From: Candidatus Eiseniibacteriota bacterium
GTDB lineage: Bacteria; Eisenbacteria; RBG-16-71-46; CAIMUX01; VGJL01
NCBI GenBank assembly: GCA_041946735.1
Contig: JBHGAY010000024.1
Coordinates: 6,114-70,113, forward strand
Length of the DNA stretch: 64,000 nucleotides
Direction: 5' to 3'
Part shown: piece by piece, positions 1-64,000 of the stretch
How the letters are laid out: each line of letters starts with the position of its first letter
Position numbering within the stretch: the first letter of the stretch is position 1
Translations under genes and position numbers: made by a program
The notes under the pieces: model-generated
Database searches by the model: none
Seen by the model: only the letters and a program-made list of their open reading frames with translations
What the model was told of the DNA's origin: nothing

Positions 1-110
1 TGGAAAGCCGAAGTCGACGGGAAAGTCGACGGGAGAGCCAACGGGAGAGTCGATGGTGGAGTCGATCGGTGGAGTCGATGGTCGAGTCGATCGGTGGAGT
101 CGAACGGCTA
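1..110. repeat. imperfect tandem repeat, ~12-nt unit (approx GGAGTCGAYGGT) x ~8
   Basis: Read directly: successive units gaagtcgacgg/gaaagtcgacgg/gagagccaacgg/gagagtcgatgg/tggagtcgatcgg/tggagtcgatgg/tcgagtcgatcgg/tggagtcgaacgg. Lies 3' of the transketolase-like gene at the window edge. Confidence 0.6.
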
Positions 111-192
111 AAGCGACGACGCGGCGCCGCTGCCCGGGATCGACTCCCGGCAGTGGCGCCGCGCCGTTTTTCGAGGGCGATCCGTTCCGCGC

Positions 193-2583
193 TTACCCGC
201 GCTTCGCGAACGCCTCCGCGTAGCGCTTCACGGCCGCGTATTGCGAGGCGCCGTCCAGTCCCGCCTCCTCGAGCACCTTCGCCGCCTGCCCGCTTCCCGG
301 ATAGCGGCCCTTCCAGAAGGCATGCAGCGAGTGCGCCCGCCCGAAGTCGGATCCGACCCAGCGGTACATCGTCGGCATCGTGAAGCCGGTGATCCCCATC
401 GCCTCCGCCGCCCGCTCGGGCGGGAAGATCTTGTGCTGCTCCTCGATCGGGAGCAGATCGAACAGTTCCGCGCTGGTCACGAGGTAGACGTTCATGCGCA
501 GGCCGTCGGCGTGGAGCTTCGGCAGCACCTCGTCGACGAACGCGTACGCGACGCCGCTCTCCTGCAGGACAATGGTGCCGTGGTACGGCTTCCCCTTCGG
601 GTCGGCCGTCCGAAGCGCGTAGATCCCCTTCGCCGCCATCGTCGCGGGCGGAATCCCGAGCGCGCCGCGATCGGGGACCTTCTCGGTCGGCCGCGTCACG
701 AATGGAGCGAGCACGGCAGGCCGCGCCGCCAGTCCCGCGATCGTGAGCGGCCAGAGCTCCTGCGGCTCCCACGGCGTGAGCGTGATCGCGACGCCCTTCG
801 GGAAGTTCTCCTGCAGGAGCTGGAGCGCCTGCGGATCGGCGTGCGTCGGACCGTCCTCTCCCGTCTTCAGCCCGGCATGCGCGCACACGATCATCATCGT
901 CTTCATCGGATCGCCCGACATCTCGTGGCGCGCCTGCTGCCCGATCCCATGGAGCCGGCCGGCGACGTGCTGGAGAGCCGCGATGAACGCGGCGTACGAG
1001 GAGCCGACTCCGATGTGGGCGCCGTACGTCGATACTCCGGCGAGGAAAGCGCCCATCGTGTCTTCGCAGATCCCGCCGGTCGCGACGAGACGCGCTCCCG
1101 GATTCGTCTGCGAGTTGTAGAAGCCTTCGGCGAATCCCTTGCCTGCGTTGCTGACGCTCGTCGATCCGAGGAGATCGGCGGCGGCGGCGAGGATCGCCCC
1201 CTTCGTCGCCTTGTTCAGGTAGCTGAGCGTGTCGCCGAGCGCGCCGCGCAGGGTCGAGTCGCTTCCCGGCTTCAGAGTCAGCTCCGGCGGGATGGCGTTG
1301 GCCTGGATCGATCCGGCATAGAGCGGACCGAGATCCGGCTTCTCGGGGCGCGGGACGCGACGGGCGCGCGCCAGGGACTCCTTCCGCTCGAGGAGCGAAG
1401 CGGCGAGCGTCTTGCCCAGCCCCTTCTCGACGATCCCCCGGAACACGAGCAGCGTCTTCCAGAACGCCGCCTCCGCTTGCTCATCGTCCATCTTCCCCTC
1501 GAAGTGCGGGAAGTTGACGCCGAAGCGCTCCTCACACTCCTTGAGCGAAGCGTAGAACTCGGGCGAGCAGAACTTGTGCCCGGCGCCATGCGAAGCGCGC
1601 CCCTCGATCCCGTAGCGCCATCCCTTCGTAGTCCGGTAGACGATCGCCGTCGGCTGCCCGTTGCCGAGCGCCTTCGCCGCCTGTTGCGCGGCCAGGATCT
1701 GACGCCAGTCGCGTCCGTCGTCGACGCGGAGAGCGTTCCAGTCGTGCAGGTACGCCATCTCGAGCGGATTCCACTGCACGTAGTCGCCCGGCGCGTCTCC
1801 ATCCCGGCAGACGCGGTTGGAGTCGATGCTCGCCTGGTTCCAGTCGACGTGCAGGAACGCGTTGCCGAGGCTGGCGGACGCGGCGGTCGCGAGCGCTTCG
1901 CTCACGCGTCCCGGCGTCATGCCGCCTTCGCCTTCGAGCAGGTGCACGCGCGGCGCGGCCTGCGGGCCGTAGGCGTCCATCGCGCCCATCGCGAGGCCGA
2001 GACCGGCGGGAACGCCGACGCCCGAGGCGCCGGTCGCGATCCGGACGCCTGGCGTCGTCGGCGTCGGGTGGCCGTCGAGCGCCTTCGAGCGGAACTCGCG
2101 GAACAGAGGGGTGCGGGTGGTCGGATTGCGGCGGAAGCCGAGCAGATCCTCGAGGCGAAGCTGCAGGCGATCCTCGCGCGGCAAGAGCTGCGGAGCGCCG
2201 GCGCGCGCAACCTCGTTGCGAAGCGCCCACATGGCATAGAGACCCATCGCCTTGTGCCCGGCCGCGTAGACGAGCAGGTCGTTGGCGGGATCGTCGGGAC
2301 TTGCGAGGTCGTAGTCGAGTCCGCCGAAGAGCAGAGAGGTGACGATCCGGCCCGAAGAGATCGATCCGCCCGGATGCCCGGAGGTCGGGACGTAGTTGTA
2401 GAGCACGCCGCATAGAGCGCGGTAGAGGCAGTCGTAACGCTCGAGAGCATCGATCTGCTCGGCCGGCGGGTCGCGAAAGGCGAGCTTGCCCTCGGCGAGA
2501 GCGGCGGTCACCGGAACGTAGACGGCGCGGCGGGCGCCGAAGGAGAGCTTCTGCGCGGCGGGATGGCTGGCGCTCATCATCAT
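193..2583 (-). CDS. transketolase-family thiamine-diphosphate enzyme (796 aa, longer than the ~665 aa of classical Tkt)
   Basis: ORF translation has an SGHPGG...L TPP-binding N-terminal motif, GLGLAMGA and HLLEGEGGMTPGRVSEA...FLHVDWNQASID blocks typical of transketolase PP/Pyr domains, and a C-terminal transketolase-like domain. No competing stop-free frame shows homology. Confidence 0.6.
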   Translation of the reverse strand: MMMSASHPAAQKLSFGARRAVYVPVTAALAEGKLAFRDPPAEQIDALERYDCLYRALCGVLYNYVPTSGHPGGSISSGRIVTSLLFGGLDYDLASPDDPANDLLVYAAGHKAMGLYAMWALRNEVARAGAPQLLPREDRLQLRLEDLLGFRRNPTTRTPLFREFRSKALDGHPTPTTPGVRIATGASGVGVPAGLGLAMGAMDAYGPQAAPRVHLLEGEGGMTPGRVSEALATAASASLGNAFLHVDWNQASIDSNRVCRDGDAPGDYVQWNPLEMAYLHDWNALRVDDGRDWRQILAAQQAAKALGNGQPTAIVYRTTKGWRYGIEGRASHGAGHKFCSPEFYASLKECEERFGVNFPHFEGKMDDEQAEAAFWKTLLVFRGIVEKGLGKTLAASLLERKESLARARRVPRPEKPDLGPLYAGSIQANAIPPELTLKPGSDSTLRGALGDTLSYLNKATKGAILAAAADLLGSTSVSNAGKGFAEGFYNSQTNPGARLVATGGICEDTMGAFLAGVSTYGAHIGVGSSYAAFIAALQHVAGRLHGIGQQARHEMSGDPMKTMMIVCAHAGLKTGEDGPTHADPQALQLLQENFPKGVAITLTPWEPQELWPLTIAGLAARPAVLAPFVTRPTEKVPDRGALGIPPATMAAKGIYALRTADPKGKPYHGTIVLQESGVAYAFVDEVLPKLHADGLRMNVYLVTSAELFDLLPIEEQHKIFPPERAAEAMGITGFTMPTMYRWVGSDFGRAHSLHAFWKGRYPGSGQAAKVLEEAGLDGASQYAAVKRYAEAFAKRG

Positions 2584-2686
2584 CCTCCCTTCCCCATGCC
2601 AGGCGGCTGTTGAAGAATCCCTTATGCAGCGTAGCCGAGCTTCGCTTCCGGGACAAGCGGGAAGCGACCGCGCGGAGGTTGTCGGC

Positions 2687-4252
2687 TCAGCCGTTCGGGT
2701 CGTGGGGCGCGGAAGCCGGCCGCTCCCCCGCGATCGGCTCGCGGCGCCACGCGCCGTCGCCGGAGATCCAGTTCGCGGCCAGATCCGTAGCGTCCTTCAC
2801 GCACTGGTTCACGGCGACCCCGCGATACGCGTTCCCGAGGAGGCCGAGGCGGCGTCCACCGCCCGGATCGAGGCGCGCGAGCCTGCCCGCGATCCTCTCC
2901 AGCCGGGCGCCATGTCCGATCTCGTACTGCGGAATCCCGAGCGGATGGCGGAAGAGATGCACCCGCCGCGGGGGCGCCTCGATCCCCATGCTCTTGCGCA
3001 ACTCGTCGCGGACGATCGCGACGATCTCTTCGTCGGGCAGCGAAGCCGCCTGCGGATCGTGCGCGCCGCCGAGCATCGCGCGGACGAGCACCCATCCCTC
3101 CGGCGCGCGGTGCGAGAAGACGGAGGAATCCCAGAGGCAGCCCAGGATACGCAGTCCCTGCCCGCGCGGAACGAGGAAGCCGAATCCGTCGGGAACGGAC
3201 GCGAGATCGGACACCGGCCAGGCGAAGGCGGCGACGGCGAGCGGCGCCGAAGCGATCCCCGCGAGATCGGTGGCCATCGGCTCGTCGAGCGGGCGCAGGA
3301 TCCGCGCGGCCGCGCCGGCGGGGACGGCGATCACGACCCGCTCTGCCTCGAACGATTCCCCGTCCTGGGTGGCGAGGACGAATGCGCCCGAGCCTTCGAC
3401 GCGTGAGATCGACGCCACCGGGCGGCCGAGGCGGACCCGGTCGGCGCCGAGACGCTCGCCGAGGCGCTCGATCAGGGTTTCCATGCCGTCTCGAAACGAG
3501 GTGAGGACTCCCGAGGGACCCGATGGGCCGCCGCGCCCGTTCTTCTTCCGTCCCCCGCCCTCGCGCTCCCGTCCTTCGCGCGCCCGTCCGTCGCGCGCCC
3601 GTCCGTCGCTGGCCCGTCCGTCGCGGGCCCGTTCGTCCCGCGCCCGCCGCGCCTCGCTCCGCCTGGCGAGCATCGCTCGCACGAGACTGCCGTGGTCGCG
3701 CTCCATCGCCGCCATCTTCGGGAAGGTGCTGGCGAGCGAGAGCTTCCTCGCATTGCCGGCGTAGACGCCCGACACCATCGGATCGACGAGGAACTCCGCC
3801 GCTTCCCGCCCGATGCGCCGCGCCGCGAAGTCGAAGACCGTTTCGTCTCCTTCGGGACGGCGAGGCGCAAACGGCTCCCACAGCACCCGGAGCCGCCCGC
3901 GCACCGAGAGGATGTCGGAACGAAGGAAGCGGGGTGGCGCAAGAGGGATCTCGCGAAGCCGTCCCTCTCGCCAGAGAAAGCGCCGGCCGGCTGCGTCGCG
4001 CGCCCGCTCGAGCTCCGCGTCGAGGCCGAGATGCGAAACGAGCGCGAGCGTCTCCGGGACGGAGTCGAGAAAGCCGTTCACGCCCCACTCCACGACGAAG
4101 CCGTCCTCGCGCAGGGAGCGGATGTTGCCGCCGAGCCGCGACGCGCCCTCCAGGACGAGGAGGTCCGTGCTCGGCCTCCGCCGGAGGATCTCGAAGGCGC
4201 TCGCGAGCCCGGCGATGCCTCCGCCCGCCACGACAACCTCGAGCTTCCTCAC
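2687..4252 (-). CDS. hemY: protoporphyrinogen oxidase (FAD, HemY/PgoX class)
   Basis: The LEVVVAGGGIAGLASAF dinucleotide-binding fold follows a GTG at codon 49 of the track ORF (GAGGAAG Shine-Dalgarno just upstream). PPOX-like body with FGFLVP and GNAYRGVAVNQCV C-terminal motifs. The track N-terminal 48 aa are Arg-rich filler. Last gene of the hem operon. Confidence 0.75.
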   Translation of the reverse strand: MRKLEVVVAGGGIAGLASAFEILRRRPSTDLLVLEGASRLGGNIRSLREDGFVVEWGVNGFLDSVPETLALVSHLGLDAELERARDAAGRRFLWREGRLREIPLAPPRFLRSDILSVRGRLRVLWEPFAPRRPEGDETVFDFAARRIGREAAEFLVDPMVSGVYAGNARKLSLASTFPKMAAMERDHGSLVRAMLARRSEARRARDERARDGRASDGRARDGRAREGREREGGGRKKNGRGGPSGPSGVLTSFRDGMETLIERLGERLGADRVRLGRPVASISRVEGSGAFVLATQDGESFEAERVVIAVPAGAAARILRPLDEPMATDLAGIASAPLAVAAFAWPVSDLASVPDGFGFLVPRGQGLRILGCLWDSSVFSHRAPEGWVLVRAMLGGAHDPQAASLPDEEIVAIVRDELRKSMGIEAPPRRVHLFRHPLGIPQYEIGHGARLERIAGRLARLDPGGGRRLGLLGNAYRGVAVNQCVKDATDLAANWISGDGAWRREPIAGERPASAPHDPNG

Positions 4253-4262
4253 CGGAGCTTCC

Positions 4263-5333
4263 TCACCGGCGGCGCTCTCCTTCCCGCGCTTCCGTTCCTC
4301 CCCGTCCCGCCCGCGCGCCTGCTCCCCCTTCCGCTCGCGCCCCGGCTCTCTCCTCCGCCGCCTCGAACGCTCCGATTGCGATCGCGGCGAGCGCATCCAG
4401 GAAGGCCGGGTCGCTGTTGAGCGACGGCACGCGCGCGAAGCGCGCGATCCCGGCGCGCCGCGCCTCCTCTCCGAAGAGCATGTCGATCTCGTAGAGCGTC
4501 TCGATGTGGTCGGAGACGAATGCGACGGGGATCGCGAGGACGCAGCGCCGCCCGGCGAGCGAGCGAATCACCTCGTCGGTCCCCGGGCCGACCCACCGTA
4601 CCGGTCCGACGCGGCTCTGGAATCCGAGCCGGTGCTCCGGGCGCCGCCCCAGCGTTCCCTCGAGCGAATGCATCACGGCGTCGACCGTCTCGCGGATCTG
4701 CCGCACGTACGGATCGCCGCGCCGCGCGAGCCGCTCCGGCACCCCATGGGCGCTGAACAGCAGCACCGCCTCCGCGCGGTCCTCCTCGTCGAGTCGGTCG
4801 AGCGCCTCCACGATCCGTCCGACGAGCGCCGCGACGTAGCCCGGATGCTCGTGATAGCTATGGACGATGTCGATCGTCATCGCCGGCGCCACCCGGTCCC
4901 GGGCGGCGCCGAGATCGGCGAGGCTCGAGCCGGTCGTGGCGCGGCACTCGTGCGGATAGAGAGGCAGAGCGAGCGCCCGCTTCTCGCCCGCTTCGACGAG
5001 CCGCGCGAGCGCCTCCTCGGCGAACGGCGGCGCGTAGCGCATCGCCACCTCGACCCGTACGCCGGGCTTCCCGCGTCGGGCGAGCGCGCGCTCGAGGCCG
5101 CGCGCCTGCTCGCGCGTGAGACGCAGCAGCGGCGATCCCCCGCCGATCCGCGCGTAGAGCTTCCGCACCCGAGGCGCCCGCGCCGCCGTGATCGCCCGCG
5201 CGAATGCCGGCTGCACCCACCGCCCGCCCGGCAGCGCGATCAGCATCGGATCGGAGAAGAGCCGGAGCAGGAACGGCCGCACGTCGTCGAGCGTCTCCGG
5301 CCCCCCCATGTTCAAGAGGACGATCGAAGCCAC
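4263..5333 (-). CDS. hemH: ferrochelatase
   Basis: MASIVLLNMGGPETLDDVRPFL start, HSYHEHPGYV, LLFSAHGVP and SDHIETLYEID motifs typical of HemH. The stop lies 10 nt before the hemY start. Confidence 0.85.
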   Translation of the reverse strand: MASIVLLNMGGPETLDDVRPFLLRLFSDPMLIALPGGRWVQPAFARAITAARAPRVRKLYARIGGGSPLLRLTREQARGLERALARRGKPGVRVEVAMRYAPPFAEEALARLVEAGEKRALALPLYPHECRATTGSSLADLGAARDRVAPAMTIDIVHSYHEHPGYVAALVGRIVEALDRLDEEDRAEAVLLFSAHGVPERLARRGDPYVRQIRETVDAVMHSLEGTLGRRPEHRLGFQSRVGPVRWVGPGTDEVIRSLAGRRCVLAIPVAFVSDHIETLYEIDMLFGEEARRAGIARFARVPSLNSDPAFLDALAAIAIGAFEAAEERAGARAEGGAGARAGRGGTEAREGERRR

Positions 5334-5336
5334 GCC

Positions 5337-6734
5337 CTAGACCGTCCTCGAGAAGACCGGCTGCCCCGACGCCTGCTTCGCCGCGAGGTAGGCGTCGAAG
5401 AGCATGCAGACGTTCCGGACGAAGAGGCGCCCGGTCTGCGTCACCCGCACCCGGTCCGCCTCGACCTCGACGAAGCCGTGCTCCTCGGGGACCTTCAGCT
5501 CCTCCAACTCGCGCGCGAAGTAGGCGCGGAAGTCGATGCCGAAGCGCTCCTCGATCCCCGCGAGGCGGACCTCGAAGTTGCACATCAAGCTCGCGATCAC
5601 GACCTGCCGGATGCGGTCGTCCACCGACAGCTCGTATCCCTTCTCGATCGGCAGCCGCCCTTCGTCGAGCGCCGGGTAGTAGGTGGAGAGCTTCTTCACG
5701 TTCTGCGCGAACGCGTGCCGGACGTTGCCGATCGAGCTGATCCCGATCCCGACCTGGTCGGCCGCCGGCATGACGGTGTACCCCATGAAGTTCCTGTAGA
5801 GGCGCCCCTCCGCCTGCGCGATCGACAGCTCGTCCTCCGGCAGAGCGAAGTGGTCCATCCCGATCTGCCGGTACCCCGCCGCCGTGAACGCCTCGAGCGC
5901 CTGCAGGAACAGCTCGAACTTCACCTCCGGCGGCGGCAGCGTCGCCGGGTCGGTCTTCTTCTGGTTGCCCCGGATCCAGGGAACGAACGCGAAGCTGTAG
6001 ACGGCGACCCGGTCGGGACGCATCGCCACCACCTGCTCCAGATTCTTGCGGAAGGTCGCGACCGTCTGCATCGGGAGCCCGTAGATCAGATCCACGTTGA
6101 TCGACGAGAAGCCGATCCCGCGGCAGTATTCGTACAGCTCGACCGTCTGCTCGAGCGACTGGTTGCGGGCGATCGCGGCCTGCACCTCCGGCGTGAAGTC
6201 CTGCACCCCCATCGAAAGCCGCCCGAAGCCGATGTCGCGCAGCGTGTCGATCTGCTCGCGCGATGTGACGCGCGGGTCGACCTCGATCGCGATCTCCGCC
6301 TCCGGCGCGATCGTGAAGTGGCGCCGGATCTCGGACATCAGGTCCCGCATCTCCTCGGACGTCTGATAGGTCGGCGTCCCGCCCCCCCAGTGCACCTGAT
6401 TGACGAGCCGGCGGTGGGGCAGGCGGGAGGCGACGAGAGCCGTCTCCTTCTTCAGGTACTCCAGATAGCGGCGCGTGATCTCGTGCTTGTGCGTAATGAT
6501 CACGTTGCATCCGCAGAACGTGCAGCGCTCGTGACAGAACGGCAGATGGAAGTAGAGCGAGAGCGGCTCGCCCGAGCGCGCATCCGCCTCCGCCAGCTTG
6601 CGCTCGTAGGCGGCGGAGTCGAACCGTTCGTGGAACTCGACGGCCGTCGGATAGGACGTGTAGCGCGGGCCCGGCCTGTCGTAGCGCCGCAGCAGCTCGG
6701 CGGTCACGCGCCTCGGGGTCGTCTCTTCGATCAT
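5337..6734 (-). CDS. hemN: oxygen-independent coproporphyrinogen III oxidase (radical SAM HemN)
   Basis: Starts MIEETTPRR. Has the RYDRPGPRYTSYPTA HemN signature, the CHERCTFCGC 4Fe-4S motif and GGGTPT. 465 aa. GGAAGGAAG Shine-Dalgarno upstream. ATGA overlap with the hemE stop. The 327-aa N-terminal extension in the track ORF is spurious. Confidence 0.9.
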   Translation of the reverse strand: MIEETTPRRVTAELLRRYDRPGPRYTSYPTAVEFHERFDSAAYERKLAEADARSGEPLSLYFHLPFCHERCTFCGCNVIITHKHEITRRYLEYLKKETALVASRLPHRRLVNQVHWGGGTPTYQTSEEMRDLMSEIRRHFTIAPEAEIAIEVDPRVTSREQIDTLRDIGFGRLSMGVQDFTPEVQAAIARNQSLEQTVELYEYCRGIGFSSINVDLIYGLPMQTVATFRKNLEQVVAMRPDRVAVYSFAFVPWIRGNQKKTDPATLPPPEVKFELFLQALEAFTAAGYRQIGMDHFALPEDELSIAQAEGRLYRNFMGYTVMPAADQVGIGISSIGNVRHAFAQNVKKLSTYYPALDEGRLPIEKGYELSVDDRIRQVVIASLMCNFEVRLAGIEERFGIDFRAYFARELEELKVPEEHGFVEVEADRVRVTQTGRLFVRNVCMLFDAYLAAKQASGQPVFSRTV

Positions 6735-7906
6735 CGGCTTCTTCCTTCCGGCCGGCCTGCTTCCTTCTCGCCGCGCCCCGCGGGCGGGCCCGCCGCGGCG
6801 CCGCCGGGGTTCCGTGCGGCACCGCCCGCGCTCGACGCGGCATGCGCCGCCTCGACGAATGCCTGCGCGTTCTCGACCGGGGTCTCCGGCAGGATGCCGT
6901 GCCCCAGATTCAGAACGTGCCCCTTCAGCCCGCGCGCCTGCTCGAGGATCTCGCGCGTCCGCGCGACGATCGTCTCCGGCCGCCCCAGCAGGATGCCGGG
7001 GTCGAGATTCCCCTGCAGCGCGAAGCGATCCTGCAGGACTTTCCGCGCCTCGGCGAGCGAGATCCTCCAGTCGATTCCGATCACGTCCGCCCCGACCGTC
7101 GCGATCCGCTCGAGCGCCCCCATCGCGCCCGGCGCGAAATAGATCCTCGGAACGCCGTCGCGCCGCACCCGCTCCAGCACCTCGCGCGCATACGGCAGCG
7201 CGAACGCCTCGTAGTCCTCCGGAGAGAGGATCCCCGCCCAGGAATCGAAGAGCTGGACGGCCTGCGCGCCCGCCGCGATCTGCCGCTCGAGCGAGACGAC
7301 GGCGGCGTCGGTGATACGCCGCAGCAGGCGGTGGGCCGCCTCCGGATCGCCGAAGAGCAGCGAGCGCATCTCGACGTGGTTGCGCGAGCCTCCTCCGCCG
7401 GTCGCGTAGGCGGCGACCGTGAACGGGGCGCCGGCGAATCCGATCAGCGGCACGGCCCCGTCGAGCGCGCGCCGGATCGATCGGACCGCGTCGTCCACGC
7501 GATCGAGGATCGGGCTGCCGGACGGATCGCGGAGACGATCGACGTCGGCGGCGACGCGGATCGGGTCGCGAATCTCGGGCGCCGGATGGAACTCGATCGA
7601 CAGCCCCATCGCGGCGAGCGGCACCAGGATGTCGGAGAACAGGATCGCCGCGTCGACTCCGAGCCGCCGCACCGGCTGCAAGGTCACCTCGGTCGTCAAC
7701 TCGGGAATCGTGCACATCTCCCAGAACGTGTGCTTCTCCCGAAGCGCCCGATACTCAGGCAGGAAGCGCCCGGCCTGCCGCATGATCCACACGGGGGCCG
7801 CGTCGACCGGCAGGCCCCGGCAAGCGCGCAGGAATCGCTCGTTCTTCGTGGGGCTCGGAATGCCTGGCGTGCCTGCCGCACCGACCCCCGCGCCGGTCCC
7901 GCTCAT
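6731..7906 (-). CDS. hemE: uroporphyrinogen decarboxylase
   Basis: From Met89 of the track ORF: FLRACRGLPVDAAPVWIMRQAGRFLPEYR is the canonical HemE N-terminus, and the fold matches to the end. The low-complexity C-terminal tail overlaps the hemN start. Confidence 0.85.
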   Translation of the reverse strand: MSGTGAGVGAAGTPGIPSPTKNERFLRACRGLPVDAAPVWIMRQAGRFLPEYRALREKHTFWEMCTIPELTTEVTLQPVRRLGVDAAILFSDILVPLAAMGLSIEFHPAPEIRDPIRVAADVDRLRDPSGSPILDRVDDAVRSIRRALDGAVPLIGFAGAPFTVAAYATGGGGSRNHVEMRSLLFGDPEAAHRLLRRITDAAVVSLERQIAAGAQAVQLFDSWAGILSPEDYEAFALPYAREVLERVRRDGVPRIYFAPGAMGALERIATVGADVIGIDWRISLAEARKVLQDRFALQGNLDPGILLGRPETIVARTREILEQARGLKGHVLNLGHGILPETPVENAQAFVEAAHAASSAGGAARNPGGAAAGPPAGRGEKEAGRPEGRSR

Positions 7907-7919
7907 GCTCTCGTCCCGC

Positions 7920-9218
7920 TCATGCTCTCTCCCCCTGCGCGACCGCCAGCGACTCGCGGGCCGCCGCGACGACGCGATCGATCTCCTCTTCCGTGTGCGC
8001 GGCCGACAGGAACCATGCCTCGAACTGCGATGGCGCGATGTAAATCGACCGCCGCAGCATCTCGCGGAAGAAGATGGCGAAGCGCCCGGTGTCCGCCTCG
8101 CGCGCCTCGTCGGCGTTCTGCGGGAGGAACGGACGGAACCACAGCGTCCCGAGCGAGGCGATCCCGACATAGGAGGACTCGCCGCCGAGATCGGCGACGG
8201 CGCGGTTCAGTCCTGCCGCCAGGCGCGCGCCCAGCGCCTCGAGACGCCGGTAGACCGCGCCGTCGCGCAGCATCTCGAGCGTAGCGCGTCCGGCCGCGAC
8301 GGCGAGCGGATTGCCGGACAACGTCCCGGCCTGGTAGATCGGTCCCTCGGGGGCCAGGTAGCGCATCCAGTCCCTCCGTCCCCCGTACGCGCCGACCGGA
8401 AGGCCGCCGCCGATCACCTTCCCGAGCGTCGTCAAATCGGGCAGGACGGAGAAGCGCTCCTGCGCGCCGCCCCATCCGAGCCGGAACCCGGTGATCACCT
8501 CGTCGAAGATCAGCGCCGCCTTCTCGCGATCGCAGATGTTCCGCAGTCCCTGCAGGAACCCGTGCGCGGGGAGCAGGCAGCCGATGTTCGCCGCGACCGG
8601 TTCGACGATGATCGCCGCCAGCCGCCCCGGATTGTCGGCGACGATCCGCTCGACCGAGGCGAGGTCGTTGTAGCGGGCGACCGCCGTATCCCGCGCCATG
8701 CCCGCCGTCACACCGGGACTGCTCGGATAGCCGAGCGTCGCTGCGCCCGAGCCGGCCTGGATCAGGAAGGAATCGGCGTGGCCGTGATACCCGCCGTCGA
8801 ACTTGATCAGGAGATCCTTGCCGGTCACGCCGCGCGCCAGGCGCAGCGCGCTCATCGTCGCCTCGGTGCCGGAACTGACCAGCCGCACGCTCTCGATCGA
8901 GGGCACCGCCTCGACGATCGTCTCGGCCATCTCGATCTCCGTGACGGTCGACGCTCCGAAGCTCGTGCCGTCGCGGGCCGCCCGCGTGATCGCCTCCACG
9001 ACCGGCTCGGGCGCGTGGCCGAGGATCAACGGCCCCCACGATCCCACGAGGTCCAAGTACTCCCGCCCCTCCTCGTCCCAGACATGCGATCCGGCGCCGC
9101 GCCGCAGGAACGGCGGCCCGCCACCGACCGCGCGGAACGCTCGTACCGGCGAGTTGACCCCTCCCGGGATCACCCGCAAGGCGCGCTCGAAGAGCGACGC
9201 GTTGCTCACCGCAGCCAT
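7920..9218 (-). CDS. hemL: glutamate-1-semialdehyde 2,1-aminomutase
   Basis: C-terminal 432 aa of the 799-aa track ORF: [28 protein letters not shown] plus a class-III aminotransferase body. The upstream 367 aa are spurious and overlap hemB in another frame. Confidence 0.9.
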
Positions 9219-10177
9219 CGGGCCGCCTCCTTCGCGAAGTAGGTGAGGATCAGATCCGCTCCGGCGCGGCGGATCGCGGTCAGCGTCTCGAGCGCCGCCG
9301 CGCGCCGGTCGATCCAGCCCCGCTCGGCGGCCGCGCACAGCATCGCGTACTCGCCCGATACGTTGTAGGCGGCCACCGGCAGGTCGAACTCGCTGCGCAC
9401 GCGCAGGATCACGTCGAGATAGGCAAGCGCCGGCTTCACCATCACGATGTCGGCCCCTTCCTCGACGTCGAGCGCGACCTCGCGCAGCGCCTCGCGCGCG
9501 TTCGCCGGATCCATCTGGTATCCCTTCCGGTCGCCCGAACGCGGCGTCGATTCGGCCGCTTCCCGAAACGGACCGTAATAGGCGCTCGCATACTTGGCGG
9601 CGTAGGAGCAGATCGCCGTCTGCTCGAAACCCGCCTCGTCGAGCGCGGAGCGGATCGCGCCGACCCGTCCGTCCATCATGTCGGACGGAGCGACCACGTC
9701 GGCGCCGGCGCGCGCATACGCGAGGGCCGCGCGCGCGAGCAGGTCGAGCGTCGCGTCGTTGTCGACCGTCCCGTCGCGCAAGACGCCGCAATGTCCGTGG
9801 TCGGTGTACTCGCAGAGGCAGACGTCCGCCCAGATCGAAAGCCCCGGCAGCGACTCGCGCAGCGCGCGGATCGCCCGCGGCACGATCCCCTCGTCGTCGT
9901 AGCCCTCCGTGCCGGTGGCATCCTTGCGCTCCGGAATCCCGAAGAGGATGACCGCCGGGACGCCGGCGGCCTGCGCCTCGCTGCACTCCTCGACGAGACG
10001 GTCGATCGAGAGCCGCTCGACCCCCGGCATCGAGGAGACCGGCTCGCGGAGCCCGCTCCCATGCCTCACGAACAACGGCAGGATCAGATCGTCGACCGAG
10101 AGACGCGTCTCGCGGACCATTCGCCGTATCGTCTCGTTGCGCCGCAAGCGCCGGGGGCGCTCGGCCGGAAAGCTCAT
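9206..10177 (-). CDS. hemB: porphobilinogen synthase (ALA dehydratase)
   Basis: [18 protein letters not shown] start, Cys-rich Zn site [15 protein letters not shown], and active-site Lys region [16 protein letters not shown] overlap with the upstream gene's stop. Confidence 0.9.
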
Positions 10178-11766
10178 CGCAAACCTCCCTCGATCCGGTC
10201 CCTCGTGATCGGACGGCCGGCACCGGCGGGGGCGGCGCCGCTACCGCCGCCGCCATCGCCGATTGCCTCCCCGGTCGCCTCCCTGCCGCTCGCCGGCTGC
10301 GCGTGACCGAGCAGCGCACGCTCGACCGCCTCCGCCATCCCTTCGTTCGAAGCCTCCCGCGCCTCCGCGTCCGGAGCCATGCCGAGCGAGCGCATCGCGG
10401 CCGCCGTCGTCGGACCGATCGCCACGACGCGGGGCCGCGGAGCGGGCGCTTCCCGCCACGCGCGGCCGAGCAGCGCCTCGAACGCGCGCGCCCCCGACGG
10501 GCTCGTCAGGCAGATCGCGTCGATCCTGCCCGCGAGGAGATCCGCCTCGATCGCTTCGAACGCGACGCCGCCGGAGAGCTCCGTGCGGTACGCGACGACC
10601 TCCGTCACCTCGACGCCGGCCGCGCGCAACCGCGCCGGCAACTCGGGCTGCGCCTGCTCGGCCCGCGGCAGGAGCGCGCGGAGTCCCGCAGGCCGATCGA
10701 CTCGCGCGAGCAGCGCGCCGGCGAGCGCGCCCCCGGTGGCGGTGGCCGCCACGAGATCGCACCGGCCGAAACGGTCACGCGCGCGGGCCGCCGTCGCCTC
10801 GCCCACCGCGCCGATCGCGGGACGATTCCCGGACAGCGGCCGGCCGGCCCCAGCCGGCGCCGCGCCGCCTTCCGTCGCGTCGGCGAACGCATCGACCCCG
10901 CGCGCGCTCGTGAAGAGGACCCAGTCGTACGAGGCCGCCCGGGCCGCAGCCTCCTCGAGCGGACGTCGATCCCGCGGGGGCTGCGTCACGAGCAGGGGCA
11001 GGTGGAGCGCAACTCCCCCGCGCCGCTCGATCGCAGCCGCCAGGCCGTCCCCCTCCTCGCGCGTCACGAGAATCCGCGCTCCCCGCAGCGTTCCGGCGAT
11101 CCCGCTCCCCGCCGCGGCGCCTCCTGCCCCGAGGCCGCGCCACACGAAGTCGAAGAGCTGCTCGGGCTCCGCGTTGCCGCGTTGCGCGGCCTTCCCCTCG
11201 GCGAGACACCGCAGCGCCGCTCCCTCCAGCGCGCCGAGCACCAGATCGGTCGCCATCTCGACCGGCATCGCGCGCACGCTTCCTTCCGCAAGCCCTCGCT
11301 GCAGCTCTTCGCGCAGCAGGGAGCGGAGCCGGTCCCATCGGGGCGCCGCGCCGCCCTCCACCGCGCTGCCGATCGGGCAGGCCTCCTCCTTGCGCATCAT
11401 GCGGAAGAAGTTCGGGTAGCGGAGCAGGAACAGGAGGACGTGGACGAGGATCTTCCTCAAGCGGAGCTTCGAGCTCTCCTCCCCCTCGAACGCCGCGCGC
11501 AATCCCTCCATCAGGTGATCCATGCGCGAGTCGAGGATCGAGAGGTAGAGGTTCTCCTTCGAGGGGAAGTACAGGTAGAGCGTCCCCTTCGCCACCCCGG
11601 CGCGTTCCGCGAGCTCTTCCATCCGGACCTGGGAAAGCTCGCGCCCGGCGAAGAGCCCCGCCGCCGCTTCGAGGATCTCCTCGCGCCGGCTCCGGCCTCC
11701 GCCGCCGGCAGCGCCGTTGCCGTTCGCGCTCCTCGCGCGCCCGCCTCCCGCCTCCGCCGCCATCAC
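10174..11766 (-). CDS. hemD: TetR-family HTH regulator fused in frame to uroporphyrinogen-III synthase
   Basis: The N-terminal ~200 aa match a TetR HTH plus TetR_C domain ([46 protein letters not shown]). From about aa 230 the sequence matches HemD ([11 protein letters not shown]...[15 protein letters not shown]...[11 protein letters not shown]). There is no stop codon between the two parts. ATGA overlaps on both sides, with hemC and hemB. Confidence 0.6.
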
Positions 11767-12803
11767 GGCTCCCCCGGCTGCGCCGCTCCGCGCGCCCGCG
11801 CCTCCGCGAGAAGCTCCTTCGCCCCGGAGGCGAGAAGCTCGGCGGCCAGCGCGACGCCGGTCGCCTCGGCCTCCGCGATCGTCCCCTCGCGCGCGCCTCG
11901 AAGCAGCTTCCGCCCGTCGGGATCGGAGACCATCGCCTCCAGCCGCAGCCGCGGCCCTTGCCCCTGCCCCTTCCCCTGCCCCTGCCCCTGCGGATCTTGC
12001 GGGACGATCCGCGCCAGCGCCCCCACCGGAACCTGGCAGCCTCCCCCCAGCGCGTGCAGGAAGGCTCGCTCCGCCGTCACCGTCGCCCGCGTCACGGGAT
12101 CCTCCAGGCGCGCGAGAAGCGTCGCCGCCCAGCCGTCCGCCTCGCGGATCTCGACGCCCAGCGCCCCCTGCGCCGGCGCCGGCAGCAGCAGGGAGGCCGG
12201 CAGGACTTCCGTCACGTGACGAAGCAGGCCGAGCCGCGCAAGACCGGCGTGCGCGAGGACCACCGCGTCCAGCTCGCCCCCGAGCGCCTTCTCGAGTCGC
12301 GTGGGGACGTTGCCGCGCAGCGGCAGGATCTGCAGATCGCCGCGCGCGTGCAGCAGCTGCGCCCGCCGCCGCAGGCTCGAGGTCCCGACCCGCGCCCCCT
12401 GCCGCAGGTCCGCGAAGCTCGACGCCCCGCTCGCGACGAGGACGTCGGCCGGCTCTTCCCGCGACAGGATCCCGCCGAGCGCGAGCCCGCCGGGCAGCTC
12501 GGTCGGAAGGTCCTTCAGGCTGTGCACGGCCAGGTCGATCGAGCCGGCGAGCAGAGCGCGCTCGATCTCCTCCGTGAACAGTCCCTTGCCACCGATCTCG
12601 GCGATTGGCTGGTTGAGGGCTCGATCCCCGCGGGTCGAGAGGATCTCGATCCTCACCTGGAGATCCGGCTCCAGCTCGCGCAGTCGCGCCGCGACGTGCT
12701 CCGCCTGCCAGCGCGCGAGCGCGGATCCGCGCGAGCCGATCGTGAGCTGCCGGCCGGCGCCGGGAGCAGGACCGCGCGCGCCCGCGTCAGCCGGCGTTTC
12801 CAT
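11763..12803 (-). CDS. hemC: hydroxymethylbilane synthase (porphobilinogen deaminase)
   Basis: LTIGSRGSALARWQAEHV, KGLFTEEIE, HSLKDLP and the dipyrromethane cofactor Cys in GGGCQVPVGA. Contains an in-frame Gly-Gln repeat insert (QGQGQGKGQGQG). Confidence 0.9.
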   Translation of the reverse strand: METPADAGARGPAPGAGRQLTIGSRGSALARWQAEHVAARLRELEPDLQVRIEILSTRGDRALNQPIAEIGGKGLFTEEIERALLAGSIDLAVHSLKDLPTELPGGLALGGILSREEPADVLVASGASSFADLRQGARVGTSSLRRRAQLLHARGDLQILPLRGNVPTRLEKALGGELDAVVLAHAGLARLGLLRHVTEVLPASLLLPAPAQGALGVEIREADGWAATLLARLEDPVTRATVTAERAFLHALGGGCQVPVGALARIVPQDPQGQGQGKGQGQGPRLRLEAMVSDPDGRKLLRGAREGTIAEAEATGVALAAELLASGAKELLAEARARGAAQPGEP

Positions 12804-14067
12804 CGTGCCCTCCCAGTCCGAAGAGATGGCGGATCGTTTCGAGCGGCGCGAATCCGTCCGGACCGAGCCGCTGATATCCCCGGATCCGCACGCTCGGCTC
12901 GTGCAAGAGCTTGTTGACGATTCCGCGCGTGAGCGCGTCGAGCTGCTCGCGATCCTTCTCGCAGAACTTCCTGCCGAACCGTTCGACCTCCTGCGCCCGC
13001 ACCTCCTCGAAACGATCGCGAAGCGCCTTCAAGATCGGCGCCGCCCCGAGCGACTCGTACCAGCGCAGATACTGCTCGGTCTCATGGCGGATGATGCTCT
13101 CGACCTTCGGGATCTCCTTCGCGCGCCGCTCCAGGTTCTTCTGCACGAGGTCCTGCAGCGAGTCGACGTCGTAGAGAAACACGTTCGGCAGATCGCGCAC
13201 GGCCGGCTCGACGTCGCGCGGCACGGCGATGTCGAGGATCAAGAGCGGTCGATTGCCGCGGGCGGCGAGCGCGCGCTTCACCGTCTCGTAGCGGACGATC
13301 GGGACGGGAGAAGCGGTGGCGCTGACGACGATGCTCGCGATCGTGAGCGCCCCCTCCAGCTCGGCGAAGGGAATCGCCCGGCCGCCCAGCATCCCGGCGA
13401 GCGAGGCCGCATGCTCCGGCGTGCGATTGGTCACGAGAAGCTCGCCGATCCCCTGGTCGCACAGGTGCCGGGCGGCAAGCGCCCCGGTCTCTCCCGAGCC
13501 GATCAGCAGCGCCGTCTGCTGGCCCATGTCGGAGAAGATCCGCGAGGCGAGGGCGACGGCGGCGAAGCTCACCGACACCGCCCCGGACCCGATCTCCGTC
13601 TCGGTCCGCACCCGCTTGCCGACCCGGAAGGCGGCCTCGAGGAGGCGATGGAACAGCGGCCCGGCCGTCCCCGCGCGCCGCGCGATCTCGAACGCCTCGT
13701 GGACCTGTCCCAGGATCTGCACCTCTCCGACGACCATCGAGTCGATCGACGACGCCACCCGGAAGAGATGGCCGACCATCGACTCCCCGCAATAGCGGTA
13801 GAGGCTGTCCGCGTGCGCCGCGAGGTCCACGCCGCGCTTCTGCTGGACGAGCGCGCGGAAGTGCCGCTCGAGCGGCTCGCTCCCCTCGGCCAACGCGTAC
13901 ATCTCGGTTCGGTTGCAGGTGGAGAGGAGCATCCGCTCGAAGATCGGCTCTCGATCGCCGAGCGGAACGCGCAGCGTCTCCTCCGCCTCGGCCGGAGTGA
14001 AGGCGACACGCTCCCGCAGCTCGATCCCGGCGGTGCGATGGTTCAGGCCGACGACGATGAGCTCCAT
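12787..14067 (-). CDS. hemA: glutamyl-tRNA reductase
   Basis: From Met150 of the track ORF: MELIVVGLNHRTAGIELRERVAF, the catalytic-Cys region LSTCNRTEMY, and the NADPH domain GSGETGALAARHL. The 149-aa N-terminal extension is spurious. Confidence 0.9.
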   Translation of the reverse strand: MELIVVGLNHRTAGIELRERVAFTPAEAEETLRVPLGDREPIFERMLLSTCNRTEMYALAEGSEPLERHFRALVQQKRGVDLAAHADSLYRYCGESMVGHLFRVASSIDSMVVGEVQILGQVHEAFEIARRAGTAGPLFHRLLEAAFRVGKRVRTETEIGSGAVSVSFAAVALASRIFSDMGQQTALLIGSGETGALAARHLCDQGIGELLVTNRTPEHAASLAGMLGGRAIPFAELEGALTIASIVVSATASPVPIVRYETVKRALAARGNRPLLILDIAVPRDVEPAVRDLPNVFLYDVDSLQDLVQKNLERRAKEIPKVESIIRHETEQYLRWYESLGAAPILKALRDRFEEVRAQEVERFGRKFCEKDREQLDALTRGIVNKLLHEPSVRIRGYQRLGPDGFAPLETIRHLFGLGGHDGNAG

Positions 14068-14894
14068 GCCGGTCCCGCGAAGTGGTGGAAGCTGTGAAGG
14101 AATGCCCCGACGAGGAGAAGCGCGATCCCCATCAGGAGGAATCCGGAGATCGACAGGTAGATCGCGCGCTTCCCTCGCCATCCCAGCCGGTAGTACGCCA
14201 GCACGCATGCCAGATAGATGCACCAGACGGTGACGGTGAGCAGGAACATCGGATCGCGCGTGAAGCCGTGCACCAGGCGACTCGCCCAGAAGATCCCCGC
14301 CACGATCGCGACGGTCAGCGACGCGAGGCCGAGCACCGCCGCGCGGATGTTCATCCGCCCGAGGACGTCGAGCGGCGGGAGCCTCCGGTAGACGAGGCCG
14401 AAGCGCGAGGCCTTCAGCTCGTGATAGAGCAGGAGGAACAGGAAGCCGTAGATCGCCGAGACGGCGAACGCCGCATAGCCGAGGATCGCGAAGCCGGTAT
14501 GCAGTCCGAACCACGGCAGCCGCAGCAGCTCCGGCACCTCCGCATCGAGCGCGATCCGCCCCGAGGAGGCGAACTGCAACAGGGTCGAGAACGCGAGCAG
14601 GAAGAAGCCGGTCGAGAGGTTCTTCGTGCGCGTCTCCACGTAGAAGTATGCGACCGCCGTAGCGAAGGCGATCACCGAGAGGAACTCCGGCGCGTTGGCG
14701 AGCGGCATGCGCCGGTGCGCGAGCACGAACGAGACGAGATAGAGGAGGTGGACCGAGAGCGTTGCCATCAGCGCAGGACGCGCCATGCGCCCGATACGGT
14801 CCCCCCGGCCGAAGAAGACGTATCCATAAAGGAGGAAGGTCGCCACGTAGAGCGTGGGGACCGCGCAGCGAAGGACGGCGAGCAGAGTGCTCAT
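14043..14894 (-). CDS. CcsA-like cytochrome c assembly family membrane protein (HemX-like), first gene of the hem operon
   Basis: 283 aa with about 8 predicted TM helices and a Trp/aromatic-rich segment. The position immediately upstream of hemA mirrors Bacillus hemAXCDBL, where HemX is a CcsA-family protein. Confidence 0.65.
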   Translation of the reverse strand: MSTLLAVLRCAVPTLYVATFLLYGYVFFGRGDRIGRMARPALMATLSVHLLYLVSFVLAHRRMPLANAPEFLSVIAFATAVAYFYVETRTKNLSTGFFLLAFSTLLQFASSGRIALDAEVPELLRLPWFGLHTGFAILGYAAFAVSAIYGFLFLLLYHELKASRFGLVYRRLPPLDVLGRMNIRAAVLGLASLTVAIVAGIFWASRLVHGFTRDPMFLLTVTVWCIYLACVLAYYRLGWRGKRAIYLSISGFLLMGIALLLVGAFLHSFHHFAGPAWSSSSSA

Positions 14895-15204
14895 TGGGGG
14901 ACCGAGCGCGTCACGGCGGCAACCTCCTGGTTCGGCGCCCCGCAGCCTCCCGCGGCTGCCGAACGCGCGGCGCGGCCTGCACTGACCGGTCAGTTCATCG
15001 CGAATCGTAACGAGACCGTTCTGCGGGGGTCAATGACCATTGGGTAATCGTTCTAACGTTGCGAGAAAGAGAATCTGGTGGGTTGGCCCGGCGGCCGGGA
15101 GGGTACGACCTCCCGTGAGCCCGCGCCTGCGCGGCGCGGCCCCTCGCGGGATCTGGCTCGACTTTCGCGATTTGCGGACCTGCGATCCGGATGTTCCGGA
15201 GGAC
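14895..15204 (-). promoter_or_regulatory. probable promoter/leader of the hem operon: locally lower-GC segment with small dyads (AACGTT-type, GCAGCCTCCCGCGGCTGC) and a GGGAGG-N7-CCTCCC hairpin that may terminate parA
   Basis: It is the only lower-GC stretch near the operon start (cagttcatcgcgaatcgtaacgagaccgttctg...ggtaatcgttctaacgttgcgagaaagagaatc). No -10/-35 elements were confidently assigned. Confidence 0.3.
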
Positions 15205-15954
15205 CTAGAAGGGCCTCTCCTCCTTGTCGAGGAACGCCTTCACCAGCTCGCTGAAGTCCTCGGCACCGCTGCTGCCGGGGGCGGTCACCTGGATCGGCGC
15301 ATGGAATCCGCCCGCCTCGGCGAGCCGCGCGTTCTCACGGATCGGCGGCAAGACGGAGGCGCCGTACACCTCGCGGAGCGTCGCCTCTACCTTCCCGCTG
15401 AGCCGTGTGCGCACCGTCCGGTTAGGGACGATTCCGGCAATCCGCAGGCGAGGATTGCGGTGCCTCTGCACCTGCTCCACGACCTCGATCAGAAGCCCGA
15501 GGATCTGGAGGTCCAGTTCGCGGGTCGTGACCGGCACGATGACGCCGTCGACCGACGAAAGGCTGGCGACGAGGAGCGATCCCCAGGTCGGCGGCGTGTC
15601 GATCAGGACGTAGTCGATCTCGGGGTCGACCTGCCCCACGAGATTCGCAAGCCGCTCCCGCGTCGGATGCGCGCCGTTGTCGAACGGGGCGAGCATCCGG
15701 TTCCCCGGGGCGATCGTGAGGCCGGTGACCAGGGTGCTGGTCAGAACGTCGGCCAGCCGCTTCTCGCCGGCGAGGCTGTCCGCCAGGTTGCCGTTACAGG
15801 ACCGGGGAAGCAGATGGAAGCTGCTCGATCCCTGCGGATCGAGGTCGAAGAGCACGACGTTGCGTCCAGCCAGGGCCAGCCCGGCCGCGAGATTGACGGC
15901 GATCGTGGTCTTGCCCGATCCGCCCTTGATGTTGGCGATCGCGTACGATCTCAT
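15205..15954 (-). CDS. ParA/Soj/MinD-family P-loop ATPase
   Basis: MRSYAIANIKGGSGKTTIAVNLAAGLA is the deviant Walker A KGGxGKT motif. 249 aa. Confidence 0.8.
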   Translation of the reverse strand: MRSYAIANIKGGSGKTTIAVNLAAGLALAGRNVVLFDLDPQGSSSFHLLPRSCNGNLADSLAGEKRLADVLTSTLVTGLTIAPGNRMLAPFDNGAHPTRERLANLVGQVDPEIDYVLIDTPPTWGSLLVASLSSVDGVIVPVTTRELDLQILGLLIEVVEQVQRHRNPRLRIAGIVPNRTVRTRLSGKVEATLREVYGASVLPPIRENARLAEAGGFHAPIQVTAPGSSGAEDFSELVKAFLDKEERPF

Positions 15955-16153
15955 CGCCCCTCCTTCTTTCGTAAGGTCGACGTCGCCAAAATGTCAGCCG
16001 CGAGGATAACAGCGAATTCATGCTGGGTCTAGCGGAAAGCGCGAGCGACGCGACGAAATGTCCGGCGGGACGGGCGTGCGGCAAAAGGATCACTCAAATG
16101 GAGCGGGACGATCCGGCCGGCGGGCGTGCCTGACGCCCGTGGTTCCTGAGGCT

Positions 16154-16684
16154 TCAGGCGCTCCGCGGCACCCAACCGGAGGGGTATCGGCGGGCGAGGT
16201 CGACGTACGTCTCCTTGAATCGGGTCCACTCCGCCTTGTACGCCTCGTCCACCTCACGATCGAGGACGCGCGCAGGGATACCGACCGCGATCCGCCCCGG
16301 CGGGATCTCCTGGCGCTGCTTGACCACCGCCCCCTCCCCGATCGCGGCCCACCGCCCGACCTTCGCCCAGTCGGAGACGATGGCGCCCATGCCGACGACC
16401 GCCCAGTCGTCGATCCGCGCCGCGTTGTGGATGATCGCTCCATGGCCGATCGTCACCCAGTCGCCGATCGTGCAGATCTCTCCCGGGCGGGCATGGATCA
16501 CGCAGTTGTCCTCGACGCTCGACGCCTCGCCGATCCGAATCGCGCCGTAGTCGCCGCGAAGCCGCGCGCCCGGACCGATCCAGCAGCGCGCGCCGATCAC
16601 CACGTCGCCGAAGACGTCCGCCGACGGATGGACCCACGCCCCTTCGCCGATTCTCGGATGCTTCCCTTCGAAGCTCGCGATCAC
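16154..16684 (-). CDS. gamma-carbonic-anhydrase-like / hexapeptide-repeat (LbH) protein
   Basis: Left-handed beta-helix hexapeptide repeats (IGARCWIGPGARL, IGEASSVEDNCVIH, IGDWVTIGHGAIIH) typical of the gamma-CA / PaaY / YrdA family. GTG start after a GGAGGAA Shine-Dalgarno. 4-nt overlap with the radical SAM gene's stop. Confidence 0.7.
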   Translation of the reverse strand: MIASFEGKHPRIGEGAWVHPSADVFGDVVIGARCWIGPGARLRGDYGAIRIGEASSVEDNCVIHARPGEICTIGDWVTIGHGAIIHNAARIDDWAVVGMGAIVSDWAKVGRWAAIGEGAVVKQRQEIPPGRIAVGIPARVLDREVDEAYKAEWTRFKETYVDLARRYPSGWVPRSA

Positions 16685-17559
16685 CGCGTTTCCTCCGGGA
16701 CTTCGGCAGCTCCGTAGACCGCGTCCGGCCCCAGCCTCTCCGGAAACCGCCCTCGAAGCTCCCTGCGCGCGAGGAAGCAGAGATGGCAAGCATCCGCGAA
16801 GCGGCCGCGCAGGGGCAGACCGTGCTCCTCGACGAGGGCTGCCGGACCGCCCCGCGCGAGAGGCCCGAGGACCGGATCGGAGTCCGGGTCATAGCCGTGC
16901 ACGAGGTCGGCAAGGCTGTTCCACCAGAGGCTGCCGATCAGGACGCCATGGCAGAGGTGGACGTTGCCGAATGGGTCGACCCAGACCGCACGGGGATCGC
17001 GCACGCGCCCGTGCGCGCACGAGGTCCAGGCGCTCCAAGGGCGCGTGCCGGGAAGCGTCTTGCCCCCGAGCGCAAGTCCCAGCGCGAGCGCGGCGCGGCC
17101 GTTGTGCTCGAGCGCCTCGCTCGCCGGCTCCGCCTCGATCCCGATGTTCGCGGCGACGGCCAGCGCGCGGTCGGCGCGCGAATGATCCCCGCGGAAGATG
17201 TGGAACCGATCCCGGCTGACGACGAGCCGGTCGAGGCGAGCCTCGCGCAGCGGGTCGAGCCAGGCGACGGCCGCAGCCTCGTCGCTCGCCCAGTCTCCGT
17301 TGGTGTGGGCCGTGACACGGAAGCCGAGCGCCTTCGCCTCGCGAACCCCTTCGAGCAGCACCGGGAAGTAGAGGAACGGCTCCCCGCCGTCGAAGTGCAC
17401 CTCCTCGACCGTCCCCAGCTCCGCCGCGTCGGCGAGGATGCGGCGCACCTCCGCGCAGCCCATCGCCCCCTGCTGCTCGGGAGAGCCGAAGACGTAGCAG
17501 TGCTCACAACGGTAGACACAGCGGTACGTGAGCAGGAGACCGAGAGATTGGAGACGCAT
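16681..17559 (-). CDS. radical SAM domain protein (~292 aa)
   Basis: From Met90 of the track ORF: MRLQSLGLLLTYRCVYRCEHCYVFGS carries the CxxxCxxC motif. GGAAGGAG Shine-Dalgarno upstream. Several C-terminal Cys/His residues (LCHG, CHLCF). Confidence 0.65.
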   Translation of the reverse strand: MRLQSLGLLLTYRCVYRCEHCYVFGSPEQQGAMGCAEVRRILADAAELGTVEEVHFDGGEPFLYFPVLLEGVREAKALGFRVTAHTNGDWASDEAAAVAWLDPLREARLDRLVVSRDRFHIFRGDHSRADRALAVAANIGIEAEPASEALEHNGRAALALGLALGGKTLPGTRPWSAWTSCAHGRVRDPRAVWVDPFGNVHLCHGVLIGSLWWNSLADLVHGYDPDSDPVLGPLARGGPAALVEEHGLPLRGRFADACHLCFLARRELRGRFPERLGPDAVYGAAEVPEETR

Positions 17560-17805
17560 CGTCTCGCTCCTTCCATCGGCAAGCAGAACGAGGGCCGGCC
17601 GTCGCAGTTTAGTCGAGCGCGCGCGCGTCGCGCAAGGACCGCGCCGGCGCTGCCGAACCCCGCGGGAGCCCGGCGGGAGCGCCGCGGGGGCAGCGCGGGA
17701 GGCCTGGTTGCGCGACGTCCGTCCGGGGCCGAGAATCGGCGGCGACCGCTCCACGCCGGCGGCGTGCCGGCGCCACGTATCCGACTCGCGCCGAGGGAGG
17801 TTTCC

Positions 17806-18858
17806 GTGAGATCTCTCCGCTTCCACGGAGTCGTTCGGGCCGCTGCCCTTTTCGCCTTCGCCGCGTCGATCGCCGCCGCTCCCGTTCGGGCGGCCGATCC
17901 GGTGAGCACCTTCTCCTGCGTCGGCTACGACCCGGAGACCGGCGACCTGGGCGTCATCGTCCAGTCGAAGTTCTTCGCGGTCGGGGCCGTCGTTCCGTGG
18001 GCGCGAGCGGGGGTCGGCGCGATCGCGACCCAGGCGTTCGCGAACACGACCTTCGGACCCCGGGGCCTCGACCTGCTCGCGGAAGGCAAGAGCCCCCAGG
18101 AGGCGATCGAAGCGCTCACGCGGCCCGACTCGCTACGCGATCGGAGGCAGGTCGGCATCGTGGACGCGACCGGCCGCAGCGCGACCTACACGGGTCCCGA
18201 ATGCCAAACCTGGGCCGGCGGGACGGCCGGCGCCGGCTTCGCCGCGCAGGGGAACATCCTCGCGGGCGAGGAGGTCGTGCGACGGATGGCGGCGGCGTTC
18301 CAGTCGACCGCCGGCATGCTGGGCGACCGCCTGCTCGCCGCGCTGGAGGCGGGACAGTCCGCGGGCGGGGATTCGCGCGGCATGCAGTCCGCCGCGCTGC
18401 TGATCGTCCGCAAGAACGGCGGCTACGGGGGCTACGACGACCGCTATTGCGACCTCCGCGTGGACGACGCGGCCGATCCGATCGCCGAGCTGCGGCGCCT
18501 CTATCAGATGTGGAAGCCCAACGCCCTGGTGACCGAGGGCTACCGGCTCGTCGAGGAGCGGCAGTTCGCGCGCGCGTACGACCTCGGCCAGGAGGCCGTG
18601 GCGCTCCAGCCGGAAGCGGGCGAGTACCGCTACCATCTCGCCTGCTACTACTCGCGTGGCGGGGAGCGCGAAAAGGCGATCGAGACTCTCGGCGAGGCGC
18701 TTCGCCGGGACTCCTCGCTGGCGCAGAACGCGGTCCGCGATCCGGACCTCGCCCCCTTGAAGGACGATCCGCGATTCGGCCGGATGCTGGAGGCGGCGAC
18801 GAAGGCCCGCTCAGGAGACGCGAAGGGATCGAAGGAGCCCGAGCAAGGTGGGAACTGA
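17806..18858 (+). CDS. secreted DUF1028-family (Ntn-hydrolase-like) protein with a C-terminal TPR-like tail
   Basis: GTG start after GGGAGG. Signal peptide VRSLRFHGVVRAAALFAFAASIAAAPVRA, then TFSCVGYDPETGDLGVIVQSKFFAVGAVVPWARAGVGAIATQAF...DLRVDDAADPIAELRRLY matching DUF1028. The tail is YRYHLACYY... Confidence 0.6.
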   Translation: MRSLRFHGVVRAAALFAFAASIAAAPVRAADPVSTFSCVGYDPETGDLGVIVQSKFFAVGAVVPWARAGVGAIATQAFANTTFGPRGLDLLAEGKSPQEAIEALTRPDSLRDRRQVGIVDATGRSATYTGPECQTWAGGTAGAGFAAQGNILAGEEVVRRMAAAFQSTAGMLGDRLLAALEAGQSAGGDSRGMQSAALLIVRKNGGYGGYDDRYCDLRVDDAADPIAELRRLYQMWKPNALVTEGYRLVEERQFARAYDLGQEAVALQPEAGEYRYHLACYYSRGGEREKAIETLGEALRRDSSLAQNAVRDPDLAPLKDDPRFGRMLEAATKARSGDAKGSKEPEQGGN

Positions 18859-18987
18859 TGCGCGGCCCCTCGGGCCGCGGTCTCCCGCGTGCGGGAGTTG
18901 CCGCGAGACGAAGCTGCAGCTTACGCGCGCCGGAGCTGCCGCGCGCCGGAGCTGCCGCGCGGCGGCGGCGCCGCCGCCATCTCTATA

Positions 18988-20409
18988 TCACATCTGCTCG
19001 AGCAGCTCGCGAAGCGCCGGGCCGATGCTCACCTTATATACGTGCGGGTGGAGAAGGCGCCGGGACGTCGGGTGGAGCCGCTCGAGCTGCTCGCGCAGGA
19101 CGCCCCGGATCTCCTGCAGCCCGGGCAGCGCGGTCACCAGACTTCCACGGCGCAGCACCGGCCGGAGCAAAGGCTCGACCCTCGCGACCGGCTCGTAGCG
19201 CTTCTCGAGCTGCGCCAGGATCGGATGACGTCCCACGATCCCGCCGGAAGGATCGGGCGGCGCCGACTCCAGCTCGACCAGATCGCCCATCATGTACCCG
19301 TCGGCGCCGTGCAGGCGGTAGACCTGCTTGATCCCCGGAAGGTTCGACTTCTCGGGCGCGTCGGTCCGTTTGCGCTTCGGAAGCCATGCTCCGGTCTCGT
19401 CCTGGATGGCGGCGAGCTTGTACACGCCGGTCAGCGCGCCGTCCCCTTTGCCGGTCACGATGCTGGTCCCGATTCCCCAGGAGTCGATCGCCGCCCCCTG
19501 CGCCCGCAGATCGTGCACGATCCACTCGTCGATCTCGTTGGAGGCGAGGATCCGCGCGTCCGTGAGGCCGGCGGCGTCGAGCATCCGTCGCGCCTCGCTG
19601 GACAGGTAGGCGAGGTCGCCGCTGTCGAGCCGGATCCCGAGGAGGCGCTCCCCGCGCTCGCGCATCTCGAGCCCGACACGGATCGCGTTCGGGACTCCGC
19701 TCGCGAGCGTGTCGTAGGTGTCGACGAGCAGGACCGCGTCGTCCGGATAGATCGCCGCGTAGGCGCGGAAGGCGGCGATCTCGTCGTCGAATGCCGTGAC
19801 CCAGGAATGCGACATCGTTCCCCGCACGGGAATGCCGAACATCCTTCCCGCCTCGACGTTCGACGTCGCCGCGCAACCGCCTGCGAACGCGGCGCGCGTC
19901 GCCCGGAACCCTCCGTCGGGACCGTGGGCGCGACGCAAGCCGAACTCGACGACGCTCTCCCATCCCGCCTCGCCGCAGACCCGGGCCGCCTTCGTCGCAA
20001 CGAGCGTTTCGAAGTTGACGAGGTTCAAGAGCGCGGTCTCGACGAGCTGTGCCTCGCCGATCGGCGCGGTCACGCGCAGGATCGGGGCCCAGGGGAAGAC
20101 GAGAGTTCCCTCCGGCACCGCATCGAGGTCGCCATGAAAGCGAAACTCCGAGAGCCTCCGCAGGAACGGCTCTCGGAACAGGCCCAGGCCGCGGAGGTAG
20201 GCGATCTCCTCGGGGAGGAAGCGCAAGCCGGTCAGGAAGCGGACGACGTCCTCGAGACCGGCCGCTACTGCGTAGCCCCCCTCGTACGGGAGGCGGCGCA
20301 GGAAGAGATCGAAGACGGCCAGGCGGTCGGGAATGCCCGACAGCTCGTAGCCCTGCATCATCGTCAGCTGGTAGAGGTCGGTGAAGAGAGCGGACGGCTC
20401 GCGCGTCAT
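18988..20409 (-). CDS. pncB: nicotinate phosphoribosyltransferase
   Basis: From Met47: MTREPSALFTDLYQLTMMQGY and the NAPRTase body. Confidence 0.85.
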   Translation of the reverse strand: MTREPSALFTDLYQLTMMQGYELSGIPDRLAVFDLFLRRLPYEGGYAVAAGLEDVVRFLTGLRFLPEEIAYLRGLGLFREPFLRRLSEFRFHGDLDAVPEGTLVFPWAPILRVTAPIGEAQLVETALLNLVNFETLVATKAARVCGEAGWESVVEFGLRRAHGPDGGFRATRAAFAGGCAATSNVEAGRMFGIPVRGTMSHSWVTAFDDEIAAFRAYAAIYPDDAVLLVDTYDTLASGVPNAIRVGLEMRERGERLLGIRLDSGDLAYLSSEARRMLDAAGLTDARILASNEIDEWIVHDLRAQGAAIDSWGIGTSIVTGKGDGALTGVYKLAAIQDETGAWLPKRKRTDAPEKSNLPGIKQVYRLHGADGYMMGDLVELESAPPDPSGGIVGRHPILAQLEKRYEPVARVEPLLRPVLRRGSLVTALPGLQEIRGVLREQLERLHPTSRRLLHPHVYKVSIGPALRELLEQM

Positions 20410-20413
20410 CGTG

Positions 20414-21085
20414 TCAGCGACGCGCGCCGCGCTCGATCGCCCGCTCGAGCGATCCCGAACGCACCCGGGCGACCCCGGCGTCGTCCATCTCGCGCCAGGC
20501 CGCCTGCAAACTGCCATCGAGATCGATCGCCCCGCAAGCATCTTCAACGACGACGGCTTCGAGGCCGAGGCGCCGCGCGTCGATCGACGAGTACAGGACG
20601 CAGAAGTCGGTCGCCAATCCGGCGAGGAACAGCCGCCGGATCCCCCGCTCCCGCAACGCCCCGCCGAGCCCGGTCGGCGTCTTGCGGTCGTTCTCGAAGA
20701 AGGTGGAGTAGGAGTCGATCTCGCGGCGGTATCCCTTGCGCACGATCATCTCTGCGCGGGTCGCTTCGAGCATCGGATGGAACTCGGCCCCCGGAGTCCC
20801 CTGCACGCAATGGTCCGGCCACAGGACCTGCTCGCCGTACGGGAGCCGGATCGTCTCATACGGGTCGCGGCCGTGCTGCGAGGCGAAGGAAACGTGGTCG
20901 CGCGTGTGCCAGTCCTGGGTGAGGATGACATGCGGGAAGATCGCGATCAGCCGGTTGACGACCGGAACGATCGCGTCCCCTTCGGGAACGGCGAGGGCGC
21001 CACCCGGACAGAAGTCGTTCTGCACGTCGACGACGAGAAGCAGGTCGCCGTCCTCGATCCTCGAGGTGTCGGATCGCACGCTCAT
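20414..21085 (-). CDS. pncA: nicotinamidase/pyrazinamidase (isochorismatase family)
   Basis: LLLVVDVQNDFCPGGALAV, the catalytic Cys in TDFCV, and metal-site DWH...H. Adjacent to pncB. Confidence 0.8.
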   Translation of the reverse strand: MSVRSDTSRIEDGDLLLVVDVQNDFCPGGALAVPEGDAIVPVVNRLIAIFPHVILTQDWHTRDHVSFASQHGRDPYETIRLPYGEQVLWPDHCVQGTPGAEFHPMLEATRAEMIVRKGYRREIDSYSTFFENDRKTPTGLGGALRERGIRRLFLAGLATDFCVLYSSIDARRLGLEAVVVEDACGAIDLDGSLQAAWREMDDAGVARVRSGSLERAIERGARR

Positions 21086-21236
21086 GACCCGATCCTAACG
21101 TTTCCGCTCCGGCAGGGGGGACACTGCTCCGGCATCCGGGAGGACACCGGACGTCCTGCCGTATCCGTGGTGACGGCAGCGGGCGCGCGGTCCGGCCGCA
21201 CGCGGGCACCCGCGATCCTCGCCCGCCGGCGCGCGG

Positions 21237-21689
21237 CTACAGAGCGGCGAGCACCTGGTCGACGTGCCCGTCGACCTTCACCTTCCGGAACGCCTTCTGG
21301 ATCTTCCCCGTCTCGTCGATGACGAAGGTCGATCGCTCGATCCCCATCGATTTCTTCCCGTAGAGCGTCTTCTCTACCCACACGCCGTACGCCTTTGCGA
21401 TCTCGTGATCCGGATCGGAGAGCAGGGGGAAGGAGAGGTCGAACTTCTCCGCGAACTTCGCGTGCGAGGCGGCGCTGTCGGGGCTCACGCCCAGAACGAC
21501 CGCCCCCTTGCGCTTGACGCGGGCGAGGTTGTCGCGGAAAGCGCACGCCTCTCGGGTGCACCCCGGCGTGTTGTCCCTCGGATAGAAGTACAGGACGACC
21601 TTCTTGCCGCGGAAATCGCGCAGCGACACGCTCTCCCCCGATCCGGTGGCGGCGGTGAAGTCGGGCGCCTTGTCCCCCTCGCTCGGCAT
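21237..21689 (-). CDS. bcp: peroxiredoxin (Bcp-type thiol peroxidase)
   Basis: KAPDFTAATGSGESVSLRDFRGKKVVLYFYPRDNTPGCTREACAFRD matches the Bcp active-site region. Confidence 0.85.
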   Translation of the reverse strand: MPSEGDKAPDFTAATGSGESVSLRDFRGKKVVLYFYPRDNTPGCTREACAFRDNLARVKRKGAVVLGVSPDSAASHAKFAEKFDLSFPLLSDPDHEIAKAYGVWVEKTLYGKKSMGIERSTFVIDETGKIQKAFRKVKVDGHVDQVLAAL

Positions 21690-21908
21690 CGTCTTGCCTC
21701 CTTCCTGCTTGCCGCGCGTCCGGACTCCCCTCGCCGGCCGGCGAGCGCCCCGGGCGCAAGGGACGAAGGTGCGGGCGAGGGGGCGGCTCTGTCAATCCCG
21801 CGCCGCGCCCTTTCCCGGCACGACCGGCCAAGGTAGACTCGGGCGGTGTTTTCGGAGCGCAGGCGGCGCGGGCGCCTGCAGGCGTCGGAGCAGCGAGGAG
21901 GGAGTCCG

Positions 21909-24701
21909 ATGACCGAGGGATCGAGGAGCGGCGGGAGCAGCGGGAGCGGCCGAAGCGGCGAAGAGAGGATGGTCTGCGGGCACCGGCGTTTCGCCGCCGG
22001 AAAGTGGACGCTGCGCGAGGAGACGCCGAAGTACGCGCCCGATCGCACGTGCGACGTCGAGCATCTGCGCCTCGAGGCGACGGTCGATCTGCCGGGGCGG
22101 CATCTCGACTGCGTCTGCAAGCAGCGCCTCCGCGCCGCCTACGGCCCGTTCGACTCGATCACCCTCGACGCCGTCGACCTGAAGATCCGTTCCGTCCGCG
22201 ACGGTTCCGGGCGCGATCTCTCCTACAGCTACCTCGACCGCAAGCTGACCGTCCGCTTCCCGGAAAAAGTGGCGGAGAGCGCGGAGCTCGAGATCTCCTA
22301 CGAGGTGGACCATCCGGTCCTCGGGCTCTACTTCTTCGGGCCGACCGAGGACGAGCCGGAGGCGACCTTCCAGCTCTGGAGCCAGGGGGAGGACGAGGAG
22401 ACGCGCTTCTGGATCCCCTGCCATGACGCGCCCCACGAGCGGATGACGACCGAGATGGTGATCACCGTCGAGCCCCGCTACACCGTCCTCTCCAACGGCG
22501 CCTTGCAGGAGGTCACGGAGAACGTCGGGCGCAAGACATTCCACTGGCTCGAGTCGGTCCCGCATCCCTCCTACCTGATCACGCTCGTCGTGGGCGAGTT
22601 CGTGCGGGTCGTCGACGAGTGGAACGGCGTCCCGGTCGACTACTACGTCGAGCCGGGCCGCGAGGAGGAGGCCCGCCGCTCCTTCGGCAAAACTCCGCGG
22701 ATGATCGACTTCTACTCGCGCAAGTTCGGAGTTCCGTACCCGTACGAGAAGTACAGCCAGGTGGCCATCCGCCACTTCCACTTCGGCGGGATGGAGAACA
22801 CCTCCGCGACGAGCCAGACGGACGGCACCCTCCACGACGAGCGGGCGGCGCTCGACTTCACGAGCGACGAGCTGGTGTCGCACGAGCTGGTCCACCAGTG
22901 GTTCGGAGACCTCTTGACCTGCAAGTCGTGGGCGCATGCGTGGCTCAACGAAGGGTTCGCGACCTACTTCGAGGCGGTCTGGAAGGAGGAGGATCTCGGG
23001 CGCGAGGAGTTCGACTACGAGATGCTGGCAAACGCCGCCTCGTACATGAGCGAGCCGTACCGCCGTCCGATCGTGACGAATCGCTACGCCTATCCGCACG
23101 ACCTCTTCGACATGCACCTCTATCCCAAGGGCGGATGGGTCCTCCATATGCTGCGCCGGCGCATCGGCGACGAGACGTTCTGGAAGGCGATCTCGCTCTA
23201 CACGAACCGTCACGCGCGCTCCGGCGTCGAGACGATCGACCTGATCCGCGCCTTCGAGGACGCCTCGGGGAAGAACCTCGCGGGTTTCTTCGACCAGTGG
23301 GTGATGAGCCCGGGCCACGCGGAAGTCGAGGGCTCCGCCGAGTGGGACGCCGAAGGCAAGCGCGTCAAGGTGGCGCTCAAGCAGACGCAGAAGACCGACG
23401 ACGGCACGCCCGTCTTTCACATTCCGGTCCGCATCGAGTGCCGCACGAAGTCGGGCGGGACGGTGGGCCAAACATTCGAGATGGATCGCGCCGAGCAGAC
23501 CTTCTATCTCCCGAGCGACAGCGAGCCGGTCTCCTTCGTCATCGATCCGGAGCTGGCGGTCCTCGCCACGTGGAAGGTGACGCGGCCGGTGGAATGGATC
23601 GAGGGAACGCTGCTCGGGGACGCGCGCGATCCGCGCGTCGCCGCCCGCGTCGAGACGGTGCGCCAGCTTGCGGAGAAGCCAACCTACAAGGGGGAGGAGA
23701 TTCTCGGACGCGTTCTGCGCGAGGACCCATTCTGGGGCGTGCAGGCGCAGGCGGCACGTGCGCTCGCCCGCACCCGCACCCCGCATGCCCGGCAGATCCT
23801 GCTCGAGGCCACCGGCCTTCCGCATCCCAAGGCGCGGCGGGCCGTGGTCGAGGGGCTCGGCGCCTTCCAGTCGGCCGACGTCGCCCGCTCGCTCACCCGG
23901 ATCATCGAAGAGGGAGACCGGAGCTACTTCGTCGAATCCGCCGCCGCCTCCGCTCTGGGCGCGACCCGGCAGCCGGGGGCCGTCGAGACGCTTCGCCGCG
24001 CCCTGGGCAAGCGCACCTGGCACGACCTCCTCACCTTGGGAGCGGTGGAGGGGCTCGCGGCGACACGGGACGAGTCGGTCGTCGAGAACCTGCTCGCGGT
24101 CGCGAACGACCGCCGGCGCTACTGGAGCTGCCGCCTCGCCGCGATGCGAGGACTCGCGAATCTCGGCGCCGCCCGGCCGCAGCTCGCGCCGCGCATCGCC
24201 GAGGAGCTGATCCGCTTCCTCGAGGATCCCGAGCGGCTGATCCTCGAGCGCGTCCGCGGCCCGATCGTTCAGCTCGGACACGAATCGGGCGTCGCGGCGC
24301 TGCACCGCGCCGCATCGGCGACTCCCGATCCCCGCATGGCGAACGAGTACCTGATGGCCGCCGAGGAGCTGGCCGGCGGACGCAAGCGCGGCGAGGACAT
24401 CGACCGGCTGCGCGACGAGCTGCAGAAGGTGCGCGACGAAGCGAAGGAGATGCGCGAGCTGCTCCACGCCCTGCAGCAGAAGGTGGACGGCCAGACGCCG
24501 GAAGGAACCGGCGGCGGCAACGGAGCGCGCCCGCGCGCGGCCGCCAAAGAGGCCACCAAAGAGGAGAAGCGTCGCCGTCCGGAAACCGCGCCGGCGAAGA
24601 CCAGCAAGAAGAAGACCGCGGCGAAGGGGACGAAGGCAGCGCCGAAGCTACCCGCGACCCCGCGCCGTGGCGACGTTCCGAAGGAGCGCAAGCGGCGCTG
24701 A
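21909..24701 (+). CDS. pepN: M1-family aminopeptidase N with C-terminal HEAT/ARM repeats and a Lys-rich tail
   Basis: From Met22 (GGAGGGAG Shine-Dalgarno): GGMEN exopeptidase motif, HELVHQWFGDL...NEGFATYFE zinc site (HExxH...E), then PBS-lyase/HEAT-like repeats. Confidence 0.85.
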   Translation: MTEGSRSGGSSGSGRSGEERMVCGHRRFAAGKWTLREETPKYAPDRTCDVEHLRLEATVDLPGRHLDCVCKQRLRAAYGPFDSITLDAVDLKIRSVRDGSGRDLSYSYLDRKLTVRFPEKVAESAELEISYEVDHPVLGLYFFGPTEDEPEATFQLWSQGEDEETRFWIPCHDAPHERMTTEMVITVEPRYTVLSNGALQEVTENVGRKTFHWLESVPHPSYLITLVVGEFVRVVDEWNGVPVDYYVEPGREEEARRSFGKTPRMIDFYSRKFGVPYPYEKYSQVAIRHFHFGGMENTSATSQTDGTLHDERAALDFTSDELVSHELVHQWFGDLLTCKSWAHAWLNEGFATYFEAVWKEEDLGREEFDYEMLANAASYMSEPYRRPIVTNRYAYPHDLFDMHLYPKGGWVLHMLRRRIGDETFWKAISLYTNRHARSGVETIDLIRAFEDASGKNLAGFFDQWVMSPGHAEVEGSAEWDAEGKRVKVALKQTQKTDDGTPVFHIPVRIECRTKSGGTVGQTFEMDRAEQTFYLPSDSEPVSFVIDPELAVLATWKVTRPVEWIEGTLLGDARDPRVAARVETVRQLAEKPTYKGEEILGRVLREDPFWGVQAQAARALARTRTPHARQILLEATGLPHPKARRAVVEGLGAFQSADVARSLTRIIEEGDRSYFVESAAASALGATRQPGAVETLRRALGKRTWHDLLTLGAVEGLAATRDESVVENLLAVANDRRRYWSCRLAAMRGLANLGAARPQLAPRIAEELIRFLEDPERLILERVRGPIVQLGHESGVAALHRAASATPDPRMANEYLMAAEELAGGRKRGEDIDRLRDELQKVRDEAKEMRELLHALQQKVDGQTPEGTGGGNGARPRAAAKEATKEEKRRRPETAPAKTSKKKTAAKGTKAAPKLPATPRRGDVPKERKRR

Positions 24702-24723
24702 GATCCGCCGCTCCGGCGGTCTC

Positions 24724-25980
24724 CTACTTCGTGAGGCTCGGCGTCCGCAGGACGTAGCCGTGCGCGTCGCGCGGTAGCTTCTCGATCAGATCGAGGCTCG
24801 GGCCGCCCAGGACCGACGCGAAGCCGAAGCGGTCGCGTACGCGATCGAGGCCCGCCTCGAGATCGGCTTGGCGCGTCGCCGCGCCGGCGTCGAGCAGGTC
24901 GAGCTGCTCCCCCGCCGCCGGTCCGAAGTGCGAAAGCTCGACCCCGACATTGCGGACGGCGGCCCGCCTCGTGAACAGCTCCTCGAGCAGCCGCATCGCG
25001 CGCGCGTAGAGCTGCGCATCGACCGCCGTCGGCGACGGGAACGAGGAGGCGCGCGCGCACGCCTCCCCATCGTTGTAGCGGAGATGGACGCGGACCGTCC
25101 GGCACGCGAGCCCGAGCCGCCGCGTCTCTCGCCCCGCCCGGCTGGTCAGGTAGTGGAGCATCGCGGCCAGCTCGCGTCTCTCGATCGTCGGATGATGGAA
25201 GGTCGTCTCCCGCCGCACCGAGCCCGGGATTTCCCGCGCCGAGACGACCCGAGTGTCCCTCCCCCACGCCCGCTCCCACAGCGCGTGCCCGAGCGAGCGG
25301 CCGAACAGGCCGTGCAACGCCTGCTCCGGAAGCTCGCGAAGCTGCGCGACGGTGCGGACGTTCAGCCGCTCGAGCACCGGCCCGACGGCATGCCCGATCC
25401 CCGGCAGATCGCCGATCGGGCGCGAGAGGACGAACTCCTCCTCCGCCCCGGGCGGCAGCAGCCCCAGCCCATCCGGCTTCACCGTCTTCGTCACCATCTT
25501 CGCGATCATGCGGTTGGAGCCGATGCCGATCGAGACCGGCAGGCCGGTCTCCTCACGGATGGCCACCCGCAGCGCGGCTCCGGCGCCGCCGAAGCTGCCG
25601 TGCAGCCTCTCCGTCCCGCTCAGATCGAGGTACGCCTCGTCGAGGAACGTCTCCATGGAAGGCGCGAAGCGCGCGGCGATCTCGAAGATCCTCTCCGCGA
25701 AGCAGCGGTAGATCTGCGCGTGGCCGTCGAGGAAGACCGCTTCGGGGCAGAGGCGGCGCGCCTGCGCGAGTGGCATCCCCGCCTTGCAGCCGCGCCGGCG
25801 CGCCTCGTAGGAGCAGGAGGCGATGACGCCGGCGCCCACGATGACAGCGCGCCCGCGCAGCCTCGGGTTACGGAGCTGCTCGACCGACGCGAAGAAGGCA
25901 TCGATGTCGACGTGCAGGATGGCGGGGTGGTCGCCCCAGGCGGCGGGGGACGGCTCGACGGTCCGCGGCGCGCTCTGCAT
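24724..25980 (-). CDS. dinB: DNA polymerase IV (Y-family)
   Basis: ILHVDIDAFFASVEQ, SCSYEARRRG, SIGIGSNRMIAKM and FVLSRPIGDLPGIG are the Y-family palm/finger motifs. Confidence 0.85.
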   Translation of the reverse strand: MQSAPRTVEPSPAAWGDHPAILHVDIDAFFASVEQLRNPRLRGRAVIVGAGVIASCSYEARRRGCKAGMPLAQARRLCPEAVFLDGHAQIYRCFAERIFEIAARFAPSMETFLDEAYLDLSGTERLHGSFGGAGAALRVAIREETGLPVSIGIGSNRMIAKMVTKTVKPDGLGLLPPGAEEEFVLSRPIGDLPGIGHAVGPVLERLNVRTVAQLRELPEQALHGLFGRSLGHALWERAWGRDTRVVSAREIPGSVRRETTFHHPTIERRELAAMLHYLTSRAGRETRRLGLACRTVRVHLRYNDGEACARASSFPSPTAVDAQLYARAMRLLEELFTRRAAVRNVGVELSHFGPAAGEQLDLLDAGAATRQADLEAGLDRVRDRFGFASVLGGPSLDLIEKLPRDAHGYVLRTPSLTK

Positions 25981-26060
25981 GACGCTCTCCTCTCGTGTGC
26001 CGGCCGGATCGCGGCTCCACGGGAGGAAGGTACCGAACTGTCGTTCGTGTCGTCAAGGGG

Positions 26061-27161
26061 TCACGCGCGGATCGTCCTTCCGGCACGGGCGACGGCCGAG
26101 GGGCTCGCCGGCAGGGCCGCGGCCGCCGCCTCGAGTGCCCGCCCGACCGTGACCGAATCGGGCGCCGCGAGAAGCAGCATCTCGCGATTCCGCAGGTGGG
26201 AGACCTCGCCCACCCGCTCCCCCTTCGGGTTGTAGATGCCGATCCGGGCGCCGACGTAGCGGCGGTAGTCGACCTCCAGGCACCCGACCGTTCCCCACCG
26301 CGCGAGCCTCCTCGCCACCTCCCCCGCGTCGAGGTACCCCTCGTCGTTGCAGGAGAAGAGAACGGTCCGGGCGCGCAGCCCGTCGAGGAGGTCGTCGAGC
26401 GCGGGGGCGAAGCCCCTACGCGAGTTGTAGGCGCTCTTGTTCTCACGGCAGTCGACGCGCTTGCAGGCGACGCCGTAGACGGCGGGACGGTCGTTGCGGA
26501 CGAGTGTCTCCCAGACGTGGTAGTTGCCGAAGAAGGAGTGCTGGTTGTAAGGCGGATCGAGATAGGCGAGGTCCTGCTCGGGCAGATCGCGGACGAGCGC
26601 GTTGGCGTCGCGCCGGCTCACCGTGCCGGTCCCCGGCAGCAGCCGCGGCATCCGAAGCTCGAGATCGGCGAGCGCCCGCGGCGCCCACCGCTTGAGGTAC
26701 GCCATCTGCAGACCGGTCGTCGAATCGACCCGGTCGGCCGCCTCGAGGAGGCTCGTCAGCGCGATCGCCCGCAGATCGCCGGCGAGCCGGAGGGCCTCGA
26801 TCTCCTCGCGGATCGCGTCGATCCTCGCCCCGTTCTTCGGATGGAAGTAGCGCGACCGCACGCAGAACGTCTCGGTGAAGTAGCCGGCCCGCGGCGGCAG
26901 CGAGGAGAGATGCGCGAGCAGCTCCTGCGCCTCGGCGACGGGAATCGACCGCGCGTCGGCCCGGACGTAGCACTCCGCCAGCACTTCGCTATAGCTCGCC
27001 GTGTCGTTCGCATGGACGGTGAGGCCGCATTGCTTGAGCGCCTGCGACACGCGCGTCGTTCCGCAGAACGGATCGACGGCCGTGGCGGCGCCGGGCAGGG
27101 AACGAGCCACCGCGGCGATGGCCGGGACGAGCAGCCGCTTCGACCCGATGTACTTGATCAT
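26061..27161 (-). CDS. D12-class (Dam-like) N6-adenine DNA methyltransferase, orphan
   Basis: MIKYIGSKRLL (Y-G-K N-terminal motif), VDPFCGTT (AdoMet motif I) and LAYLDPPY (motif IV DPPY) in alpha-class order. No restriction endonuclease gene adjacent. Confidence 0.75.
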   Translation of the reverse strand: MIKYIGSKRLLVPAIAAVARSLPGAATAVDPFCGTTRVSQALKQCGLTVHANDTASYSEVLAECYVRADARSIPVAEAQELLAHLSSLPPRAGYFTETFCVRSRYFHPKNGARIDAIREEIEALRLAGDLRAIALTSLLEAADRVDSTTGLQMAYLKRWAPRALADLELRMPRLLPGTGTVSRRDANALVRDLPEQDLAYLDPPYNQHSFFGNYHVWETLVRNDRPAVYGVACKRVDCRENKSAYNSRRGFAPALDDLLDGLRARTVLFSCNDEGYLDAGEVARRLARWGTVGCLEVDYRRYVGARIGIYNPKGERVGEVSHLRNREMLLLAAPDSVTVGRALEAAAAALPASPSAVARAGRTIRA

Positions 27162-27487
27162 CGGCCTTGCCGTCCCGGCTCGAGGGCGGCGGCGAGACGG
27201 AGCCGCAACGCCTCGGGCGCCAGCCCCTCGATCTGTGCCGCCTTGTCCCGGGAGGTCTCCCCCGCCGCGATCGTCACAGCGGCGGCCGGAAGGCCGAGCG
27301 CCCCGGCGAGAAGCGCGCAGATCGCCCGGTTCGCGCGTCCCTTCTCCGGCGCCTCTCTCACCTGCAGCTTCAGCGCATCTCCGTGGACTCCGAGGAGCGC
27401 ATCGGTCGCCGCCTTCGTCTTCACGCGGAGGCGCAGCCGCGCGCCTCCCTCCACGGGGTGGATCGACAGGCAGGAGAGATCGATCAT
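27158..27487 (-). CDS. DUF167 (YggU-family) protein
   Basis: 109 aa, LRLRVKTKAATDALLGVHGDALKLQVREAPEKGRANRA resembles YggU. ATGA overlap with the methyltransferase start. Confidence 0.55.
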   Translation of the reverse strand: MIDLSCLSIHPVEGGARLRLRVKTKAATDALLGVHGDALKLQVREAPEKGRANRAICALLAGALGLPAAAVTIAAGETSRDKAAQIEGLAPEALRLRLAAALEPGRQGR

Positions 27488-27591
27488 CGGCTGCAGTCTA
27501 GCGGCGCGCTTGCCGCCCCGCCACCGCTCTCCGGCCGCTCCGGCGCAGCCGTTCGCCGATGACGCCGCCGCCCCGTGTCAGGAGCCGCTCT

Positions 27592-28041
27592 CTAGTTCCC
27601 GCCCTTCGGGATGATGGAGATCCCGCCGTTGCTCTCGAGCACCGCCCAGCGGATCTGGTCGAGCCTCTCCAGCCCTTGCAGCTTCCGCGCCGCCGCAAGG
27701 ATGTCGGTCTCGTCGACGCGCGCCTTCCGCATCCGGTCCTCGAGAAGCCTGCCATCGTCGACCAGGATCGTCGGCACCCCTTCGAGCACCTTCTGCACGC
27801 CGCGCCAGCGCCGCTTCGCGCCGGAGAGGAGCACGTCGGTCCCGACGAGCGTGAGGATCACGATCATGGCGTTCGTCATGGAGAAGTCCCGGCCGATCAT
27901 CGCCTGCTGCGTCGCCTCGGCGATGATCAGGATCAGCACGAAGTCGAAGCTCGTCATCTCCGAGAGCGTCCGCCGGCCCGCCAGTCGGAAGACGACCATC
28001 AGGAAGACGTAGATCCCGAGCGGCCGCAGCAACGACATCAT
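27592..28041 (-). CDS. DUF421 (YetF-like) membrane protein
   Basis: 149 aa: two N-terminal TM helices plus GRRTLSEMTSFDFVLILIIAEATQQA and a DUF421-like C-terminal domain. Confidence 0.55.
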   Translation of the reverse strand: MMSLLRPLGIYVFLMVVFRLAGRRTLSEMTSFDFVLILIIAEATQQAMIGRDFSMTNAMIVILTLVGTDVLLSGAKRRWRGVQKVLEGVPTILVDDGRLLEDRMRKARVDETDILAAARKLQGLERLDQIRWAVLESNGGISIIPKGGN

Positions 28042-28151
28042 CGCCTGCCTCCCCCTCGTTTTTCGCCGGCGCTATCGCCCGCGCTATCGCCCGCGTGCGC
28101 TCGCGGCTTCCGGCTCGCCGCTTCCCCCTCGGACGGCTCGCAGCTCGCATC

Positions 28152-28670
28152 TCACGGGAGGATCCACAGCCGGATCGTCACCTCGTCGCCGGCGCCGTCC
28201 CAGGCCGGGACATCGAACCGGCCGGTGCGCCGCACAAGCGCGTCGACGGTCACCGTCAGGGGCTGCTCGGCGTCGCCCAGCGAAAACGCGTAGACCATCC
28301 CTCGTCCCGAAAGCTCCGTGCGGACAGGCTCGGGCGTGATGCGATCGATCTGGAACAGTTCCGAAAAGCGTTCCCCGATCACGATCTCCGGCTCCTCGTC
28401 GACGGCCGCGTCGGGACTCAGATGGAACCGGAATGTGGCGGGAGCGGAGGCGCGCAGGACCTTCTCGTGCTCGACCCACAGTCCGCTCTCGCGGGAGCCC
28501 GCCACCGCATGGCTGATCGGACCGTTCCCGAAAAGTCCCGCCAGGGCGGCGAGCAGGGCAAGAGCGCCGATCGCCCAGGCGATCCGCTCCGCGCGCCAGG
28601 TCTTCTTCTGGAACGAGAGGTCTTCGTCGATCGAGAGAGACTCGATCTGCTTTGCGCCGCCGTCCGACAT
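28152..28670 (-). CDS. hypothetical single-pass membrane protein (172 aa)
   Basis: C-terminal 172 aa of the track ORF from Met (MSDGGAKQIESLS..). Has a TM helix WAIGALALLAALAGLFG. The upstream Arg-rich part is spurious. No family recognised. Confidence 0.4.
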   Translation of the reverse strand: MSDGGAKQIESLSIDEDLSFQKKTWRAERIAWAIGALALLAALAGLFGNGPISHAVAGSRESGLWVEHEKVLRASAPATFRFHLSPDAAVDEEPEIVIGERFSELFQIDRITPEPVRTELSGRGMVYAFSLGDAEQPLTVTVDALVRRTGRFDVPAWDGAGDEVTIRLWILP

Positions 28671-28881
28671 GCCGCTCCGCTTCCCGGCCGCTTGCACATT
28701 TCGCGCTCTCCGGTTGGTACTTGCACCGTAGGGACGGCGGCGCCGCTCCGTCAACCGGCCCCCGACGTCAAAAGCGTCACTTGGAACGTGTCGGGACCCG
28801 CTACGATGGATCCAACGGCGCTCGCCGCGGCGCCGCCATTGGAGTCGCGGCCATCCGTCCGGCGGCGTCCGCCACGACGGG

Positions 28882-31851
28882 GTGCCGCGCGCCGGTTCGC
28901 TCCGCCGCAAACGATCCGACGTTCGACACGGCCGGCCGATCGCAAGGGAACCTCGCAGGCGCCGCAGGCGTCGAGAGGACCAGGTCGAGAGGACCGGGGC
29001 GAGAGAACTGGAAGGAGACGAGCGAAGGTTGGCTCTGGAGACGTATCGCAAGAAGAGGGACTTCCGCCGGACGCCCGAGCCTCGCGGCACCGTCCGTCGC
29101 CCGCGCGGTTCGCTCCTCTTCGTCATCCAGAAGCACGCGGCCCGCCGGCTCCACTACGATTTCCGTCTCGAGATGCACGGAGTGCTGAAGAGCTGGGCCG
29201 TTCCCAAGGGACCGAGCTACGACCCGAACGAGAAGCGCCTCGCTGTCCACGTCGAGGACCACCCGATCGAGTACGGCGACTTCGAGGGGATCATCCCGAA
29301 GGGGGAGTACGGAGGCGGCACCGTCCTCCTCTGGGACCGAGGAACGTGGACGCCGCTGGGCGACCCCGAGGAAGGCTACCGCGCGGGGAAGTTCGCCTTC
29401 ACGTTGCACGGCGAGAAGCTGCAGGGCGACTGGGCCCTCGTCCGCATGAAGGGCCGCGACGACGAGCCGGGCAAGGAGAACTGGCTCCTCATCAAGGAGA
29501 AGGACGACCGGGTGATCCCGCAGTCCGAGTGGGACGTCACCGCAGAGCGCCCCGAAAGCGTTGCGACCGGACGCAGCATGGAGCAGATCGCGGCGGACGC
29601 CGACCGCGTGTGGGACAGCCAGACCGGCGAGCGCGAGCCGGAGCCTGCCGGCAAGCGGCGCGCCGCGGCGCCGCCAAAGACCCCCGCGCGCGCCACGGCC
29701 GGGCGAGATGCCGCCGCTCGCGCCGCGGCCAAGCCGCGCGCCGCGAAACAGGCCGAGCGCAAGACGGTGCACGCGAAGGGCGACTTTCGCCTCCCCGTCC
29801 CCGAGCCGACGGCGATCCCCGGCGCGCGACGCGCCGCGCTCCCCGCCTTCGTCGAACCGGCGCTCGCGACCCTCGCGAAGGAGGCCCCGCAGGGATCGGA
29901 CTGGCTCCACGAGATCAAGTTCGACGGCTACCGGATCCTCTGCCGCATCGACGGCGGGCAGGTCCGCCTGTTCTCGCGCAACCGTCACGACTGGACTTCG
30001 CGCCTCCCGTCCGTCGTCCGGGCGGCGGCGGATCTGCCGGCGCGCAGCGCGATCCTCGACGGAGAGGTGGTGATCCTGCGTCCCGACGGCACGACCTCCT
30101 TCCAGGACTTGCAGAACGCGATCGCCGAGGGAGGCCGCGGCGCGTCGATCCTTTACTACGCGTTCGACCTGATCCACCTGGACGGCTACGACCTGCGCGC
30201 GGTCCCCCTGGTCGAGCGCAAGGAGGCGCTCGCCGGCCTCGTCAGCCGCCGCGAGGGCGGCCAGGGGACGATCCGCTTCAGCGACCACATCCAGGGACGG
30301 AGCGAGGAGTTCTTCCGCCACGCCTGCCGCTATTCGCTCGAAGGGATCGTCTCGAAGCGGGCTGACTCCCCCTATCGATCCGGGCGCAGCAAAGACTGGC
30401 TGAAGATCAAGTGCGTCCAACGGCAGGAGTTCGTCATCGCCGGCTACACCCGTCCCGAGGGAAGCCGCGAGGGGTTCGGCGCGCTGCTGCTCGGCGTCCA
30501 CGACCGGCAGGGACGCCTCCACTATGCGGGGCGCGTCGGCACCGGCTTCACCGACGCGACGCTCAGCGACCTGATGCGCCGCATGCGCCCGCTCGTGACC
30601 GCTTCCCCCGCCTTCGTCGACCCGCCTCGGGGGGCCGCCGCGCGTGGCTCCACCTGGCTCCGCCCGTCGCTCGTCGGCGAGGTCGAGTTCACCGAGTGGA
30701 CGAGGGACGGACAGCTCCGCCATCCCTCCTTCAAGGGATTGCGCGAGGATCGCGACCCGAAGGAGGTCGTCCGCGAGGAGATCGGCCTCCCGGTCGAGGT
30801 CGGAGGCGACGAAGCGGAGCCGGAGGAGCCGGCGCAGCCGGGCCATAAGGCGAAGGCGCCCGCAGCCGCGCGCGCGCGTGCCGGTGCCCGCCGCGCTCGC
30901 GTTCCCGCTCCCGCGAAGGCTCCCGCCGCTTCCGGCGCAACAACCCCTCCGTCCGACCCGGTCGTCGCCGGCGTCCGCATCACGCATCCGGATCGCATCC
31001 TCTGGCCGGAGCAGGGAATCGAGAAGATCACGCTCGCGCGCTACTACGAGACGGTCGCCGGCTGGATGCTTCCCCACCTCGCCAACCGGCCGATCATGCT
31101 GCGCCGCTGTCCCGAGGGCCGTCACCGCGCCTGCTTCTACCAGAAGCACGCGACCGACGGCACGCCCGAGGCGATCGGCCGCGTCGAGATCCGGGAGCAG
31201 GACGGCGTCGACACCTCGCTCTACATCGACGATGCCGCCGGCCTGCTCTCCGCGATCCAGCTCGGCTCCCTCGAGATCCACCATTGGACCGCGCGCATCG
31301 ACAAGATCGAGCAGCCGGACCAGATGATCCTCGACCTCGATCCGGACCCGAGCGTCGTATGGCCCCGCGTCGTCGAGGCGGCGCACCTGCTGCGCGTCCG
31401 CCTCGAGGACCTCGGCCTCCGCTCCTTCCCGAAGACGACGGGCGGCAAGGGCCTGCACGTCGTCGTCCCGCTGGCCCGCCGTCACGGTTGGGACGAAGTG
31501 AAGTCGTTCTCGCGCGCCGTGGCCCAGTCGATCGTCGCGCTCGATCCCACCCGCTTCACCGCCACGGTCTCGAAGCGCGCGCGGGGCGGGAAGATCTACA
31601 TCGACTACCTCCGCAACGCGCGCGGGGCGACGGCGATCGCCCCCTACTCGACACGGGTCCACCCGGCGGCGCCGGTCGCCACGCCGCTCGCGTGGGACGA
31701 GGTCCGAGAGGAGATCCGCTCCGACACGTTCCACATCGGCAACGTCCCCGACCGGCTTCGCCGCCTCCGGAAGGATCCCTGGGAGGACATCGGCAAGCTC
31801 CGCCAGTCGATCACCGCGCCGATGCAGCGCAAGCTCCTCGGGCGAGGCTGA
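28882..31851 (+). CDS. ligD: multidomain ATP-dependent DNA ligase LigD (phosphoesterase - ligase - polymerase/primase order)
   Basis: PE domain (KRDFRRTPEP...FVIQKHAARRLHYDFRLE). Ligase (EIKFDGYRIL with the KxDG adenylation Lys, then SLEGIVSKRADSPY). Pol/primase (ITHPDRILWP...GGKGLHVVVPL). The true start is probably downstream of the track GTG, near a TTG at about 29029 just before LALETYRKKRDF. Confidence 0.8.
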   Translation: MPRAGSLRRKRSDVRHGRPIAREPRRRRRRREDQVERTGARELEGDERRLALETYRKKRDFRRTPEPRGTVRRPRGSLLFVIQKHAARRLHYDFRLEMHGVLKSWAVPKGPSYDPNEKRLAVHVEDHPIEYGDFEGIIPKGEYGGGTVLLWDRGTWTPLGDPEEGYRAGKFAFTLHGEKLQGDWALVRMKGRDDEPGKENWLLIKEKDDRVIPQSEWDVTAERPESVATGRSMEQIAADADRVWDSQTGEREPEPAGKRRAAAPPKTPARATAGRDAAARAAAKPRAAKQAERKTVHAKGDFRLPVPEPTAIPGARRAALPAFVEPALATLAKEAPQGSDWLHEIKFDGYRILCRIDGGQVRLFSRNRHDWTSRLPSVVRAAADLPARSAILDGEVVILRPDGTTSFQDLQNAIAEGGRGASILYYAFDLIHLDGYDLRAVPLVERKEALAGLVSRREGGQGTIRFSDHIQGRSEEFFRHACRYSLEGIVSKRADSPYRSGRSKDWLKIKCVQRQEFVIAGYTRPEGSREGFGALLLGVHDRQGRLHYAGRVGTGFTDATLSDLMRRMRPLVTASPAFVDPPRGAAARGSTWLRPSLVGEVEFTEWTRDGQLRHPSFKGLREDRDPKEVVREEIGLPVEVGGDEAEPEEPAQPGHKAKAPAAARARAGARRARVPAPAKAPAASGATTPPSDPVVAGVRITHPDRILWPEQGIEKITLARYYETVAGWMLPHLANRPIMLRRCPEGRHRACFYQKHATDGTPEAIGRVEIREQDGVDTSLYIDDAAGLLSAIQLGSLEIHHWTARIDKIEQPDQMILDLDPDPSVVWPRVVEAAHLLRVRLEDLGLRSFPKTTGGKGLHVVVPLARRHGWDEVKSFSRAVAQSIVALDPTRFTATVSKRARGGKIYIDYLRNARGATAIAPYSTRVHPAAPVATPLAWDEVREEIRSDTFHIGNVPDRLRRLRKDPWEDIGKLRQSITAPMQRKLLGRG

Positions 31852-32205
31852 TCCTCCCGAAGGCAGGCGGAATCCGCTGCCTCTCGTGCGCGCAGGGCCG
31901 GCGGCTCACCGCCGCCTCGCTGATCCTCTGGAGAAGCGGAAGTTCTGCTACGCGCGTGCGGCCCTCCTCGGGGGACGGACGGCCGCACGATCCTGCTTCC
32001 CCTCGCCTGCGCCAGCCCCTACTCTTCGATGCGAATCGGCAACTCCCCGAGCGCCGGTGACGAATGGGACGCCGCAGGCGGCCGACCGGCCGAATCGCCG
32101 CCCGCAGGGCCGACGGTCCATCCGAGAAGCGAAGGCGAACGGGGCAGAGAGGTGGGAACCGGCCGCGCAGACCGCGCCGCCGGTGAAGATGGGAGGACGT
32201 CAAAG

Positions 32206-32730
32206 ATGAAGATCGTGAGGTCGCTGGCCCTGATCGGCGCGCTCGCGCTCCTGGCGCTCGCCGTCGCGGTCGTGCAGAACGGGCAGGCCCAGCAGCAGGC
32301 GGACGCGCACAAGTTCATCGGCACCGAGCAGTGCAAGATGTGCCACAAGAACATCTACGACACCTGGCTCACAACGGACCACGCGAAGGCATTCGACATC
32401 CTCCCGAAGGAGTCGCAGGCGAACATGACCTGCCTCGGCTGCCACGCGACCGGCGCGGGCAAGGCGGGCGGCTACGATCCGAAGGCCGAGAAGAACCTCG
32501 GCCTGACCGGGGTGGGCTGCGAGGTCTGCCACGGCGCCGCGAGCGACTACAAGATGGTCCACATGAAGGACAAGGCGAAGGCGGCCACGCTCGGGATGGT
32601 CGTCCAGCCGACGGCCGACAACTGCAAGCTGTGCCATGCCGGCAAGGTGCCGGAGGGACACAAGCCGCTCCCGCCGTTCGACTTCACGAAGGCTTGGCTG
32701 AAGATCGAGCACCATCTGCCGAAGAAGTAG
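32206..32730 (+). CDS. tetraheme c-type cytochrome (secreted)
   Basis: From Met60 (GGGAGGA Shine-Dalgarno): signal peptide MKIVRSLALIGALALLALAVA and four CxxCH motifs (CKMCH, CLGCH, CEVCH, CKLCH). Confidence 0.8.
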   Translation: MKIVRSLALIGALALLALAVAVVQNGQAQQQADAHKFIGTEQCKMCHKNIYDTWLTTDHAKAFDILPKESQANMTCLGCHATGAGKAGGYDPKAEKNLGLTGVGCEVCHGAASDYKMVHMKDKAKAATLGMVVQPTADNCKLCHAGKVPEGHKPLPPFDFTKAWLKIEHHLPKK

Positions 32731-32760
32731 AGCCGGAGAGCGCGATCCGATTCGAGGAAC

Positions 32761-32788
32761 GGGAGGCGAGTTCTCGCCTCCCGTTTCG
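32761..32788 (+). terminator. hairpin terminator candidate after the cytochrome gene
   Basis: GGGAGGCGAG-ttct-CGCCTCCC followed by GTTTCG, about 30 nt after the stop codon. Confidence 0.45.
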
Positions 32789-32794
32789 CTTGCC

Positions 32795-32950
32795 CGCGCG
32801 TTCGCCCCGCGATCCGCTCGCGACGTCCGCAATCCGCTCGAGACGCCTGCGATCTGCTCCCCGGCGCCCCGCGATCCGCTCGCGGCGCCTCCCTCGCTCC
32901 GCTGAGCCCGCGATCAGCTCGCGGCCCCTCCCCCGCTCCGCGGCGCGGTG
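32795..32950. repeat. degenerate ~20-nt tandem repeat (CCGCGATCCGCTCGCGRCG-like) x ~7
   Basis: Read directly between the convergent cytochrome and ferritin genes. It overlaps the last ~12 codons of the ferritin ORF. Confidence 0.4.
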
Positions 32951-33444
32951 GCCCGGCGCGCCATCTTTCCGATCTCCTTGTCGACCAGGAACAGCCCGCG
33001 TCCCTCGAGCCCGGCCACGCGCATCATGTCGAGGATCGACTGGAACAGCTTCTCCTCCTCGTGCTGCTCAGCGACGTACCACTGGAGGAAATGGAAGGTC
33101 GAGTAGTCCTTCTCGCCCAAGCAGAGGTCGACGACGCGATTGATCTGCGCCGTCACCTTCCTCTCGTGCTCGAGGGTGCGCTCGAAGACATCCTGGAGCG
33201 ACTCGAACTTCGCCGGCGGCTCGGCGACAGCCGCGACCCGCCCGTGTCCGCCGGCGTCGTTCACGTAGTGGAGCAGCCGCATCATGTGCTCGCGCTCCTC
33301 CTCCGCGTGCGCGAAGAGGAAGGAGGCGGAGCCGGGAAGCCCGCCGTTCGCGCACCAGGAGGCGAGGGCGAGGTAGTAGTGAGCGGCGTAGTCCTCGTCC
33401 CGGATCTGATCGTTCAACGCCTTCTCGATCTTCGCGCTGAGCAT
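32914..33444 (-). CDS. ftn: ferritin (non-heme, FtnA-like)
   Basis: C-terminal 176 aa of the track ORF: MLSAKIEKALNDQIRDEDYAAHYYLALASWC...AHAEEEREHMMRLLHYV...FLQWYVAEQHEEEKLF, ferroxidase-centre residues conserved. AAGGAGAGA Shine-Dalgarno. The upstream 350 aa of the track ORF are spurious. Confidence 0.85.
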   Translation of the reverse strand: MLSAKIEKALNDQIRDEDYAAHYYLALASWCANGGLPGSASFLFAHAEEEREHMMRLLHYVNDAGGHGRVAAVAEPPAKFESLQDVFERTLEHERKVTAQINRVVDLCLGEKDYSTFHFLQWYVAEQHEEEKLFQSILDMMRVAGLEGRGLFLVDKEIGKMARRATAPRSGGGAAS

Positions 33445-33524
33445 CGGTCTCTCCTTCTGTCGTGCGGCCGGTCCCGCCGGCGGTCGCGGCCCCGCCCCCG
33501 GGGCGCACGCTCGGCGCCGCCGAG

Positions 33525-33553
33525 CATAGCCGGTCGGCTCGCTTCCGGCTATG
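33525..33553. promoter_or_regulatory. perfect 9-bp inverted repeat CATAGCCGG-N11-CCGGCTATG about 80 bp upstream of the ferritin start; candidate operator
   Basis: Read directly from the sequence. Flanked by a GC-rich direct repeat GCCCGCCGCSCGACACSGCCCGCC x2. Confidence 0.3.
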
Positions 33554-33686
33554 GAGCAGCCCCGGGTTCGTCGCCCGGCATCGCCCGCCGCGCGACACGG
33601 CCCGCCCGCCGCCCGACACCGCCCGCCCGCCGCGCCAGCGCCACCCGCCCCTGCCCGCGCCGCGCACGTCGCGCCGCGCCCCGCGT

Positions 33687-34889
33687 CTACTCCGCCGCCA
33701 AGGCCTCCACCGGATCGAGGGAGGCCGCCCGGCGCGCCGGCAGGATCCCGCTCGCCAGCCCGACCACGAAGCTCACGCCGAGCGCGAGGAGCACGTAGAG
33801 GAGGGGCGTCCGCACGGGAAGCGCGGGAATCGCCGCGTGGATCAGCCGCGCGAGCCCGATGCCGGCGGCGAGCCCCAGAATCCCGCCGCCCGTCGAGAGG
33901 ACGAGCGCCTCGGCGAGGAAGAGCGCGAGGATCTGCCCCGGGGTGGCGCCGAGCGCCTTCTCGAGGCCGATCTCGGCGGTCCTCTCGTTGACCGAGATCC
34001 ACATCATCGTGAGGATGCCGATCGCGCCGACGAGCAGCGAGATCGCGCCGATTCCGACGACGGCGAGGCTCACGATCCGCAGGATGCGGTCGAGCGTCTC
34101 CAGCATCCCGGTCTGGGTCGTGATCGAGAAGTCCTCTTCCCCGTCGTGACGCTCCGCGAGCACCGCCTCGATCCGCGCCGAGACCGAGTCGACGACGGAG
34201 AGGTTCGAGAAGACGACGTCGATCTCGGTCAGTTCGTCCTTGTTGAAGAGCGGCATCGCGAGGGTCACCGGAATGTACGCAGCGTCGTCGATGTCGAAGC
34301 CGAGGAACTGCCCCTTCGGCTCCATCACTCCGATCACGCGGAATCTCTGCCCGCCGATCCGCACGTGCTCGCCGAGCGCGTTCTTCTCGCCGAACAGCTC
34401 GCGCTTGAGGGTCGGGCCGAGCACCGCCTCGGCGGATCCGCCGTACGCGCCGGCGTTGGGCAGGAAGCGGCCGACACGCACCGACATCCCCCATGCGGCC
34501 GCGGCGTCCCTCGTCGCGCCGTAGACGAAGACGCTGCGCGAACGCCCCGCGTACTCGACCGGCGCCGTCCCGACCGACGCCGGCACGACCGTCTGCACTC
34601 CCCGAACGCGGGTCACGGCTTCGGCGTCGCCGATCGTCAGGGGATGGACCGTCCCGCCGATCGCGGCCGGCACCCCCGTCGTCTCCGTCCTCCCCGGGTG
34701 GATGGCGGCGAGATTCGTCCCGAACTGCGTGAACTCCGACAGGATGTAGAGGCGCGTGCCCTCCCCGATCGACGTGAGCAGGATCACCGAGGCGATGCCG
34801 ATGAGGATTCCGAGCATCGTCAGGGCGGACCGTTGGCGGTGGCCGCGCACGGCGCGCAACGCCGAGCCGACGACGTCCTCGAAGATCAT
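33687..34889 (-). CDS. ABC transporter permease, FtsX/MacB family
   Basis: ALRAVRGHRQRSALTMLGILIGIASVI N-terminal TM helix, periplasmic domain, and C-terminal FtsX 4-TM bundle (ISLLVGAIGILTMMWISVNERTAEIG). Confidence 0.8.
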   Translation of the reverse strand: MIFEDVVGSALRAVRGHRQRSALTMLGILIGIASVILLTSIGEGTRLYILSEFTQFGTNLAAIHPGRTETTGVPAAIGGTVHPLTIGDAEAVTRVRGVQTVVPASVGTAPVEYAGRSRSVFVYGATRDAAAAWGMSVRVGRFLPNAGAYGGSAEAVLGPTLKRELFGEKNALGEHVRIGGQRFRVIGVMEPKGQFLGFDIDDAAYIPVTLAMPLFNKDELTEIDVVFSNLSVVDSVSARIEAVLAERHDGEEDFSITTQTGMLETLDRILRIVSLAVVGIGAISLLVGAIGILTMMWISVNERTAEIGLEKALGATPGQILALFLAEALVLSTGGGILGLAAGIGLARLIHAAIPALPVRTPLLYVLLALGVSFVVGLASGILPARRAASLDPVEALAAE

Positions 34890-36091
34890 CCCCGCCTCCG
34901 CATCAGGGCCTGGATCGGATCGAGACGCGCTGCGCGCCGGGCCGGCAGGATCCCGAACGCGAGCCCGACCGAAGTCGAGACGGCGAGCGCGGCGACGACC
35001 GCCCAGACGGGGGGACGCGCCGGAAAGTCCGGGAAGAAGCCCTGGAAGATCCGGCCCCCGAGGATGCCGATCGCGAGGCCGAGGATCCCGCCCGCGGTCG
35101 AGAGGATCGACGCCTCGAGCAGGAACACGGCGACGATCTGGCGGGAGCCGACGCCGACCGCCTTCAGCAGTCCGATCTCGCGGGTGCGCTCGGAGACCGA
35201 GACGAGCATCACGTTCATGATCCCGATTCCCGCCACCGAGAGCGAGATCGCGGCGATCCCGGCGAGAGCGGCGGTGAGCATCCCGAGGATCTTCTGGAAC
35301 GTCGAGAGGACCGCATCCTGCGTGAGCGTCGTGAAGTCCTCCTCGCCGTCGTGGCGCTGCTTCAGGATCTCGATCGCACGCTCCCGCGCCGGCTCGATCG
35401 CCGGCGCGCTTCGCAGCTCGATCAGCACACGGAAGAGGCTCCGGGCGTTGAGCAGACGCATGCCGGTCTCGATCGGGATGTGGACGGTCTCGTCCACGTC
35501 CATGCCGATCGAGGTGCCTCGCGGCGCGAGCACGCCGATGACGCGGAAGTTCGTGTCGCCGATCCGCACCTTCTCGCCCAGCGGATTGCGATGGCCGAAC
35601 AGCTCCTGCTGCACCTTGGCTCCCAGGACGGCGAACGGCGCGTCGCGCGTGCCCGGCGGGAAGTAGCGACCGATCCGCACCGACAGCTTGCGCACCTCGC
35701 GCATGTCGTCGGTCGTCCCAAGCACCATGATGTCTCGGCTCCGGTCGCCGACGCTCGCCGCGGCGCTGCCGACGACGAGCGGAGCGGCGCGCACGATCTC
35801 CGGCATCTGGCGCTCGAGCGCGCCGACGTCCTCGAGGGTCAGGTCGTGCGGCGCGGTGTTGACGACCGGCGCTCCGCCCTGCGTCTCCGTCTTGCCGGGC
35901 AGGAGAATCAGGAGGTTCGAGCCGAGCGACGCGAACTCACCGGTCACGTAGAGCCGCGCCCCTTCTCCGAGGCTCGTCAGGAGGACCACCGAGCCGACGC
36001 CGATCGCCACGCCGAGCAGCGAGAGGAAGCTCCGGAGGCGATGCCCGCGCAGCGCGCGCAGCGCGTAGCGCGCGAGATCGCGCGCCCTCAC
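34886..36091 (-). CDS. ABC transporter permease, FtsX/MacB family (second copy)
   Basis: Paralogous to the previous permease from [35 protein letters not shown] start overlapping the ATPase stop (GTGA). The upstream 200 aa of the track ORF are Arg/Gly filler. Confidence 0.7.
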
Positions 36092-36903
36092 GGCCGCTCC
36101 GTACCGGGCGCCGGAGACGCCGGCGGCGCCGGGAATGACGCCGGCGCCTGCTCCGGCGCCGGCGCCACCGCTCCGCTCCGCTGCCGTTCGTCGGCAACGA
36201 TCGCCCCGTCGCGCAGCCGGACGCCCCGAGCCGCCCGCGCTCCGATCGCCGGATCGTGCGTGACGATCACGAGCGTGAGCCCCGCCCGGTTGCGCTCCTC
36301 CAGGAGCCCGATGATCTCGCTCCCCGAGACGCTGTCGAGGTTGCCGGTCGGCTCGTCGGCCAGCAGGATCGCCGGCTCCATCACGACGGCGCGCGCGATC
36401 GCCACGCGTTGGCGCTCCCCACCGGAAAGCTGGTCCGGCCGGTGCTCCGCTCGCGGCGCGAGACCGACCGACTCGAGCGCCCGCGCCACGCGCCGCCGCC
36501 GATCGGCCGGCTCGACGCCGGCGAACATCATCGGCAGCTCGACGTTCTCCGCGGCCGTCAGGCGGGGCACCAGATGGAAGAACTGGAAGACGAAGCCGAT
36601 CTTCTCGCGGCGCACGAGCGACAGCTCGCGATCCGAAAGCTTCGACGTCTCCTGCCCGTCGAGACGGTAGGAGCCGGACGTCGGACGATCGAGGCATCCG
36701 ATGAGGTTCAGCAGCGTGGACTTTCCCGACCCGGAAGGTCCCATGATCGAGACGTACTCGCCGGCGCCGATCGAAAGGTCGACGCCGCGCAGCGCGAGCA
36801 CCGGGCGTCCGCCGACCTCGAAGGTCCGCGAGATTCCCGACAGCAGGATCATCGGCTCCGCCATCGCCCGCGCGCTCCGCTCGCTCACCTGACCCGCCGC
36901 CAC
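36088..36903 (-). CDS. ABC transporter ATP-binding protein (LolD/MacB-type)
   Basis: Walker [14 protein letters not shown]-loop, signature [14 protein letters not shown], Walker [13 protein letters not shown]. The start may be Met14 (36864) instead of the track start. Confidence 0.8.
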
Positions 36904-36906
36904 CGC

Positions 36907-38139
36907 CTAGCGGCGGGCCGTCCGCTCCGCCACGGTGGCCCGCACTCCTGCCTTCACCTCCGGACGGTCCAGCGAGACGACGACCTCCTCCCCCTCGCGC
37001 AGCCCTCCCGTGATCTCGGCGTACTCCCAGTTGCGCAGTCCGATCCGGACGGGACGGCTCACCAGCCTGCCCTTCTCGACCACGAGCACGCGATCCCCCT
37101 CGAGGAGCGCGTAGGTCGGGATCCGCACGACGTCCTCCTGCGCCTCGAGAATCACTTCGACGTCGGCGGAGAGCCCCGGCACGAGATTCCGTGGAAGATC
37201 CTGCTGCGTGAACGTCGCCTCGACGGTCAGCGTGCGGTTCTGCTCCTGGCGCGTCTCGACGAACGAGGAGATGTAGGTCAGCACACCGGGGAACTCCTGC
37301 CCGCGAAAGGCGTCCATCGTGATCCGCACCGGCAGTCCCAGATGGACCTTCGCCACATCGGCCTCATCCAGCGGCGCGCTCACGTAGAGCGAATCGGGAT
37401 CAATCAGATCGACGACGGGCGGGATCATCACCCCGGGCGGCGAGGGGGTGATCCATTCGCCGACCTCGGTCGTCACGTCGAGGACGACCCCGTCGAAGGG
37501 GGCGCGAATCACCGTCTTGTCGAGGGCCGCCTGCGCCGCTTCGACCGACGCCTGCGCCTGGCGCGTCTGCTCCCGCGCCGCCTCGCACCCCGCCGTCGCG
37601 ACTTCCGCGTTCGTCCGCGCCTCCTCGAGGCGCTGGTCCGCGATCAACCCCTGCGTCGCGAGCTGCTCGGCCCGCTCGCCGTCACGCCGCGCCTGATCCG
37701 CCGACGCGCACGCCTGTTCCGCCGCAGCGCGCGCCGCCGCGCGCGATCGGTCCGCCTGCGCGAACTGCGCGCGATACTCGGTGTCGTCGATGCGAAGCAG
37801 CACGTCCCCCGCCCGCACCCGTTGCCCTTTGCGCACCGGGATCGCGGCGACCAGCCCAGACACGCCCGGACTCATCTGCGAGCGCCGGCGGGACTCGACG
37901 GTCCCCGCTCTCGTGTTCACCACCGTCGACTCGACGCGGCCGCGCTCAACCGTCGCCACCGTGACGGGCACCGGCTCCGGACGAAAGACCGTCCACCGGA
38001 GGATGAGGACGACGAGGACGATTCCACCGAGAATCAGAAGCCTGCGTGTCCAACGGCTCACGGGAACCTCGCGTTCGATTGGGTCCTTCGGGGATCCTAA
38101 CAGGGGGGCGCAGGGCCGCAAGGCGTGGCGCGGTCGCAT
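36907..38139 (-). CDS. HlyD-family membrane fusion protein (periplasmic adaptor)
   Basis: N-terminal TM helix LLILGGIVLVVLILRW, Ala/Gln-rich coiled coil, and beta-barrel/MPD domains (VIRAPFDGVVLDV...). Confidence 0.75.
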   Translation of the reverse strand: MRPRHALRPCAPLLGSPKDPIEREVPVSRWTRRLLILGGIVLVVLILRWTVFRPEPVPVTVATVERGRVESTVVNTRAGTVESRRRSQMSPGVSGLVAAIPVRKGQRVRAGDVLLRIDDTEYRAQFAQADRSRAAARAAAEQACASADQARRDGERAEQLATQGLIADQRLEEARTNAEVATAGCEAAREQTRQAQASVEAAQAALDKTVIRAPFDGVVLDVTTEVGEWITPSPPGVMIPPVVDLIDPDSLYVSAPLDEADVAKVHLGLPVRITMDAFRGQEFPGVLTYISSFVETRQEQNRTLTVEATFTQQDLPRNLVPGLSADVEVILEAQEDVVRIPTYALLEGDRVLVVEKGRLVSRPVRIGLRNWEYAEITGGLREGEEVVVSLDRPEVKAGVRATVAERTARR

Positions 38140-38221
38140 GCCGGGGCGCTCGCACCGCCGCCCGAGCTATCGCCCGAGCCGCCGCCCGAGCCGCCACCAT
38201 ATGCGCCGCGGCACGCGCGCT

Positions 38222-39001
38222 TCAGGGCAGAACCAGGGCCGCCGGTGGAGAGACGCGCAGGAGATCCCCGCCGGAGAGCGCCGCCACCCGGCAGAAGACG
38301 GTGGCGCCGGAGACGCCCAGACGCGCGAGACGCGCCGGGTCGAGAACCAGGCTCGTGTCCGCCGTCGTCGCCGGCCACGCGGTCTCGGCGAGCGAGTCGC
38401 CATAGAAGAGGATCCGGTAGGAGTCCGCTCCGCGTACGCTTCGCCAGGCAACGCGCACCGATCCACCGGCAATCCGCTCGAACGAAGGGGCCGGCGTGCT
38501 CGAATCGCCCGGCTCGCCGCGCAAGGCAGGCGTCGCCGGCGGGGCCGGAGAGCGCGGCTGTAGCAGCGAGCCGCCTCCCAGTTCGAGGAAGATCCCGATC
38601 ACGAGAAGCGCCGCGCCCGCGGCGAGCGCCGGCCGGAACGCGGGAACGAGAAGGCGGGCGAGCCGGCCGAGCGGCCCCGGCGGCCCCGGCGGCTCGGGCG
38701 GGCCGGACCGCCCCCGCCGGCCTGCTTCGCGCCCTTGCTCTGCGTCGCCGTCCGTCCATCCGCGCAGCGACTCCGTCACCGGCAGTCCCGCCTCCCGCCG
38801 GATCGCGCGGGACAAGCGCTCGGCCGCCTCGCGCGGCTCCGCCCCTTCCGGCACGGCCGCCGCGGGATCCAGGAAGAGCTGCAGGGAACGCCAGCGCGCC
38901 CGGCATCGCGGGCAGCCTTCGAAGTGCGCACGCGCCGGATCGGAAGCGGGAAGCCGATCGATCCGCTCGAGCGATTCGACCGGCGGGCAGATCTCGGTCA
39001 C
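38222..39001 (-). CDS. anti-sigma factor, zinc-finger (ZAS-like) N-terminus, single TM helix, periplasmic C-terminal domain
   Basis: From a GTG (GGAGG Shine-Dalgarno) giving VTEICPPVESLERIDRLPASDPARAHFEGCPRCRARW (C-x22-H-x3-C-x2-C). TM helix LAAGAALLVIGIFL. GTGA overlap with the sigma factor stop. Confidence 0.6.
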   Translation of the reverse strand: MTEICPPVESLERIDRLPASDPARAHFEGCPRCRARWRSLQLFLDPAAAVPEGAEPREAAERLSRAIRREAGLPVTESLRGWTDGDAEQGREAGRRGRSGPPEPPGPPGPLGRLARLLVPAFRPALAAGAALLVIGIFLELGGGSLLQPRSPAPPATPALRGEPGDSSTPAPSFERIAGGSVRVAWRSVRGADSYRILFYGDSLAETAWPATTADTSLVLDPARLARLGVSGATVFCRVAALSGGDLLRVSPPAALVLP

Positions 39002-39693
39002 GTTGCGCCTCCTCTTCCTTCGCCTCGCGCGCGATCGTCCGCGACACGGCGTCCGATCGGCGCCGCCGCGCCGCCGGCGTTCACGCGCCGGCCGAGCGCC
39101 GCGGCCTCGTGCTTCGCCCCGTCTTCGAGCGCCGCGCGGAGTTTCCGGCGCGCTCGCTGCAAGATCCCTCGCGCTCCCGACGCGGTGTCGATCGCGAGCA
39201 ATCGGGTGATCTCCTCGACCGGCAGCCCCTCGTAGCACCGCAGCCAGATCGCCTCGCGTTCGAGCGGATCGAGGTGCCGCCGAACGAGCGCCAGCACCGA
39301 CTCCTCGTCGAGCCTCTTCTCGAGCGTTTCGCTCGGATCGGGCGCCGGATCGGCCACGCGCTCGATCCCTTCTTCGTCCTCGTCGAACAGCGGCGAGGGC
39401 CGCCGCACGACGCTCAGGCAATGGTTGCGCGCGATCACGAAGAGCCAGGTCGCGAAGCAGCTGCGCCCTTCGTAGCCGGCGATCCCGCGGTACGCCTTCA
39501 ACAGCGAGTCCTGAGCCAGGTCGAGCGCCTGCTCGTGGTCCCGCACGATCCGGTAGCACCAGAGGTAGACACGCTCCCGGTAGCGCTCGAGGAGGACCGA
39601 GGCGGCCCGCCTCGCCTCCTCGCCCGCACGATCCTCGCGAGCGATGCAGACCAGCTCGGAGTCGTCGAGCAGCGCCAGATCTCGTTCGGTCAC
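38998..39693 (-). CDS. ECF-family RNA polymerase sigma factor
   Basis: C-terminal 231 aa of a 1273-aa track ORF: sigma-70 region 2 (LLERYRERVYLWCYRIVRDHEQALDLAQDSLLKAY) and region 4 (LDPLEREAIWLRCYEGLPVEEITRLLAIDTASGARGILQRARRKL). The start is placed at a GTG overlapping the upstream gene's TGA. Confidence 0.6.
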   Translation of the reverse strand: MTERDLALLDDSELVCIAREDRAGEEARRAASVLLERYRERVYLWCYRIVRDHEQALDLAQDSLLKAYRGIAGYEGRSCFATWLFVIARNHCLSVVRRPSPLFDEDEEGIERVADPAPDPSETLEKRLDEESVLALVRRHLDPLEREAIWLRCYEGLPVEEITRLLAIDTASGARGILQRARRKLRAALEDGAKHEAAALGRRVNAGGAAAPIGRRVADDRARGEGRGGAT

Positions 39694-42668
39694 CCCATGG
39701 GACGCTCGCTTTCTGAATCCGTCACGCGAACCGTTGCCTCCGGTCCAGGCGGCAGCGTCCGGCCCGCCGCCTCCGGCCGCTCCCCCGCCGCCGAGAATGA
39801 GCGCAACACGATGCCCAGCAGCACGAAGGCGGCGCCGCCGGCGAGGGCGAGCCGGCCCCAGGGCACAGGCCGGGCCGGTTGGATCGGGATCCGAAGGGAG
39901 CCGTCCCCCAGCACGACGAAGCCCGCCCAGAAGAACGGGTGGCGGGTGCGCGGGTCCTCGCGGATCGCCTCGCGCGCGCGCATCAGCGCGCCCGAAACCG
40001 TCGCCCCGCCGGCGAGCTCGTCGTAGAAGCATGCGGCGAAGCGTTGCGCCGCTTCGTCCTCGACCGGCCACAGGGTGGCGGCGACCGAGGAGGCGCCCGA
40101 GCAGAGGAGCGCAGTCGACAACCCCTGCATCCCCTCGCCCGAGACGATCGCCCCTCGCGCCGTGCGGCAGCACGACAGGACGGCCAGGCGTGCCGGAATG
40201 CGGGACGCGGCGATCGCCTTCGCGTGCAGCGGCCGCGCGCCGAGCGCGATCTCCGAGAGCCACGGGCGCCCGTCCTGTCCAAGCGCGTGCGCGGCGAAGT
40301 GGACGACGAGGCGCGGGGCGGCGAGATCGGCGAGGCCGAGCGTGTCGCGCGGCCCGAGGACTCGCAGATCGACCCCGCGATAGGCGCGCGCGATCCGCTT
40401 CGCCTCGCGCGCTGCGCCGGGCAGGCCGATCGTCCCTGCTTGGGGCGCGGCGACCGCCAGGATCGGTCTCGCGAGGAGCGCTTCCGCGCTGGCCGCGCTC
40501 GCGTCCGCGCCGGCCGCGCCCGCTTCCGCCGCCCGGGCTCCGGCCAGGATCGCGGGCGAGGCGATCCTCGTCCACTCGCGGTCCCGGCCGTCCCCTGCGG
40601 CATCGAACGACTCGAACGGGGCGAGGTGGGCGACGCCGTCTGCGGCGACGAGGATCCGATCGCTCTTCGCCACCCAGTCCCCCAGATCGGGGAGGAGCGC
40701 GCGGCAGAGCGCGGCGGCCGCCATCCGGCATTCGCGCACCCCGGCGCCTCGCGCGGAGTCCGGGCTCGCGAAGAGGTCGAGGACGAGCCGCACGCCCGGC
40801 TCGATCTCCCCTTCGGGAGGAAGCGAGCGGACGCAGCAGGAATCGCGCGTGAACGCGAAGAGCCAGCTCGCCCGGCCGCCGAGATGGTAGTCGAGGAGCA
40901 GCTCGCCGGGCTCGAGCGGCGGCAGGAGCGCCGACGCGGCCGCGCTGCGCGGCAACGCCGTCGCCGGCCCCGCGATCCGCTCGAGGAGCGTTCGCGCCTT
41001 GAAGACGGCGACCCGCTCGTACGCGGCGCGCACCGCGCTCGGTCCCGCCGCCTTCTCCGGATCGGCGCCGAGGAGAAGACCGGCCAGGCTCGTCGCGATG
41101 CTCCGTCCCGCGGCGCTGCGCTGTTCGCGCCACTCGGGATCGAGCGGCAGCCCGCGCTGCGCCTCCCAGACGCGAGCCGCGGCTTCGAGCGACGCGCGCG
41201 CGCTGTCCGGCCGCCCGAGATCGACGAACGCGCGCGCCAGCGCGAGGAGCGTCTCGAGCCGGACCGCATCGAGGCCCGGTCTGGCCGAGAGCCCAGCAGC
41301 GAGGCGCAGGGGCGCCAGCGCCTCCGCGGGCCGTCCCTCCTCGACACGCAGCTCGCCGAGCCGCGCTGCGAGCCTTCCTCTCTCCTCGGGACCGTCGATC
41401 TCCGCGCGCGCGAGCGCCCCTTCGAGGATTGCGATCGCCTCGGCCCTCTCCTGCGCGCTCTCGCACGTGCGGGCGAAGGCGGCGAGCGCCGCCGCCCGCG
41501 TCGCCGCCGGGGCCGGCGGATCCGCCGCGAGAATCTGACGGAAGATGCGGCGCGCCTCGCGCGTCCGGCCCTGCGACGCCCGTGTCTGCCCGAGCTGCCG
41601 TAACAGCTTCGCCCGCAGATCGCCGTATCCCTCCCGCTCGCAGATCGCGAGCATCGCCTCGAGCGAATCGCATGCCTGCTCCGGATCCCCGAGCTCCGCG
41701 GCGCAGAGGGCGAGATTCATCCCTGGGACGATCGACTCCCGCATCTCTCCGTAATCCCGATAGCTCGCCAGAGCCTCGTCGAACGCGGTCGCCGCTTTCG
41801 CCGGATCTCCGAGCCGGTACTCGAGAGTGCCGAGATTGTTGCGGGCGAGGCACGTCACCATCGGATACCGGCAGGAATCGGCGAGGACCGCCGCTCGCGC
41901 GAACTCCTCGCGCGACCGCTCGTAGGCGCCCGTTCTCCCGAGAGCCACGCCGCGCGAGTTCCGAGCCCACGCCTCGCCGCGCCGCTCCCCTCCTGCCCGG
42001 AAGAGCGCGATCGCGCGATCGAGCGTCGACGCCGCCTCCACCGCGCTGCCTCGCACGACCTGGTCCCACCCGATGCCGACGAGCGCCCAACCTTCCTGGA
42101 CGCGATCCCCGCGAAGGCGCGCGAGGACAGCAAGCGAGTCGTAGAGCGCGCGCGCCTCCTCGGTCCGTCCCTGATTGGCGACGGCGACCGAGAGCCAGCG
42201 GATCGCGACGCAGGCGGAGGCGGAATCGCCGCGTGCGCGCGCGATCGCGAGGCAACGACGGAGGATCGTCTCGCCTTCGCGCGCCGCGCCGATCGATGCG
42301 CGCAGCTCCCCCTCGCGGAGCCCGAGCCACAGCATCCGTCCCGAGTCGCCCTGCGCTTCGGCCTGCTCGCGCAGGCGCTCGATCGCGGGGAGCGCGGAGT
42401 CGGGCCGTCCGGCGAGACGGAGGCGCTCGACCCTCGCGAGATCCGGCGCGAGAGGGGTCGCAGGAGGGAGGAGCGGGCGCGGGCGCGACAACGCGCGCGA
42501 AGCCAGCGACGGCGCAGGCACCGCGGCGCAGGCGGCCCCGAAGGCGCCCGCGCAGGCGGCGGCGAACACGAGCGCGAGCGCGCAGGCGCCGCGGCGCAGC
42601 CGCAACGCTCGCTCGCCCTTCGCGATCGACCGCAGGGATCGCATGGCCGGTCGGCCGTCCAACGCCAA
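39690..42668 (-). CDS. TPR-repeat protein with C-terminal CHAT (caspase-like) domain and C-terminal TM anchor
   Basis: Signal peptide, about 500 aa of TPR-like repeats, then a CHAT domain: VVHFAAHA...LAVLSCCRTARG (His/Cys dyad), then the hydrophobic segment LALAGGAAFVLLGIVL. Confidence 0.7.
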   Translation of the reverse strand: MALDGRPAMRSLRSIAKGERALRLRRGACALALVFAAACAGAFGAACAAVPAPSLASRALSRPRPLLPPATPLAPDLARVERLRLAGRPDSALPAIERLREQAEAQGDSGRMLWLGLREGELRASIGAAREGETILRRCLAIARARGDSASACVAIRWLSVAVANQGRTEEARALYDSLAVLARLRGDRVQEGWALVGIGWDQVVRGSAVEAASTLDRAIALFRAGGERRGEAWARNSRGVALGRTGAYERSREEFARAAVLADSCRYPMVTCLARNNLGTLEYRLGDPAKAATAFDEALASYRDYGEMRESIVPGMNLALCAAELGDPEQACDSLEAMLAICEREGYGDLRAKLLRQLGQTRASQGRTREARRIFRQILAADPPAPAATRAAALAAFARTCESAQERAEAIAILEGALARAEIDGPEERGRLAARLGELRVEEGRPAEALAPLRLAAGLSARPGLDAVRLETLLALARAFVDLGRPDSARASLEAAARVWEAQRGLPLDPEWREQRSAAGRSIATSLAGLLLGADPEKAAGPSAVRAAYERVAVFKARTLLERIAGPATALPRSAAASALLPPLEPGELLLDYHLGGRASWLFAFTRDSCCVRSLPPEGEIEPGVRLVLDLFASPDSARGAGVRECRMAAAALCRALLPDLGDWVAKSDRILVAADGVAHLAPFESFDAAGDGRDREWTRIASPAILAGARAAEAGAAGADASAASAEALLARPILAVAAPQAGTIGLPGAAREAKRIARAYRGVDLRVLGPRDTLGLADLAAPRLVVHFAAHALGQDGRPWLSEIALGARPLHAKAIAASRIPARLAVLSCCRTARGAIVSGEGMQGLSTALLCSGASSVAATLWPVEDEAAQRFAACFYDELAGGATVSGALMRAREAIREDPRTRHPFFWAGFVVLGDGSLRIPIQPARPVPWGRLALAGGAAFVLLGIVLRSFSAAGERPEAAGRTLPPGPEATVRVTDSESERPMG

Positions 42669-42829
42669 AGGCCCCTCCGCGGCACGAGTGAAAACCGCGT
42701 GAACCAGTGTACGCCGGTCGGATGATTGCGCCAGCCCTCTTCCCCCGCGTCGAACTGCCTCGCCGCCGCGCCGCTGTTCCCCGGCCGCCCCGCGTCTGGT
42801 AGCTTGTCCGGTCCCCCAAGGAGGAACCG

Positions 42830-44623
42830 ATGCACGAACGGCCTGTCCTGATGGTCGTCGACGACGACAGCGAGAGTCTGCACCGCCTCTACGAGGCGCT
42901 CGACCGGCGGCTCCACGCCGACTACCGGGTCTCCGCCCACACCTCCGCAGCCGAAGCGGTCGCCGAGCTGCGCCGCATCAAGGAGCTTGGACATGCGGTC
43001 GCGCTCGTGATCGCCGATCAGTGGATGCCGGAGATGACCGGAATCGACCTGCTCGGCGAAGCGCATCTGCTCCATCCTTCGGCGCAGCGGGCGCTGCTCG
43101 TCGATTGGGGGGATCGCACCGCGTCGCCGACCATCCTGCAGGGATGCGCGCTGGGCAAGCTGGAGAACTACATCACGAAGCCCTGGTCGCCCCCCGAGGT
43201 GCACCTCTATCCGCTCGTGGACCAGTTCCTCGCCGACTGGACGCGCGCACACCGCCCACAGATGGAGCTGGTCCGGATCGTCACCGGCCATCCCTCTCCA
43301 CGCGGCCACGAAATTCGCGACCTTCTCGTGCGAAGCGGGATCCCGCACGGCTACCACCTCGTTGACTCGGAGACCGGCCATCGACTTCTCGAGCAGACCG
43401 GGCAGGACGGCTCGCGCCTCCCGCTCGTGATCCTGCTCGACGGCCACACGCTGGTCGATCCGACGAACGAGGAGATCTACGACGCGCTGGGCGCCTCGAA
43501 CATGGAGGATCGCTTCTGCGACCTGCTCGTGATCGGCGGCGGCCCGGCCGGACTCGCCGCGGCCGTTTACGGAGCGTCCGAGGGCTTGTCGACCCTCGTG
43601 GTCGAGCGCGAGGCGATCGGAGGGCAGGCGTCGACGGCCGCGCTCATCCGCAACTACCTCGGCTTCCCCGCCGGAATCAGCGGCGCCGATCTCGCGCAGC
43701 GCGCCTACAACCAGGCGTGGCTCTTCGGCGCGAAGTTCGTCTTCGCGAGAGGCGCCGTCTCGCTTCACGCGAAGGGGACGAAGAGGATCGTGACGCTTTC
43801 CGACGGCACGGAGATCACCGCCCGCGCGGTCCTGATCGCGACCGGCGCCTCCTATCGCCGGCTGAACATTCCGAGCGTCGACCGGTTCTCGGGCGCCGGC
43901 GTCTTCTACATCATCCCCTCCCGGGTCTCGCTCTTCCGCGGGCAGAACATCTACATCGCCGGCGGTGGCAACTCGGCCGGCCAGGCGGTCGTGCATCTCG
44001 CCAAGCAGGCGGACCACGTGACCTTGCTCGTGCGGGGAGACTCGCTCGAGAAGGGGATGTCCGACTATCTCGTCCAGCAGATCCGGCAGACGCCGAACGT
44101 CACGGTGCGGCTGCGGACGGAAGTGATCGGCGGCGAGGGGAACGAGACGCTCGAGCGGATCGTCCTGAGGGACCATGCGGCCGGAAAGGACGAGACGCTC
44201 GGGCTCGACGTCCTCTACGTGCTGATCGGCGCTCTCCCTCACACCGACTGGCTCGGCGCGGCGGTGCAACGCGACCGCAATGGCTTCGTCCGTACGGGCC
44301 GCGAGGTCGACACAGGCCGCGCGGCCGGCTGGCCGGCGGGGACCTGGCCGTCGAGGTTCGCCACGAGCCTTCCGGGCGTCTACGCGGTCGGCGACGTCCG
44401 GCTCGGTTCGGTCAAGCGAGTGGCTTCCGCGGTGGGCGAGGGGTCGGTCGCCGTCCAGTACATCCACGACTACCTGGACGATCCCATTTCCCTGGAGGAT
44501 GCCGGTTCGATCCTTGCCGGCGATACGGCGCGGATCGAGGGTCTCCCGACTCCGGAGCGCGTCTCGGTGGAGGCTGCAACGGCGGCGGCGAAGATGGAGG
44601 AACTGCCCCCCGGCCGGGTGTAG
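42830..44623 (+). CDS. response-regulator receiver domain fused to a thioredoxin-reductase-like FAD/NAD(P) flavoprotein lacking the CxxC redox centre
   Basis: REC: VLMVVDDDSESL...VIADQWMPEMTGIDLL...ITKPW. Flavoprotein: LLVIGGGPAGLAAAVYGASEG...IYIAGGGNSAGQAV...GVYAVGDV. At the position of the TrxR CATC motif the sequence is FYIIPSRVS, with no cysteines. Confidence 0.7.
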   Translation: MHERPVLMVVDDDSESLHRLYEALDRRLHADYRVSAHTSAAEAVAELRRIKELGHAVALVIADQWMPEMTGIDLLGEAHLLHPSAQRALLVDWGDRTASPTILQGCALGKLENYITKPWSPPEVHLYPLVDQFLADWTRAHRPQMELVRIVTGHPSPRGHEIRDLLVRSGIPHGYHLVDSETGHRLLEQTGQDGSRLPLVILLDGHTLVDPTNEEIYDALGASNMEDRFCDLLVIGGGPAGLAAAVYGASEGLSTLVVEREAIGGQASTAALIRNYLGFPAGISGADLAQRAYNQAWLFGAKFVFARGAVSLHAKGTKRIVTLSDGTEITARAVLIATGASYRRLNIPSVDRFSGAGVFYIIPSRVSLFRGQNIYIAGGGNSAGQAVVHLAKQADHVTLLVRGDSLEKGMSDYLVQQIRQTPNVTVRLRTEVIGGEGNETLERIVLRDHAAGKDETLGLDVLYVLIGALPHTDWLGAAVQRDRNGFVRTGREVDTGRAAGWPAGTWPSRFATSLPGVYAVGDVRLGSVKRVASAVGEGSVAVQYIHDYLDDPISLEDAGSILAGDTARIEGLPTPERVSVEAATAAAKMEELPPGRV

Positions 44624-44634
44624 ACTGGGCGCCA

Positions 44635-45267
44635 ATGAGCGCCCCGCTGCGACCGGAGAGTTGCCCGTGCGTGCCCACGCGCGAAAAGGGTACTCGACAC
44701 ACCCTACACGCTTTCGCGCTTCTCGGGTTCGTCGTTGTGCTCGTGCTCGCGGGCACGCCGGGCTGCTACACGCAGATCGCTCCGTCCCTGACGATTCCCC
44801 CGCCGGTCGCGGAGTCCCCTCCGGATCGGATCACCGAGGAGCAGGAGGCGGACGGAGACGGTATCGTCACCCGCTCGATCGGTCCGCTCGGCTTCACGCT
44901 TTCCGTGCAGCCGACGCGCTTCCGCGCCGGCGACCCCGTCGTCATCGAGATCACGCTCGACAACTCGAGCCCGACCTTCCCCTATGAGCGCACCTTCCCG
45001 AGCGGCTGCAACGTGGCGTTCGAGGTGCGCGACGAGGGAGGGAGGCTGATCGGGCCGTACCGTGTCTGCGACAACTACGGGAGCGAGATCGTCCTCGCCC
45101 CCGCCGAGCGCCGGATCTACCGCTACGAATACTATGGCGGCGAGCAGGGATACTTCGGCGGCGAGGGCGAGCTCGAGCCGGGCCGCTACTGGGTCACGGC
45201 CGGCTTCGTCAGCGGGTCGAGCCTGATGCCCACCGTTCCGCCCGTCGCAATCGAACTGCTGCCCTAG
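44635..45267 (+). CDS. hypothetical lipoprotein (210 aa)
   Basis: Lipobox LVLAGTPGC after a hydrophobic signal, then a beta-rich domain. No family recognised. Confidence 0.45.
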   Translation: MSAPLRPESCPCVPTREKGTRHTLHAFALLGFVVVLVLAGTPGCYTQIAPSLTIPPPVAESPPDRITEEQEADGDGIVTRSIGPLGFTLSVQPTRFRAGDPVVIEITLDNSSPTFPYERTFPSGCNVAFEVRDEGGRLIGPYRVCDNYGSEIVLAPAERRIYRYEYYGGEQGYFGGEGELEPGRYWVTAGFVSGSSLMPTVPPVAIELLP

Positions 45268-45317
45268 CTTCCGGCCCTAGCTTCCGCTCGGGCAGATTGC
45301 CCGGCTGTCCCGCCTGA

Positions 45318-45755
45318 TCAGGACGAACGATCCCGCCCGACCGCGCCAGCCCGTAGCAGCCCGATCCCGAGCAGCAGCACGGACGCCGCAAGCACGACGC
45401 CGCCCGCGTACGTGAAGCCGATCATCCCGCTCGGCGACGTCGCGTCCGGCGTGAGAACGGAGAGGAAGAATCCGAGCGGCATCAGGATCGCCGCGATCGG
45501 GATACCGTGACGTGCTACCCAGAGCCACGGGCGGCCGAGCCGCGCATGATCCACATAGCGAAGCGCGACCAGGCTCAGAACGAGTAGCACGCCGGCGTGC
45601 GCGTGCCCGGCGCGCCAGAGGTCCTGGCGAAGCGGGTTGGCCTGGTACGCCGGATCACGAATCAGAAGCGTCAGAAGGCTCGCGCCGCCGAACATGACGG
45701 TCGGCAGCACGACCAGGAGGATTCCCGCAAGGCGCCTCGACTCCCAGCTCATCGA
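45318..45755 (-). CDS. hypothetical 4-TM membrane protein
   Basis: From Met17: four hydrophobic helices (LAGILLVVLPTVMFGG...). No family recognised. Confidence 0.35.
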   Translation of the reverse strand, partial: SMSWESRRLAGILLVVLPTVMFGGASLLTLLIRDPAYQANPLRQDLWRAGHAHAGVLLVLSLVALRYVDHARLGRPWLWVARHGIPIAAILMPLGFFLSVLTPDATSPSGMIGFTYAGGVVLAASVLLLGIGLLRAGAVGRDRSS

Positions 45756-45863
45756 CGGCCCTCGCTCCGCGGCCGGCGGCGTAACGGGCGGTCGTCGTCC
45801 CATCGTCGTCGTCCTCCATCACGGCCAATCCGGATCCCGTGGTCTCCGCTGCTCGCGCACCGC

Positions 45864-46721
45864 TCAGCCGGTCGGCAGCGAGCGCGGCTTCTTCCCGCGC
45901 GGAAACGCGCGATCGATCTCCGCGATCTCCTCGGGCGACAGAACGAGATCTCCGGCGGTTGCGTTCTCCTCGACGTGCGCGGCGTTCGCCGACATCGGGA
46001 TCGTGAAGAGCGGCTCCTCACGGACGAGGAAAGCCAGCGCGACCGCCGCCGGCGTCACGCCGTGCGCCTCGCCGATCCGTCGCAGCACCCCGGCCGAAGC
46101 GCCGTCCTTCTCACCCTTCGCGCCCAGGGCGTGCCGCGCGCCGAGCGGCGTGTACCCGACGACGGCGATCCCGAGCGCGCGGCAGGCCGGGAGCAGTTCG
46201 TGCTCGATCCCGCGCTGCTCGAGATTGTACAAAACCTGATTGCACGCGATCCTGCCCGGCCCGGCGATCGCCACCGCCTCCTGCACGTCCCGCGCATCGA
46301 AGTTCGACACGCCGTAGGAGAGGATCTTCCCCTCGTTCCGCAGCTCCTCGAAGGCGCCGAGCGTCTCGCGCAGCGGGACAGAGCTGGGCCAGTGCAGCAG
46401 GTAGCAGTCGAGCCGGTCGGTCCGCAGACGCCGCAGCGAGGCCTCGCACGCGCGGCGCACGCCGTCGCGCGTGGCATTCGACGGCAAGACCTTGCTCACC
46501 AGGAACACCTCGTCGCGCCGCCCCGGAATCGCCTCGGCGATCACCTCCTCGGCGCGGCCCGATCCGTACATCTCCGCGGTGTCGAGATGCGTCATGCCCA
46601 GGTCCAGGGCGCGACGGATCGCGCGGACCGCTTCTCCACGGTCCGCCTGCTCGATCCGCCAGGTTCCCTCCCCGATCAAGGGGACGGGGACGCCGGTCGG
46701 CCCGAAGGGTCGCTTGCGCAT
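45864..46721 (-). CDS. aldo/keto reductase family oxidoreductase
   Basis: C-terminal 285 aa of the track ORF: LGMTHLDTAEMYGSGRAEEVIAEAI, catalytic tetrad context LDCYLLHWP, and IPMSANAAHVEEN. Confidence 0.8.
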   Translation of the reverse strand: MRKRPFGPTGVPVPLIGEGTWRIEQADRGEAVRAIRRALDLGMTHLDTAEMYGSGRAEEVIAEAIPGRRDEVFLVSKVLPSNATRDGVRRACEASLRRLRTDRLDCYLLHWPSSVPLRETLGAFEELRNEGKILSYGVSNFDARDVQEAVAIAGPGRIACNQVLYNLEQRGIEHELLPACRALGIAVVGYTPLGARHALGAKGEKDGASAGVLRRIGEAHGVTPAAVALAFLVREEPLFTIPMSANAAHVEENATAGDLVLSPEEIAEIDRAFPRGKKPRSLPTG

Positions 46722-46919
46722 GCCCCGCCAGTCTACGAGGATCGGGCGGCCCGGCGTCAGCGTGCGAGCGTCGGGAGGTGGGCGGGCGAGGCGGCCGAAA
46801 GCCCGGGAACATTCGCTTGGCGGCCGCGCGCCCGACGGCGATACTGGCCCGTCGGCAATCCGCGCATTCGCGCGCTCCGGTCGAGCGAGCGCCGCTTCGC
46901 CGGAGAAAGGAGACGCGAC

Positions 46920-47513
46920 GTGACGAAACGGATCCTCCTCGCCGGCCTGGCCGGCGGCATCGTTCTCTTCGTCTGGAGCAGCTTCTCGCACATGGCCCTG
47001 CCCATCGGCGAGATGGGGCTGTCGACGCTCGGCCACGAGCAGCCGGTCCTCGATGCGCTGCGCGCGAACGTGGACGCCGACGGGCTCTACTTCTATCCGC
47101 AGATGCCGCCCGGCATGGCAGGACGGAAAGCGCAGGAGCAATGGGCGCAGAAGATCCGCTCGGGACCGTCGGGACTCCTGCTGATCCACGTCGCCGGGAG
47201 CGAGCCGATGACCCCCTGGCAGATCGTGATCGAGCTGCTGACGAATCTGATCGCCTGCATCCTCGTCGCGGCCCTCCTCTGGTGGCTGCACATTCGCCCG
47301 CTCTCGGCCGGGTTCGTCGGCGCATTGCTCGGCTTCCTCGGATGGCTGAACATCAGCGCGTCGTACTGGAACTGGTACGGCTTCCCGGCCGCCTTCGTGA
47401 TCGGCGAAGGAATCGACCAGATCATCGGGTGGTTCCTCGCGGGGCTCGTGATCTCCGCCGTGCTTTGGACCGGCGCCCGCCGCTTCGCGCGCCGGGCGAC
47501 CGTGGCCGCGTGA
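46920..47513 (+). CDS. hypothetical membrane protein (197 aa)
   Basis: GTG start after AAAGGAGA. Signal/TM helix ILLAGLAGGIVLFVWS and two further TM helices near the C-terminus. Confidence 0.4.
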   Translation: MTKRILLAGLAGGIVLFVWSSFSHMALPIGEMGLSTLGHEQPVLDALRANVDADGLYFYPQMPPGMAGRKAQEQWAQKIRSGPSGLLLIHVAGSEPMTPWQIVIELLTNLIACILVAALLWWLHIRPLSAGFVGALLGFLGWLNISASYWNWYGFPAAFVIGEGIDQIIGWFLAGLVISAVLWTGARRFARRATVAA

Positions 47514-47881
47514 GCCGGCCGGCCTCGCGGCGCGCGGCCTGAGCCGCCGCCGGTCGCTCGAGCCGGGACAATCAGCGCGGCGACACCGGCGAGATCCTCG
47601 CCGGCGCCGGACCCGCTCCGGCCGCGCCGCTCGGGCCGTGCCACCCGGGCCCCCGTCCCCCGCCGCCTGATTCCCGCCGCCTGATCCCCGCCTGCCCCGG
47701 CGCTCCCCCGCCTTTCGAGAGCCCGACCGTCCCCGCGTCGACCCGGCCGTCGTCCCTGCGTCGACCCGACCGCGCCGATCGGTGTACCATCGCCGCCCGA
47801 GGCGCCGGGCGTGGCCGCCTCCCCCGTTTCGCCCGGCATCGAAGGGCGGACGGCGGGCGGGAGGCGGCAGGAAGGGAAGGG

Positions 47882-49171
47882 ATGCGAAGACGAGGCCTCT
47901 GGATTCTCCTCGGCACGGTGCTGCTCGCTGCCGCGGTCGTTCTGCTCTCCGGATTCCCGCTGACCGGCAAGGTCAAGATCCCCACGGCGAAGGTGCGGAA
48001 GGGCGATTTCCTGATCTCCCTGAAGGCGACCGGCGAGGTCCAGGCCAAGCGGGCCTACACCGTCGTCGCCCCGCGCATCCGGAACATCCAGATCACCTGG
48101 ATGGCCCCGGAGGGGAGCATGGTCAAGGCCGGCGACGCGGTCATCCGCTTCGACTCCAGCCAGCAGCAGGCCGATCTGGCGGAGAACCAGTCGTCCCTCC
48201 AGATCAGCCAGACCGCGCTCCAGCGGCAGAAGACGGAGTACGAGATCCAACAGAAGGAGCTTTCGCTCGAGCTGCGTCGCGCCCAGCGAGCCTACGACGA
48301 GCAGAAGCACGAAGCGCCGAAGGTCGCCGAGGAGGCGCGGCTCGCGCTCGAGCTCGCCGAGCTGAACGCGAAGGCGAAGCTCGACCAGATCGAGGCCGAC
48401 ATCCGCAAGGCGGAGCTCGAGGTGCAGCGCGCCGAGGACAAGGTCGACCTCGCCCAGAAGGAGCTCGACCAGATGACGCTGACCGCCCCGATCCCGGGGA
48501 TGGTCGTCTATCTCGAGATCTGGAAGGGAAGCACCATGGGGAAGGTCCAGGAGGGCGACTCTCCCTGGCCGGGACAGGGATTGATCAACCTGCCCGACCT
48601 GGGCGAGATGATCGTCAACGCGACGGTCTCCGAGGTGGACGCGAGCCGCGTCGACGCCGGCCAGGAGGCTCTCGTCACGCTCGACGCCTTCCCTGACGTC
48701 CGCTTCCAGGGGAAGGTGACCCGCAAGGGAACGCTCGCGCGCCGCAAGGAGCCCGACTCGAAGATCAACGTCTTCGACGTCGAGATCGCGATCGACGACG
48801 TCGACGAGCGCCTGAAGCCCGGAATGTCCGCTTCCGCTCAGATCGTCGTCGACAAGATCCCCGACGTCGTCTCGGTCCCGCTCGAGGCGGTGTTCGAGTC
48901 GGCCGGCTCGCCGGTCGTCTACCTCGAGAATCGCAAGCCGCACACCGTCGCGGTCGGCCGCCGCAATGACATGGAGATCGAGATCACCTCGGGACTCGCC
49001 GGCGACGAGACGATCTGCCTCGTCGACCCGAAGATCGCGCGCCACGGCCTCCCCGGGGATCGCGCCACCGAGCCGGAGCTGAACCGCGGTCGGACCGCCC
49101 CGTCTCCCGCTCCCACAACGTCCGAGCCGGCCGCGGCCCCCGCGCGACGCGGCCGGGCGAAGTCCGGATGA
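47882..49171 (+). CDS. HlyD-family membrane fusion protein
   Basis: N-terminal TM helix, long coiled coil (Gln/Ala/Glu-rich), then LTAPIPGMVVYLEI and a beta-barrel domain. Confidence 0.75.
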   Translation: MRRRGLWILLGTVLLAAAVVLLSGFPLTGKVKIPTAKVRKGDFLISLKATGEVQAKRAYTVVAPRIRNIQITWMAPEGSMVKAGDAVIRFDSSQQQADLAENQSSLQISQTALQRQKTEYEIQQKELSLELRRAQRAYDEQKHEAPKVAEEARLALELAELNAKAKLDQIEADIRKAELEVQRAEDKVDLAQKELDQMTLTAPIPGMVVYLEIWKGSTMGKVQEGDSPWPGQGLINLPDLGEMIVNATVSEVDASRVDAGQEALVTLDAFPDVRFQGKVTRKGTLARRKEPDSKINVFDVEIAIDDVDERLKPGMSASAQIVVDKIPDVVSVPLEAVFESAGSPVVYLENRKPHTVAVGRRNDMEIEITSGLAGDETICLVDPKIARHGLPGDRATEPELNRGRTAPSPAPTTSEPAAAPARRGRAKSG

Positions 49172-50475
49172 TCGACACCGGCCTGGTCTTCCGGCTCGCC
49201 ATCGAGTCGCTTGCGGTCCACAAGCTCCGCACCGCTCTCACCATGCTCGGTGTGATCTTCGGCGTCGCCGCCGTCGTCTCGATGCTCTCGATCGGCGAGG
49301 GGGCGAAGCGCGAGGCGATGCAGCAGATCTCGATCCTCGGAATCGACAACATCATCGTCGAGGCGCGCGTCCCGATCTCCGAGAAAGGGACAGACGAGAC
49401 ATTCCAGCGTTCCCCCGGCCTCGGGCTCGCGGACGCCGAGAACCTCCGCCTCTACGACGATCTGATCTCCAACGTCGTGCCGCAGCGATTCGAGACGCCT
49501 GCGACGATCCGAAGCGGGTCGATCGAGGCGCCGGTGCGGGTCGTCGCCACCACACCGAACTTCACCATCTCCTCCTCGATCGAGGTCGAGGGCGGCCGCT
49601 TCCTGACCGATGGCGACATGGCGGAGTTCGCGCAGGTCTGCGTCCTCGGCGCGAAGGCGCGTCGCGCGCTCTTCGCCTTCGACGATCCGCTCGGACGGAT
49701 CGTGCGCATCGCCGATCTCGACTTCACCGTGGTCGGCGTGATGGCGGACAAGTACATCGGCCGCGGGAAGGTCGAAGGGCTCGAGCTTAAAAACCTGAAC
49801 GAGGACGTCTACATCCCGTTCTCGACGGCGGTCAAGAAGCTCGAGCGCGCGGGAATGACGACGCGATCCGACCCGCGCCACTACTTCGGCGACCGCTCGA
49901 ACGAGCCGCAGCGCAACTACAACATTCCCGAGATCGACCAGCTCACGATCACCGTGAGCGACCTCGATTTCGTTCCCGCGGTGACGCTCCTCGTGCGGCG
50001 CGTCCTCGAGCGGCGCCACGGCGGAATTGCCGACTACGACGTGATCGTCCCGGAGTCGCTGCTCCGGCAGTCGCAGAAGACGCAGCAGATCTTCAACATC
50101 GTCATGGGCGCGATCGCCGGCCTCTCGCTCCTGGTCGGCGGCATCGGAATCATGAACATCATGCTCGCGACGGTCCTCGAGCGGACGCGCGAGATCGGGA
50201 CGCGCCGGGCGGTCGGAGCGACGCGCGGCGACATCCTCCGTCAGTTCCTGCTCGAAGCGGTGGTGATCTGTCTCGTCGGCTGCCTGGTCGGCCTCGTCGT
50301 CGGGCTCTCCCTCTCGAAGGGGATCAGCCTCTACGCCGGATGGCCGACGATCGTCTCGCCGTTCGCGATCCTGCTCGCGATCGGCGTCTCGACGGCGGTC
50401 GGGCTCATCTTCGGCGTCTATCCCGCTCGCAAGGCGGCCCGGTTGCACGTGATCGAGGCGCTCCGCTACGAGTGA
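49168..50475 (+). CDS. ABC transporter permease, FtsX/MacB-like (DevC-like)
   Basis: LRTALTMLGVIFGVAAVVSMLSIGEGA, periplasmic domain, and C-terminal FtsX bundle (GLSLLVGGIGIMNIMLATVLERTREIGTRRAVGAT). ATGA overlap with the MFP stop. Confidence 0.8.
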   Translation: MIDTGLVFRLAIESLAVHKLRTALTMLGVIFGVAAVVSMLSIGEGAKREAMQQISILGIDNIIVEARVPISEKGTDETFQRSPGLGLADAENLRLYDDLISNVVPQRFETPATIRSGSIEAPVRVVATTPNFTISSSIEVEGGRFLTDGDMAEFAQVCVLGAKARRALFAFDDPLGRIVRIADLDFTVVGVMADKYIGRGKVEGLELKNLNEDVYIPFSTAVKKLERAGMTTRSDPRHYFGDRSNEPQRNYNIPEIDQLTITVSDLDFVPAVTLLVRRVLERRHGGIADYDVIVPESLLRQSQKTQQIFNIVMGAIAGLSLLVGGIGIMNIMLATVLERTREIGTRRAVGATRGDILRQFLLEAVVICLVGCLVGLVVGLSLSKGISLYAGWPTIVSPFAILLAIGVSTAVGLIFGVYPARKAARLHVIEALRYE

Positions 50476-50581
50476 CGCGTTCGAGTCGGCCGGTCGCCGC
50501 GGTGATCCGCGACGCCGTGTCGCTGTCCTTTGGGGTCTCTGTCTCTTGGGGTCTCTGTCTCTCCTCGCGAGGTTGCACGCC

Positions 50582-52087
50582 ATGTTCGAAGCGAATTCCC
50601 TCCGCTGCCGTTTGCTCATGCTCTGCACCGTCGCCGTGGTCGCGGCCGCGGCCGCCGTCGGCTTCTCTCCCGGGCTCGGACGCGCGCAGCCGATGACGCT
50701 CGACGAGGCAATCGACCAGGCGATCCATCACTCCTCCCGCGGGGCGATCCTCGAGGAGACGGAGCGGATCGCGGAGTCGAGCTACCGGGCGAAGAAAATC
50801 AACTTCTACGTTCCGTTGATCACGATCAACGGCGCGCTCCCCTCCTACGACGTCGACCAGTCCTACAAGTTCTTCGGCGGCTCGACGCGCAAGCAGCTGT
50901 ACAAGACGAGCGATTTCCGGATGAACAGCTTCATCAAGCTCGAGCAGAGCCTGCTGACCGGTGGAAGCCTCGCGATGTCGGCGAACCTGAACCGGTCGCA
51001 GAGCCGCTACCCCGACACGAACCCGGAGGTGCCGAGCGGCAGCTTCCTCGACGAGAACGGACGGCAGGGGTACTTCGAGTTCCGGCTCACGCAGCCGATC
51101 TTCAAGCCCTCGACGCTGAAGAACGAGCTGCTCGACCGGACGGAGAACCTCGAGCTGGCGCGGATCGGACGGCGCGAGGAGGAGGCGGCGCTGCGCAAGG
51201 AGGTGGCCGAGGCGTTCCTCGGCTTGATCGAGGCGGAGGTGCAGGACTCCATGCAGGCGCTCACGCTCGATGCCGCGAGCCTCAAGGCGGAGATCGATTC
51301 GGTCAAATGGCAGGACGGTGTGATCGCGGAGGAGGCGCGGCTCGAAGCCGCCTCCGCGAAGCTCGACGCCGAGCTGGCGCGCCGGGAGGCGACCGACAAG
51401 CTGCAGGAGCAGCAGCGGGCGCTGGCGCTGCTGCTCGACAGGCCGGTCGAGGGGACGTTGCAGTTGGTGGAGCCGGAGGCGGGTGAGGCGCTGTCGGCGG
51501 AGCAGTTGTTGAAGATGAAGTCCGGCTGGGAGAAGTCGCTGCCGGTGCGGCGGGCGCTCGAGAACCGCTCGCGCTCGAAGCGGATGGCATCCTACACCGC
51601 CAAGGGAAAGAGCCTGACCGGCGACTTGACCGCCAGCTACGCCGCCGGCCGCGGCAAGGTCAGCCTCGAGGACCGTCCCGACGAGGACATCAACACGAAC
51701 GGCTGGGGCGTCTCGCTGAACCTCTCCTACCCGATCTGGGACGGTGGATCGGGGAGCGCCGCCACGCAGGCGGCCCGCGCCGAGGCGAACCGGGCCGAGC
51801 TGGAGCTGGTGCAGGCGAAGCAGGCGGCGCAGGCGGAGATTGCACGCCTCGTGCAGCAGGTGGACGTCGGGTACCGGAGGCTGGGGATTCAGCAGAGCCG
51901 GGTGAAGCTCGCTGACGACAAGCTCGCGATCGCGAGGGAGCGCTTCGCCGACGGACGGATCTCGACGCTGCAGCTCCGCGAGGCGGAGATCGACCGGCTG
52001 GAAGCACGGGCTGGGTACCTGGCGGAGCTGAAGACGTACCTCGGGAACAAGATCACGCTGGAGGGCAGCTTCGCCGGTCAGGAGTAG
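50582..52087 (+). CDS. TolC-family outer-membrane efflux protein
   Basis: From Met13: signal peptide, two OEP repeats with coiled-coil heptads (ELELVQAKQAAQAEIARL...), about 500 aa. Confidence 0.7.
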   Translation: MFEANSLRCRLLMLCTVAVVAAAAAVGFSPGLGRAQPMTLDEAIDQAIHHSSRGAILEETERIAESSYRAKKINFYVPLITINGALPSYDVDQSYKFFGGSTRKQLYKTSDFRMNSFIKLEQSLLTGGSLAMSANLNRSQSRYPDTNPEVPSGSFLDENGRQGYFEFRLTQPIFKPSTLKNELLDRTENLELARIGRREEEAALRKEVAEAFLGLIEAEVQDSMQALTLDAASLKAEIDSVKWQDGVIAEEARLEAASAKLDAELARREATDKLQEQQRALALLLDRPVEGTLQLVEPEAGEALSAEQLLKMKSGWEKSLPVRRALENRSRSKRMASYTAKGKSLTGDLTASYAAGRGKVSLEDRPDEDINTNGWGVSLNLSYPIWDGGSGSAATQAARAEANRAELELVQAKQAAQAEIARLVQQVDVGYRRLGIQQSRVKLADDKLAIARERFADGRISTLQLREAEIDRLEARAGYLAELKTYLGNKITLEGSFAGQE

Positions 52088-52119
52088 GTGGTTGCCGGCC
52101 GGCTCCTGGTTGATCGAGC

Positions 52120-52192
52120 AAGCAGGCAGGTAGGTAGGTAGGTAGGCAGGTAGGTAGGTAGGCAGGTAGGTAGGTAGGTAGGTAGGTAGGCG
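52120..52192. repeat. tetranucleotide microsatellite (AGGT)n with a few AGGC variants, about 17 units
   Basis: Read directly: gcaggcaggtaggtaggtaggtaggcaggtaggtaggtaggcaggtaggtaggtaggtaggtaggtaggcggg, immediately 3' of the TolC-family gene. Confidence 0.9.
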
Positions 52193-52260
52193 GGAACGCG
52201 AGCAGGCGAGCGAGGCAGGATTCGAGTGAAAGGGCAGTGCCGGCAGGCACGGCGCTCCTC

Positions 52261-52440
52261 GGCGGGATCGCGCCGGCGGCCTCGCCCGAGGGATCGGCGC
52301 TCGCTGGGAGAAGACGGACGGCCGTCGCTCGCGCCTCTAGTTCGCCGCGCGAGTGACTCCCTACCGGCTGCAAGGGTGGCAGCCCACGCGCGTCGAACGC
52401 GTCCCTCGGGCCGAGGCCTCACCGGGCGCTCCCCGCCGCA
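52261..52440. repeat. left arm of a ~180-bp inverted duplication
   Basis: The reverse complement of 52261..52440 aligns to 52696..52875 at about 93% identity, checked base by base. Confidence 0.8.
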
Positions 52441-52695
52441 GATCGATCCGCTGAGCACATCTCCCCCCCACACACACTATTTGGGCCGCGCGCCGTCCGA
52501 GTGACGGAAGACCGAGCGGCGCGCGCCCTCGCTCGCGCGAACAATCACCACGCAAACCGGTCGGCCTTGCCCGCGCGGCTCGACAGCCGCCGGAATCTCA
52601 CGAATGCCTCGATGAAGGTGGCACACACACGGGAGAGGGCACGGGATGCCACTACACCAGACCGCTGTCGAGTGGAAGGCGCGGCACTGCCCTAT

Positions 52696-52875
52696 GGCGG
52701 CGGGGAGCGCCCGGTGAGGCCTCGCCACGAGGGACGCGTTCGCCGCGCGGTAGCCGCCACCCTGCAGCCGGTAGGGAGTCACTCGCGCGGCGAACCAGAG
52801 GCGCGAGCGACGACCGTCCGTCTTCTCCCCGCGAGCGCCGATCCCTCGGGCGAGGCCGCGGGCGCGATCCCGCCG
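52696..52875. repeat. right arm of the ~180-bp inverted duplication (255-bp spacer between the arms)
   Basis: As above. A short direct repeat CCCGCCGCAGATCGATCC follows each arm, and a second direct repeat (CCCGCGCGGCTCGACNGCCGCCGGA) occurs in the spacer and again after the right arm. Confidence 0.8.
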
Positions 52876-52948
52876 CAGATCGATCCTCGGAAGACATCCC
52901 TTCCCACATGCGCTATTCGCCCGCGCGGCTCGACCGCCGCCGGACGCG

Positions 52949-53962
52949 TCACAGCCGCGCGCGCACCAAGGCGATCGCGTCGGCGGCGTCGGGCGGGACC
53001 GCCACGTCGGGCGCGATCCCCTCGGCGTCGACGGAGAAGCCGGGGAGCCAGCGGGCGCGGCTCATCGGGACGACGAGGATCGCGGCGCCGGACGGCAGCC
53101 GCACCCGGCGCAAGTTGGAGTAGTCGAGGGAGCCGCGGGTGTTCTCGCCGAAGAGGCGGACCTTCCCGCTCTGGCGCGCGAGGAGCGCGAACGCTTCCGC
53201 GGCGCTCGCGCAGCGCCGGTCCATCAGGATCCCGATCCGCTCGGGCAACGGGTGCAGCTCGTCGAAGGTATCGATGCGGTCCGGTGGACCGTCGACGAAC
53301 GTCCCGGGCGCGGCCTCCATGCGAGCGGCGAGGTCGCATAGATACGTCACGTATTCCGCCGGCATCCCCGGTTGCGCGGCATAGCTGCGGATGCACGCGG
53401 CGTTCGCCGGCGTCGCCCAGTAGTCGCAGCCGGTCACGCGGATCGGACCGGTCGCGATCCAAGGCAGCAGCGACTCGAACGTCGCGTCGCTGCCGCCCCC
53501 GTTGCCCCGGATGTCGATCAGGAGGACTGGCGTGCGCGAGAGCTCCTCGCGGGCGGCGGCGAGCAGCGCATCGAGCCGCTCCCGCACCGGCGCCCCAAAG
53601 GTTGGGATCGTGAGAAGCAGCGCCTCGTCGTCGAGGCGGGCGAGCGTCGGATCGAGACGCCCTGCCGCGACGTCCCGCTCGAAGCGCTCCTGACCCGTCG
53701 CCGACGAGAGGCCGAGGTGGCGGTCGCGGAAGAAGACCAGCCAGGAGCGGAGGATCTCGATCCGCTCGTCTGGTGATCCGCGTGAGGAGAGGATCGAAGC
53801 TCGGACCGACTCCGTGAGAACGCCAAGCTCCGCCTCGCGGCCGCGCACCTTGTCGCGGTAGCCGGCGTAGTTCCTCGACACCTCGTCGAGCACGCAGGCG
53901 AAGTCGGGAGGATCGCCGTCGCGGGCGAGACGATCCTCCGACCGGTGTCCGGCTTCGCTCAC
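52949..53962 (-). CDS. S41-family serine peptidase domain protein
   Basis: LLIDIRGNGGGS motif, a downstream catalytic-region-like segment, and a tail-specific-protease-like fold. GTG start overlapping the upstream gene's TGA (GTGA). Confidence 0.6.
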   Translation of the reverse strand: MSEAGHRSEDRLARDGDPPDFACVLDEVSRNYAGYRDKVRGREAELGVLTESVRASILSSRGSPDERIEILRSWLVFFRDRHLGLSSATGQERFERDVAAGRLDPTLARLDDEALLLTIPTFGAPVRERLDALLAAAREELSRTPVLLIDIRGNGGGSDATFESLLPWIATGPIRVTGCDYWATPANAACIRSYAAQPGMPAEYVTYLCDLAARMEAAPGTFVDGPPDRIDTFDELHPLPERIGILMDRRCASAAEAFALLARQSGKVRLFGENTRGSLDYSNLRRVRLPSGAAILVVPMSRARWLPGFSVDAEGIAPDVAVPPDAADAIALVRARL

Positions 53963-56733
53963 CGGAGCAGGGTCACCTTGCGGATCGCCTCCGTAGAGGC
54001 GGAGCGGATCCGAAGGAAGTAGATCCCGGGCGCGGCGGCGCGGCCCGTCGCCGTGCGGCCGTCCCACGCGGGGACGCCGCCGCTCTGCGGCCCGTCGATC
54101 GTGCGCCGCGCGACGAACCGTCCCGCCGGATCGACCACGTCGATCGTCGCCGACGCGCCGCGCGGAAGCTCCATCTCGAGATCGAACGCGCCGCGGCCCG
54201 GATTGGGAAGCGCGCGCCCGATGCGCAGCGCGAGCGCATCCGCCGGATCCTCGGGGAACGTGTAATCCCAGTCCTCATCGAGCAGCGGGATCGAGTCGTC
54301 GGCGATCCGAATCCGGTTGCCGGCGTAGGCGAGGAGGACGAACCCGCTCGTGTCTGCCGCAGCGGGGCAGGTGGACTGCGCCATCTCACTGATCGTGAAG
54401 CCGTCGCCGTCGATGACGACGCCGTCCCTCGCGATTCGATTCCCGAAGATCCCGCGTTCGGGATAGGCGCGGGACCAGGTTACGAAGTACTGGTTGCCGT
54501 CCCAGATGCCGTCGACGGCGCCGGGAGTCCCGGGCATCCGGCTCACCTCGATGCCGCCGGGATCCAGCAGGGCCCCGTTCTCGTCGAAGCGCGCCGCGTA
54601 GACGTCGTGCTCTCCCCCGCCGCCCGCTCGTTCCACCGAGAAGAGGGCGAGGCTCTGCCGGTCGCCGCGGAGCAGCCACAGGCTGCTATGCGAGAGGCCG
54701 AGCTCGGGAAACAGCGACGTGCCGGTGATCTCCTCGCCCGGCGCCGCCGGATCGACGATGGCGGCGTAAACGCGGTTGCCGGAATCGGTCGCGTGCAATC
54801 CCAAGAGGAGCAGACGGCCTCCCGTGAGCGGGGCGAGTGTCGCCGCCTGGGTCGTCGTGTCCGGCATCACCGTCCATCGACGCAGGCGCTCTCCTGCCGG
54901 ATCGATCAGGTCGACCCGGATTCCCGGGCTCTGCGTGTTGCGGTCCGGCGTGTAGTCGTACGCGAAGAAGATCGAGTCAGGTCGCTCCACGAAGTCGCAG
55001 CGACCGACGGCCGGGATGGCGCCGTATCCGCCTTGGTGCGCAACGACGGTCGAGACGAATCGCTCCCGCAGACCATCCAGGCCGATGCGATCGATGGCCA
55101 CGATGAAGTCGTTGCTGTATTCCCCGAGTTGGCCGGACCAACCCTCGCTTCGCACGTATCCGATCGAAACCCCGGTTCGGTCCGCTCGCGACCGGAGCGA
55201 GGAGGTGCGCGCCCAATCGCAGTTGTCCATCCAGTCGCAGTCGGAATGCTCCGACGGGCCGCTCCATCGGTCGGGCGTGTCGGTGAGCTGGCCCTCCGCA
55301 TCGAAAGCGAAACGGTGGTAGAAGCCTCCCTCCCGGTTCAACAGATGCGGCTCGCCGCTCCCCCAGAGCGGAATCGCATACAAAGGATGCGTCCCTACGT
55401 TGAGGCGCAAGGGCTCCGGCTCGATTGGCAGCCCTTCCAGGGGCACCCATTGCAGGAGAACCGGGTTCTCCGGGGGCCAGGGCATCGCCGGCTGGCCCGC
55501 CGGCTCCTTGCTCACCGGCAGCTCCATGGTCGTGGACCAGATCACGGCGAAACGTTCCCCGGTCCACCGGCACGCGACGTTCCGCGGATCCTCCGGCTGC
55601 GCGCAGGGAGATTCGGTCACCAGCTCGACCGGCTCGGGATCGAGGCTCTCCTGATCGAGGCCGATCCGCGTCACGAGGATCCGGCCGTCCCAGTCACGCG
55701 TGGTTCGCCACGCGAGCAGCGCGACGCTGTCGGCGGCGCAGACGTCCAGGCCCATGTCGGCGGTCGAGTCGATCGTGAGAGGACCGGGCGCGATCGGCGC
55801 GCCGGTCGCGTCGAGGAGAGCGACCTCGATCCCATCCCCGGTGGTCCACGCGGCGACCCAGCGATCCGCGAATCGCGCGACCGCTACCTCGGGAGGTCCC
55901 CACGTCCCCGTCGCTTCCCCGAGGGCAACCGGCGATCCCGCCGGCAGACCGTCCTGTCCCAGAGGTTGCGCGTGAGTTTCGCGGCCGTCTCCGACGTAGA
56001 GGACCATCCCTCCCGCATCGGACATCGCGAGGTCGAGCGCCATTTCGGGCAGATCGCTTGCGAGGACGTGCGGCGACGGATCGATCGCCTCGAGTCCGGG
56101 CGTGACGCGCGTGAGGAGCAGGCGATAGGGAGAGCGTTCGCCCTCCAGCCACGCGATCACGTGCGCCCCTTCCTCGTCGACCGCATTCGGAGCGAAGGCG
56201 ATCGACGGCATCCGGACTTCGGCGACGCCGGGCGGCACGACGTCGACCGTCGCCGTCGCCTCGAGGGTCGCGGGATCGAAGGCACGCACGCGAAGGCCGG
56301 GGAGGTCGATGTCGTACGACGGGGAGAATGCGAAAGCCATCTTCCATCCCGAGCCATCGGGATCGGAGAAGTCGATCCCGTCGATCCACCCGTCCTCCTC
56401 TCCGCGGAGAGGCTGGTGGGCGTTGTCGATCTCCTCACCGGCCGGGCTCTTGCGGTAGCCGTAAGCAGCGTCGGCGCCCTGTTCGATGAAGGCCAACAGG
56501 ACCTCGGACGGCGAAACGCCGATCGCGCACGCCGTCGGATAGTAGACGGTTTCGCCGTACCGGAAGCCATGATCGAGGACGATCTCCTCCGTCATACTCG
56601 GCGGGCTGGCGAAGGCGGCCGGCGCGAGCAGGAGCGGGAGCGCCAGTGCCACCACAAGAACGGCGAGAACGGTGAGAGCGGACGAAACGACGAAGGTCGG
56701 TACGGCGACGAAGAAAACTGCGGCCGGGCGCAT
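53959..56733 (-). CDS. large secreted repeat (beta-propeller-like) protein with C-terminal T9SS/FlgD-Ig-type sorting domain
   Basis: From Met40 (GGAGG Shine-Dalgarno): signal/TM segment, about 800 aa of W/G/D-rich repeats, and a C-terminus NPGRGAFDLEMELPRGASATIDVVDPAGRFVARRTIDG...WDGRTATGRAAAPGIYFLRIRSASTEAIRKVTLLR matching the Por-secretion CTD / FlgD Ig-like consensus. Confidence 0.6.
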   Translation of the reverse strand: MRPAAVFFVAVPTFVVSSALTVLAVLVVALALPLLLAPAAFASPPSMTEEIVLDHGFRYGETVYYPTACAIGVSPSEVLLAFIEQGADAAYGYRKSPAGEEIDNAHQPLRGEEDGWIDGIDFSDPDGSGWKMAFAFSPSYDIDLPGLRVRAFDPATLEATATVDVVPPGVAEVRMPSIAFAPNAVDEEGAHVIAWLEGERSPYRLLLTRVTPGLEAIDPSPHVLASDLPEMALDLAMSDAGGMVLYVGDGRETHAQPLGQDGLPAGSPVALGEATGTWGPPEVAVARFADRWVAAWTTGDGIEVALLDATGAPIAPGPLTIDSTADMGLDVCAADSVALLAWRTTRDWDGRILVTRIGLDQESLDPEPVELVTESPCAQPEDPRNVACRWTGERFAVIWSTTMELPVSKEPAGQPAMPWPPENPVLLQWVPLEGLPIEPEPLRLNVGTHPLYAIPLWGSGEPHLLNREGGFYHRFAFDAEGQLTDTPDRWSGPSEHSDCDWMDNCDWARTSSLRSRADRTGVSIGYVRSEGWSGQLGEYSNDFIVAIDRIGLDGLRERFVSTVVAHQGGYGAIPAVGRCDFVERPDSIFFAYDYTPDRNTQSPGIRVDLIDPAGERLRRWTVMPDTTTQAATLAPLTGGRLLLLGLHATDSGNRVYAAIVDPAAPGEEITGTSLFPELGLSHSSLWLLRGDRQSLALFSVERAGGGGEHDVYAARFDENGALLDPGGIEVSRMPGTPGAVDGIWDGNQYFVTWSRAYPERGIFGNRIARDGVVIDGDGFTISEMAQSTCPAAADTSGFVLLAYAGNRIRIADDSIPLLDEDWDYTFPEDPADALALRIGRALPNPGRGAFDLEMELPRGASATIDVVDPAGRFVARRTIDGPQSGGVPAWDGRTATGRAAAPGIYFLRIRSASTEAIRKVTLLR

Positions 56734-56921
56734 CGGAAACCTCCACTCGAAATGCACAGGAGCGACCCCGTGCGATTCACCCCTCGTGATGCGAACGGGC
56801 CCAATTGTCGCCCCGCCGGAGGCATGTGTCAAACGAAGGCTGCCGGGCACCGGAGCTGACGCGCGGTCCGCTGGCGTGGCGAGTGTCTTCTCGCGCGACT
56901 ACGCCCGGGACCCCCGTTGCG

Positions 56922-58529
56922 TCAGAAGATGAAGTCGGTCGTCAGGAAGGACGACATCCTGCCCGTGACGATCGTGGTCACCAGCTCCTTGTCAGCCTCC
57001 GTGCTGGCGATCGAGGCGACGTTACGGATCGAGAAGCAGCGCAGCGCGTCGCTGACCGACAGCGTCCCTTCAGCCGAGTCTTTGCGGCCGGTGAACGGGA
57101 AGGTGTCCGGGCCGCGCCGGCATTGCGTGTTGAGGTTCACGCGACACACCTGATTGGCGAGCGCGTCGACGAGATACGCGACGCGCTTCGGATCGCGCCC
57201 GAAGATCGAGACCTGCTGTCCATACGGGCTCGAGCGCATGAACTCGTCGATCTCCCGCTCGTCCTCGTAGGTCGCGACCGGGACGACGGGGCCGAACTGC
57301 TCCGTCCCGTAGAGGCTCATGTCCGGGCGGACCGGGTAGACGACCGCCGGTCGATAGAAGGTGCCGGTCGCGTCGCCTCCGTCGTTGACGACGCGCGCGC
57401 CCTTGGAGACTGCGTCCTGCACGAGACCGGCCAGATACTCCGGCTTACCGTCCTCCGGCAGAGGGGTGATCTGCACCCCCGACTCCCACGGCATTCCCGC
57501 CCCGAGCGCATCGACCGCCTGCGCGAGCTTCGCCACGAAGCGCTCGGCGATCGAGGCGTGCGCGAAGAAGAGCTTGAGCGCAGTGCACCGCTGGCCGTTG
57601 TAGGACAGCGCGCCCGAGACGCCCTCCTTCACTGCGACGTCGAGGTCCGCGTCCGGGAGAATCACTGCGGGGTTCTTCGACTCGAGACCGAGGATGCAGC
57701 GCAGCCGGTTGGGGCGCGGATGCTGCTTCTGTAGCGTGTTCGCGACCTTGCTCGTCCCGATGAAGGCCAGGACGTCGATGTCGCCCGAGCTCATGATCGG
57801 CCCGATGACGGTGGGACCGTCGCCCTGGATCACGTTGACGACGCCCGGCGGGAACGCCTCCTTCATCGCCTCGAGCAAGGGGAGGTGCAGCAGCGCCCCG
57901 TACCTGGGGAGCTTCGAGACGACGGTGTTCCCCATGATGAGCGCCGGGATGAGCGTCGTATAGGTCTCGTTGAGCGGGTAGTTGAACGGTCCCATGCAGA
58001 GCACGACGCCCAAGGGAGAGCGACGGATCTGCGCGATGAATCCCTGCTCCATGACGAAGCGGCTGCAGTCGCGGTCGAGCTGCTTGACCGCCTCGACCGT
58101 GTCGCGGATGTACTGCACCGTCCGGTCGAACTCGGCCTCCGCGTCCTTGCGCGACTTGCCGATCTCCCACATGAGCAGCCGGACGACCGGCTCCCGGACC
58201 TTCGGCATCAGCTCGGCGAAATGCTCGACGCAGCCGATGCGGCGCGCGACGCGCATCGTCGGCCAGGCGCCCCGGCCGTCGTCCCAAGCCTGACGCGCTG
58301 CTCGCACGGCCTCGACCGCCTCGGCCGCCGAAAGCATTGGCACCTTGCCCAGGCGCACCCGCTCGAGCGAGCTGTCCGCGTTCTGCACGCACACGGGCGA
58401 CAACACCTCGGCGCCTTCGGGCCACGTGCGAATCTCTCCGGCCACGAGGTACCGGCGCTCCCAGGCGGTGACGTCGACCTTCGCGGAATCGGGGATCTCC
58501 GTTGCGGAAGGGAAATGGAAGGACTCCAT
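56922..58529 (-). CDS. NAD(P)-dependent aldehyde dehydrogenase (GapN-like, non-phosphorylating)
   Basis: C-terminal 535 aa of the track ORF: GPFNYPLNE, catalytic GQRCTALK (Cys) and ESKNP (Glu) motifs, and a GapN-like C-terminus. GGAGGA Shine-Dalgarno. Confidence 0.8.
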   Translation of the reverse strand: MESFHFPSATEIPDSAKVDVTAWERRYLVAGEIRTWPEGAEVLSPVCVQNADSSLERVRLGKVPMLSAAEAVEAVRAARQAWDDGRGAWPTMRVARRIGCVEHFAELMPKVREPVVRLLMWEIGKSRKDAEAEFDRTVQYIRDTVEAVKQLDRDCSRFVMEQGFIAQIRRSPLGVVLCMGPFNYPLNETYTTLIPALIMGNTVVSKLPRYGALLHLPLLEAMKEAFPPGVVNVIQGDGPTVIGPIMSSGDIDVLAFIGTSKVANTLQKQHPRPNRLRCILGLESKNPAVILPDADLDVAVKEGVSGALSYNGQRCTALKLFFAHASIAERFVAKLAQAVDALGAGMPWESGVQITPLPEDGKPEYLAGLVQDAVSKGARVVNDGGDATGTFYRPAVVYPVRPDMSLYGTEQFGPVVPVATYEDEREIDEFMRSSPYGQQVSIFGRDPKRVAYLVDALANQVCRVNLNTQCRRGPDTFPFTGRKDSAEGTLSVSDALRCFSIRNVASIASTEADKELVTTIVTGRMSSFLTTDFIF

Positions 58530-58736
58530 CGCGATCCTCCAAGAGCGAAACGACCCTGAGCGAACGACCCGACGCTGAGCGAGCCATCGCAGCGTAGCGA
58601 AGGGAGGGCGAGTCCGGAAAGCCCCTGGCTGCCGATGGTTCTCCTCGCCTATAATTGGCGCGGATCCATACCGGCCCTGTCGGGGCGCTCGCATCGGCGG
58701 CGCGCATCGGGGTGGCCCGCCGCGAGGAGACGTGGA

Positions 58737-59681
58737 ATGTCCAGAACGATTCTGTTGGCCGTAGTCGTTCTGCTGTGCGCGGCATCCCGTGGCGCTGACG
58801 CGGGACGGAACAACAACGGCGCCCTCATCGTCCACACGAACGACGCCGCTGTCTACAGCGCGGACGACGACTATTGCGGGACGGTTTTCGACGAGCACGC
58901 GCCCGCGGACTGCGCCGCGGCGATCACGCGGACCGACAAAGGCGAGGAAGAGATCGCCGTGATCTGGTTCCTCGCCGCCTTCACGGAGCATCATCACCCG
59001 CAGATCAACGCGATTCAGTTCGGCGTCGATCACAACCTGCCGGCCGACGCCGGCCAGGTGAGCGCGTGGGGAGCGTGCGGCCCGACGCCGCAGGAAATCC
59101 CGGAGGAAGGCTGGCCCGCCGTCCCGAGCGGCAACATCGTCGGCTTCGGCGAGCCCATCACCGACCGGCTCTTCCCGTTCTACTGGTTCGCCGTGCGCGG
59201 CGCCGGGGCGGGGAGCCATTTCGGCACCGGGGCCGATCCGGTCAGGGGGAAGGCGGTCTTCGCGGACGATTCGCGCCCGCCGGTCGAAGACGATGTCACG
59301 AGGTTCGGCCGCGTCGACTGGTTCGGCCCGGGCTCCAACGCCTGCCCCGAGCCTCCGCTCCTGGGCGGCTGCTGCTTCCAGAGCGACGCGCGCTGCGAGA
59401 TCGTCGACTACTCCTTCTGCGCCGATTCGGCGGGCGTCTATCTGGGCGACGGAAGCGGCTGCGACCAGTGCAGCCGATGCTGCTACGCGGAGGGGGAGTT
59501 TCTGCATCGCTGCATCCTGACGACCGAGACGGAATGCTTCTCGCGCAGCCAGGACGGGTACACAGCCGTCTGGCGAGAGGATTGCCAGATCTGCGACTCG
59601 TGGCCTTGCGAAGCCTTCTACGATTGTGCGGTCCCGGCGCGCTCCCGGACGTGGGGCGAGGTGAAAGCGCTGTTCCGCTGA
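58737..59681 (+). CDS. secreted cysteine-rich hypothetical protein (19 Cys in the C-terminal ~130 aa)
   Basis: From Met35 (GAGGAGA Shine-Dalgarno): signal peptide MSRTILLAVVVLLCAASRGADA, and a C-terminal Cys cluster (GGCCFQSDARCEIVDYSFCADS...CDQCSRCCYAEGEFLHRCILTTETECF...CQICDSWPCEAFYDC). Confidence 0.5.
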   Translation: MSRTILLAVVVLLCAASRGADAGRNNNGALIVHTNDAAVYSADDDYCGTVFDEHAPADCAAAITRTDKGEEEIAVIWFLAAFTEHHHPQINAIQFGVDHNLPADAGQVSAWGACGPTPQEIPEEGWPAVPSGNIVGFGEPITDRLFPFYWFAVRGAGAGSHFGTGADPVRGKAVFADDSRPPVEDDVTRFGRVDWFGPGSNACPEPPLLGGCCFQSDARCEIVDYSFCADSAGVYLGDGSGCDQCSRCCYAEGEFLHRCILTTETECFSRSQDGYTAVWREDCQICDSWPCEAFYDCAVPARSRTWGEVKALFR

Positions 59682-59935
59682 CGTCACCCCCGCGCGCACG
59701 CCACGGCGGGCGGGACCGAGGTGAGAGCCGCCAAGCCCGGAAGAGCTTCGCGCGGCCAAGCGTTTCACTTCGCTCCTTTGTTTGAGCGGCTTTGGCAGAA
59801 TCAACCGTGCTTGACGCGGTCGCTACTGTGCTTTACTATATACACAGTGGCGGCAGAGCGTAAGCCGTGCCTGGGCGTCGCGTCCCCGACCTAGGCGTTT
59901 CTCGACCGGCCAGCGATCTGCCCGCGGAGGGTGAC

Positions 59936-60346
59936 GTGCCGCTGACGCTGACGGTGAAACTGAGCCAGGCTTCCGGGGTCCCGTACTACCGGCAGATCGT
60001 GGATCAGATCGGTCAGATGATCCGCTCCGGCCAGCTCCCCCCGCGAACACAACTCCCCTCCGTGCGAGAGCTTGCCGCGCAGCTTCTCGTCTCCCTCATC
60101 ACCGTCCGCCGAGCCTATGAGGACCTCGAGGCGGCAAAGCTGATCGTCCTGCGTCAGGGGCAGGGGAGCTTCGTCACGGATACGGTGGCGAAGGGAACGA
60201 AGCGGCAGGCGATCGCGGAAGCGCGAGCCGTTCTCGCGGAGGCGGTCGAGCACTGCAGTCGCCTGGGGCTTGACGGGGCCGCCATCCGGGCGACGTTCGA
60301 CGAAGCGATGCAGAAGGAGGAGGAGAGCCGCAATGCTGCCGACTGA
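59936..60346 (+). CDS. GntR-family transcriptional regulator (YhcF-like, HTH only)
   Basis: GTG after GGAGGG: PYYRQIVDQIGQMIRSGQLPPRTQLPSVRELAAQLLVSLITVRRAYEDLE is the GntR wHTH. Short C-terminal domain. Confidence 0.65.
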   Translation: MPLTLTVKLSQASGVPYYRQIVDQIGQMIRSGQLPPRTQLPSVRELAAQLLVSLITVRRAYEDLEAAKLIVLRQGQGSFVTDTVAKGTKRQAIAEARAVLAEAVEHCSRLGLDGAAIRATFDEAMQKEEESRNAAD

Positions 60347-61100
60347 GAGCCACGGAGACTCTTGGAGCGAGGGGGATGGGCACGATGTCGAGCCGGGAGG
60401 AACGCTCATCGCGGTCGACGATCTCCGGGTGCGACGCGGGCGCTTCGAGCTGTCGATCCCGCGCTGGTCGCTGGAGCCTGGGATCGTCGTCGGCCTCGTC
60501 GGGCCCAACGGGGCCGGAAAGACGACGCTGTTGGAGACGATCGCGGGATTGCGGCCTGCGACTCACGGCCGTGTCTCGGTCTTCGGCCACGATCCTTGGC
60601 GCGATCCGGTCCTCGTTCGCTCCGCCCTCGGTTTCATGAGCGACGACCTTCCTGTCTTCGACATGCGCGTCCGATCGCTCGTGCAGATGGTCTCCGCCTA
60701 CTACAGTAGCTGGGACGTGGGCCTCGCTGAGTCCCTCATCGACCGCTTCCACCTCGACCCGAAGGCGCGGGCCGGAGCTCTCTCGAAGGGACAGGGGACG
60801 CGGCTCCGTCTCGTCCTCGCCATGGCGTTCCGCCCCCGAGTGCTGCTGCTCGACGAACCTTCCTCCGGGCTCGATCTCGACGGCCGGCGCGGGCTGCTCG
60901 AGAGCGTGCTCGACGTCGTGCGCGATCCGAAGAGGAGCGTCGTGATCAGCTCCCACATGCTGCTCGACGTGCAACGGGTTTCCGACCGCCTGGTCGTGCT
61001 TCAAGCGGGGAAGATCCTGCGGGATGGTCCGACCGACCAGCTAGTCGGCGAGGGGCGGACGCTGGAAGAGGCGATCGTCGCCTGGGGGGCGGCAAGATGA
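60333..61100 (+). CDS. ABC transporter ATP-binding protein
   Basis: From Met22 (GGAGGAGGAG Shine-Dalgarno): Walker A GPNGAGKTTLL, signature LSKGQGTRLRL, Walker B LLLDEPSSGLD. Confidence 0.8.
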   Translation: MLPTESHGDSWSEGDGHDVEPGGTLIAVDDLRVRRGRFELSIPRWSLEPGIVVGLVGPNGAGKTTLLETIAGLRPATHGRVSVFGHDPWRDPVLVRSALGFMSDDLPVFDMRVRSLVQMVSAYYSSWDVGLAESLIDRFHLDPKARAGALSKGQGTRLRLVLAMAFRPRVLLLDEPSSGLDLDGRRGLLESVLDVVRDPKRSVVISSHMLLDVQRVSDRLVVLQAGKILRDGPTDQLVGEGRTLEEAIVAWGAAR

Positions 61101-62527
61101 GAGCGATGCTCCTTCACATGCGAATCCGGTTCTCGTGGATTCTCCGAGCGCCGCTGCCGGCGGCTGGTGTGATCGTCCTCGGACTTCTTGCGTGGGTGGC
61201 GTGGCCGGCGGCGCTCCGGCCCGACGGCTGGTTCTCGGATGCTCGCGGGCCGCGACCGCACTCCTGGAACTCCTTCGTCCAGATCCAGATGATCCTCATC
61301 GTGGGATACGCCTCGCGCTTGGTCGGTGGTCGGGCGACGGGCCGGAGCATCGTCGCCTGGAGAACCGTGCAACCCCTGCCCACACTTCCGATCGGAATCC
61401 ACGGGCGGATGATCGCCGAGGCCCTGCTCGCTCTCGTGTTGCTCCTCGTCCTCCGTCTCGCCGGACTCGCGATTGCCGGTTCGGGGGTTGGACACTTTCT
61501 GCTTCGTCATGCGGTCAGGCCGGATGGCGGTCTCGCAGCAATCTATCTCGGGATGACCGGGGTCGGGGCATGGCTCCTCTTCCCGATGCTGCTCGCCTGG
61601 GCCGTTCCCGCTGTGCAACCGGAGAGGGCGCTTGCCACTTCCGTGGCGGTCATGGCGGGGACTTTCGTCTTGATGAAACTGAACGCGCTTGCGACGCCTG
61701 CCGGATGCATCGCGTCGGGCGCCCTGCTTTCGGCGGCGGTCCTCGTTTCCACGGGCAGGAAGTTGCCGTTCCGCTTGCCGAAGTGGCCCGCCCTACTGCC
61801 GAGGGACAGGCGAACGGATTCCCGATCGACGATGATGGCCGTCCCGGCGAAATCGCGCGCCCCCCGCGCGCAGTGGAGGCACGACATCTTCCTGCGTCCC
61901 TTCCGCCTGGCCTGGATCGGGCTTCCGTTTCTCGCCCTCGGGCTCGTTCTCGATCGCACGGTCCTTTCCGGCTGGCGACTGGGAGGCGAAGAAGGGTTCA
62001 GCCCATTCGCGCTGGCCGGTGGCGGTGCTGTGATGCTCTTCGGCACGTTCCTGCTACGCGCCCCGCTCGCGATATGGGCTCCGATGCCTTCCGGCGCTCT
62101 TCTCCGTGCGGCGTCGGTCCTGCCGCTGGAACGGCGCGGGATCGTTCGGAGCCTCTACGCCTGGTTCTTCGCTGCCGGCATGCTGACCTGGCTGTTCCTC
62201 GTGGCGCTGATCCTGCTGTCCTCCTGGATGCACGGGGGACGCTCCTCGCTCGGAGCGATCGACGGGGAATCGGCCGCGCCGACTTTGCTCGGCCTGCTCG
62301 CGCTCGTCCCGGCCGCTGCCGCAGGCTCTCTGGCTCAGGCGGTCGGCGCCCGCACCGCGACCGCGATCGCCGGCGGACTCATGATCCTCGGCCTCGCAGC
62401 CATGATGGTCCTGTCGAGCGCGAGCGTCGCACCGGAGATCCTCGGCGCGGTCATGGCCGGCCTGGCACTGGCGGGCCTCGTCCTGGCGGTTCCCGTGCTG
62501 CGTCGTTCGCGAATGCCCCGTGACTGA
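61097..62527 (+). CDS. multi-pass membrane protein, probable ABC-2-type permease partner
   Basis: About 12 hydrophobic helices. ATGA overlap with the ATPase stop. A GntR/ATPase/permease arrangement is typical of YhcFGH-like modules. Confidence 0.5.
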   Translation: MRAMLLHMRIRFSWILRAPLPAAGVIVLGLLAWVAWPAALRPDGWFSDARGPRPHSWNSFVQIQMILIVGYASRLVGGRATGRSIVAWRTVQPLPTLPIGIHGRMIAEALLALVLLLVLRLAGLAIAGSGVGHFLLRHAVRPDGGLAAIYLGMTGVGAWLLFPMLLAWAVPAVQPERALATSVAVMAGTFVLMKLNALATPAGCIASGALLSAAVLVSTGRKLPFRLPKWPALLPRDRRTDSRSTMMAVPAKSRAPRAQWRHDIFLRPFRLAWIGLPFLALGLVLDRTVLSGWRLGGEEGFSPFALAGGGAVMLFGTFLLRAPLAIWAPMPSGALLRAASVLPLERRGIVRSLYAWFFAAGMLTWLFLVALILLSSWMHGGRSSLGAIDGESAAPTLLGLLALVPAAAAGSLAQAVGARTATAIAGGLMILGLAAMMVLSSASVAPEILGAVMAGLALAGLVLAVPVLRRSRMPRD

Positions 62528-62686
62528 AGCGGTGAACGTGGGAAGTTGATCGCGGAGCGGGAAGGATTGCTGCATCCTTGGACGAGCCGTGTCGGGGCGT
62601 GTGACGGCAAGAATCAGGCTGGGATCAGCTCCGCTCCTGCGTTTGAATCTCACGCAACCGTCCACCGAGCGGAGACAGCTCCGTCG

Positions 62687-62779
62687 TCAATCCTGATCAA
62701 GACCAGCGATGACTCGTTCGATCCGCCCGATCCTCTCCAACATGTCGGCGATCAGGAGATGCGCGGACCTACGCGACAT
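62687..62779 (-). pseudogene. truncated HepT-like (DUF86/HEPN) toxin fragment, 30 codons
   Basis: MSRRSAHLLIADMLERIGRIERVIAGLDQD* resembles a HepT N-terminus, and its ATG overlaps the 3' end of the upstream MNT gene as in intact pairs. It then hits a stop, and the downstream frames show no HEPN Rx4-6H motif. Confidence 0.3.
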
Positions 62780-63062
62780 CGAGCAGTTCCTCCTGGATTT
62801 CCGATAGGTGGCGCTCCGGAATCGCCCGAAGCGAGACAACGTCCGCTCGCACGCCCAGCAGCGCTTCGATTCGGTCGGCGAGGTCCACGAACCGAAGACC
62901 GATGGCAGGGTCCACGTCGACCAGAACGTCGACGTCGCTGCTTTCTGTCTGTTCCCCTCGGGCGTAGGAGCCAAACAGCGCAATTCTACGGATGGGAAAG
63001 CCCCGCTTCAGCTCAGGCAGGGCGGTACCGAGGATCGCCAGTATCTCACCGGTGGATTTCAC
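62769..63062 (-). CDS. nucleotidyltransferase-domain (MNT-type) antitoxin
   Basis: 97 aa from a GTG (GGGAGG Shine-Dalgarno): ILGTALPELKRGFPIRRIALFGSYARGEQTESSDVDVLVDVD has the GSxxRG...DxD minimal nucleotidyltransferase motif. Confidence 0.65.
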   Translation of the reverse strand: MKSTGEILAILGTALPELKRGFPIRRIALFGSYARGEQTESSDVDVLVDVDPAIGLRFVDLADRIEALLGVRADVVSLRAIPERHLSEIQEELLDVA

Positions 63063-63201
63063 GATGGAGCCTCCCTGCCTTGACAACGACTGTCCGCCGA
63101 CGTGGAGCCGAGGGAGCGGACGACCCTGCTTAGGTGAGAGGCGATCGCCGCAGGCGTCCGGTGCTGCGGCCATCGCCCCCACCCCAGCGGGAAGCTGAGC
63201 G

Positions 63202-64000
63202 TCAAGTCGAGCAAGGCTGAAAGAGTCCCAAACCGTAATGGGAGCCATAGCCGAGCGTGAGGGGCCCGGCCACCGCATCGGGGAACTCGAGCACGAAACC
63301 AAACCCCATGGCGACGGGCGGCCCCTCCACCTTGGTACGCCAACGGCGGAATTCGAGCCAGCGCGTCTTGTGTCCACGTTCCTCGAGCCAGGGCAGCGGC
63401 TCGATGCTCCGAGGATCCGGCAAAGCGCGCCGTCGCAGTTCGAGGAGGAGCTGGTCCGCCGGGCTCTCCTTTCCATTCCGCTTCGGGTGACGGGGAAGGA
63501 CGAATGGCGTAACGGACCTCCAGTGCCTCGCGGGTCCGGTCAGCTCCCCTTGATCCACCCCTTGGTCACCCAGCCCCGCAAGGACCACCCGAATGGGATA
63601 CGCCCAATCGCTCCTTTTCAGGACGCTCAGGCTTTGCAGCGCTTCGACCTCGCCTGGGCCGAAGCCGGCGGGCGCATAGATCAGCAGGGCATCGAGCCGT
63701 CCGTCGCCGTCTTGATCGTGCGGAAGATAGTGCGCATGATCGTGGCTCTTGAACGGCGTCCCATCGTCCTGCTTGCCGGAAAACACCGCCGACGATCGCC
63801 CGTCCTCAGTCCGCCCGAAGATCGCCTGCAGGGAAGCTCGCGCGAGCTCTGCAACGAGGACGGAGTCGACCACCCGCGGCAGGACACTTCCGGTAAGCGC
63901 ATACTTCGCCATGCATGGGCGCACGCGAACTGCAATAGAGCCGGTGCTCCTTGCCCGCTGCGCTTCCACCGTCCTGCAGGCGTATGTGATCCAAGCGGCA
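63202..64000 (-). CDS. partial gene (N-terminus off-window) encoding a protein with a C-terminal glycine-rich loop (LGYGSHYGLGLF), possibly RAMP/Cas5-Cas6-like; otherwise hypothetical
   Basis: The frame stays open from 63969 to the window end, so the track start is not the real start. The C-terminal GxGxxxGxG loop followed by 8 residues resembles RAMP G-loops. No other family recognised. Confidence 0.35.
   Translation of the reverse strand, partial: AAWITYACRTVEAQRARSTGSIAVRVRPCMAKYALTGSVLPRVVDSVLVAELARASLQAIFGRTEDGRSSAVFSGKQDDGTPFKSHDHAHYLPHDQDGDGRLDALLIYAPAGFGPGEVEALQSLSVLKRSDWAYPIRVVLAGLGDQGVDQGELTGPARHWRSVTPFVLPRHPKRNGKESPADQLLLELRRRALPDPRSIEPLPWLEERGHKTRWLEFRRWRTKVEGPPVAMGFGFVLEFPDAVAGPLTLGYGSHYGLGLFQPCST

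Follow-up and report, generated by a model that had tools for sequence, protein, structure and literature searches.

To our knowledge, a good understanding of how heme biosynthesis is controlled at the level of transcription is limited to a few model bacteria, where this control is exercised through unrelated regulators. In trigger enzymes such as BirA, PutA and NadR a single polypeptide both catalyses a step of a pathway and represses transcription of the genes of that pathway, and in these proteins the catalytic state controls DNA binding. Within the TetR family, HrtR, HatR and FhtR act in heme homeostasis, the binding of heme in their C-terminal domain causing release of the DNA (PMC6303022, PMC7858072). 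Their targets are heme efflux pumps, frequently in organisms lacking heme synthesis of their own, and they are not fused to an enzyme. A HEM4-type domain joined to a DNA-binding domain is known from NnaR, the actinobacterial regulator of nitrate/nitrite assimilation, which lacks the enzymatic activity of HemD and is found alongside a genuine HemD (PMC6277429). The stretch of 64,000 nucleotides analysed here, referred to as the window, carries in its heme biosynthesis operon a single gene that encodes a TetR-type repressor domain and uroporphyrinogen-III synthase (HemD) in one chain.

The tetR-hemD fusion gene corresponds to one uninterrupted open reading frame on the minus strand (10174..11766), which in the ORF list of the window contains no internal stop and specifies 530 amino acids if translation is taken to begin at GTG 11766. 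The second codon of this frame is an ATG (11763) preceded by GGGGGAG and is therefore the probable start, so that the product is likely to consist of 529 amino acids; the NCBI gene call for the identical protein (P0001) uses the same ATG. The start of the gene overlaps the stop of hemC (GTGA/TGATG) and its stop overlaps the start of hemB (ATGA). In the AlphaFold2 prediction nine helices (aa 27-212) are followed by a disordered segment (aa 213-230), an alpha/beta two-lobe domain (aa 231-486) and a further disordered segment (aa 489-530), the C-terminal tail (aa 487-530; 10177..10308, minus strand) being both disordered and non-conserved. A sequence-only reading of this DNA had described a stop-free fusion of two complete domains located inside the heme operon, and this description was borne out by the single reading frame and its orthologues in independent assemblies, by the Pfam TetR_N and HEM4 matches together with AlphaFold2 and Foldseek, and by the flanking hemC and hemB genes of a ten-gene cluster.

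The TetR module (aa 27-212; 11131..11688, minus strand) was delimited by Pfam, AlphaFold2 and Foldseek. Its helix-turn-helix (HTH; aa 31-76; 11539-11676, minus strand) matches Pfam TetR_N (PF00440) with an E-value of 3.2e-15 and 56.1 bits, the cut-off being 24, while in the ligand/dimerisation domain (aa ~80-212, minus strand) the match to TetR_C_41 at aa 146-193 is weak and falls below the cut-off; TetR_C_24, TetR_C_29 and TetR_C_41 were recorded for orthologues. Foldseek searches of the PDB with the N-terminal half retrieved the TetR regulators SlmA (4gct), YvdT (2f07) and FadR (3whb), and the probability was 1.00 for SlmA, YvdT, FadR, KstR2 and FasR. The HTH is the most conserved part of this half across phyla, with A35, V47, K60, G61, T62, Y64, S69 and K70 being invariant in the 23 fused representatives. 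The TetR half thus appears to be a complete repressor with the canonical nine-helix fold, which would be expected to bind DNA. In the same 23 proteins no residue of the ligand domain is invariant across clades, and a shared pocket ligand is for that reason not evident; nor does the TetR_C part of these members hold an invariant His, Cys or Met. A histidine in helix 5, H109, occurs in 14 of the 23 and is missing from stand-alone relatives, and is to be taken as a lead only.

The two modules are joined by a Gly/Ala-rich interdomain linker (aa 213-230; 11077..11130, minus strand) which is predicted by AlphaFold2 to be disordered and which varies in length among orthologues: in the clade of the window it measures approximately 19 to 79 residues from one conserved anchor to the other, is unconserved and is predicted disordered, while in two other clades the stretch from the conserved helix-9 Phe to the first HemD strand is just 17-24 residues long. 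One short-linker member, P0018, is predicted as a single compact body (pLDDT 89.9, pTM 0.81), pTM being no direct measure of the TetR-HemD interface. This compact prediction, as well as the lack of any invariant residue in the TetR ligand domain, favours some coupling between TetR and HemD. Production of free HemD from an internal start was considered and is improbable: the orthologue alignment contains no conserved Met, Val or Leu start in the linker, the sole in-frame GTG in the window is V234, which lies within the first HemD strand, and an AGGAGG in the linker arises from Gly/Ala codons, with no start codon suitably spaced from it.

The HemD module (aa 231-486; 10309..11076, minus strand), delimited by the same three methods, matches Pfam HEM4 (PF02602) at aa 242-478 with an E-value of 2.3e-49 and 168 bits, covering profile positions 3-230 of 231. 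Foldseek searches of the PDB with the C-terminal half returned the uroporphyrinogen-III synthases 1jr2, 1wcx, 3re1 and 4es6 (E ~1e-10), with target-normalised TM-scores of 0.65-0.76. Human Tyr168, which together with the Ser/Thr-rich loops of uroporphyrinogen-III synthase we take to form part of the substrate site, aligns with Y393 of the fusion. The motifs FTSxR, VGxxTA, TSPS and IGPTT are retained and G322, T325, Y393, S422, S424, G451 and T454 are invariant in the 23 fused representatives, as are all residues conserved in the solved enzymes. These features suggest that the HemD half is intact and is the pathway's own uroporphyrinogen-III synthase, probably an active one.

The hem cluster comprises ten genes in the order hemX-A-C-[tetR-hemD]-B-L-E-N-H-Y, all on the minus strand. 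The first is a hemX/ccsA-like membrane protein gene (14043..14894; Cytochrom_C_asm, PF01578, E=4e-21), which also heads all related operons; it is followed by hemA (glutamyl-tRNA reductase, 426 aa; 12787..14067) and hemC (porphobilinogen deaminase; 11763..12803). Downstream of the fusion lie hemB (ALA dehydratase; 9206..10177), hemL (glutamate-1-semialdehyde aminomutase; 7920..9218), hemE (uroporphyrinogen decarboxylase; 6731..7906), a hemN-like radical-SAM gene (Radical_SAM and HemN_C; 5337..6734), hemH (ferrochelatase; 4263..5333) and a hemY-type oxidase gene (Amino_oxidase; 2687..4252, start approximate). Overlaps of stop and start codons recur along the cluster and no internal terminator was found within it, which makes it plausible that the ten genes form one transcription unit. 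The neighbours are heme biosynthesis genes, and HrtBA-like ABC genes were not found in the cluster. An RNA element in the leader was considered and discarded, as no Rfam family was found in the whole window and shuffled sequences fold as well as the 109-nt leader (z=+0.65).

Among 1.84 billion representatives, approximately 25 protein clusters, formed at 50% identity, show a continuous match to both halves, and they derive from Candidatus Eisenbacteria-type MAGs, a third clade and Ignavibacteriota, where the fusion occupies the slot between hemC and hemB. PF00440 and PF02602 were found together in 14 proteins at 45-51% identity and in 2 at 31-36%. In Ignavibacteriota at least 13 species genomes carry both halves in one frame, and a metagenome scan added loci that are, among the matches listed, mainly of Ignavibacteria type. 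Synteny is strict, the fusion standing in the hemD slot across related loci. Judged from these sequences, the fusion is old and has been kept in three divergent clades. The comparison with related genomes, which had been put forward as a check on the sequence-only reading, thus returned fused orthologues along with two natural variants: at L020 TetR and HemD are encoded in the same slot by separate, translationally coupled genes, and L170, which is nested in the fused clade (64-68% identity), is without the TetR half. In a further variant, P0017, TetR_C and HemD are kept together and the HTH is swapped for receiver domains. More distant matches are dominated by CobA-HemD proteins (PF00590 and PF02602) and include one HemC-HemD fusion; NCBIfam holds a model for fused HemD/HemX. 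The sequence-only reading professed no knowledge of such an architecture among characterised heme regulators. The searched literature, including the I. album genome paper, gave no description of the TetR-HemD architecture, of TetR regulators of hemA or heme biosynthesis, or of the palindrome string described below, and the protein appears to be uncharacterised; in IMG, however, some members already carry the automatic annotation 'uroporphyrinogen-III synthase/AcrR family transcriptional regulator'.

Between positions 100 and 15300 of the window, with both strands considered, the predicted promoter of the hem operon is the only sigma70-like match; it has a -35 hexamer TTGACC (15028..15033, minus strand) and, after an 18-nt spacer, a -10 hexamer TACGAT (15004..15009, minus strand); TTGACC or TTGCCC hexamers stand at the equivalent place in 9 related operons. 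Seven nucleotides past the -10 hexamer, at approximately +1 to +18, lies the predicted operator, the palindrome GAACTGACCGGTCAGTGC (14979..14996, core 14981-14995, minus strand). A palindrome at the promoter, as is typical of a TetR-type operator, was found in silico. Outside Ignavibacteriota, 11 of 11 TetR-containing hem operons have the palindrome GAACTGACCGGTCAGT, which follows the -10 box at a constant spacing of 7-9 nt amid surrounding DNA that is unconserved, and the window contains a single exact site in its 64 kb. A second candidate operator at 35934-35949 has 3 mismatches, which is compatible with chance in a 64-kb window, and was rejected. The exact palindrome is absent from Ignavibacteriota, even with up to 2 mismatches allowed; there, the top match of a strict PWM falls in the promoter at 7 of 15 loci, and a diverged RAC-N6-GTCA version occupies the same place, with 23 sites as compared to 0.23 expected, for a pattern that was picked post hoc and among related sequences. 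No RAC-N6-GTCA site lies directly upstream of hemX at the I. album locus L018.

Of 136 stand-alone TetR genes, all retrieved solely via the HTH peptide they share with the fusion, at least 49 are preceded by the same palindrome at a distance of 16-240 bp, where approximately 0.05 sites would be expected by chance. Stand-alone relatives with this HTH and operator precede HlyD/ABC-2 or RND efflux operons and appear to be autoregulated, and others sit with a radical-SAM gene or an aminotransferase gene. As the C-terminal domains of these relatives are unlike those of the hem type, no ligand can be transferred from them. At the TetR-less operon of L170, a single case of TetR loss that serves as a natural control, the palindrome has decayed to GTTCTGGCCAGTCAGTC. 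Although the link between operator and TetR is one of correlative co-occurrence, it suggests that the TetR-HemD protein shuts off its own operon via the promoter palindrome. The autoregulation of the operon proposed from the sequence-only reading is thereby supported in silico, in that a conserved TetR-type palindrome lies within 14895-15204, the region named in that reading for a binding test, and overlaps the predicted transcription start.

The best explanation, to which we assign a probability of roughly 0.7, is that TetR-HemD is a bifunctional protein which acts both as the HemD enzyme and as autorepressor of the hem operon. The TetR half, as a dimer, would bind the palindrome ahead of hemX and the bound repressor would block transcription of all ten genes. 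As the repressor would be made from the operon that it represses, and in a fixed 1:1 ratio with an enzyme of the pathway, the result would be negative autoregulation of heme synthesis; the covalent link may bring an advantage of its own. A small molecule presumably relieves or tunes repression, most simply by occupying the pocket of the TetR C-terminal domain as in other TetR proteins, and our guess is that it may be a tetrapyrrole or a pathway intermediate. It speaks against this explanation that, for a biosynthetic operon under end-product feedback, one would not first expect a repressor which its ligand releases from DNA.

It is possible, though unlikely, that the enzyme itself is the sensor, with hydroxymethylbilane (HMB) or uroporphyrinogen III closing the HemD lobes and this movement being relayed via the helix-9 junction to the geometry of the dimer and thus to its affinity for DNA. 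The protein would in that case be a genuine trigger enzyme that signals flux through the pathway. The persistence of the fusion in three divergent clades, the short connection between helix 9 and HemD in two of them, the compact P0018 prediction, the contrast between a HemD site with invariant residues and a TetR ligand domain with none, and the retention of TetR_C together with HemD in P0017 would all agree with such coupling. Rigid coupling is, however, improbable in the clade of the window, owing to its long, unconserved and predicted disordered linker, and the split at L020 and the loss of TetR at L170 indicate that each half can function alone; moreover, a full TetR ligand/dimerisation domain has been kept. 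On these four grounds the original proposal that the sensor is the enzyme itself was not upheld for the locus; the mechanism is less likely in the long-linker clade of the window and most plausible in the short-linker clades, namely the P0018 group and Ignavibacteriota.

A more doubtful alternative is that the TetR half no longer regulates by binding DNA, having become, for instance, a scaffold for HemD dimerisation, and that the palindrome is bound by a stand-alone TetR paralogue. Since many stand-alone TetRs with an identical HTH have the same palindrome as operator, cross-recognition is possible in principle, and the palindrome could in reality be occupied by a paralogue encoded at another locus. 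The conservation of the HTH across phyla is, however, not expected of a scaffold, loss of the fused TetR half is accompanied by decay of the palindrome, and no other TetR relative was found in the window. A small probability is likewise attached to an NnaR-like arrangement in which the HemD-like half would be a non-catalytic ligand-binding domain and the true HemD would be encoded elsewhere; NnaR itself, with its separate HemD paralogue, is the precedent for it (PMC6277429). Against it, the fusion stands at every locus where hemD is canonically found, between hemC and hemB/hemE, in clusters that otherwise hold all steps but HemD, the residues conserved in solved uroporphyrinogen-III synthases are all invariant, the TetR-less derivative P0049, a plain HemD in the hemD slot, must be the enzyme, and no second HEM4 or HemD was found in the 64-kb window. 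That an assembly or sequencing error, by way of a lost stop or frameshift, joined two neighbouring genes can be dismissed, for although the sequence is MAG-derived, single-base errors could fuse hem genes because these overlap by 1-4 nt, and P0065 may be such a hemC read-through, the same in-frame fusion recurs in dozens of assemblies that are independent of one another, stem from different projects and phyla, and differ in G+C content and linker.

The bifunctional reading, if correct, provides a complete testable module consisting of a repressor domain, a predicted operator of 16-18 bp, a promoter and a ten-gene regulon, which covers whole, mostly uncultured lineages (Candidatus Eisenbacteria and relatives, and Ignavibacteriota) and for which the natural 'split' and 'TetR-lost' variants are built-in controls. 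Experiments could begin with Ignavibacterium album, a named species whose type strain is in culture, although the I. album locus examined here comes from a MAG. The operator/repressor pair could serve synthetic biology as a part responsive to tetrapyrrole metabolism. Were the enzyme to prove the sensor, the flux through the committed tetrapyrrole step would be sensed by the cell right at the promoter, and this would be the first TetR-family regulator with the catalytic cycle of an enzyme as its input, a new mode of feedback in the heme pathway and, for the largest family of one-component regulators, a novel principle of signalling.

In comparison with known systems, the fusion shares with TetR, QacR, AcrR, FadR and SlmA an N-terminal HTH, nine helices and a C-terminal ligand/dimerisation domain, and the palindromic operator of approximately 15-18 bp which TetR-family repressors have over the promoter has a predicted equivalent in the fusion operon. 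It differs from such repressors in that an enzyme of 250 aa is covalently joined to helix 9, in that its gene lies in the middle of the operon, 3 kb downstream of the predicted operator rather than adjoining it, and in that the apparent target is heme biosynthesis and not efflux or catabolism. Unlike HrtR, HatR and FhtR, it would act on a biosynthetic operon, and it is without an invariant His pair. NnaR resembles it in having a HemD-type (HEM4) and a DNA-binding domain in one polypeptide; in NnaR, however, the HemD-like domain comes first and is followed by an OmpR-type winged helix, and the gene lies outside hem genes, whereas in the fusion TetR_N precedes HEM4, Pfam gave no Trans_reg_C match, and the HEM4 half bears all the hallmarks of a working enzyme. 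As in BirA, PutA and NadR, an enzyme and a putative repressor are present in one chain, the separate TetR ligand domain being the fusion's own, and the few known enzyme-repressor fusions would gain with TetR-HemD a member from the TetR family. HEM4 readily enters into fusions with diverse partners, as CobA/CysG-HemD, HemC-HemD and HemD-HemX proteins also illustrate, but while the partners in those other fusions belong to the same pathway, as enzymes or membrane proteins, the partner in TetR-HemD is a DNA-binding regulator.

The gene at 10174-11766 (minus strand) is a single open reading frame of 530 codons from a GTG start with no stop, whose second codon is an ATG (11763) just preceded by GGGGGAG; P0001, a 100% identical database protein of 529 aa from a Candidatus Eisenbacteria MAG, starts at this ATG and bears at NCBI only the name 'uroporphyrinogen-III synthase'. 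Pfam searches placed TetR_N at aa 31-76 (E=3e-15), a weak TetR_C_41 at aa 146-193 and a full-length HEM4, the domain of uroporphyrinogen-III synthase (HemD), at aa 242-478 (E=2e-49), while NCBIfam concurred on both halves, with no equivalog model at cut-off. The AlphaFold2 model (mean pLDDT 79) comprises nine helices (aa 27-212), a disordered linker (213-230) and an alpha/beta two-lobe domain (aa 231-486) followed by a disordered tail, and Foldseek gave solved uroporphyrinogen-III synthases as matches of the C-terminal half and TetR regulators as those of the N-terminal half, each with a probability of 1.00. The reading frame and domain make-up given in the sequence-only reading are thus correct, and by all sequence and fold criteria tested the protein belongs to the TetR as well as the HemD family.

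Orthologues in related genomes were confirmed to be fused, and the fused gene occupies one and the same operon position in every locus that could be read. PF00440 and PF02602 occur together in 14 database proteins at 45-51% identity and in two at 31-36%; when 1.84 billion cluster representatives were searched exhaustively with a profile, approximately 25 clusters matched over both halves in one stretch; and full-length one-frame fusions were present in at least 13 Ignavibacteriota in a scan of species-representative genomes, among them an Ignavibacterium album MAG (485-aa ORF). IMG automatic annotation already assigns both functions to some fused members. Between the conserved helix-9 Phe of the TetR module and the first HemD strand, the linker is 17-79 residues long and lacks the conservation seen in both domains, the mark of a genuine two-domain protein and not of a read-through error. 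Across 23 fused representatives (23-49% identity), A35, V47, K60-G61-T62, Y64 and S69-K70 of the DNA-reading head are invariant (23/23), as are G322/T325 (VGxxTA), Y393, S422/S424 (TSPS) and G451/T454 (IGPTT) of the HemD substrate-site motifs, with Y393 aligned to Tyr168 of the human enzyme (1jr2). These site residues, the Tyr168 alignment and the genomic slot argue that the C-terminal half is a working HemD enzyme.

Other HemD fusions were encountered outside the window. P0017 (607 aa, on a 5.7-kb ENA contig) carries two Response_reg receiver domains in place of the TetR HTH but retains TetR_C_24 and HEM4, which suggests that TetR_C-HemD may act as a unit with another input or output module, although P0017 could also be a chimeric assembly. 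P0065 (685 aa) joins a HemC C-terminal domain to TetR_C and a partial HEM4, and may represent read-through of the 1-4 nt overlap between hemC and tetR-hemD. P0036 (637 aa) is a simple HemC-HemD fusion, and in P0028 (525 aa, Elusimicrobiota MAG) HEM4 has a further unusual partner, an inositol-monophosphatase-family domain.

The fusion gene stands fourth in a compact row of ten minus-strand genes, most of which overlap, in the order hemX/ccsA-like, hemA, hemC, tetR-hemD, hemB, hemL, hemE, hemN-like, hemH and hemY; it shares bases with the stop of hemC at its start and with the start of hemB at its stop. No intrinsic terminator was found inside the cluster, and the window contains neither another HEM4 gene nor a gene for a related TetR, no Rfam match and no tRNA. 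Upstream of hemX lies TTGACC-18-TACGAT (15033 to 15004), the only sigma70-like match on either strand of 15 kb. Near its C-terminal domain, hemC (11763-12803) contains a low-complexity insert, …PQDPQGQGQGKGQGQGPR…, that divides the Porphobil_deamC match. The ParA/MinD-like ATPase gene directly upstream of the operon promoter (15205-15954, minus strand, and beyond) is conserved at this position in the related loci L003, L166 and L168, and is preceded by aconitase in relatives; the plus-strand gene at 16783-18858 encodes a DUF1028 protein whose N-terminus is greatly extended. Very long reading frames on the opposite strand and in other frames of 6700-15000, such as that of 638 aa at 10303-12219 (plus strand), were rejected as evidence of genes, being an expected by-product of a G+C content of approximately 72%.

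Alignment of the regions upstream of hemX revealed a single element common to seven operons, the near-perfect palindrome GAACTGACCGGTCAGT(T/C), whose exact form occurs once in the 64-kb window (14981-14995). It was present upstream of hemX in all 11 TetR-bearing operons outside Ignavibacteriota, always starting 7-9 nt past the -10 hexamer amid otherwise unconserved sequence, so that a bound dimer would span about +1 to +18. A weak relative with three mismatches, AACTCACCGGTCACG, at 35934-35949 was rejected as a second operator, chance being sufficient to explain it (4 of 100 shuffles gave the same total count). Directly 3' of the operator, L003 (4918-4950) and L168 (2918-2950) share a G+C-rich leader hairpin, GGGTCGGGCC(C/A)CGCCCGAC; for the leader in the window, predicted folding is no better than that of shuffled sequences.

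In Ignavibacteriota the gene order is hemX-hemA-hemC-(small PepSY-like ORF)-tetR-hemD-hemE, and the exact palindrome is absent from the promoter regions. A diverged version is present, for example TATTTTTGAACTCACAAGTCAG directly past a TAnnTTTG box. Its general form, RAC-N6-GTCA, often in two copies approximately 45 bp apart, accounts for 23 sites, spread over 13 of the 15 promoter regions, as against 0.23 expected, for a pattern chosen post hoc in related loci. A PWM trained on other phyla only gave its top match at this position in 7 of the 15 loci. The I. album locus L018 lacks RAC-N6-GTCA there. The ORF between hemC and tetR-hemD, of approximately 210 aa (L018, 6334-6966, and an equivalent gap of approximately 650 bp in L006-L017), begins with a segment resembling a signal peptide and matches PepSY weakly (E=1.7e-4).

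Of 136 stand-alone TetR genes fetched solely through the common HTH peptide VAKGT[LIV]Y, at least 49 have the palindrome in their upstream region, at a distance of 16-240 bp, where approximately 0.05 sites are expected by chance; HTH and palindrome therefore travel together. These genes belong to Acidobacteriota, Planctomycetota, Deltaproteobacteria and others, and the genes that follow them include efflux genes of the HlyD/ABC-2 or RND kind. Evidently, an ordinary TetR lineage of the efflux type supplied the TetR of the hem operon, although the hem-type halves stand apart as a group in their C-terminal domain, with an alpha-6 motif (KYPxFF..RKEE), an insertion at alpha-8/9 and, in most cases, His109. 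In four Planctomycetota loci (L042, L044, L069 and L142) the palindrome stands 130-210 bp upstream of a stand-alone TetR gene as a tandem pair approximately 25 bp apart, AACTGACCGGTCAGTC ... AACTGACTGGTCAGTC, as opposed to the single site at hem operons. Loci L040, L062, L105, L114 and others, from several phyla, have (G/A)ACTGAC(C/T)GGTCAGT(T/C) before TetR-HlyD-ABC-2 transporter operons, marking a widespread and apparently undescribed TetR subfamily; a literature search found no paper containing this motif string.

Two variants bear on the role of the fusion. Locus L020 (36% identity) encodes TetR (208 aa) and HemD as separate genes with a TGATG stop/start overlap in the same operon slot, and its promoter retains a perfect palindrome, indicating that the regulator needs no covalent link. 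L169 and L170 are operons of the same type in which HemD stands alone as a protein of 289 aa (P0049). P0049 shares 64-68% identity with the HemD half in several of the fusions and is closer to these than they are to the window protein, from which we infer secondary loss of the TetR half. At the operator position L170 has GTTCTGGCCAGTCAGTC, with a mutated left half-site and 3-4 mismatches to the palindrome as compared to 0-2 in all TetR-bearing operons; in this single case, loss of the predicted TetR domain and decay of the putative operator go together.

As judged from sequence, the window protein is most likely bifunctional, a HemD enzyme and at once a TetR autorepressor acting on the entire hem operon: a dimer of the TetR half on the operator, at about +1 to +18, would repress all ten genes, including its own. 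The simplest assumption for the effector would be a ligand in the TetR pocket; no invariant axial heme ligand was seen in the fused proteins. It had been proposed that the enzyme itself is the sensor, HemD occupancy steering DNA binding by the TetR half. This agrees with the single compact body predicted for the short-linker relative P0018 (pTM 0.81) and with a TetR ligand domain that has no invariant residue across clades, but the long disordered linkers in the window protein's clade, together with the split (L020) and loss (P0049) variants, argue that rigid coupling is not required, and we consider it improbable that the HemD half is the signal input. The main use of the bifunctional autorepressor reading is that it offers a fully specified promoter-operator-repressor-enzyme module that is directly testable.

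Literature searches found no publication on a TetR-HemD fusion, on control of a biosynthetic hem operon by a TetR protein or on the palindrome; the operator is new here. Functionally the window protein resembles the enzyme-repressor fusions BirA, PutA and NadR. It is not of the type of the actinobacterial regulator NnaR, from which it differs in domain order and DNA-binding domain; moreover, the HemD-like domain of NnaR is inactive and a true HemD is also present (PMC6277429), whereas the HemD half described here is argued to be a working enzyme. Nor is it an efflux regulator of the HrtR type; the heme-binding TetRs HrtR, HatR and FhtR control efflux pumps (PMC6303022, PMC7858072).

Follow-up and report, generated by a model that had tools for sequence, protein, structure and literature searches.

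A recurrent TPR-CHAT, ECF sigma and zinc-finger anti-sigma gene trio in Candidatus Eisenbacteria as a candidate split variant of the DdvA-type switch

The window analysed here, a 64,000-nucleotide stretch of DNA from a Candidatus Eiseniibacteriota bacterium, contains on its minus strand three consecutive genes coding for a TPR-CHAT protein (39690..42644), an ECF sigma factor (38998..39693), and a C-H-C-C anti-sigma factor (38222..39001). Both the sigma and the anti-sigma gene start with a GTG codon that overlaps the stop codon of the preceding gene as GTGA, in ATGGGGTGACC at 39693 and ACGTGACC at 39001, respectively. A fourth gene on the plus strand (42830..44623; Response_reg and Pyr_redox_2), for a protein with REC and TrxR-like flavoprotein parts, diverges from the CHAT gene across about 185 bp. 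An earlier, sequence-only reading of this DNA had placed the four genes where they are found here and had described the trio as chained by GTGA overlaps, and both junctions can indeed be read in the sequence. On sequence evidence, the four are real genes and not chance ORFs of DNA with 72% G+C, since the family scores are strong and dozens of genomes carry the module.

The first gene of the trio encodes 984 amino acids when translation begins at the ATG at 42644; an in-frame TTG at 42668 is an alternative start. The product is 100% identical to a 984-aa protein designated 'CHAT domain-containing protein' by NCBI, from a Candidatus Eisenbacteria MAG. Residues 643–914 (39903..40718), the caspase-like domain, match the Pfam CHAT family (PF12770; 137.5 bits with a cut-off of 24, E value 8e-40) from position 4 to 289 of the 289 profile positions, and many TPR families, including TPR_12 and TPR_2, were also matched. 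The TPR superhelix covers about residues 66–560 (40965..42449), with regular helix pairs at 66–558 in the AF2 model (pLDDT 84). The catalytic residues are His786 (codon 40287–40289) and Cys826 (codon 40167–40169), both verified at the codon level. Together with H782 they are invariant across 20 orthologues of 29–44% identity, which argues that catalysis matters and agrees with the intact His/Cys dyad described previously.

Residues 1–45 (42510..42644) of the CHAT protein were recognized by inspection as a probable signal peptide or signal anchor, in which a positively charged MRSLRSIAKGERALRLRRG is followed by a hydrophobic stretch; at this position the orthologues carry typical Sec signal peptides. 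Near the C-terminus, the hydrophobic LALAGGAAFVLLGIVL (residues about 925–952, 39789..39872; AF2 helix 929–951) is a predicted membrane anchor with the helix itself at about residues 931–947, after which a short cytoplasmic tail is predicted, and such an anchor was seen in 7 of the 8 orthologues inspected. The signal peptide and the C-terminal anchor would place the TPR-CHAT protein, like the anti-sigma ectodomain, on the periplasmic side of the membrane, and this predicted topology is that of the periplasm-facing, C-terminally anchored protein proposed earlier. In a Foldseek search the best PDB match to the model was DdvA (8rw5; E value 1.4e-13, TM 0.42/0.47, 912 aligned columns), followed by separase at ranks 2–11 and the craspase Csx29 at ranks 13–31.

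The sigma gene encodes 231 amino acids. Its product matches Sigma70_r2 of Pfam (52.7 bits with a cut-off of 24) and the sigma70-ECF model TIGR02937 (80.6 bits with a cut-off of 42.9), while two sigma region-4 families score slightly under their cut-offs (21.9 and 21.2 bits). With its sigma-2 and sigma-4 regions only, and with TIGR02937 above its cut-off, the protein belongs among the ECF (group IV) sigma factors. The nearest PDB sequences are likewise ECF sigmas, so that the identity first assigned to this gene stands. No NCBIfam equivalog reached its cut-off with this protein, and the main text of the 2021 ECF re-classification paper makes no mention of CHAT.

The anti-sigma protein (259 aa) matches no Pfam family at E ≤ 0.01, zf-HC2 and similar families included, and its sole NCBIfam match, 'antisigma', scores 17.4 bits with a cut-off of 100; curated models therefore do not name it. 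Its N-terminal helical domain does, in turn, contain an H-x3-C-x2-C motif with an upstream Cys, as is typical of ZAS proteins (C5 ... H26-x3-C30-x2-C33, 38903..38989, with the sequence H26FEGC30PRC33). The four zinc ligands are kept in 88–95% of 148 cluster representatives of the family, which share 50% identity or less. In the AF2 model an N-terminal helical bundle (residues 8–15, 22–29, 31–44, and 56–71) is followed by a single membrane helix, then by a linker predicted to be disordered, and last by a beta-sandwich. The membrane helix lies in a hydrophobic segment at about residues 120–143 (38573..38644; AF2 helix 126–142). The CHCC ligands, the single membrane helix and the C-terminal ectodomain are those expected of the transmembrane zinc-finger anti-sigma factor originally suggested. 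Binding of zinc, and binding and inhibition of the sigma factor, are predicted from the position of its gene, which in related loci always follows the sigma gene, with translational coupling.

Outside the membrane, the ectodomain (residues 170–259, 38225..38494; pLDDT about 90) is FN3-like, with Foldseek matches to FN3 domains (E value about 1e-4, TM up to 0.68) and a weak profile match to 'Fn3-like protein' 3mpc. It is separated from the membrane helix by a linker (residues 142–167) with pLDDT below 50, which carries R161 as part of a V-L-R-G motif (L160-R161-G162, 38516..38524). This Arg is invariant in 54 of 54 homologues derived from the loci and in 148 of 148 cluster representatives; the only other invariant position of the family is one Trp of the FN3 domain (148/148). 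A second, divergent type of CHAT-linked anti-sigma factor has a similar LVLRGD motif. We propose the V-L-R-G motif as a candidate site for CHAT cleavage or docking; its Arg could be a docking or structural residue and not the point of a cut.

The trio recurs in three candidate phyla, Eisenbacteria, Krumholzibacteriota, and Latescibacterota, with the CHAT, sigma and anti-sigma genes adjacent in all seven orthologue contigs looked up; no further protease gene is conserved in the module on these seven contigs. A survey covered 59 CHAT orthologue loci for which 1.6 kb or more of sequence was present on either side. An adjacent sigma gene was found at 48 of them, an adjacent anti-sigma gene at 48, and both at 47. 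The order was CHAT>sigma>anti-sigma at 33 loci, sigma>anti-sigma>CHAT at 20, and convergent at two. At least 4 of the 11 exception loci have a divergent ECF/ZAS pair whose anti-sigma membrane helix is likewise followed by a motif of this kind, and about 7 of the 59 lack an adjacent sigma gene of either type. The trio is thus a conserved module, and the synteny by which the sequence-only reading had wished its cassette to be judged is present at most loci. The other two points on which it had made its proposal depend were also observed, namely a conserved dyad and an anti-sigma factor with a linker and ectodomain that are predicted to be accessible.

The three families co-diversify. Their distance matrices correlate (Mantel r 0.73–0.78, p = 0.001 each), with r = 0.78 for CHAT and anti-sigma and 0.74 for sigma and anti-sigma, as is partly expected from the shared ancestry of neighbouring genes. 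The CHAT and anti-sigma domains are on separate genes in all related loci. At a single locus, L061 of Latescibacterota, a signal peptide, TPR-CHAT and membrane helix are fused to the membrane helix, ILRGD motif and FN3 domain of an anti-sigma factor, without the anti-sigma domain itself and without a sigma gene. With the two-helix hairpin that this creates, CHAT and FN3 would share one side of the membrane; this fusion, the only one found, could also be a deletion remnant. Genomes carry several paralogous modules, and at eight inspected loci the neighbouring genes encode transporters, redox enzymes, and secreted proteins of FG-GAP, beta-helix or FlgD_ig type.

Upstream of the sigma genes, in both gene orders, related loci share the motif TGTGAT(T)-N16-(G)CGTC at the same place. 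The copy in the window, CGTGAC-N16-CGTC (39701..39726, minus strand), lies within CHAT, at the 3' end of that gene and 7 nt upstream of the sigma GTG. It has one mismatch and was not significant in a window-wide PWM scan; we regard it as a putative autoregulatory, sigma-dependent promoter because its position is homologous to that of the copies in loci L001, L004, and L029. In sister loci, copies of the motif also precede genes for large secreted proteins of beta-helix, propeller or FlgD_ig type.

These motif copies raise the question of whether CHAT might be an output of the sigma factor, i.e., an envelope quality-control or surface-protein-processing protease that is linked to the other two genes by operon or regulon membership only. 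At the 20 sigma-first loci the CHAT gene is downstream of TGTGAT-N16-CGTC and might just as well be one of the system's outputs, some CHAT-first loci (L001, L011, and L029) have a second, less regular motif upstream of CHAT, and the large secreted proteins could be CHAT substrates. In the window and 32 other loci, on the contrary, CHAT is upstream of the sigma motif, which is within its own 3' end. CHAT furthermore tracks the anti-sigma factor no less closely than sigma does, the L061 fusion joins it to an anti-sigma ectodomain without a sigma factor, and its closest fold is the sensor domain of an anti-sigma factor, DdvA. We therefore consider an output role unlikely.

The sequence-only reading had looked for the shared promoter region in 42668–42830, between the divergent genes, and had supposed that the REC/TrxR-like flavoprotein feeds a phosphorylation or FAD-redox signal into it. 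Neither the conserved sigma motif nor a sigma-70-like promoter was detected in this interval, the sigma-type motif being located instead within the 3' end of CHAT. Apart from the adjacency of the divergent gene, some redox flavour is found among the neighbours in the closest relatives (AhpC and DsbD_N at L001; VKOR-DsbA, MsrA, and Hsp33 at L004 and L029). The flavoprotein gene itself, however, has no homologue in 85 related loci and is a neighbour outside the conserved module, and its product has no DNA-binding domain among Pfam and NCBIfam profiles. It contains two Cys only and no CxxC. A signalling input from this gene is not supported by these observations and appears highly improbable. The protein scores 206.9 bits with TIGR01292, below the cut-off of 343, and with no CxxC its identification as a thioredoxin reductase was rejected as well.

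From the recurrence of the trio across three candidate phyla we propose that it probably works as a gene switch, operated by protease cleavage of the anti-sigma factor: a three-component ECF system, or split DdvA, in which cleavage by CHAT would free the sigma factor. We assign this a probability of about 0.55. The TPR-CHAT protein would be exported through its signal peptide and tethered to the inner membrane by its C-terminal helix, so that the TPR superhelix and caspase-like domain would face the periplasm. The cytoplasmic C-H-C-C domain of the single-pass anti-sigma factor would hold the ECF sigma, with the disordered linker, its invariant V-L-R-G and the small FN3-like domain outside. An envelope signal that the TPR region, the FN3 domain or both probably perceive would lead CHAT to make a site-1 cut in the linker, the favoured place being at or beside the invariant Arg. 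An RseP-type intramembrane protease and cytoplasmic proteases might then clear the anti-sigma stub and release the sigma factor. Once free, sigma would transcribe from TGTGAT-N16-CGTC the operon that encodes it, whose mRNA would probably be leaderless, plus a regulon which in sister loci would include the large secreted beta-helix, propeller or FlgD_ig proteins. In this scheme the cleavage and its position are inferred, as are the signal, the site-2 step, and this genome's regulon. Cleavage of the anti-sigma factor by CHAT had also been the central suggestion of the sequence-only reading; linkage, co-diversification, the dyad, topology, L061, the invariant Arg, and the DdvA fold speak for it. 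The flavoprotein input of that reading is not supported.

A somewhat improbable alternative is that CHAT acts as a sensor or co-receptor and not as the anti-sigma protease. Its TPR region would bind the FN3 domain or linker and gate a site-1 protease of DegS, Prc or CtpB type, or RseP, while the CHAT active site would process CHAT itself or another substrate such as a signalling peptide or secreted cargo. Linkage, the L061 fusion and co-diversification show partnership, not cleavage, and TPR is a large, well-conserved region; the bulky periplasmic domain of DdvA has been proposed to block RseP sterically (PMC11506125). The dyad is nevertheless invariant in the 20 orthologues, the module on the seven contigs has no second conserved protease gene, and conservation in the anti-sigma factor is highest at a short motif of the disordered linker, as is typical of a cleavage site.

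Control of an ECF anti-sigma factor by a CHAT protease is an idea with precedents in DdvA/DdvS and craspase. In Myxococcus xanthus, DdvA is a transmembrane anti-sigma factor with a periplasmic TPR-CHAT region which acts with the ECF sigma DdvS (PMC11506125, PMC6061681). Self-cleavage of the DdvA linker ahead of RseP has been put forward there, so far as a proposal (PMC11506125). The trio has in common with it an ECF sigma, a CHCC zinc-finger anti-sigma factor whose one membrane helix leads into a flexible linker, a TPR-CHAT region facing the periplasm (predicted here) with the His/Cys dyad kept, and the proposed logic of a CHAT site-1 cut followed by RseP. In contrast to DdvA, the protease and the anti-sigma factor of the trio are separate polypeptides with the sigma gene between them, and the anti-sigma factor has an FN3-like ectodomain and the invariant VLRG motif. 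CHAT also has a signal peptide and a C-terminal anchor of its own, so the trio is more than DdvA divided in two. The CHAT proteins share only 17% identity, HMMER gave no match in PDB, and the promoter motifs differ (TGTGAT-N16-CGTC versus GTAA-N16-CGT for DdvS), as do the hosts (Eisenbacteria, Krumholzibacteriota and Latescibacterota versus Myxococcota). On these comparisons we would class the trio as a split variant of the DdvA-type idea, and as new in the sense of a variant.

Both characterised CHAT/ECF systems, DdvA/DdvS and craspase, control defence loci (PMC11506125, PMC10028731), and by analogy the CHAT protein of the trio might sense phage and the sigma factor turn on defence genes. We find this very unlikely. 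PADLOC gave no system-level match, only a weak partial match to BovA on the CHAT core; no CRISPR or CBASS genes are among the neighbours at the eight inspected loci; and the several paralogues per genome and the absence of a defence-island context set the trio apart from DdvA/DdvS.

In the craspase system of type III-E CRISPR, where Csx29 is the TPR-CHAT protein and CASP-sigma the sigma factor, cleavage of Csx30 by Csx29 lifts the inhibition of an ECF-like sigma (PMC10028731). The trio resembles it in combining TPR-CHAT, of related fold, with a separate inhibitor of an ECF-type sigma that we propose to be cleaved. Craspase is cytoplasmic, RNA-guided and bound to Cas7-11, however, and its substrate Csx30 is a soluble protein with no relation to ZAS anti-sigmas. 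The CHAT protein of the trio carries a signal peptide and a membrane anchor, and no CRISPR genes, including those for Cas7-11, Csx30 and Csx31, are among its neighbours at the inspected loci, which places it outside the craspases.

During classical regulated proteolysis (DegS/RseP with RseA, PrsW/RasP with RsiW), a single-pass anti-sigma factor with an extracytoplasmic part is first attacked by a site-1 protease, DegS and PrsW being serine or metallo-proteases with unlinked genes. The anti-sigma factor of the trio is likewise single-pass with an extracytoplasmic part. The candidate site-1 enzyme differs in being an operon-encoded, caspase-like cysteine protease of clan CD which co-evolves with its proposed substrate.

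With respect to the favoured cut at Arg, the residue after which craspases cut is Met or Leu (PMC11506125), and this may be held against cleavage by CHAT. The match to the eukaryotic separase is at the level of fold only (9–13% identity), its biology is unrelated, and it lacks the membrane topology. Separase does share the architecture of helical repeats with a caspase-like domain, and its cleavage after Arg in unstructured motifs (PMC11506125) parallels the invariant Arg of the anti-sigma linker.

The three genes of the module all lie on the (-) strand and encode a TPR-CHAT protein (39690..42644), an ECF sigma factor (38998..39693) and an anti-sigma factor (38222..39001), with a GTGA overlap at both junctions. 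The G+C content of the region is ~72%, and long spurious ORFs are therefore common; nevertheless, these three genes and the divergently transcribed flavoprotein gene are real. The 984-aa CHAT protein matches the Pfam CHAT family over residues 643-914 (E value 8e-40; 137.5 bits versus a cut-off of 24), along with many TPR families, and a Candidatus Eisenbacteria MAG encodes an identical protein, annotated 'CHAT domain-containing protein'. H786 and C826, its catalytic dyad, do not vary among 20 orthologues. The sigma factor scores above the cut-off for Sigma70_r2, just below it for region 4, and at 80.6 bits for TIGR02937 (cut-off 42.9). At 231 aa versus about 200, its C-terminus is ~30 residues longer than in the orthologues, the Gly/Ala/Arg-rich extension being encoded at 38998-39120 (-), ahead of the stretch shared with the anti-sigma start. 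The anti-sigma factor (259 aa) gave no match in a Pfam search. The residues C5 and H26-x3-C30-x2-C33 are present, and a single membrane helix is followed by a C-terminal domain.

By inspection, the N-terminus of the CHAT protein in the window is first basic and then hydrophobic, at the position where the orthologues have typical Sec signal peptides, while the C-terminus ends in a hydrophobic helix (residues 929-951 in the AF2 model) and a short tail. Because of the signal-like N-terminal stretch and the C-terminal helix, we predict that most of the protein is on the periplasmic side, with a C-terminal tether. The AF2 model of the anti-sigma factor contains, in order, N-terminal helices, a membrane helix (126-142), a linker (142-167; pLDDT <50), and a beta-sandwich (170-259; pLDDT ~90) whose structural matches are FN3 domains. 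The topology of both proteins thus rests on inspection and AF2, and the anti-sigma model derives from a 6-sequence alignment, which gives modest confidence to its anti-sigma domain and membrane-helix parts. The sequence-only reading had described a GTGA-chained trio, an intact His/Cys dyad, and a periplasm-facing CHAT protein with a C-terminal anchor. The overlaps, the Pfam and TIGR02937 scores, and the 20 orthologues bear out the first two, and the predicted helix 929-951 and the signal peptides of the orthologues are in keeping with the third. The same reading needed an anti-sigma domain open to cleavage in the periplasm, which the predicted linker and FN3-like domain would supply.

A protein search returned ~20 clear CHAT orthologues with 29-44% identity over ~88% of the length, below which the scores fall sharply to generic TPR-CHAT proteins. 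In 7 of the 7 orthologue contigs checked, the CHAT gene stands next to a Sigma70_r2 gene and a gene for a ~225-aa product without a family. Scanning a single genome for each species added 78 further loci from MAGs of Eisenbacteria, Krumholzibacteriota and Latescibacterota, often in two or three copies per MAG; these loci were then scored with HMMs derived from the initial eight trios. Of the CHAT family members, 59 are flanked on either side by 1.6 kb or more; among these, 48 have the sigma gene, 48 the anti-sigma gene, and 47 both, so that the synteny of CHAT with ECF pairs, put up as a check in the sequence-only reading, does recur, across three candidate phyla. The gene order over all family loci is CHAT>sigma>anti in 33, sigma>anti>CHAT in 20, and convergent in 2. 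In four of the 11 apparent orphans (L035, L047, L057, L060), a different, divergent ECF sigma gene and a gene for an HxxxCxxC anti-sigma factor adjoin the CHAT gene on its upstream side. Pairwise distances are strongly correlated between the three proteins (CHAT versus anti-sigma, r = 0.78; CHAT versus sigma, 0.73; sigma versus anti-sigma, 0.74; permutation p = 0.001 each), which indicates that the trio has been inherited and duplicated as one unit, shared ancestry adding to the correlations. An exhaustive search of representatives placed the anti-sigma family at ~400 clusters (50% identity; E value <= 1e-30). The conserved three-gene module is well supported.

The AF2 model of the CHAT protein (pLDDT 84, pTM 0.76) has as its top solved-structure match the periplasmic TPR-CHAT region of DdvA (8rw5; E value 1.4e-13; 17% identity), the Myxococcus xanthus anti-sigma factor of the ECF sigma DdvS; separases and the craspase Csx29 rank after it. 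HMMER searches of the PDB, using the CHAT protein and its 20-sequence profile, found generic TPR matches only, and the kinship to DdvA is therefore visible only at the level of the fold. DdvA has been proposed to clip its own linker ahead of RseP action, while separases cleave after an Arg within unstructured motifs (PMC11506125). Cleavage of Csx30 by Csx29 relieves the inhibition of an ECF-like sigma factor (PMC10028731). The distribution of DdvA is reported as narrow, and its autoproteolysis is still a hypothesis. Since DdvA carries the anti-sigma domain and TPR-CHAT on one polypeptide, whereas they are on different polypeptides in the window, the module is not a member of the DdvA family. 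Nor is it simply DdvA split in two: the CHAT protein has its own predicted signal peptide and C-terminal anchor, and the anti-sigma factor its own FN3 domain. The module is not a craspase either: craspase operates in a CRISPR context, whereas the CHAT protein of the window has none and is predicted to be exported. A role of the module in defence is highly improbable, as PADLOC was negative, with no defence-system membership, and the neighbouring genes are not defence genes. A full-text literature search tied CHAT to ECF, anti-sigma or sigma factors only in the DdvA and craspase papers, and CHAT goes unmentioned in the main text of the Casas-Pastor ECF re-classification. Control of ECF sigma factors by CHAT proteins is thus known from DdvA and craspase; the new element is a protease and an anti-sigma factor that are separate proteins. 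With the present loci, the range of the CHAT-ECF sigma linkage takes in three little-known candidate phyla. To our knowledge, no mode of anti-sigma inactivation has been established for most ECF sigma groups.

Two positions are invariant (148/148 each) among the anti-sigma family representatives, which are 50% identical or less: one is a Trp in the FN3 domain, and the other is the Arg within a V-L-R-G motif, which typically starts ~11 residues past the membrane helix. The zinc ligands are kept in only 88-95% of the same 148 sequences. In the window the invariant Arg is R161, within the linker predicted to be disordered. A minority of homologues (L006, L039, L042, L065, L068, L077) have lost the zinc Cys/His ligands and retained the linker Arg and FN3 Trp; the CHAT protein of L006 also has no C-terminal membrane helix. 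The second, divergent type of CHAT-linked anti-sigma factor (L035, L047, L057, L060) has a different ectodomain with a motif like GVSFRL..GYPVLVHIDGDG, and LVLRGD or VVARD past the membrane helix.

On a Latescibacterota chromosome (L061; CP070763.1, 3956-7291), a single 1111-codon ORF encodes a signal peptide, TPR, CHAT, a membrane helix, RWRRGAR, a membrane helix, ILRGD and FN3, in that order; it is thus a CHAT protein joined to the outer half of an anti-sigma factor. The cytoplasmic anti-sigma domain is absent, and no sigma gene is nearby. The two-helix hairpin would leave both CHAT and FN3 at the same membrane face, and this fusion, a single case, is a hint of the Rosetta-stone type at direct interaction between CHAT and the anti-sigma factor. 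In the most likely mechanism, the module is a split counterpart of the DdvA scheme, with the cleavage, its site, the signal and the site-2 step all inferred. A signal would be received by the membrane-tethered periplasmic TPR-CHAT protease, which would clip the anti-sigma factor in the linker that follows the membrane helix, the likely point being R161 or a position beside it. The sigma factor would then be freed by an RseP-type protease together with cytoplasmic proteases, and would switch on its own promoter and a regulon. A CHAT protein acting as a co-receptor that does not cleave is the likeliest of the rivals, though itself unlikely, and a trans-acting caspase-like site-1 protease system is plausible but unproven. 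With protease and substrate split into two proteins, and R161 as a precise candidate site, the idea of CHAT as a site-1 protease becomes testable in trans.

Immediately 5' of the sigma gene, in either gene order, is a two-block motif, TGTGAT(T)-N16-(G)CGTC(TCA). With a relaxed pattern it is matched in 33 of the 59 loci, and many of the loci missed have TGTGAT with a variant second block. The sigma start codon is 7-10 nt past CGTC in most loci (the window and the related loci L001-L085), a short spacing which suggests that the sigma mRNAs are leaderless. Where the CHAT gene comes first and the genes overlap, the motif is located inside the codons of the CHAT C-terminal tail, e.g., SVIRPPQERLMG* in L001. 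The putative sigma promoter of the window, CGTGAC-N16-CGTC (39726..39701, (-)), has the exact position of the copies in L001, L004 and L029. As this motif sits in the 3' end of the CHAT gene, the latter is not downstream of the presumed autoregulated promoter in the window; that the CHAT protein is an output of the sigma factor seems to us improbable. No sigma-70-like promoter and no convincing terminator were found in 37900-43000.

Sister loci have extra copies of the motif, located ahead of genes whose products are large secreted proteins (beta-helix, beta-propeller, CARDB or FlgD_ig) or a protein of ~136 aa. Large secreted proteins are encoded directly 3' of the module in L013, L021, L032, L053, L064, L070, L002 (8783-12775) and L005 (8891-13003). 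They contain FG-GAP, beta-helix/NosD, beta-propeller or CARDB regions with a C-terminal FlgD_ig or Por_Secre_tail, and several of the genes are preceded by a second TGTGAT-N16-CGTC copy. We regard these proteins as candidate regulon members. A small protein of ~124-138 aa with no Pfam family also has the motif upstream (L030, 6740-7156; L037, 2201-2611; L052, 9630-10046; L085, 574-948), its gene being placed between or after the module genes in some loci. When the window was scanned with a PWM for more sigma-dependent promoters, the top score was 15.6, no better than the shuffle maxima (13.8-22), and the best match, at 52057(-), is antisense within an ORF; therefore no regulon can be named within the window. 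The predicted motif could serve regulon mapping in uncultured bacteria. We tentatively assign a probability of about 0.45 to the reading in which the periplasmic caspase-like protease is the in-trans site-1 protease of the co-encoded ECF anti-sigma factor, recognising the invariant V-L-R-G past the membrane helix, and the module defines a three-component ECF family that is widespread, rich in paralogues and new to the literature, in Eisenbacteria, Krumholzibacteriota and Latescibacterota, with its own TGTGAT-N16-CGTC promoter, leaderless sigma mRNAs, and control of secreted surface proteins.

The product of the divergent gene (42830..44623, (+)) is a TrxR-like flavoprotein with a fused receiver domain. 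The receiver domain looks canonical (DD, D63 in ADQWMPEMTG, and the K-P motif), the protein falls well below the TrxR equivalog cut-off, and its sequence has no CxxC and no DNA-binding domain; the product is presumably a receiver-controlled flavoenzyme. The sequence-only reading had suggested that this protein could feed a phosphorylation or redox signal into a promoter region shared with the trio (42668-42830). Neither proposal was supported: a homologue is absent from all 85 related loci, and the conserved promoter motif does not occur in the shared intergenic region. Together with the missing CxxC and DNA-binding domain, these results led us to reject the flavoprotein as part of the module and to treat it as an unrelated neighbour. 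Thiol and oxidative-stress genes adjoin the module in some of its closest relatives, i.e., AhpC/Redoxin and DsbD_N in L001 (10059-11519), and VKOR-DsbA, MsrA and Hsp33 in L004 (3844-5769, 10280-11950) and L029 (2264-3190, 8655-9797). No redox-type neighbours were found in L008 and L009, and the redox theme is a weak lead. In the window, a gene for an HlyD-family membrane-fusion protein (36907-38139, (-)) lies directly downstream of the anti-sigma gene and is accompanied by one for a MacB/FtsX-type permease (34886-36697, (-)), with no promoter motif ahead of them. Beyond the flavoprotein gene are those for an aldo/keto reductase (45864-47291, (-)) and a second HlyD-type protein (47882-49171, (+)).

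Follow-up and report, generated by a model that had tools for sequence, protein, structure and literature searches.

Response regulators with a thioredoxin reductase-like output form a catalogued class under the name TrxB, and we know of no characterised member. 'TrxB' was listed as a response-regulator output class of P2CS/P2RP (PMC9739842, PMC7694542), and Galperin et al. 2018 described a 'Mycobacterium-like REC + thioredoxin reductase' class (PMC5847659). In the passages of these census accounts that deal with the class, the output was given as an enzymatic 'TrxB' domain, and the missing cysteines and the glutaredoxin-like middle domain described below go unmentioned. In Myxococcus, the distribution of TrxB-type regulators was patchy, and recent horizontal transfer was suggested (PMC7694542). 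In S. coelicolor, SCO7298 belongs to the P2CS class 'TrxB' with SCO7297 as its kinase, and polysulfide as well as acid shock were reported to induce it (PMC9952706, PMC2631018).

The window analysed here was the whole stretch of 64,000 nucleotides, in which the ORF at 42830-44623 on the plus strand was one intact gene of 597 amino acids plus the stop codon. The features of the gene as a whole were as follows.

42830..44623, plus strand: whole gene, very probably an orphan TrxB-type response regulator (ORF list and translation, GC3, homologs of 60-66% identity).
42818..42824, plus strand: Shine-Dalgarno sequence AAGGAGG, 5 nt upstream of the ATG, a strong ribosome-binding site as read from the sequence.
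44486..44620, plus strand: C-terminal tail, residues 553-597, low-confidence and not conserved, variable or absent in homologs (pLDDT <50 for 559-597).

GC3 frame analysis gave a clear coding signature (GC3 0.88 against GC2 0.47), and the start agreed with the N-termini of homologs. Hundreds of metagenomic proteins were 60-66% identical to the 597-aa protein, and conservation, as judged by sequence comparison, was far above chance. No sigma-70-like promoter was found in a scan of 42400-45500. The single terminator-like site in that scan lay within the gene and was at chance level. The domain order was receiver, conserved helix, glutaredoxin-like fold, and TrxR-fold module, and the full-length predicted model had a pTM of 0.53, with uncertain inter-domain geometry. 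In the Pfam scan, Response_reg at residues 8-124 and Pyr_redox_2 at residues 231-538 were found in the same protein, which agreed with the preliminary description of a receiver fused to a TrxR-fold flavoprotein. PF00072 N-terminal to PF07992 in one ORF is the arrangement of the TrxB-type class, and we are highly confident that the gene is an orphan member of this family with the anatomy given here. The output had at first been called unusual for a response regulator, either as an output or as a sensor domain. It proved less unusual than that; the combination of REC with a TrxR-like module is already catalogued and is not new, and at least 581 species genomes contained relatives, spread over many phyla, including Acidobacteriota, Myxococcota, Pseudomonadota, Actinomycetota, Chloroflexota, and others. 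The distribution was patchy, with 6/41 relatives in the genomes searched. The same genome carried a second copy, a paralog of 41% identity with the same architecture, which kept the receiver Thr. The best overall explanation is probably that the protein is an orphan TrxB-type regulator that may act as a receiver-gated NAD(P)H/FAD oxidoreductase on a non-disulfide acceptor, to which we assign a probability of about 0.6.

We focused on the flavoprotein module, which comprised the following features.

43511..44485, plus strand: TrxR-fold FAD/NAD(P)H module, residues 228-552 (Pyr_redox_2, TIGR01292, PDB 4zn0, Foldseek AhpF/TrxR).
43535..43552, plus strand: FAD-binding GxGxxG (GGGPAG, residues 236-241), with G236, G238, and G241 in 85/85 family members.
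43898..43927, plus strand: segment at the TrxR redox-disulfide site, GVFY-IIPS-RV, residues 357-366, without Cys (alignments to the TrxR of the same genome and to 4zn0).
43961..43981, plus strand: NAD(P)H-binding GGGNSAG, residues 378-384, with G378 and N381 in 85/85 and G384 in 84/85.

The Pyr_redox_2 (PF07992) match scored 101.7 bits, the match to PDB 4zn0 had an E value of 3.4e-45, and Foldseek matched AhpF and TrxR at E about 1e-28. The dinucleotide motifs GGGPAG, GGQ (residues 264-266, 85/85), ATG, GGGNSAG, and GD were all present and invariant or nearly so. In the 85-member set GxGxxG, GGQ, ATG, GD, and GGGNSAG were classed as invariant together with R402, Y413, and R530, and M410, S411, and Y360 were near-invariant (84/85 each). 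Since the FAD and NAD(P)H motifs were invariant, the module fits a flavoprotein, and it would be expected to bind flavin; the FAD/NAD(P) Rossmann pair recognised at first reading thus stood. The HRRxxxR motif of TrxR was reduced to VRG, and R402, the sole Arg left, was invariant in the family.

The redox-active site gave a different result from that of TrxR. IIPS was aligned to CATC of the canonical TrxR of the same genome and to CAIC of 4zn0, and the equivalent window was free of Cys in 83/85 family members. The 597-aa protein contained only two cysteines, C106 and C230. Both were invariant among 25 close homologs; as conserved cysteines they were rejected by the 85-sequence set, in which they occurred in 44% and 39% of members, and no alignment column was Cys in more than 44%. 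Because no Cys column was conserved and the window lacked Cys in 83/85, classical dithiol-disulfide chemistry was excluded, and because C106 and C230 were not conserved, displaced redox cysteines were excluded as well. The preliminary description had proposed that the CxxC was lost and that the protein was not a disulfide reductase, and both proposals held up in the 85-member comparison; its further idea of a signalling flavoprotein gives the protein a putative role.

The module was preceded by a helix and a middle domain.

43193..43261, plus strand: receiver helix alpha5 and connector, residues 122-144, with conserved L134 and W137 (helix 122-141 in both models).
43262..43504, plus strand: Cys-less glutaredoxin/GST-N-like thioredoxin fold, residues 145-225, with SPRG for CxxC and P198 as the cis-Pro candidate.

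L134 and W137 were two of the five invariant columns in the 56-sequence alignment of the N-terminal half. The middle domain matched glutaredoxin 2lqo by profile (E 3.5e-4, residues 6-78 of the 92-residue chain) and GST N-domains at E 3.4e-3 and 2.2e-2. Its predicted strand-helix order was b-a-b-a-b-b-a with pLDDT of about 90, so that the profile matches and the predicted secondary structure both indicated a glutaredoxin-like fold with a cis-Pro before beta3. P198 was present in 84/85 and R158 in 80/85 family members. SPRG was aligned to CGYC of 2lqo, and neither CxxC nor CxxS was present at this site; residues 146-170 were free of Cys, and in the family the SPRG window lacked Cys in 70/85 members and had two in none. 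An Atlas feature search with residues 143-226 returned 'GST N-terminal domain' with a score of 0.79, which is taken as a lead only. The glutaredoxin-like domain was followed by the Pyr_redox_2 module in 41/51 database proteins scanned, several of the others being short entries, and REC was detected in 17/51 and cNMP_binding in none; these 51 were drawn from the best 150 representatives for the middle-domain profile, a list biased to REC-type members, so that variants with a cNMP-binding input may still occur. The region had been noted as a linker domain. It was a Cys-less glutaredoxin-like fold.

The receiver domain was examined in the same way.

42842..43204, plus strand: receiver (REC), residues 5-125 (PF00072), with D11/D12, D63, and K117 present and Y114 conserved.
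43016..43018, plus strand: codon of D63, the predicted phospho-acceptor Asp in DQWMP, aligned to the DQRMP/DMRMP acceptors.
43100..43102, plus strand: codon of V91, the receiver Thr/Ser switch position, aligned to T of HupR and S of 2rjn.

The Response_reg match scored 33.0 bits against a cut-off of 30.2. In a VIA-align search, the predicted N-terminal model showed the CheY-like fold with Z 19.6 and rmsd 3.0 over 135 residues aligned to 2rjn, and many other receivers scored Z >15. The acidic pocket D11/D12/D13 together with D63 and K117 was present, as had been read for the Asp pocket from the start. D63 was aligned to the acceptor Asp in DQRMP of HupR 2jk1 and in DMRMP of 2rjn, and the 2vuh variant of HupR carried EQRMP at this position. 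At the end of beta4, V91 took the place of the conserved Thr/Ser switch residue. The preliminary description had missed this Val.

The mechanism that follows from these features is a tentative one, and we would give a receiver-gated, non-thiol oxidoreductase somewhat less than even odds on the sequence evidence. The 597-aa protein would bind FAD and oxidise NAD(P)H. Since no dithiol relay is possible, the flavin would hand electrons straight to an acceptor other than a disulfide, for which O2, a quinone, sulfane sulfur, and a small redox protein are candidates. D63 would be phosphorylated by an unlinked kinase or a small phosphodonor, which would set the state of the receiver. This state might be relayed via alpha5 and the glutaredoxin-like adaptor, and the relayed signal would gate the domain arrangement or the dimer of the flavoprotein module. 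Several observations stood against this reading, namely the lack of a kinase on the contig, the lack of conserved neighbours, Val at the switch position, the frequent loss of the acceptor Asp in a sister clade, and the uncertain inter-domain geometry of the model, and only one Arg was left of the NADPH-specific HRRxxxR motif.

The receiver also bears on the opposite direction of signalling. The flavoprotein module could sense O2, the cellular redox state, or the ratio of NAD(P)H to NAD(P)+, with an atypical receiver that is independent of phosphorylation or that serves as a phosphate sink or adaptor, available or not according to the state of the flavin. We consider this unlikely but worth weighing. 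The gene is an orphan without conserved context. It sits in a 37-member clade in which the pocket was kept and position 91 was V in 37/37, compared with T in 4/4 kinase-linked paralogs, so that canonical phospho-switching may be impaired. In a sister clade of Actinomycetota and Chloroflexota the acceptor Asp was often lost with the flavoprotein motifs still invariant, which suggested that the flavoprotein can work without phosphorylation. HupR, which is active when unphosphorylated, was among the closest solved receivers. However, Asp was found at position 63 in 36/37 members of the target clade, and D11/D12/D63/K117 were kept in 34/37, which points to selection for the binding of a phosphoryl group or Mg2+. 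A receiver at the N-terminus with an enzyme behind it is also the usual order of input and output, and kinase-linked paralogs exist.

The protein could instead be a TrxR-type ferredoxin/flavodoxin-NAD(P)+ reductase under two-component control, YumC-like, which reduces a small iron-sulfur or flavin protein. The solved TrxR-fold proteins without CxxC are such FNRs, and 3ab1, 2zbw, and 3lzw matched at E 2.4e-22, 4.6e-22, and 4.2e-16. The aromatic residue at the CxxC site (Y360, aromatic in 84/85) is in line with this. However, true TrxR and AhpF were much closer matches of the module (E 3e-45 to 1e-35). FNRs have a conserved C-terminal region, whereas the C-terminal tail of the 597-aa protein was not conserved. 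Among the upstream neighbours, none of the 25 most frequent Pfam families was a ferredoxin or flavodoxin family, and we regard this assignment as improbable.

Genomic context was analysed with respect to partners and kinases. No kinase was found on the gene's own contig (C17) with an HK query. ORFs of 92 loci were clustered by all-against-all BLAST and Pfam was run on 78 upstream neighbours, and no recurring neighbour was found; downstream neighbours were compared by the BLAST clustering, and the Pfam tally refers to upstream neighbours. HATPase_c and cNMP_binding occurred upstream only at three kinase-linked paralog loci. The downstream 210-aa ORF, which starts 11 nt past the stop codon, was considered as a partner, but it had no counterpart in the other loci compared and is not regarded as one. 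The paralog on contig C19 and a kinase gene with cNMP_binding, HATPase_c, and a weak HisKA match overlapped by 4 nt, and all four kinase-adjacent family copies found formed one clade. This overlap and the single clade of kinase-adjacent copies indicated that the family is wired into real two-component systems. The search for a cognate histidine kinase, suggested at the outset, yielded a candidate next to the paralog.

The C19 cNMP-binding histidine kinase might also serve the orphan copy, which would then be a second output of cyclic-nucleotide signalling. No other kinase in the genome was linked to a family member, and the two regulators share their architecture and 41% identity. This is a long shot, however, for several reasons. 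Genome G005 (99% complete) has a 60%-identical ortholog of the 597-aa protein without the paralog, and it gave no full-length match to the cNMP kinase but catalytic-domain matches only. Receiver helix alpha1, which carries most of the pairing specificity, differed between the clades, and receiver identity was only 37%. The branch between the orphan clade and the kinase-linked paralog clade had an SH-aLRT support of 100%.

A conventional thioredoxin or disulfide reductase with displaced redox cysteines, as implied by the database name of the homologs and by TIGR01292 as the best NCBIfam match, is virtually untenable, since that match reached 206.9 bits under a cut-off of 343.45, another gene of the genome encodes a canonical TrxR with CATC, and the two poorly conserved cysteines left no conserved Cys column in 85 members, which refuted it at the sequence level.

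These results have a bearing on annotation. The family is routinely named 'thioredoxin reductase (NADPH)' in databases, although it is by sequence incapable of the classical reaction, and S. coelicolor work counts a family member as trxB3. A corrected annotation is important wherever thiol-redox systems are inventoried. Once found, the role of a kinase-controlled, Cys-less TrxR-fold flavoprotein would extend two-component signalling by an enzymatic output. The kinase-linked copy with a canonical receiver and the orphan copy with the pocket but no Thr switch residue offer a natural comparison within one genome. A bolder proposal, which we consider doubtful, is that the Cys-less glutaredoxin-like domain and the TrxR-like module form an enzyme whose chemistry would be new to the TrxR fold, namely a NAD(P)H/FAD oxidoreductase that is gated by the signal and uses a small molecule as acceptor (for example sulfane sulfur/polysulfide, a quinone, or O2, in the last case with controlled formation of H2O2). 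The glutaredoxin-like domain, with Ser in place of Cys, would then be a substrate- or thiol-binding site, and the Thr-to-Val receiver of the orphan clade would switch in a non-canonical manner. If this were true, the 'TrxB' class would be a new kind of enzymatic two-component output.

The locus was compared with the known systems. With the glutaredoxin/NrdH/GST N-terminal fold (2lqo, 3tot), the middle domain shared the b-a-b-a-b-b-a order and the conserved cis-Pro position P198. However, glutaredoxins carry C-x-x-C, whereas the middle domain carried S-P-R-G and, so far as the proteins scanned show, occurs only fused to the Cys-less TrxR-like module. The TrxR-type ferredoxin-NADP+ reductases (YumC-like; 3lzw, 2zbw, 3ab1) also have the TrxR fold without a redox disulfide. 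They transfer electrons directly from flavin to acceptor and are single-module proteins without regulatory domains, and their matches were weaker (E 1e-16 to 1e-22) than those of TrxR and AhpF. AhpF (4xvg, 1hyu) ranked first among the full-length Foldseek matches (E 1.4e-28 over 558 aligned columns), and in both proteins a thioredoxin-fold N-terminal domain stands ahead of the TrxR-like module. AhpF has CxxC in its N-terminal domain and in the TrxR module and passes electrons to AhpC, whereas the 597-aa protein has neither centre, and the receiver stands where AhpF has its first Trx fold. Its TIGR03140 score was 167.8 bits against a cut-off of 502.9, and no N-terminal CxxC was present. Low-Mr NADPH-thioredoxin reductase (TrxB, TIGR01292; 4zn0, 7jyp, 1tde) was the best match in sequence (E 3.4e-45) and fold (Foldseek ~1e-28). 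The two have in common the two-Rossmann FAD/NADPH fold and the GxGxxG, GGQ, ATG, GGGNSA, and GD motifs. Unlike TrxB, the 597-aa protein had IIPS in place of CxxC, one Arg of HRRxxxR, a score under the family cut-off, and about 225 extra N-terminal residues that form the REC and glutaredoxin-like domains. The TrxB-type response regulators had the same architecture, REC followed by a TrxB-like flavoprotein module, and a patchy distribution too. Within this class the 597-aa protein fell in an orphan subclade whose receivers have Val at the Thr/Ser position. The architecture itself is known, and it is the orphan, Val-switch clade that sets this copy apart.

The target gene (42830-44623, plus strand) was one uninterrupted frame of 597 codons, and it carried the features that the preliminary description had placed there. 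The Pfam scan proposed in that description found Response_reg and Pyr_redox_2, the latter at residues 231-538. The FAD/NAD(P) Rossmann pair was borne out, and residues 228-552 retained GGGPAG, GGQ, ATG, GGGNSAG and GD. The closest solved relatives were true thioredoxin reductases (TrxRs) and AhpF (for example 4zn0, E 3.4e-45). The best NCBIfam model was the TrxR equivalog TIGR01292, with 206.9 bits, below its cut-off of 343.45. Homologous genes were called in 85 loci and aligned. G236, G238, G241, G264, G265, Q266, G339, G378, N381, R402, Y413 and R530 were found in 85/85 members, and D522, M410, S411, G384 and Y360 in 84/85. The cofactor sites of the family are thus subject to strong purifying selection.

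The CAIC/CATC motif of TrxR lay opposite I-I-P-S in the target (GVFY-IIPS-RV) in the HMMER alignment to 4zn0 and in that to the TrxR of its own genome. This confirmed that a stretch first read as FYIIPSRVS replaces CATC. The CxxC-equivalent window was Cys-free in 83/85 members. The glutaredoxin active-site window had no Cys in 70/85 and two Cys in none. A conserved Cys column was sought in the 85-member alignment and none was found, with no column above 44% Cys. The only two cysteines of the target, C106 and C230, were shared by 44% and 39% of members, and the displaced redox cysteines that would have contradicted the preliminary description were absent. Dithiol chemistry, displaced cysteines included, is thus excluded across the family. 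This agreed with the earlier view that the target looks like a signalling flavoprotein and not a disulfide reductase. The same genome encoded a canonical TrxR with CATC on contig C5 (L003:1453-2391). It also encoded a second TrxR-like protein without CxxC (C20:66520-67494; L004:1459-2487), which was 342 aa long, had EILPD at that site and had no N-terminal domains.

The region described as a linker was indeed a separate middle region, but not a mere linker. In the AlphaFold model, residues 145-225 had the strand-helix order b-a-b-a-b-b-a. Their profile matched the solved glutaredoxin 2lqo (E 3.5e-4, its residues 6-78 of a 92-residue chain) and GST N-terminal domains (E 3.4e-3 and 2.2e-2). The CGYC of 2lqo lay opposite S-P-R-G/S, and P198, at the cis-Pro position, was kept in 84/85 relatives. 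From the profile matches and the secondary-structure order, the domain is predicted to be a glutaredoxin-like fold without its cysteines. Its profile alone gave 1066 clusters (50% identity) at E <= 1e-10. Pyr_redox_2 followed in 41/51 scanned clusters, several of the remainder being short entries, and REC was detectable in 17/51.

The receiver with an intact Asp pocket was upheld. Response_reg matched residues 8-124 with 33.0 bits (cut-off 30.2). The AlphaFold model of residues 1-228 was built on 56 sequences and had a mean pLDDT of 90.3. Residues 1-148 gave Z 19.6 to 2rjn (rmsd 3.0, 135 aligned), and dozens more solved receivers gave Z >15. D11/D12/D13, D63 (within DQWMP), Y114 and K117 were present. 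V91 occupied the conserved Thr/Ser switch position at the end of β4, opposite T of HupR and S of the REC-HD protein 2rjn. Helix α5 (residues 122-141) was among the best conserved parts. Only five columns of the N-terminal half were invariant, and L134 and W137 of this helix accounted for two of them. The receiver signatures tracked the family tree.

Receiver signatures by clade: Thr/Ser position; acceptor pocket DD/D/K
Kinase-linked clade, n=4: Thr in 4/4; kept in 4/4
Target clade, n=37: Val in 37/37; kept in 34/37
Remaining copies, chiefly from the sister clade of Actinomycetota/Chloroflexota, n=44: 36/44 with Ile or Val; frequent loss of the acceptor Asp (A, G, E, S)

The target belonged to a 37-member clade (100% SH-aLRT) of orphan genes from Gram-negative phyla. 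Its sister was a 39-member clade, chiefly of Actinomycetota and Chloroflexota, whose receivers looked like repeated decay towards pseudo-receivers. Many sister-clade loci among L046-L092 had A, G, E or S where the phospho-acceptor Asp belongs, and sometimes the Lys was gone too. Their FAD- and NAD(P)H-binding motifs were invariant. In the 85-member tree, phyla were mixed, a pattern pointing to horizontal transfer or to errors in MAG binning. Rubrobacteraceae L021 stood among Thermoanaerobaculia, and Eremiobacterota L032 amid Thiobacillaceae and other betaproteobacteria. The target clustered with Acidobacteriota, not with its same-family relative L006.

The family was sometimes kinase-linked. 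The target's genome carried one such pair:

C19:11420-14577 (L002:2-3153), paralog and upstream kinase gene, the paralog start overlapping the kinase stop by 4 nt

The paralog (554 aa, 41% identity to the target) also lacked Cys at the CxxC site, and its receiver had the canonical Thr-Ala after β4. The kinase contained cNMP_binding, HATPase_c and a weak HisKA match, and its type was single-copy in this genome. Four family members lay next to a kinase gene, in this genome and in three relatives, and they formed one clade (100% SH-aLRT; n=4 only). A histidine-kinase query gave 42 matches across the assembly, and none of the 42 was on the target's contig. The C19 kinase is probably not the partner of the target. 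A 99% complete relative's genome (G005) has a 60%-identical target ortholog but neither a C19-type paralog nor a full-length homolog of the kinase. Receiver helix α1 also differed between the two clades, and receiver identity was merely 37%.

We propose that the target binds FAD and NAD(P)H and that flavin electrons would pass directly to a non-disulfide acceptor, because there is no dithiol relay. The receiver state would be set by D63 phosphorylation, with an unlinked kinase or a small phosphodonor as the phosphoryl source, and relayed via α5 and the glutaredoxin-like adaptor to the flavoprotein module. In the main rival reading, sensing would fall to the flavoprotein, and the atypical receiver would work without canonical phospho-switching. 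The orphan status, the Thr-to-Val change and the receiver decay in the sister clade lean that way, but the pocket kept across most of the target clade speaks for a continued role of phosphoryl or Mg2+ binding. FNR-like activity is a less well-supported possibility, because the FNR matches were much weaker than those to TrxR and AhpF. A conventional TrxR function was excluded at the sequence level.

The reading frame and the neighbourhood were also analyzed. The GC contents at codon positions 1/2/3 of the target were 0.72/0.47/0.88. A sliding frame plot favoured its strand and frame over long antisense ORFs, which occurred because the genome is 70% GC. A Shine-Dalgarno AAGGAGG lay 5 nt 5' of the ATG, and the N-terminus could be aligned to homologs from the first residues on. 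The tail (residues 553-597) was without conservation and had low model confidence. The neighbours were:

38225-39001, minus, 259-aa ORF without Pfam match, start overlapping the sigma stop
39001-39693, minus, ECF-type sigma factor gene (Sigma70_r2 + r4), start overlapping the CHAT stop
39690-42668, minus, TPR-CHAT gene, upstream of the target and divergent
44635-45267, plus, 210-aa ORF, BsuPI-like putative lipoprotein, start 11 nt past the target stop
45867-46721, minus, aldo-keto reductase (PF00248, E 3e-61), downstream
46920-47513, plus, separate 197-aa ORF without Pfam match, preceding the efflux operon

A long plus-strand ORF (45597-47513) was rejected as a single gene by frame-specific GC3, which gave the last two entries. 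The 210-aa ORF began with a lipoprotein-like hydrophobic segment ending in AGTPGC. It matched BsuPI (intracellular proteinase inhibitor) weakly, with 22.5 bits, just below the 22.9 cut-off, and had no counterpart in any other family locus compared. The string 38225-42668 did not occur upstream of the other family members compared, and neither TPR-CHAT, sigma, BsuPI-like nor aldo-keto reductase genes recurred beside relatives.

A word-indexed search gave at least 8000 candidates. The best 120 of these were ~550-600 aa long with 60-66% identity, and bore the name 'thioredoxin reductase (NADPH)' or 'FAD-dependent oxidoreductase'. When one genome per species was scanned, at least 581 relatives were confirmed, and the phyla among the matches listed were Acidobacteriota, Myxococcota, Pseudomonadota, Armatimonadota, Actinomycetota, Chloroflexota, Gemmatimonadota and others. 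The whole family carries the wrong annotation 'thioredoxin reductase'. The output was not as unusual as the preliminary description had it. The preliminary interpretation was supported with two corrections, the identity of the linker and the output class already being known. Of further, modest interest, the target comes from an orphan clade whose receiver lacks the Thr, and its genome also has a canonical kinase-linked paralog.

The output belongs to a known, catalogued, uncharacterised class, and the architecture is not new. Galperin et al. (PMC5847659) catalogue it as 'REC + thioredoxin reductase'. P2CS/P2RP lists 'TrxB' among its output classes, one example being SCO7298 with its kinase SCO7297 (PMC9739842). 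The class is present in 4/11 Myxococcus/Pyxidicoccus genomes, with horizontal acquisition suggested (PMC7694542). No functional study of any TrxB-type response regulator was found in the literature. SCO7298, treated as 'trxB3' and classed as 'TrxB' by P2CS, was reported to be induced by polysulfide (PMC9952706). Its induction by acid shock was also reported (PMC2631018). Among known systems, intact AhpF was the top Foldseek match of the full-length target model (E 1.4e-28, 558 aligned columns), and it likewise has a thioredoxin-fold domain N-terminal to a TrxR-like module.
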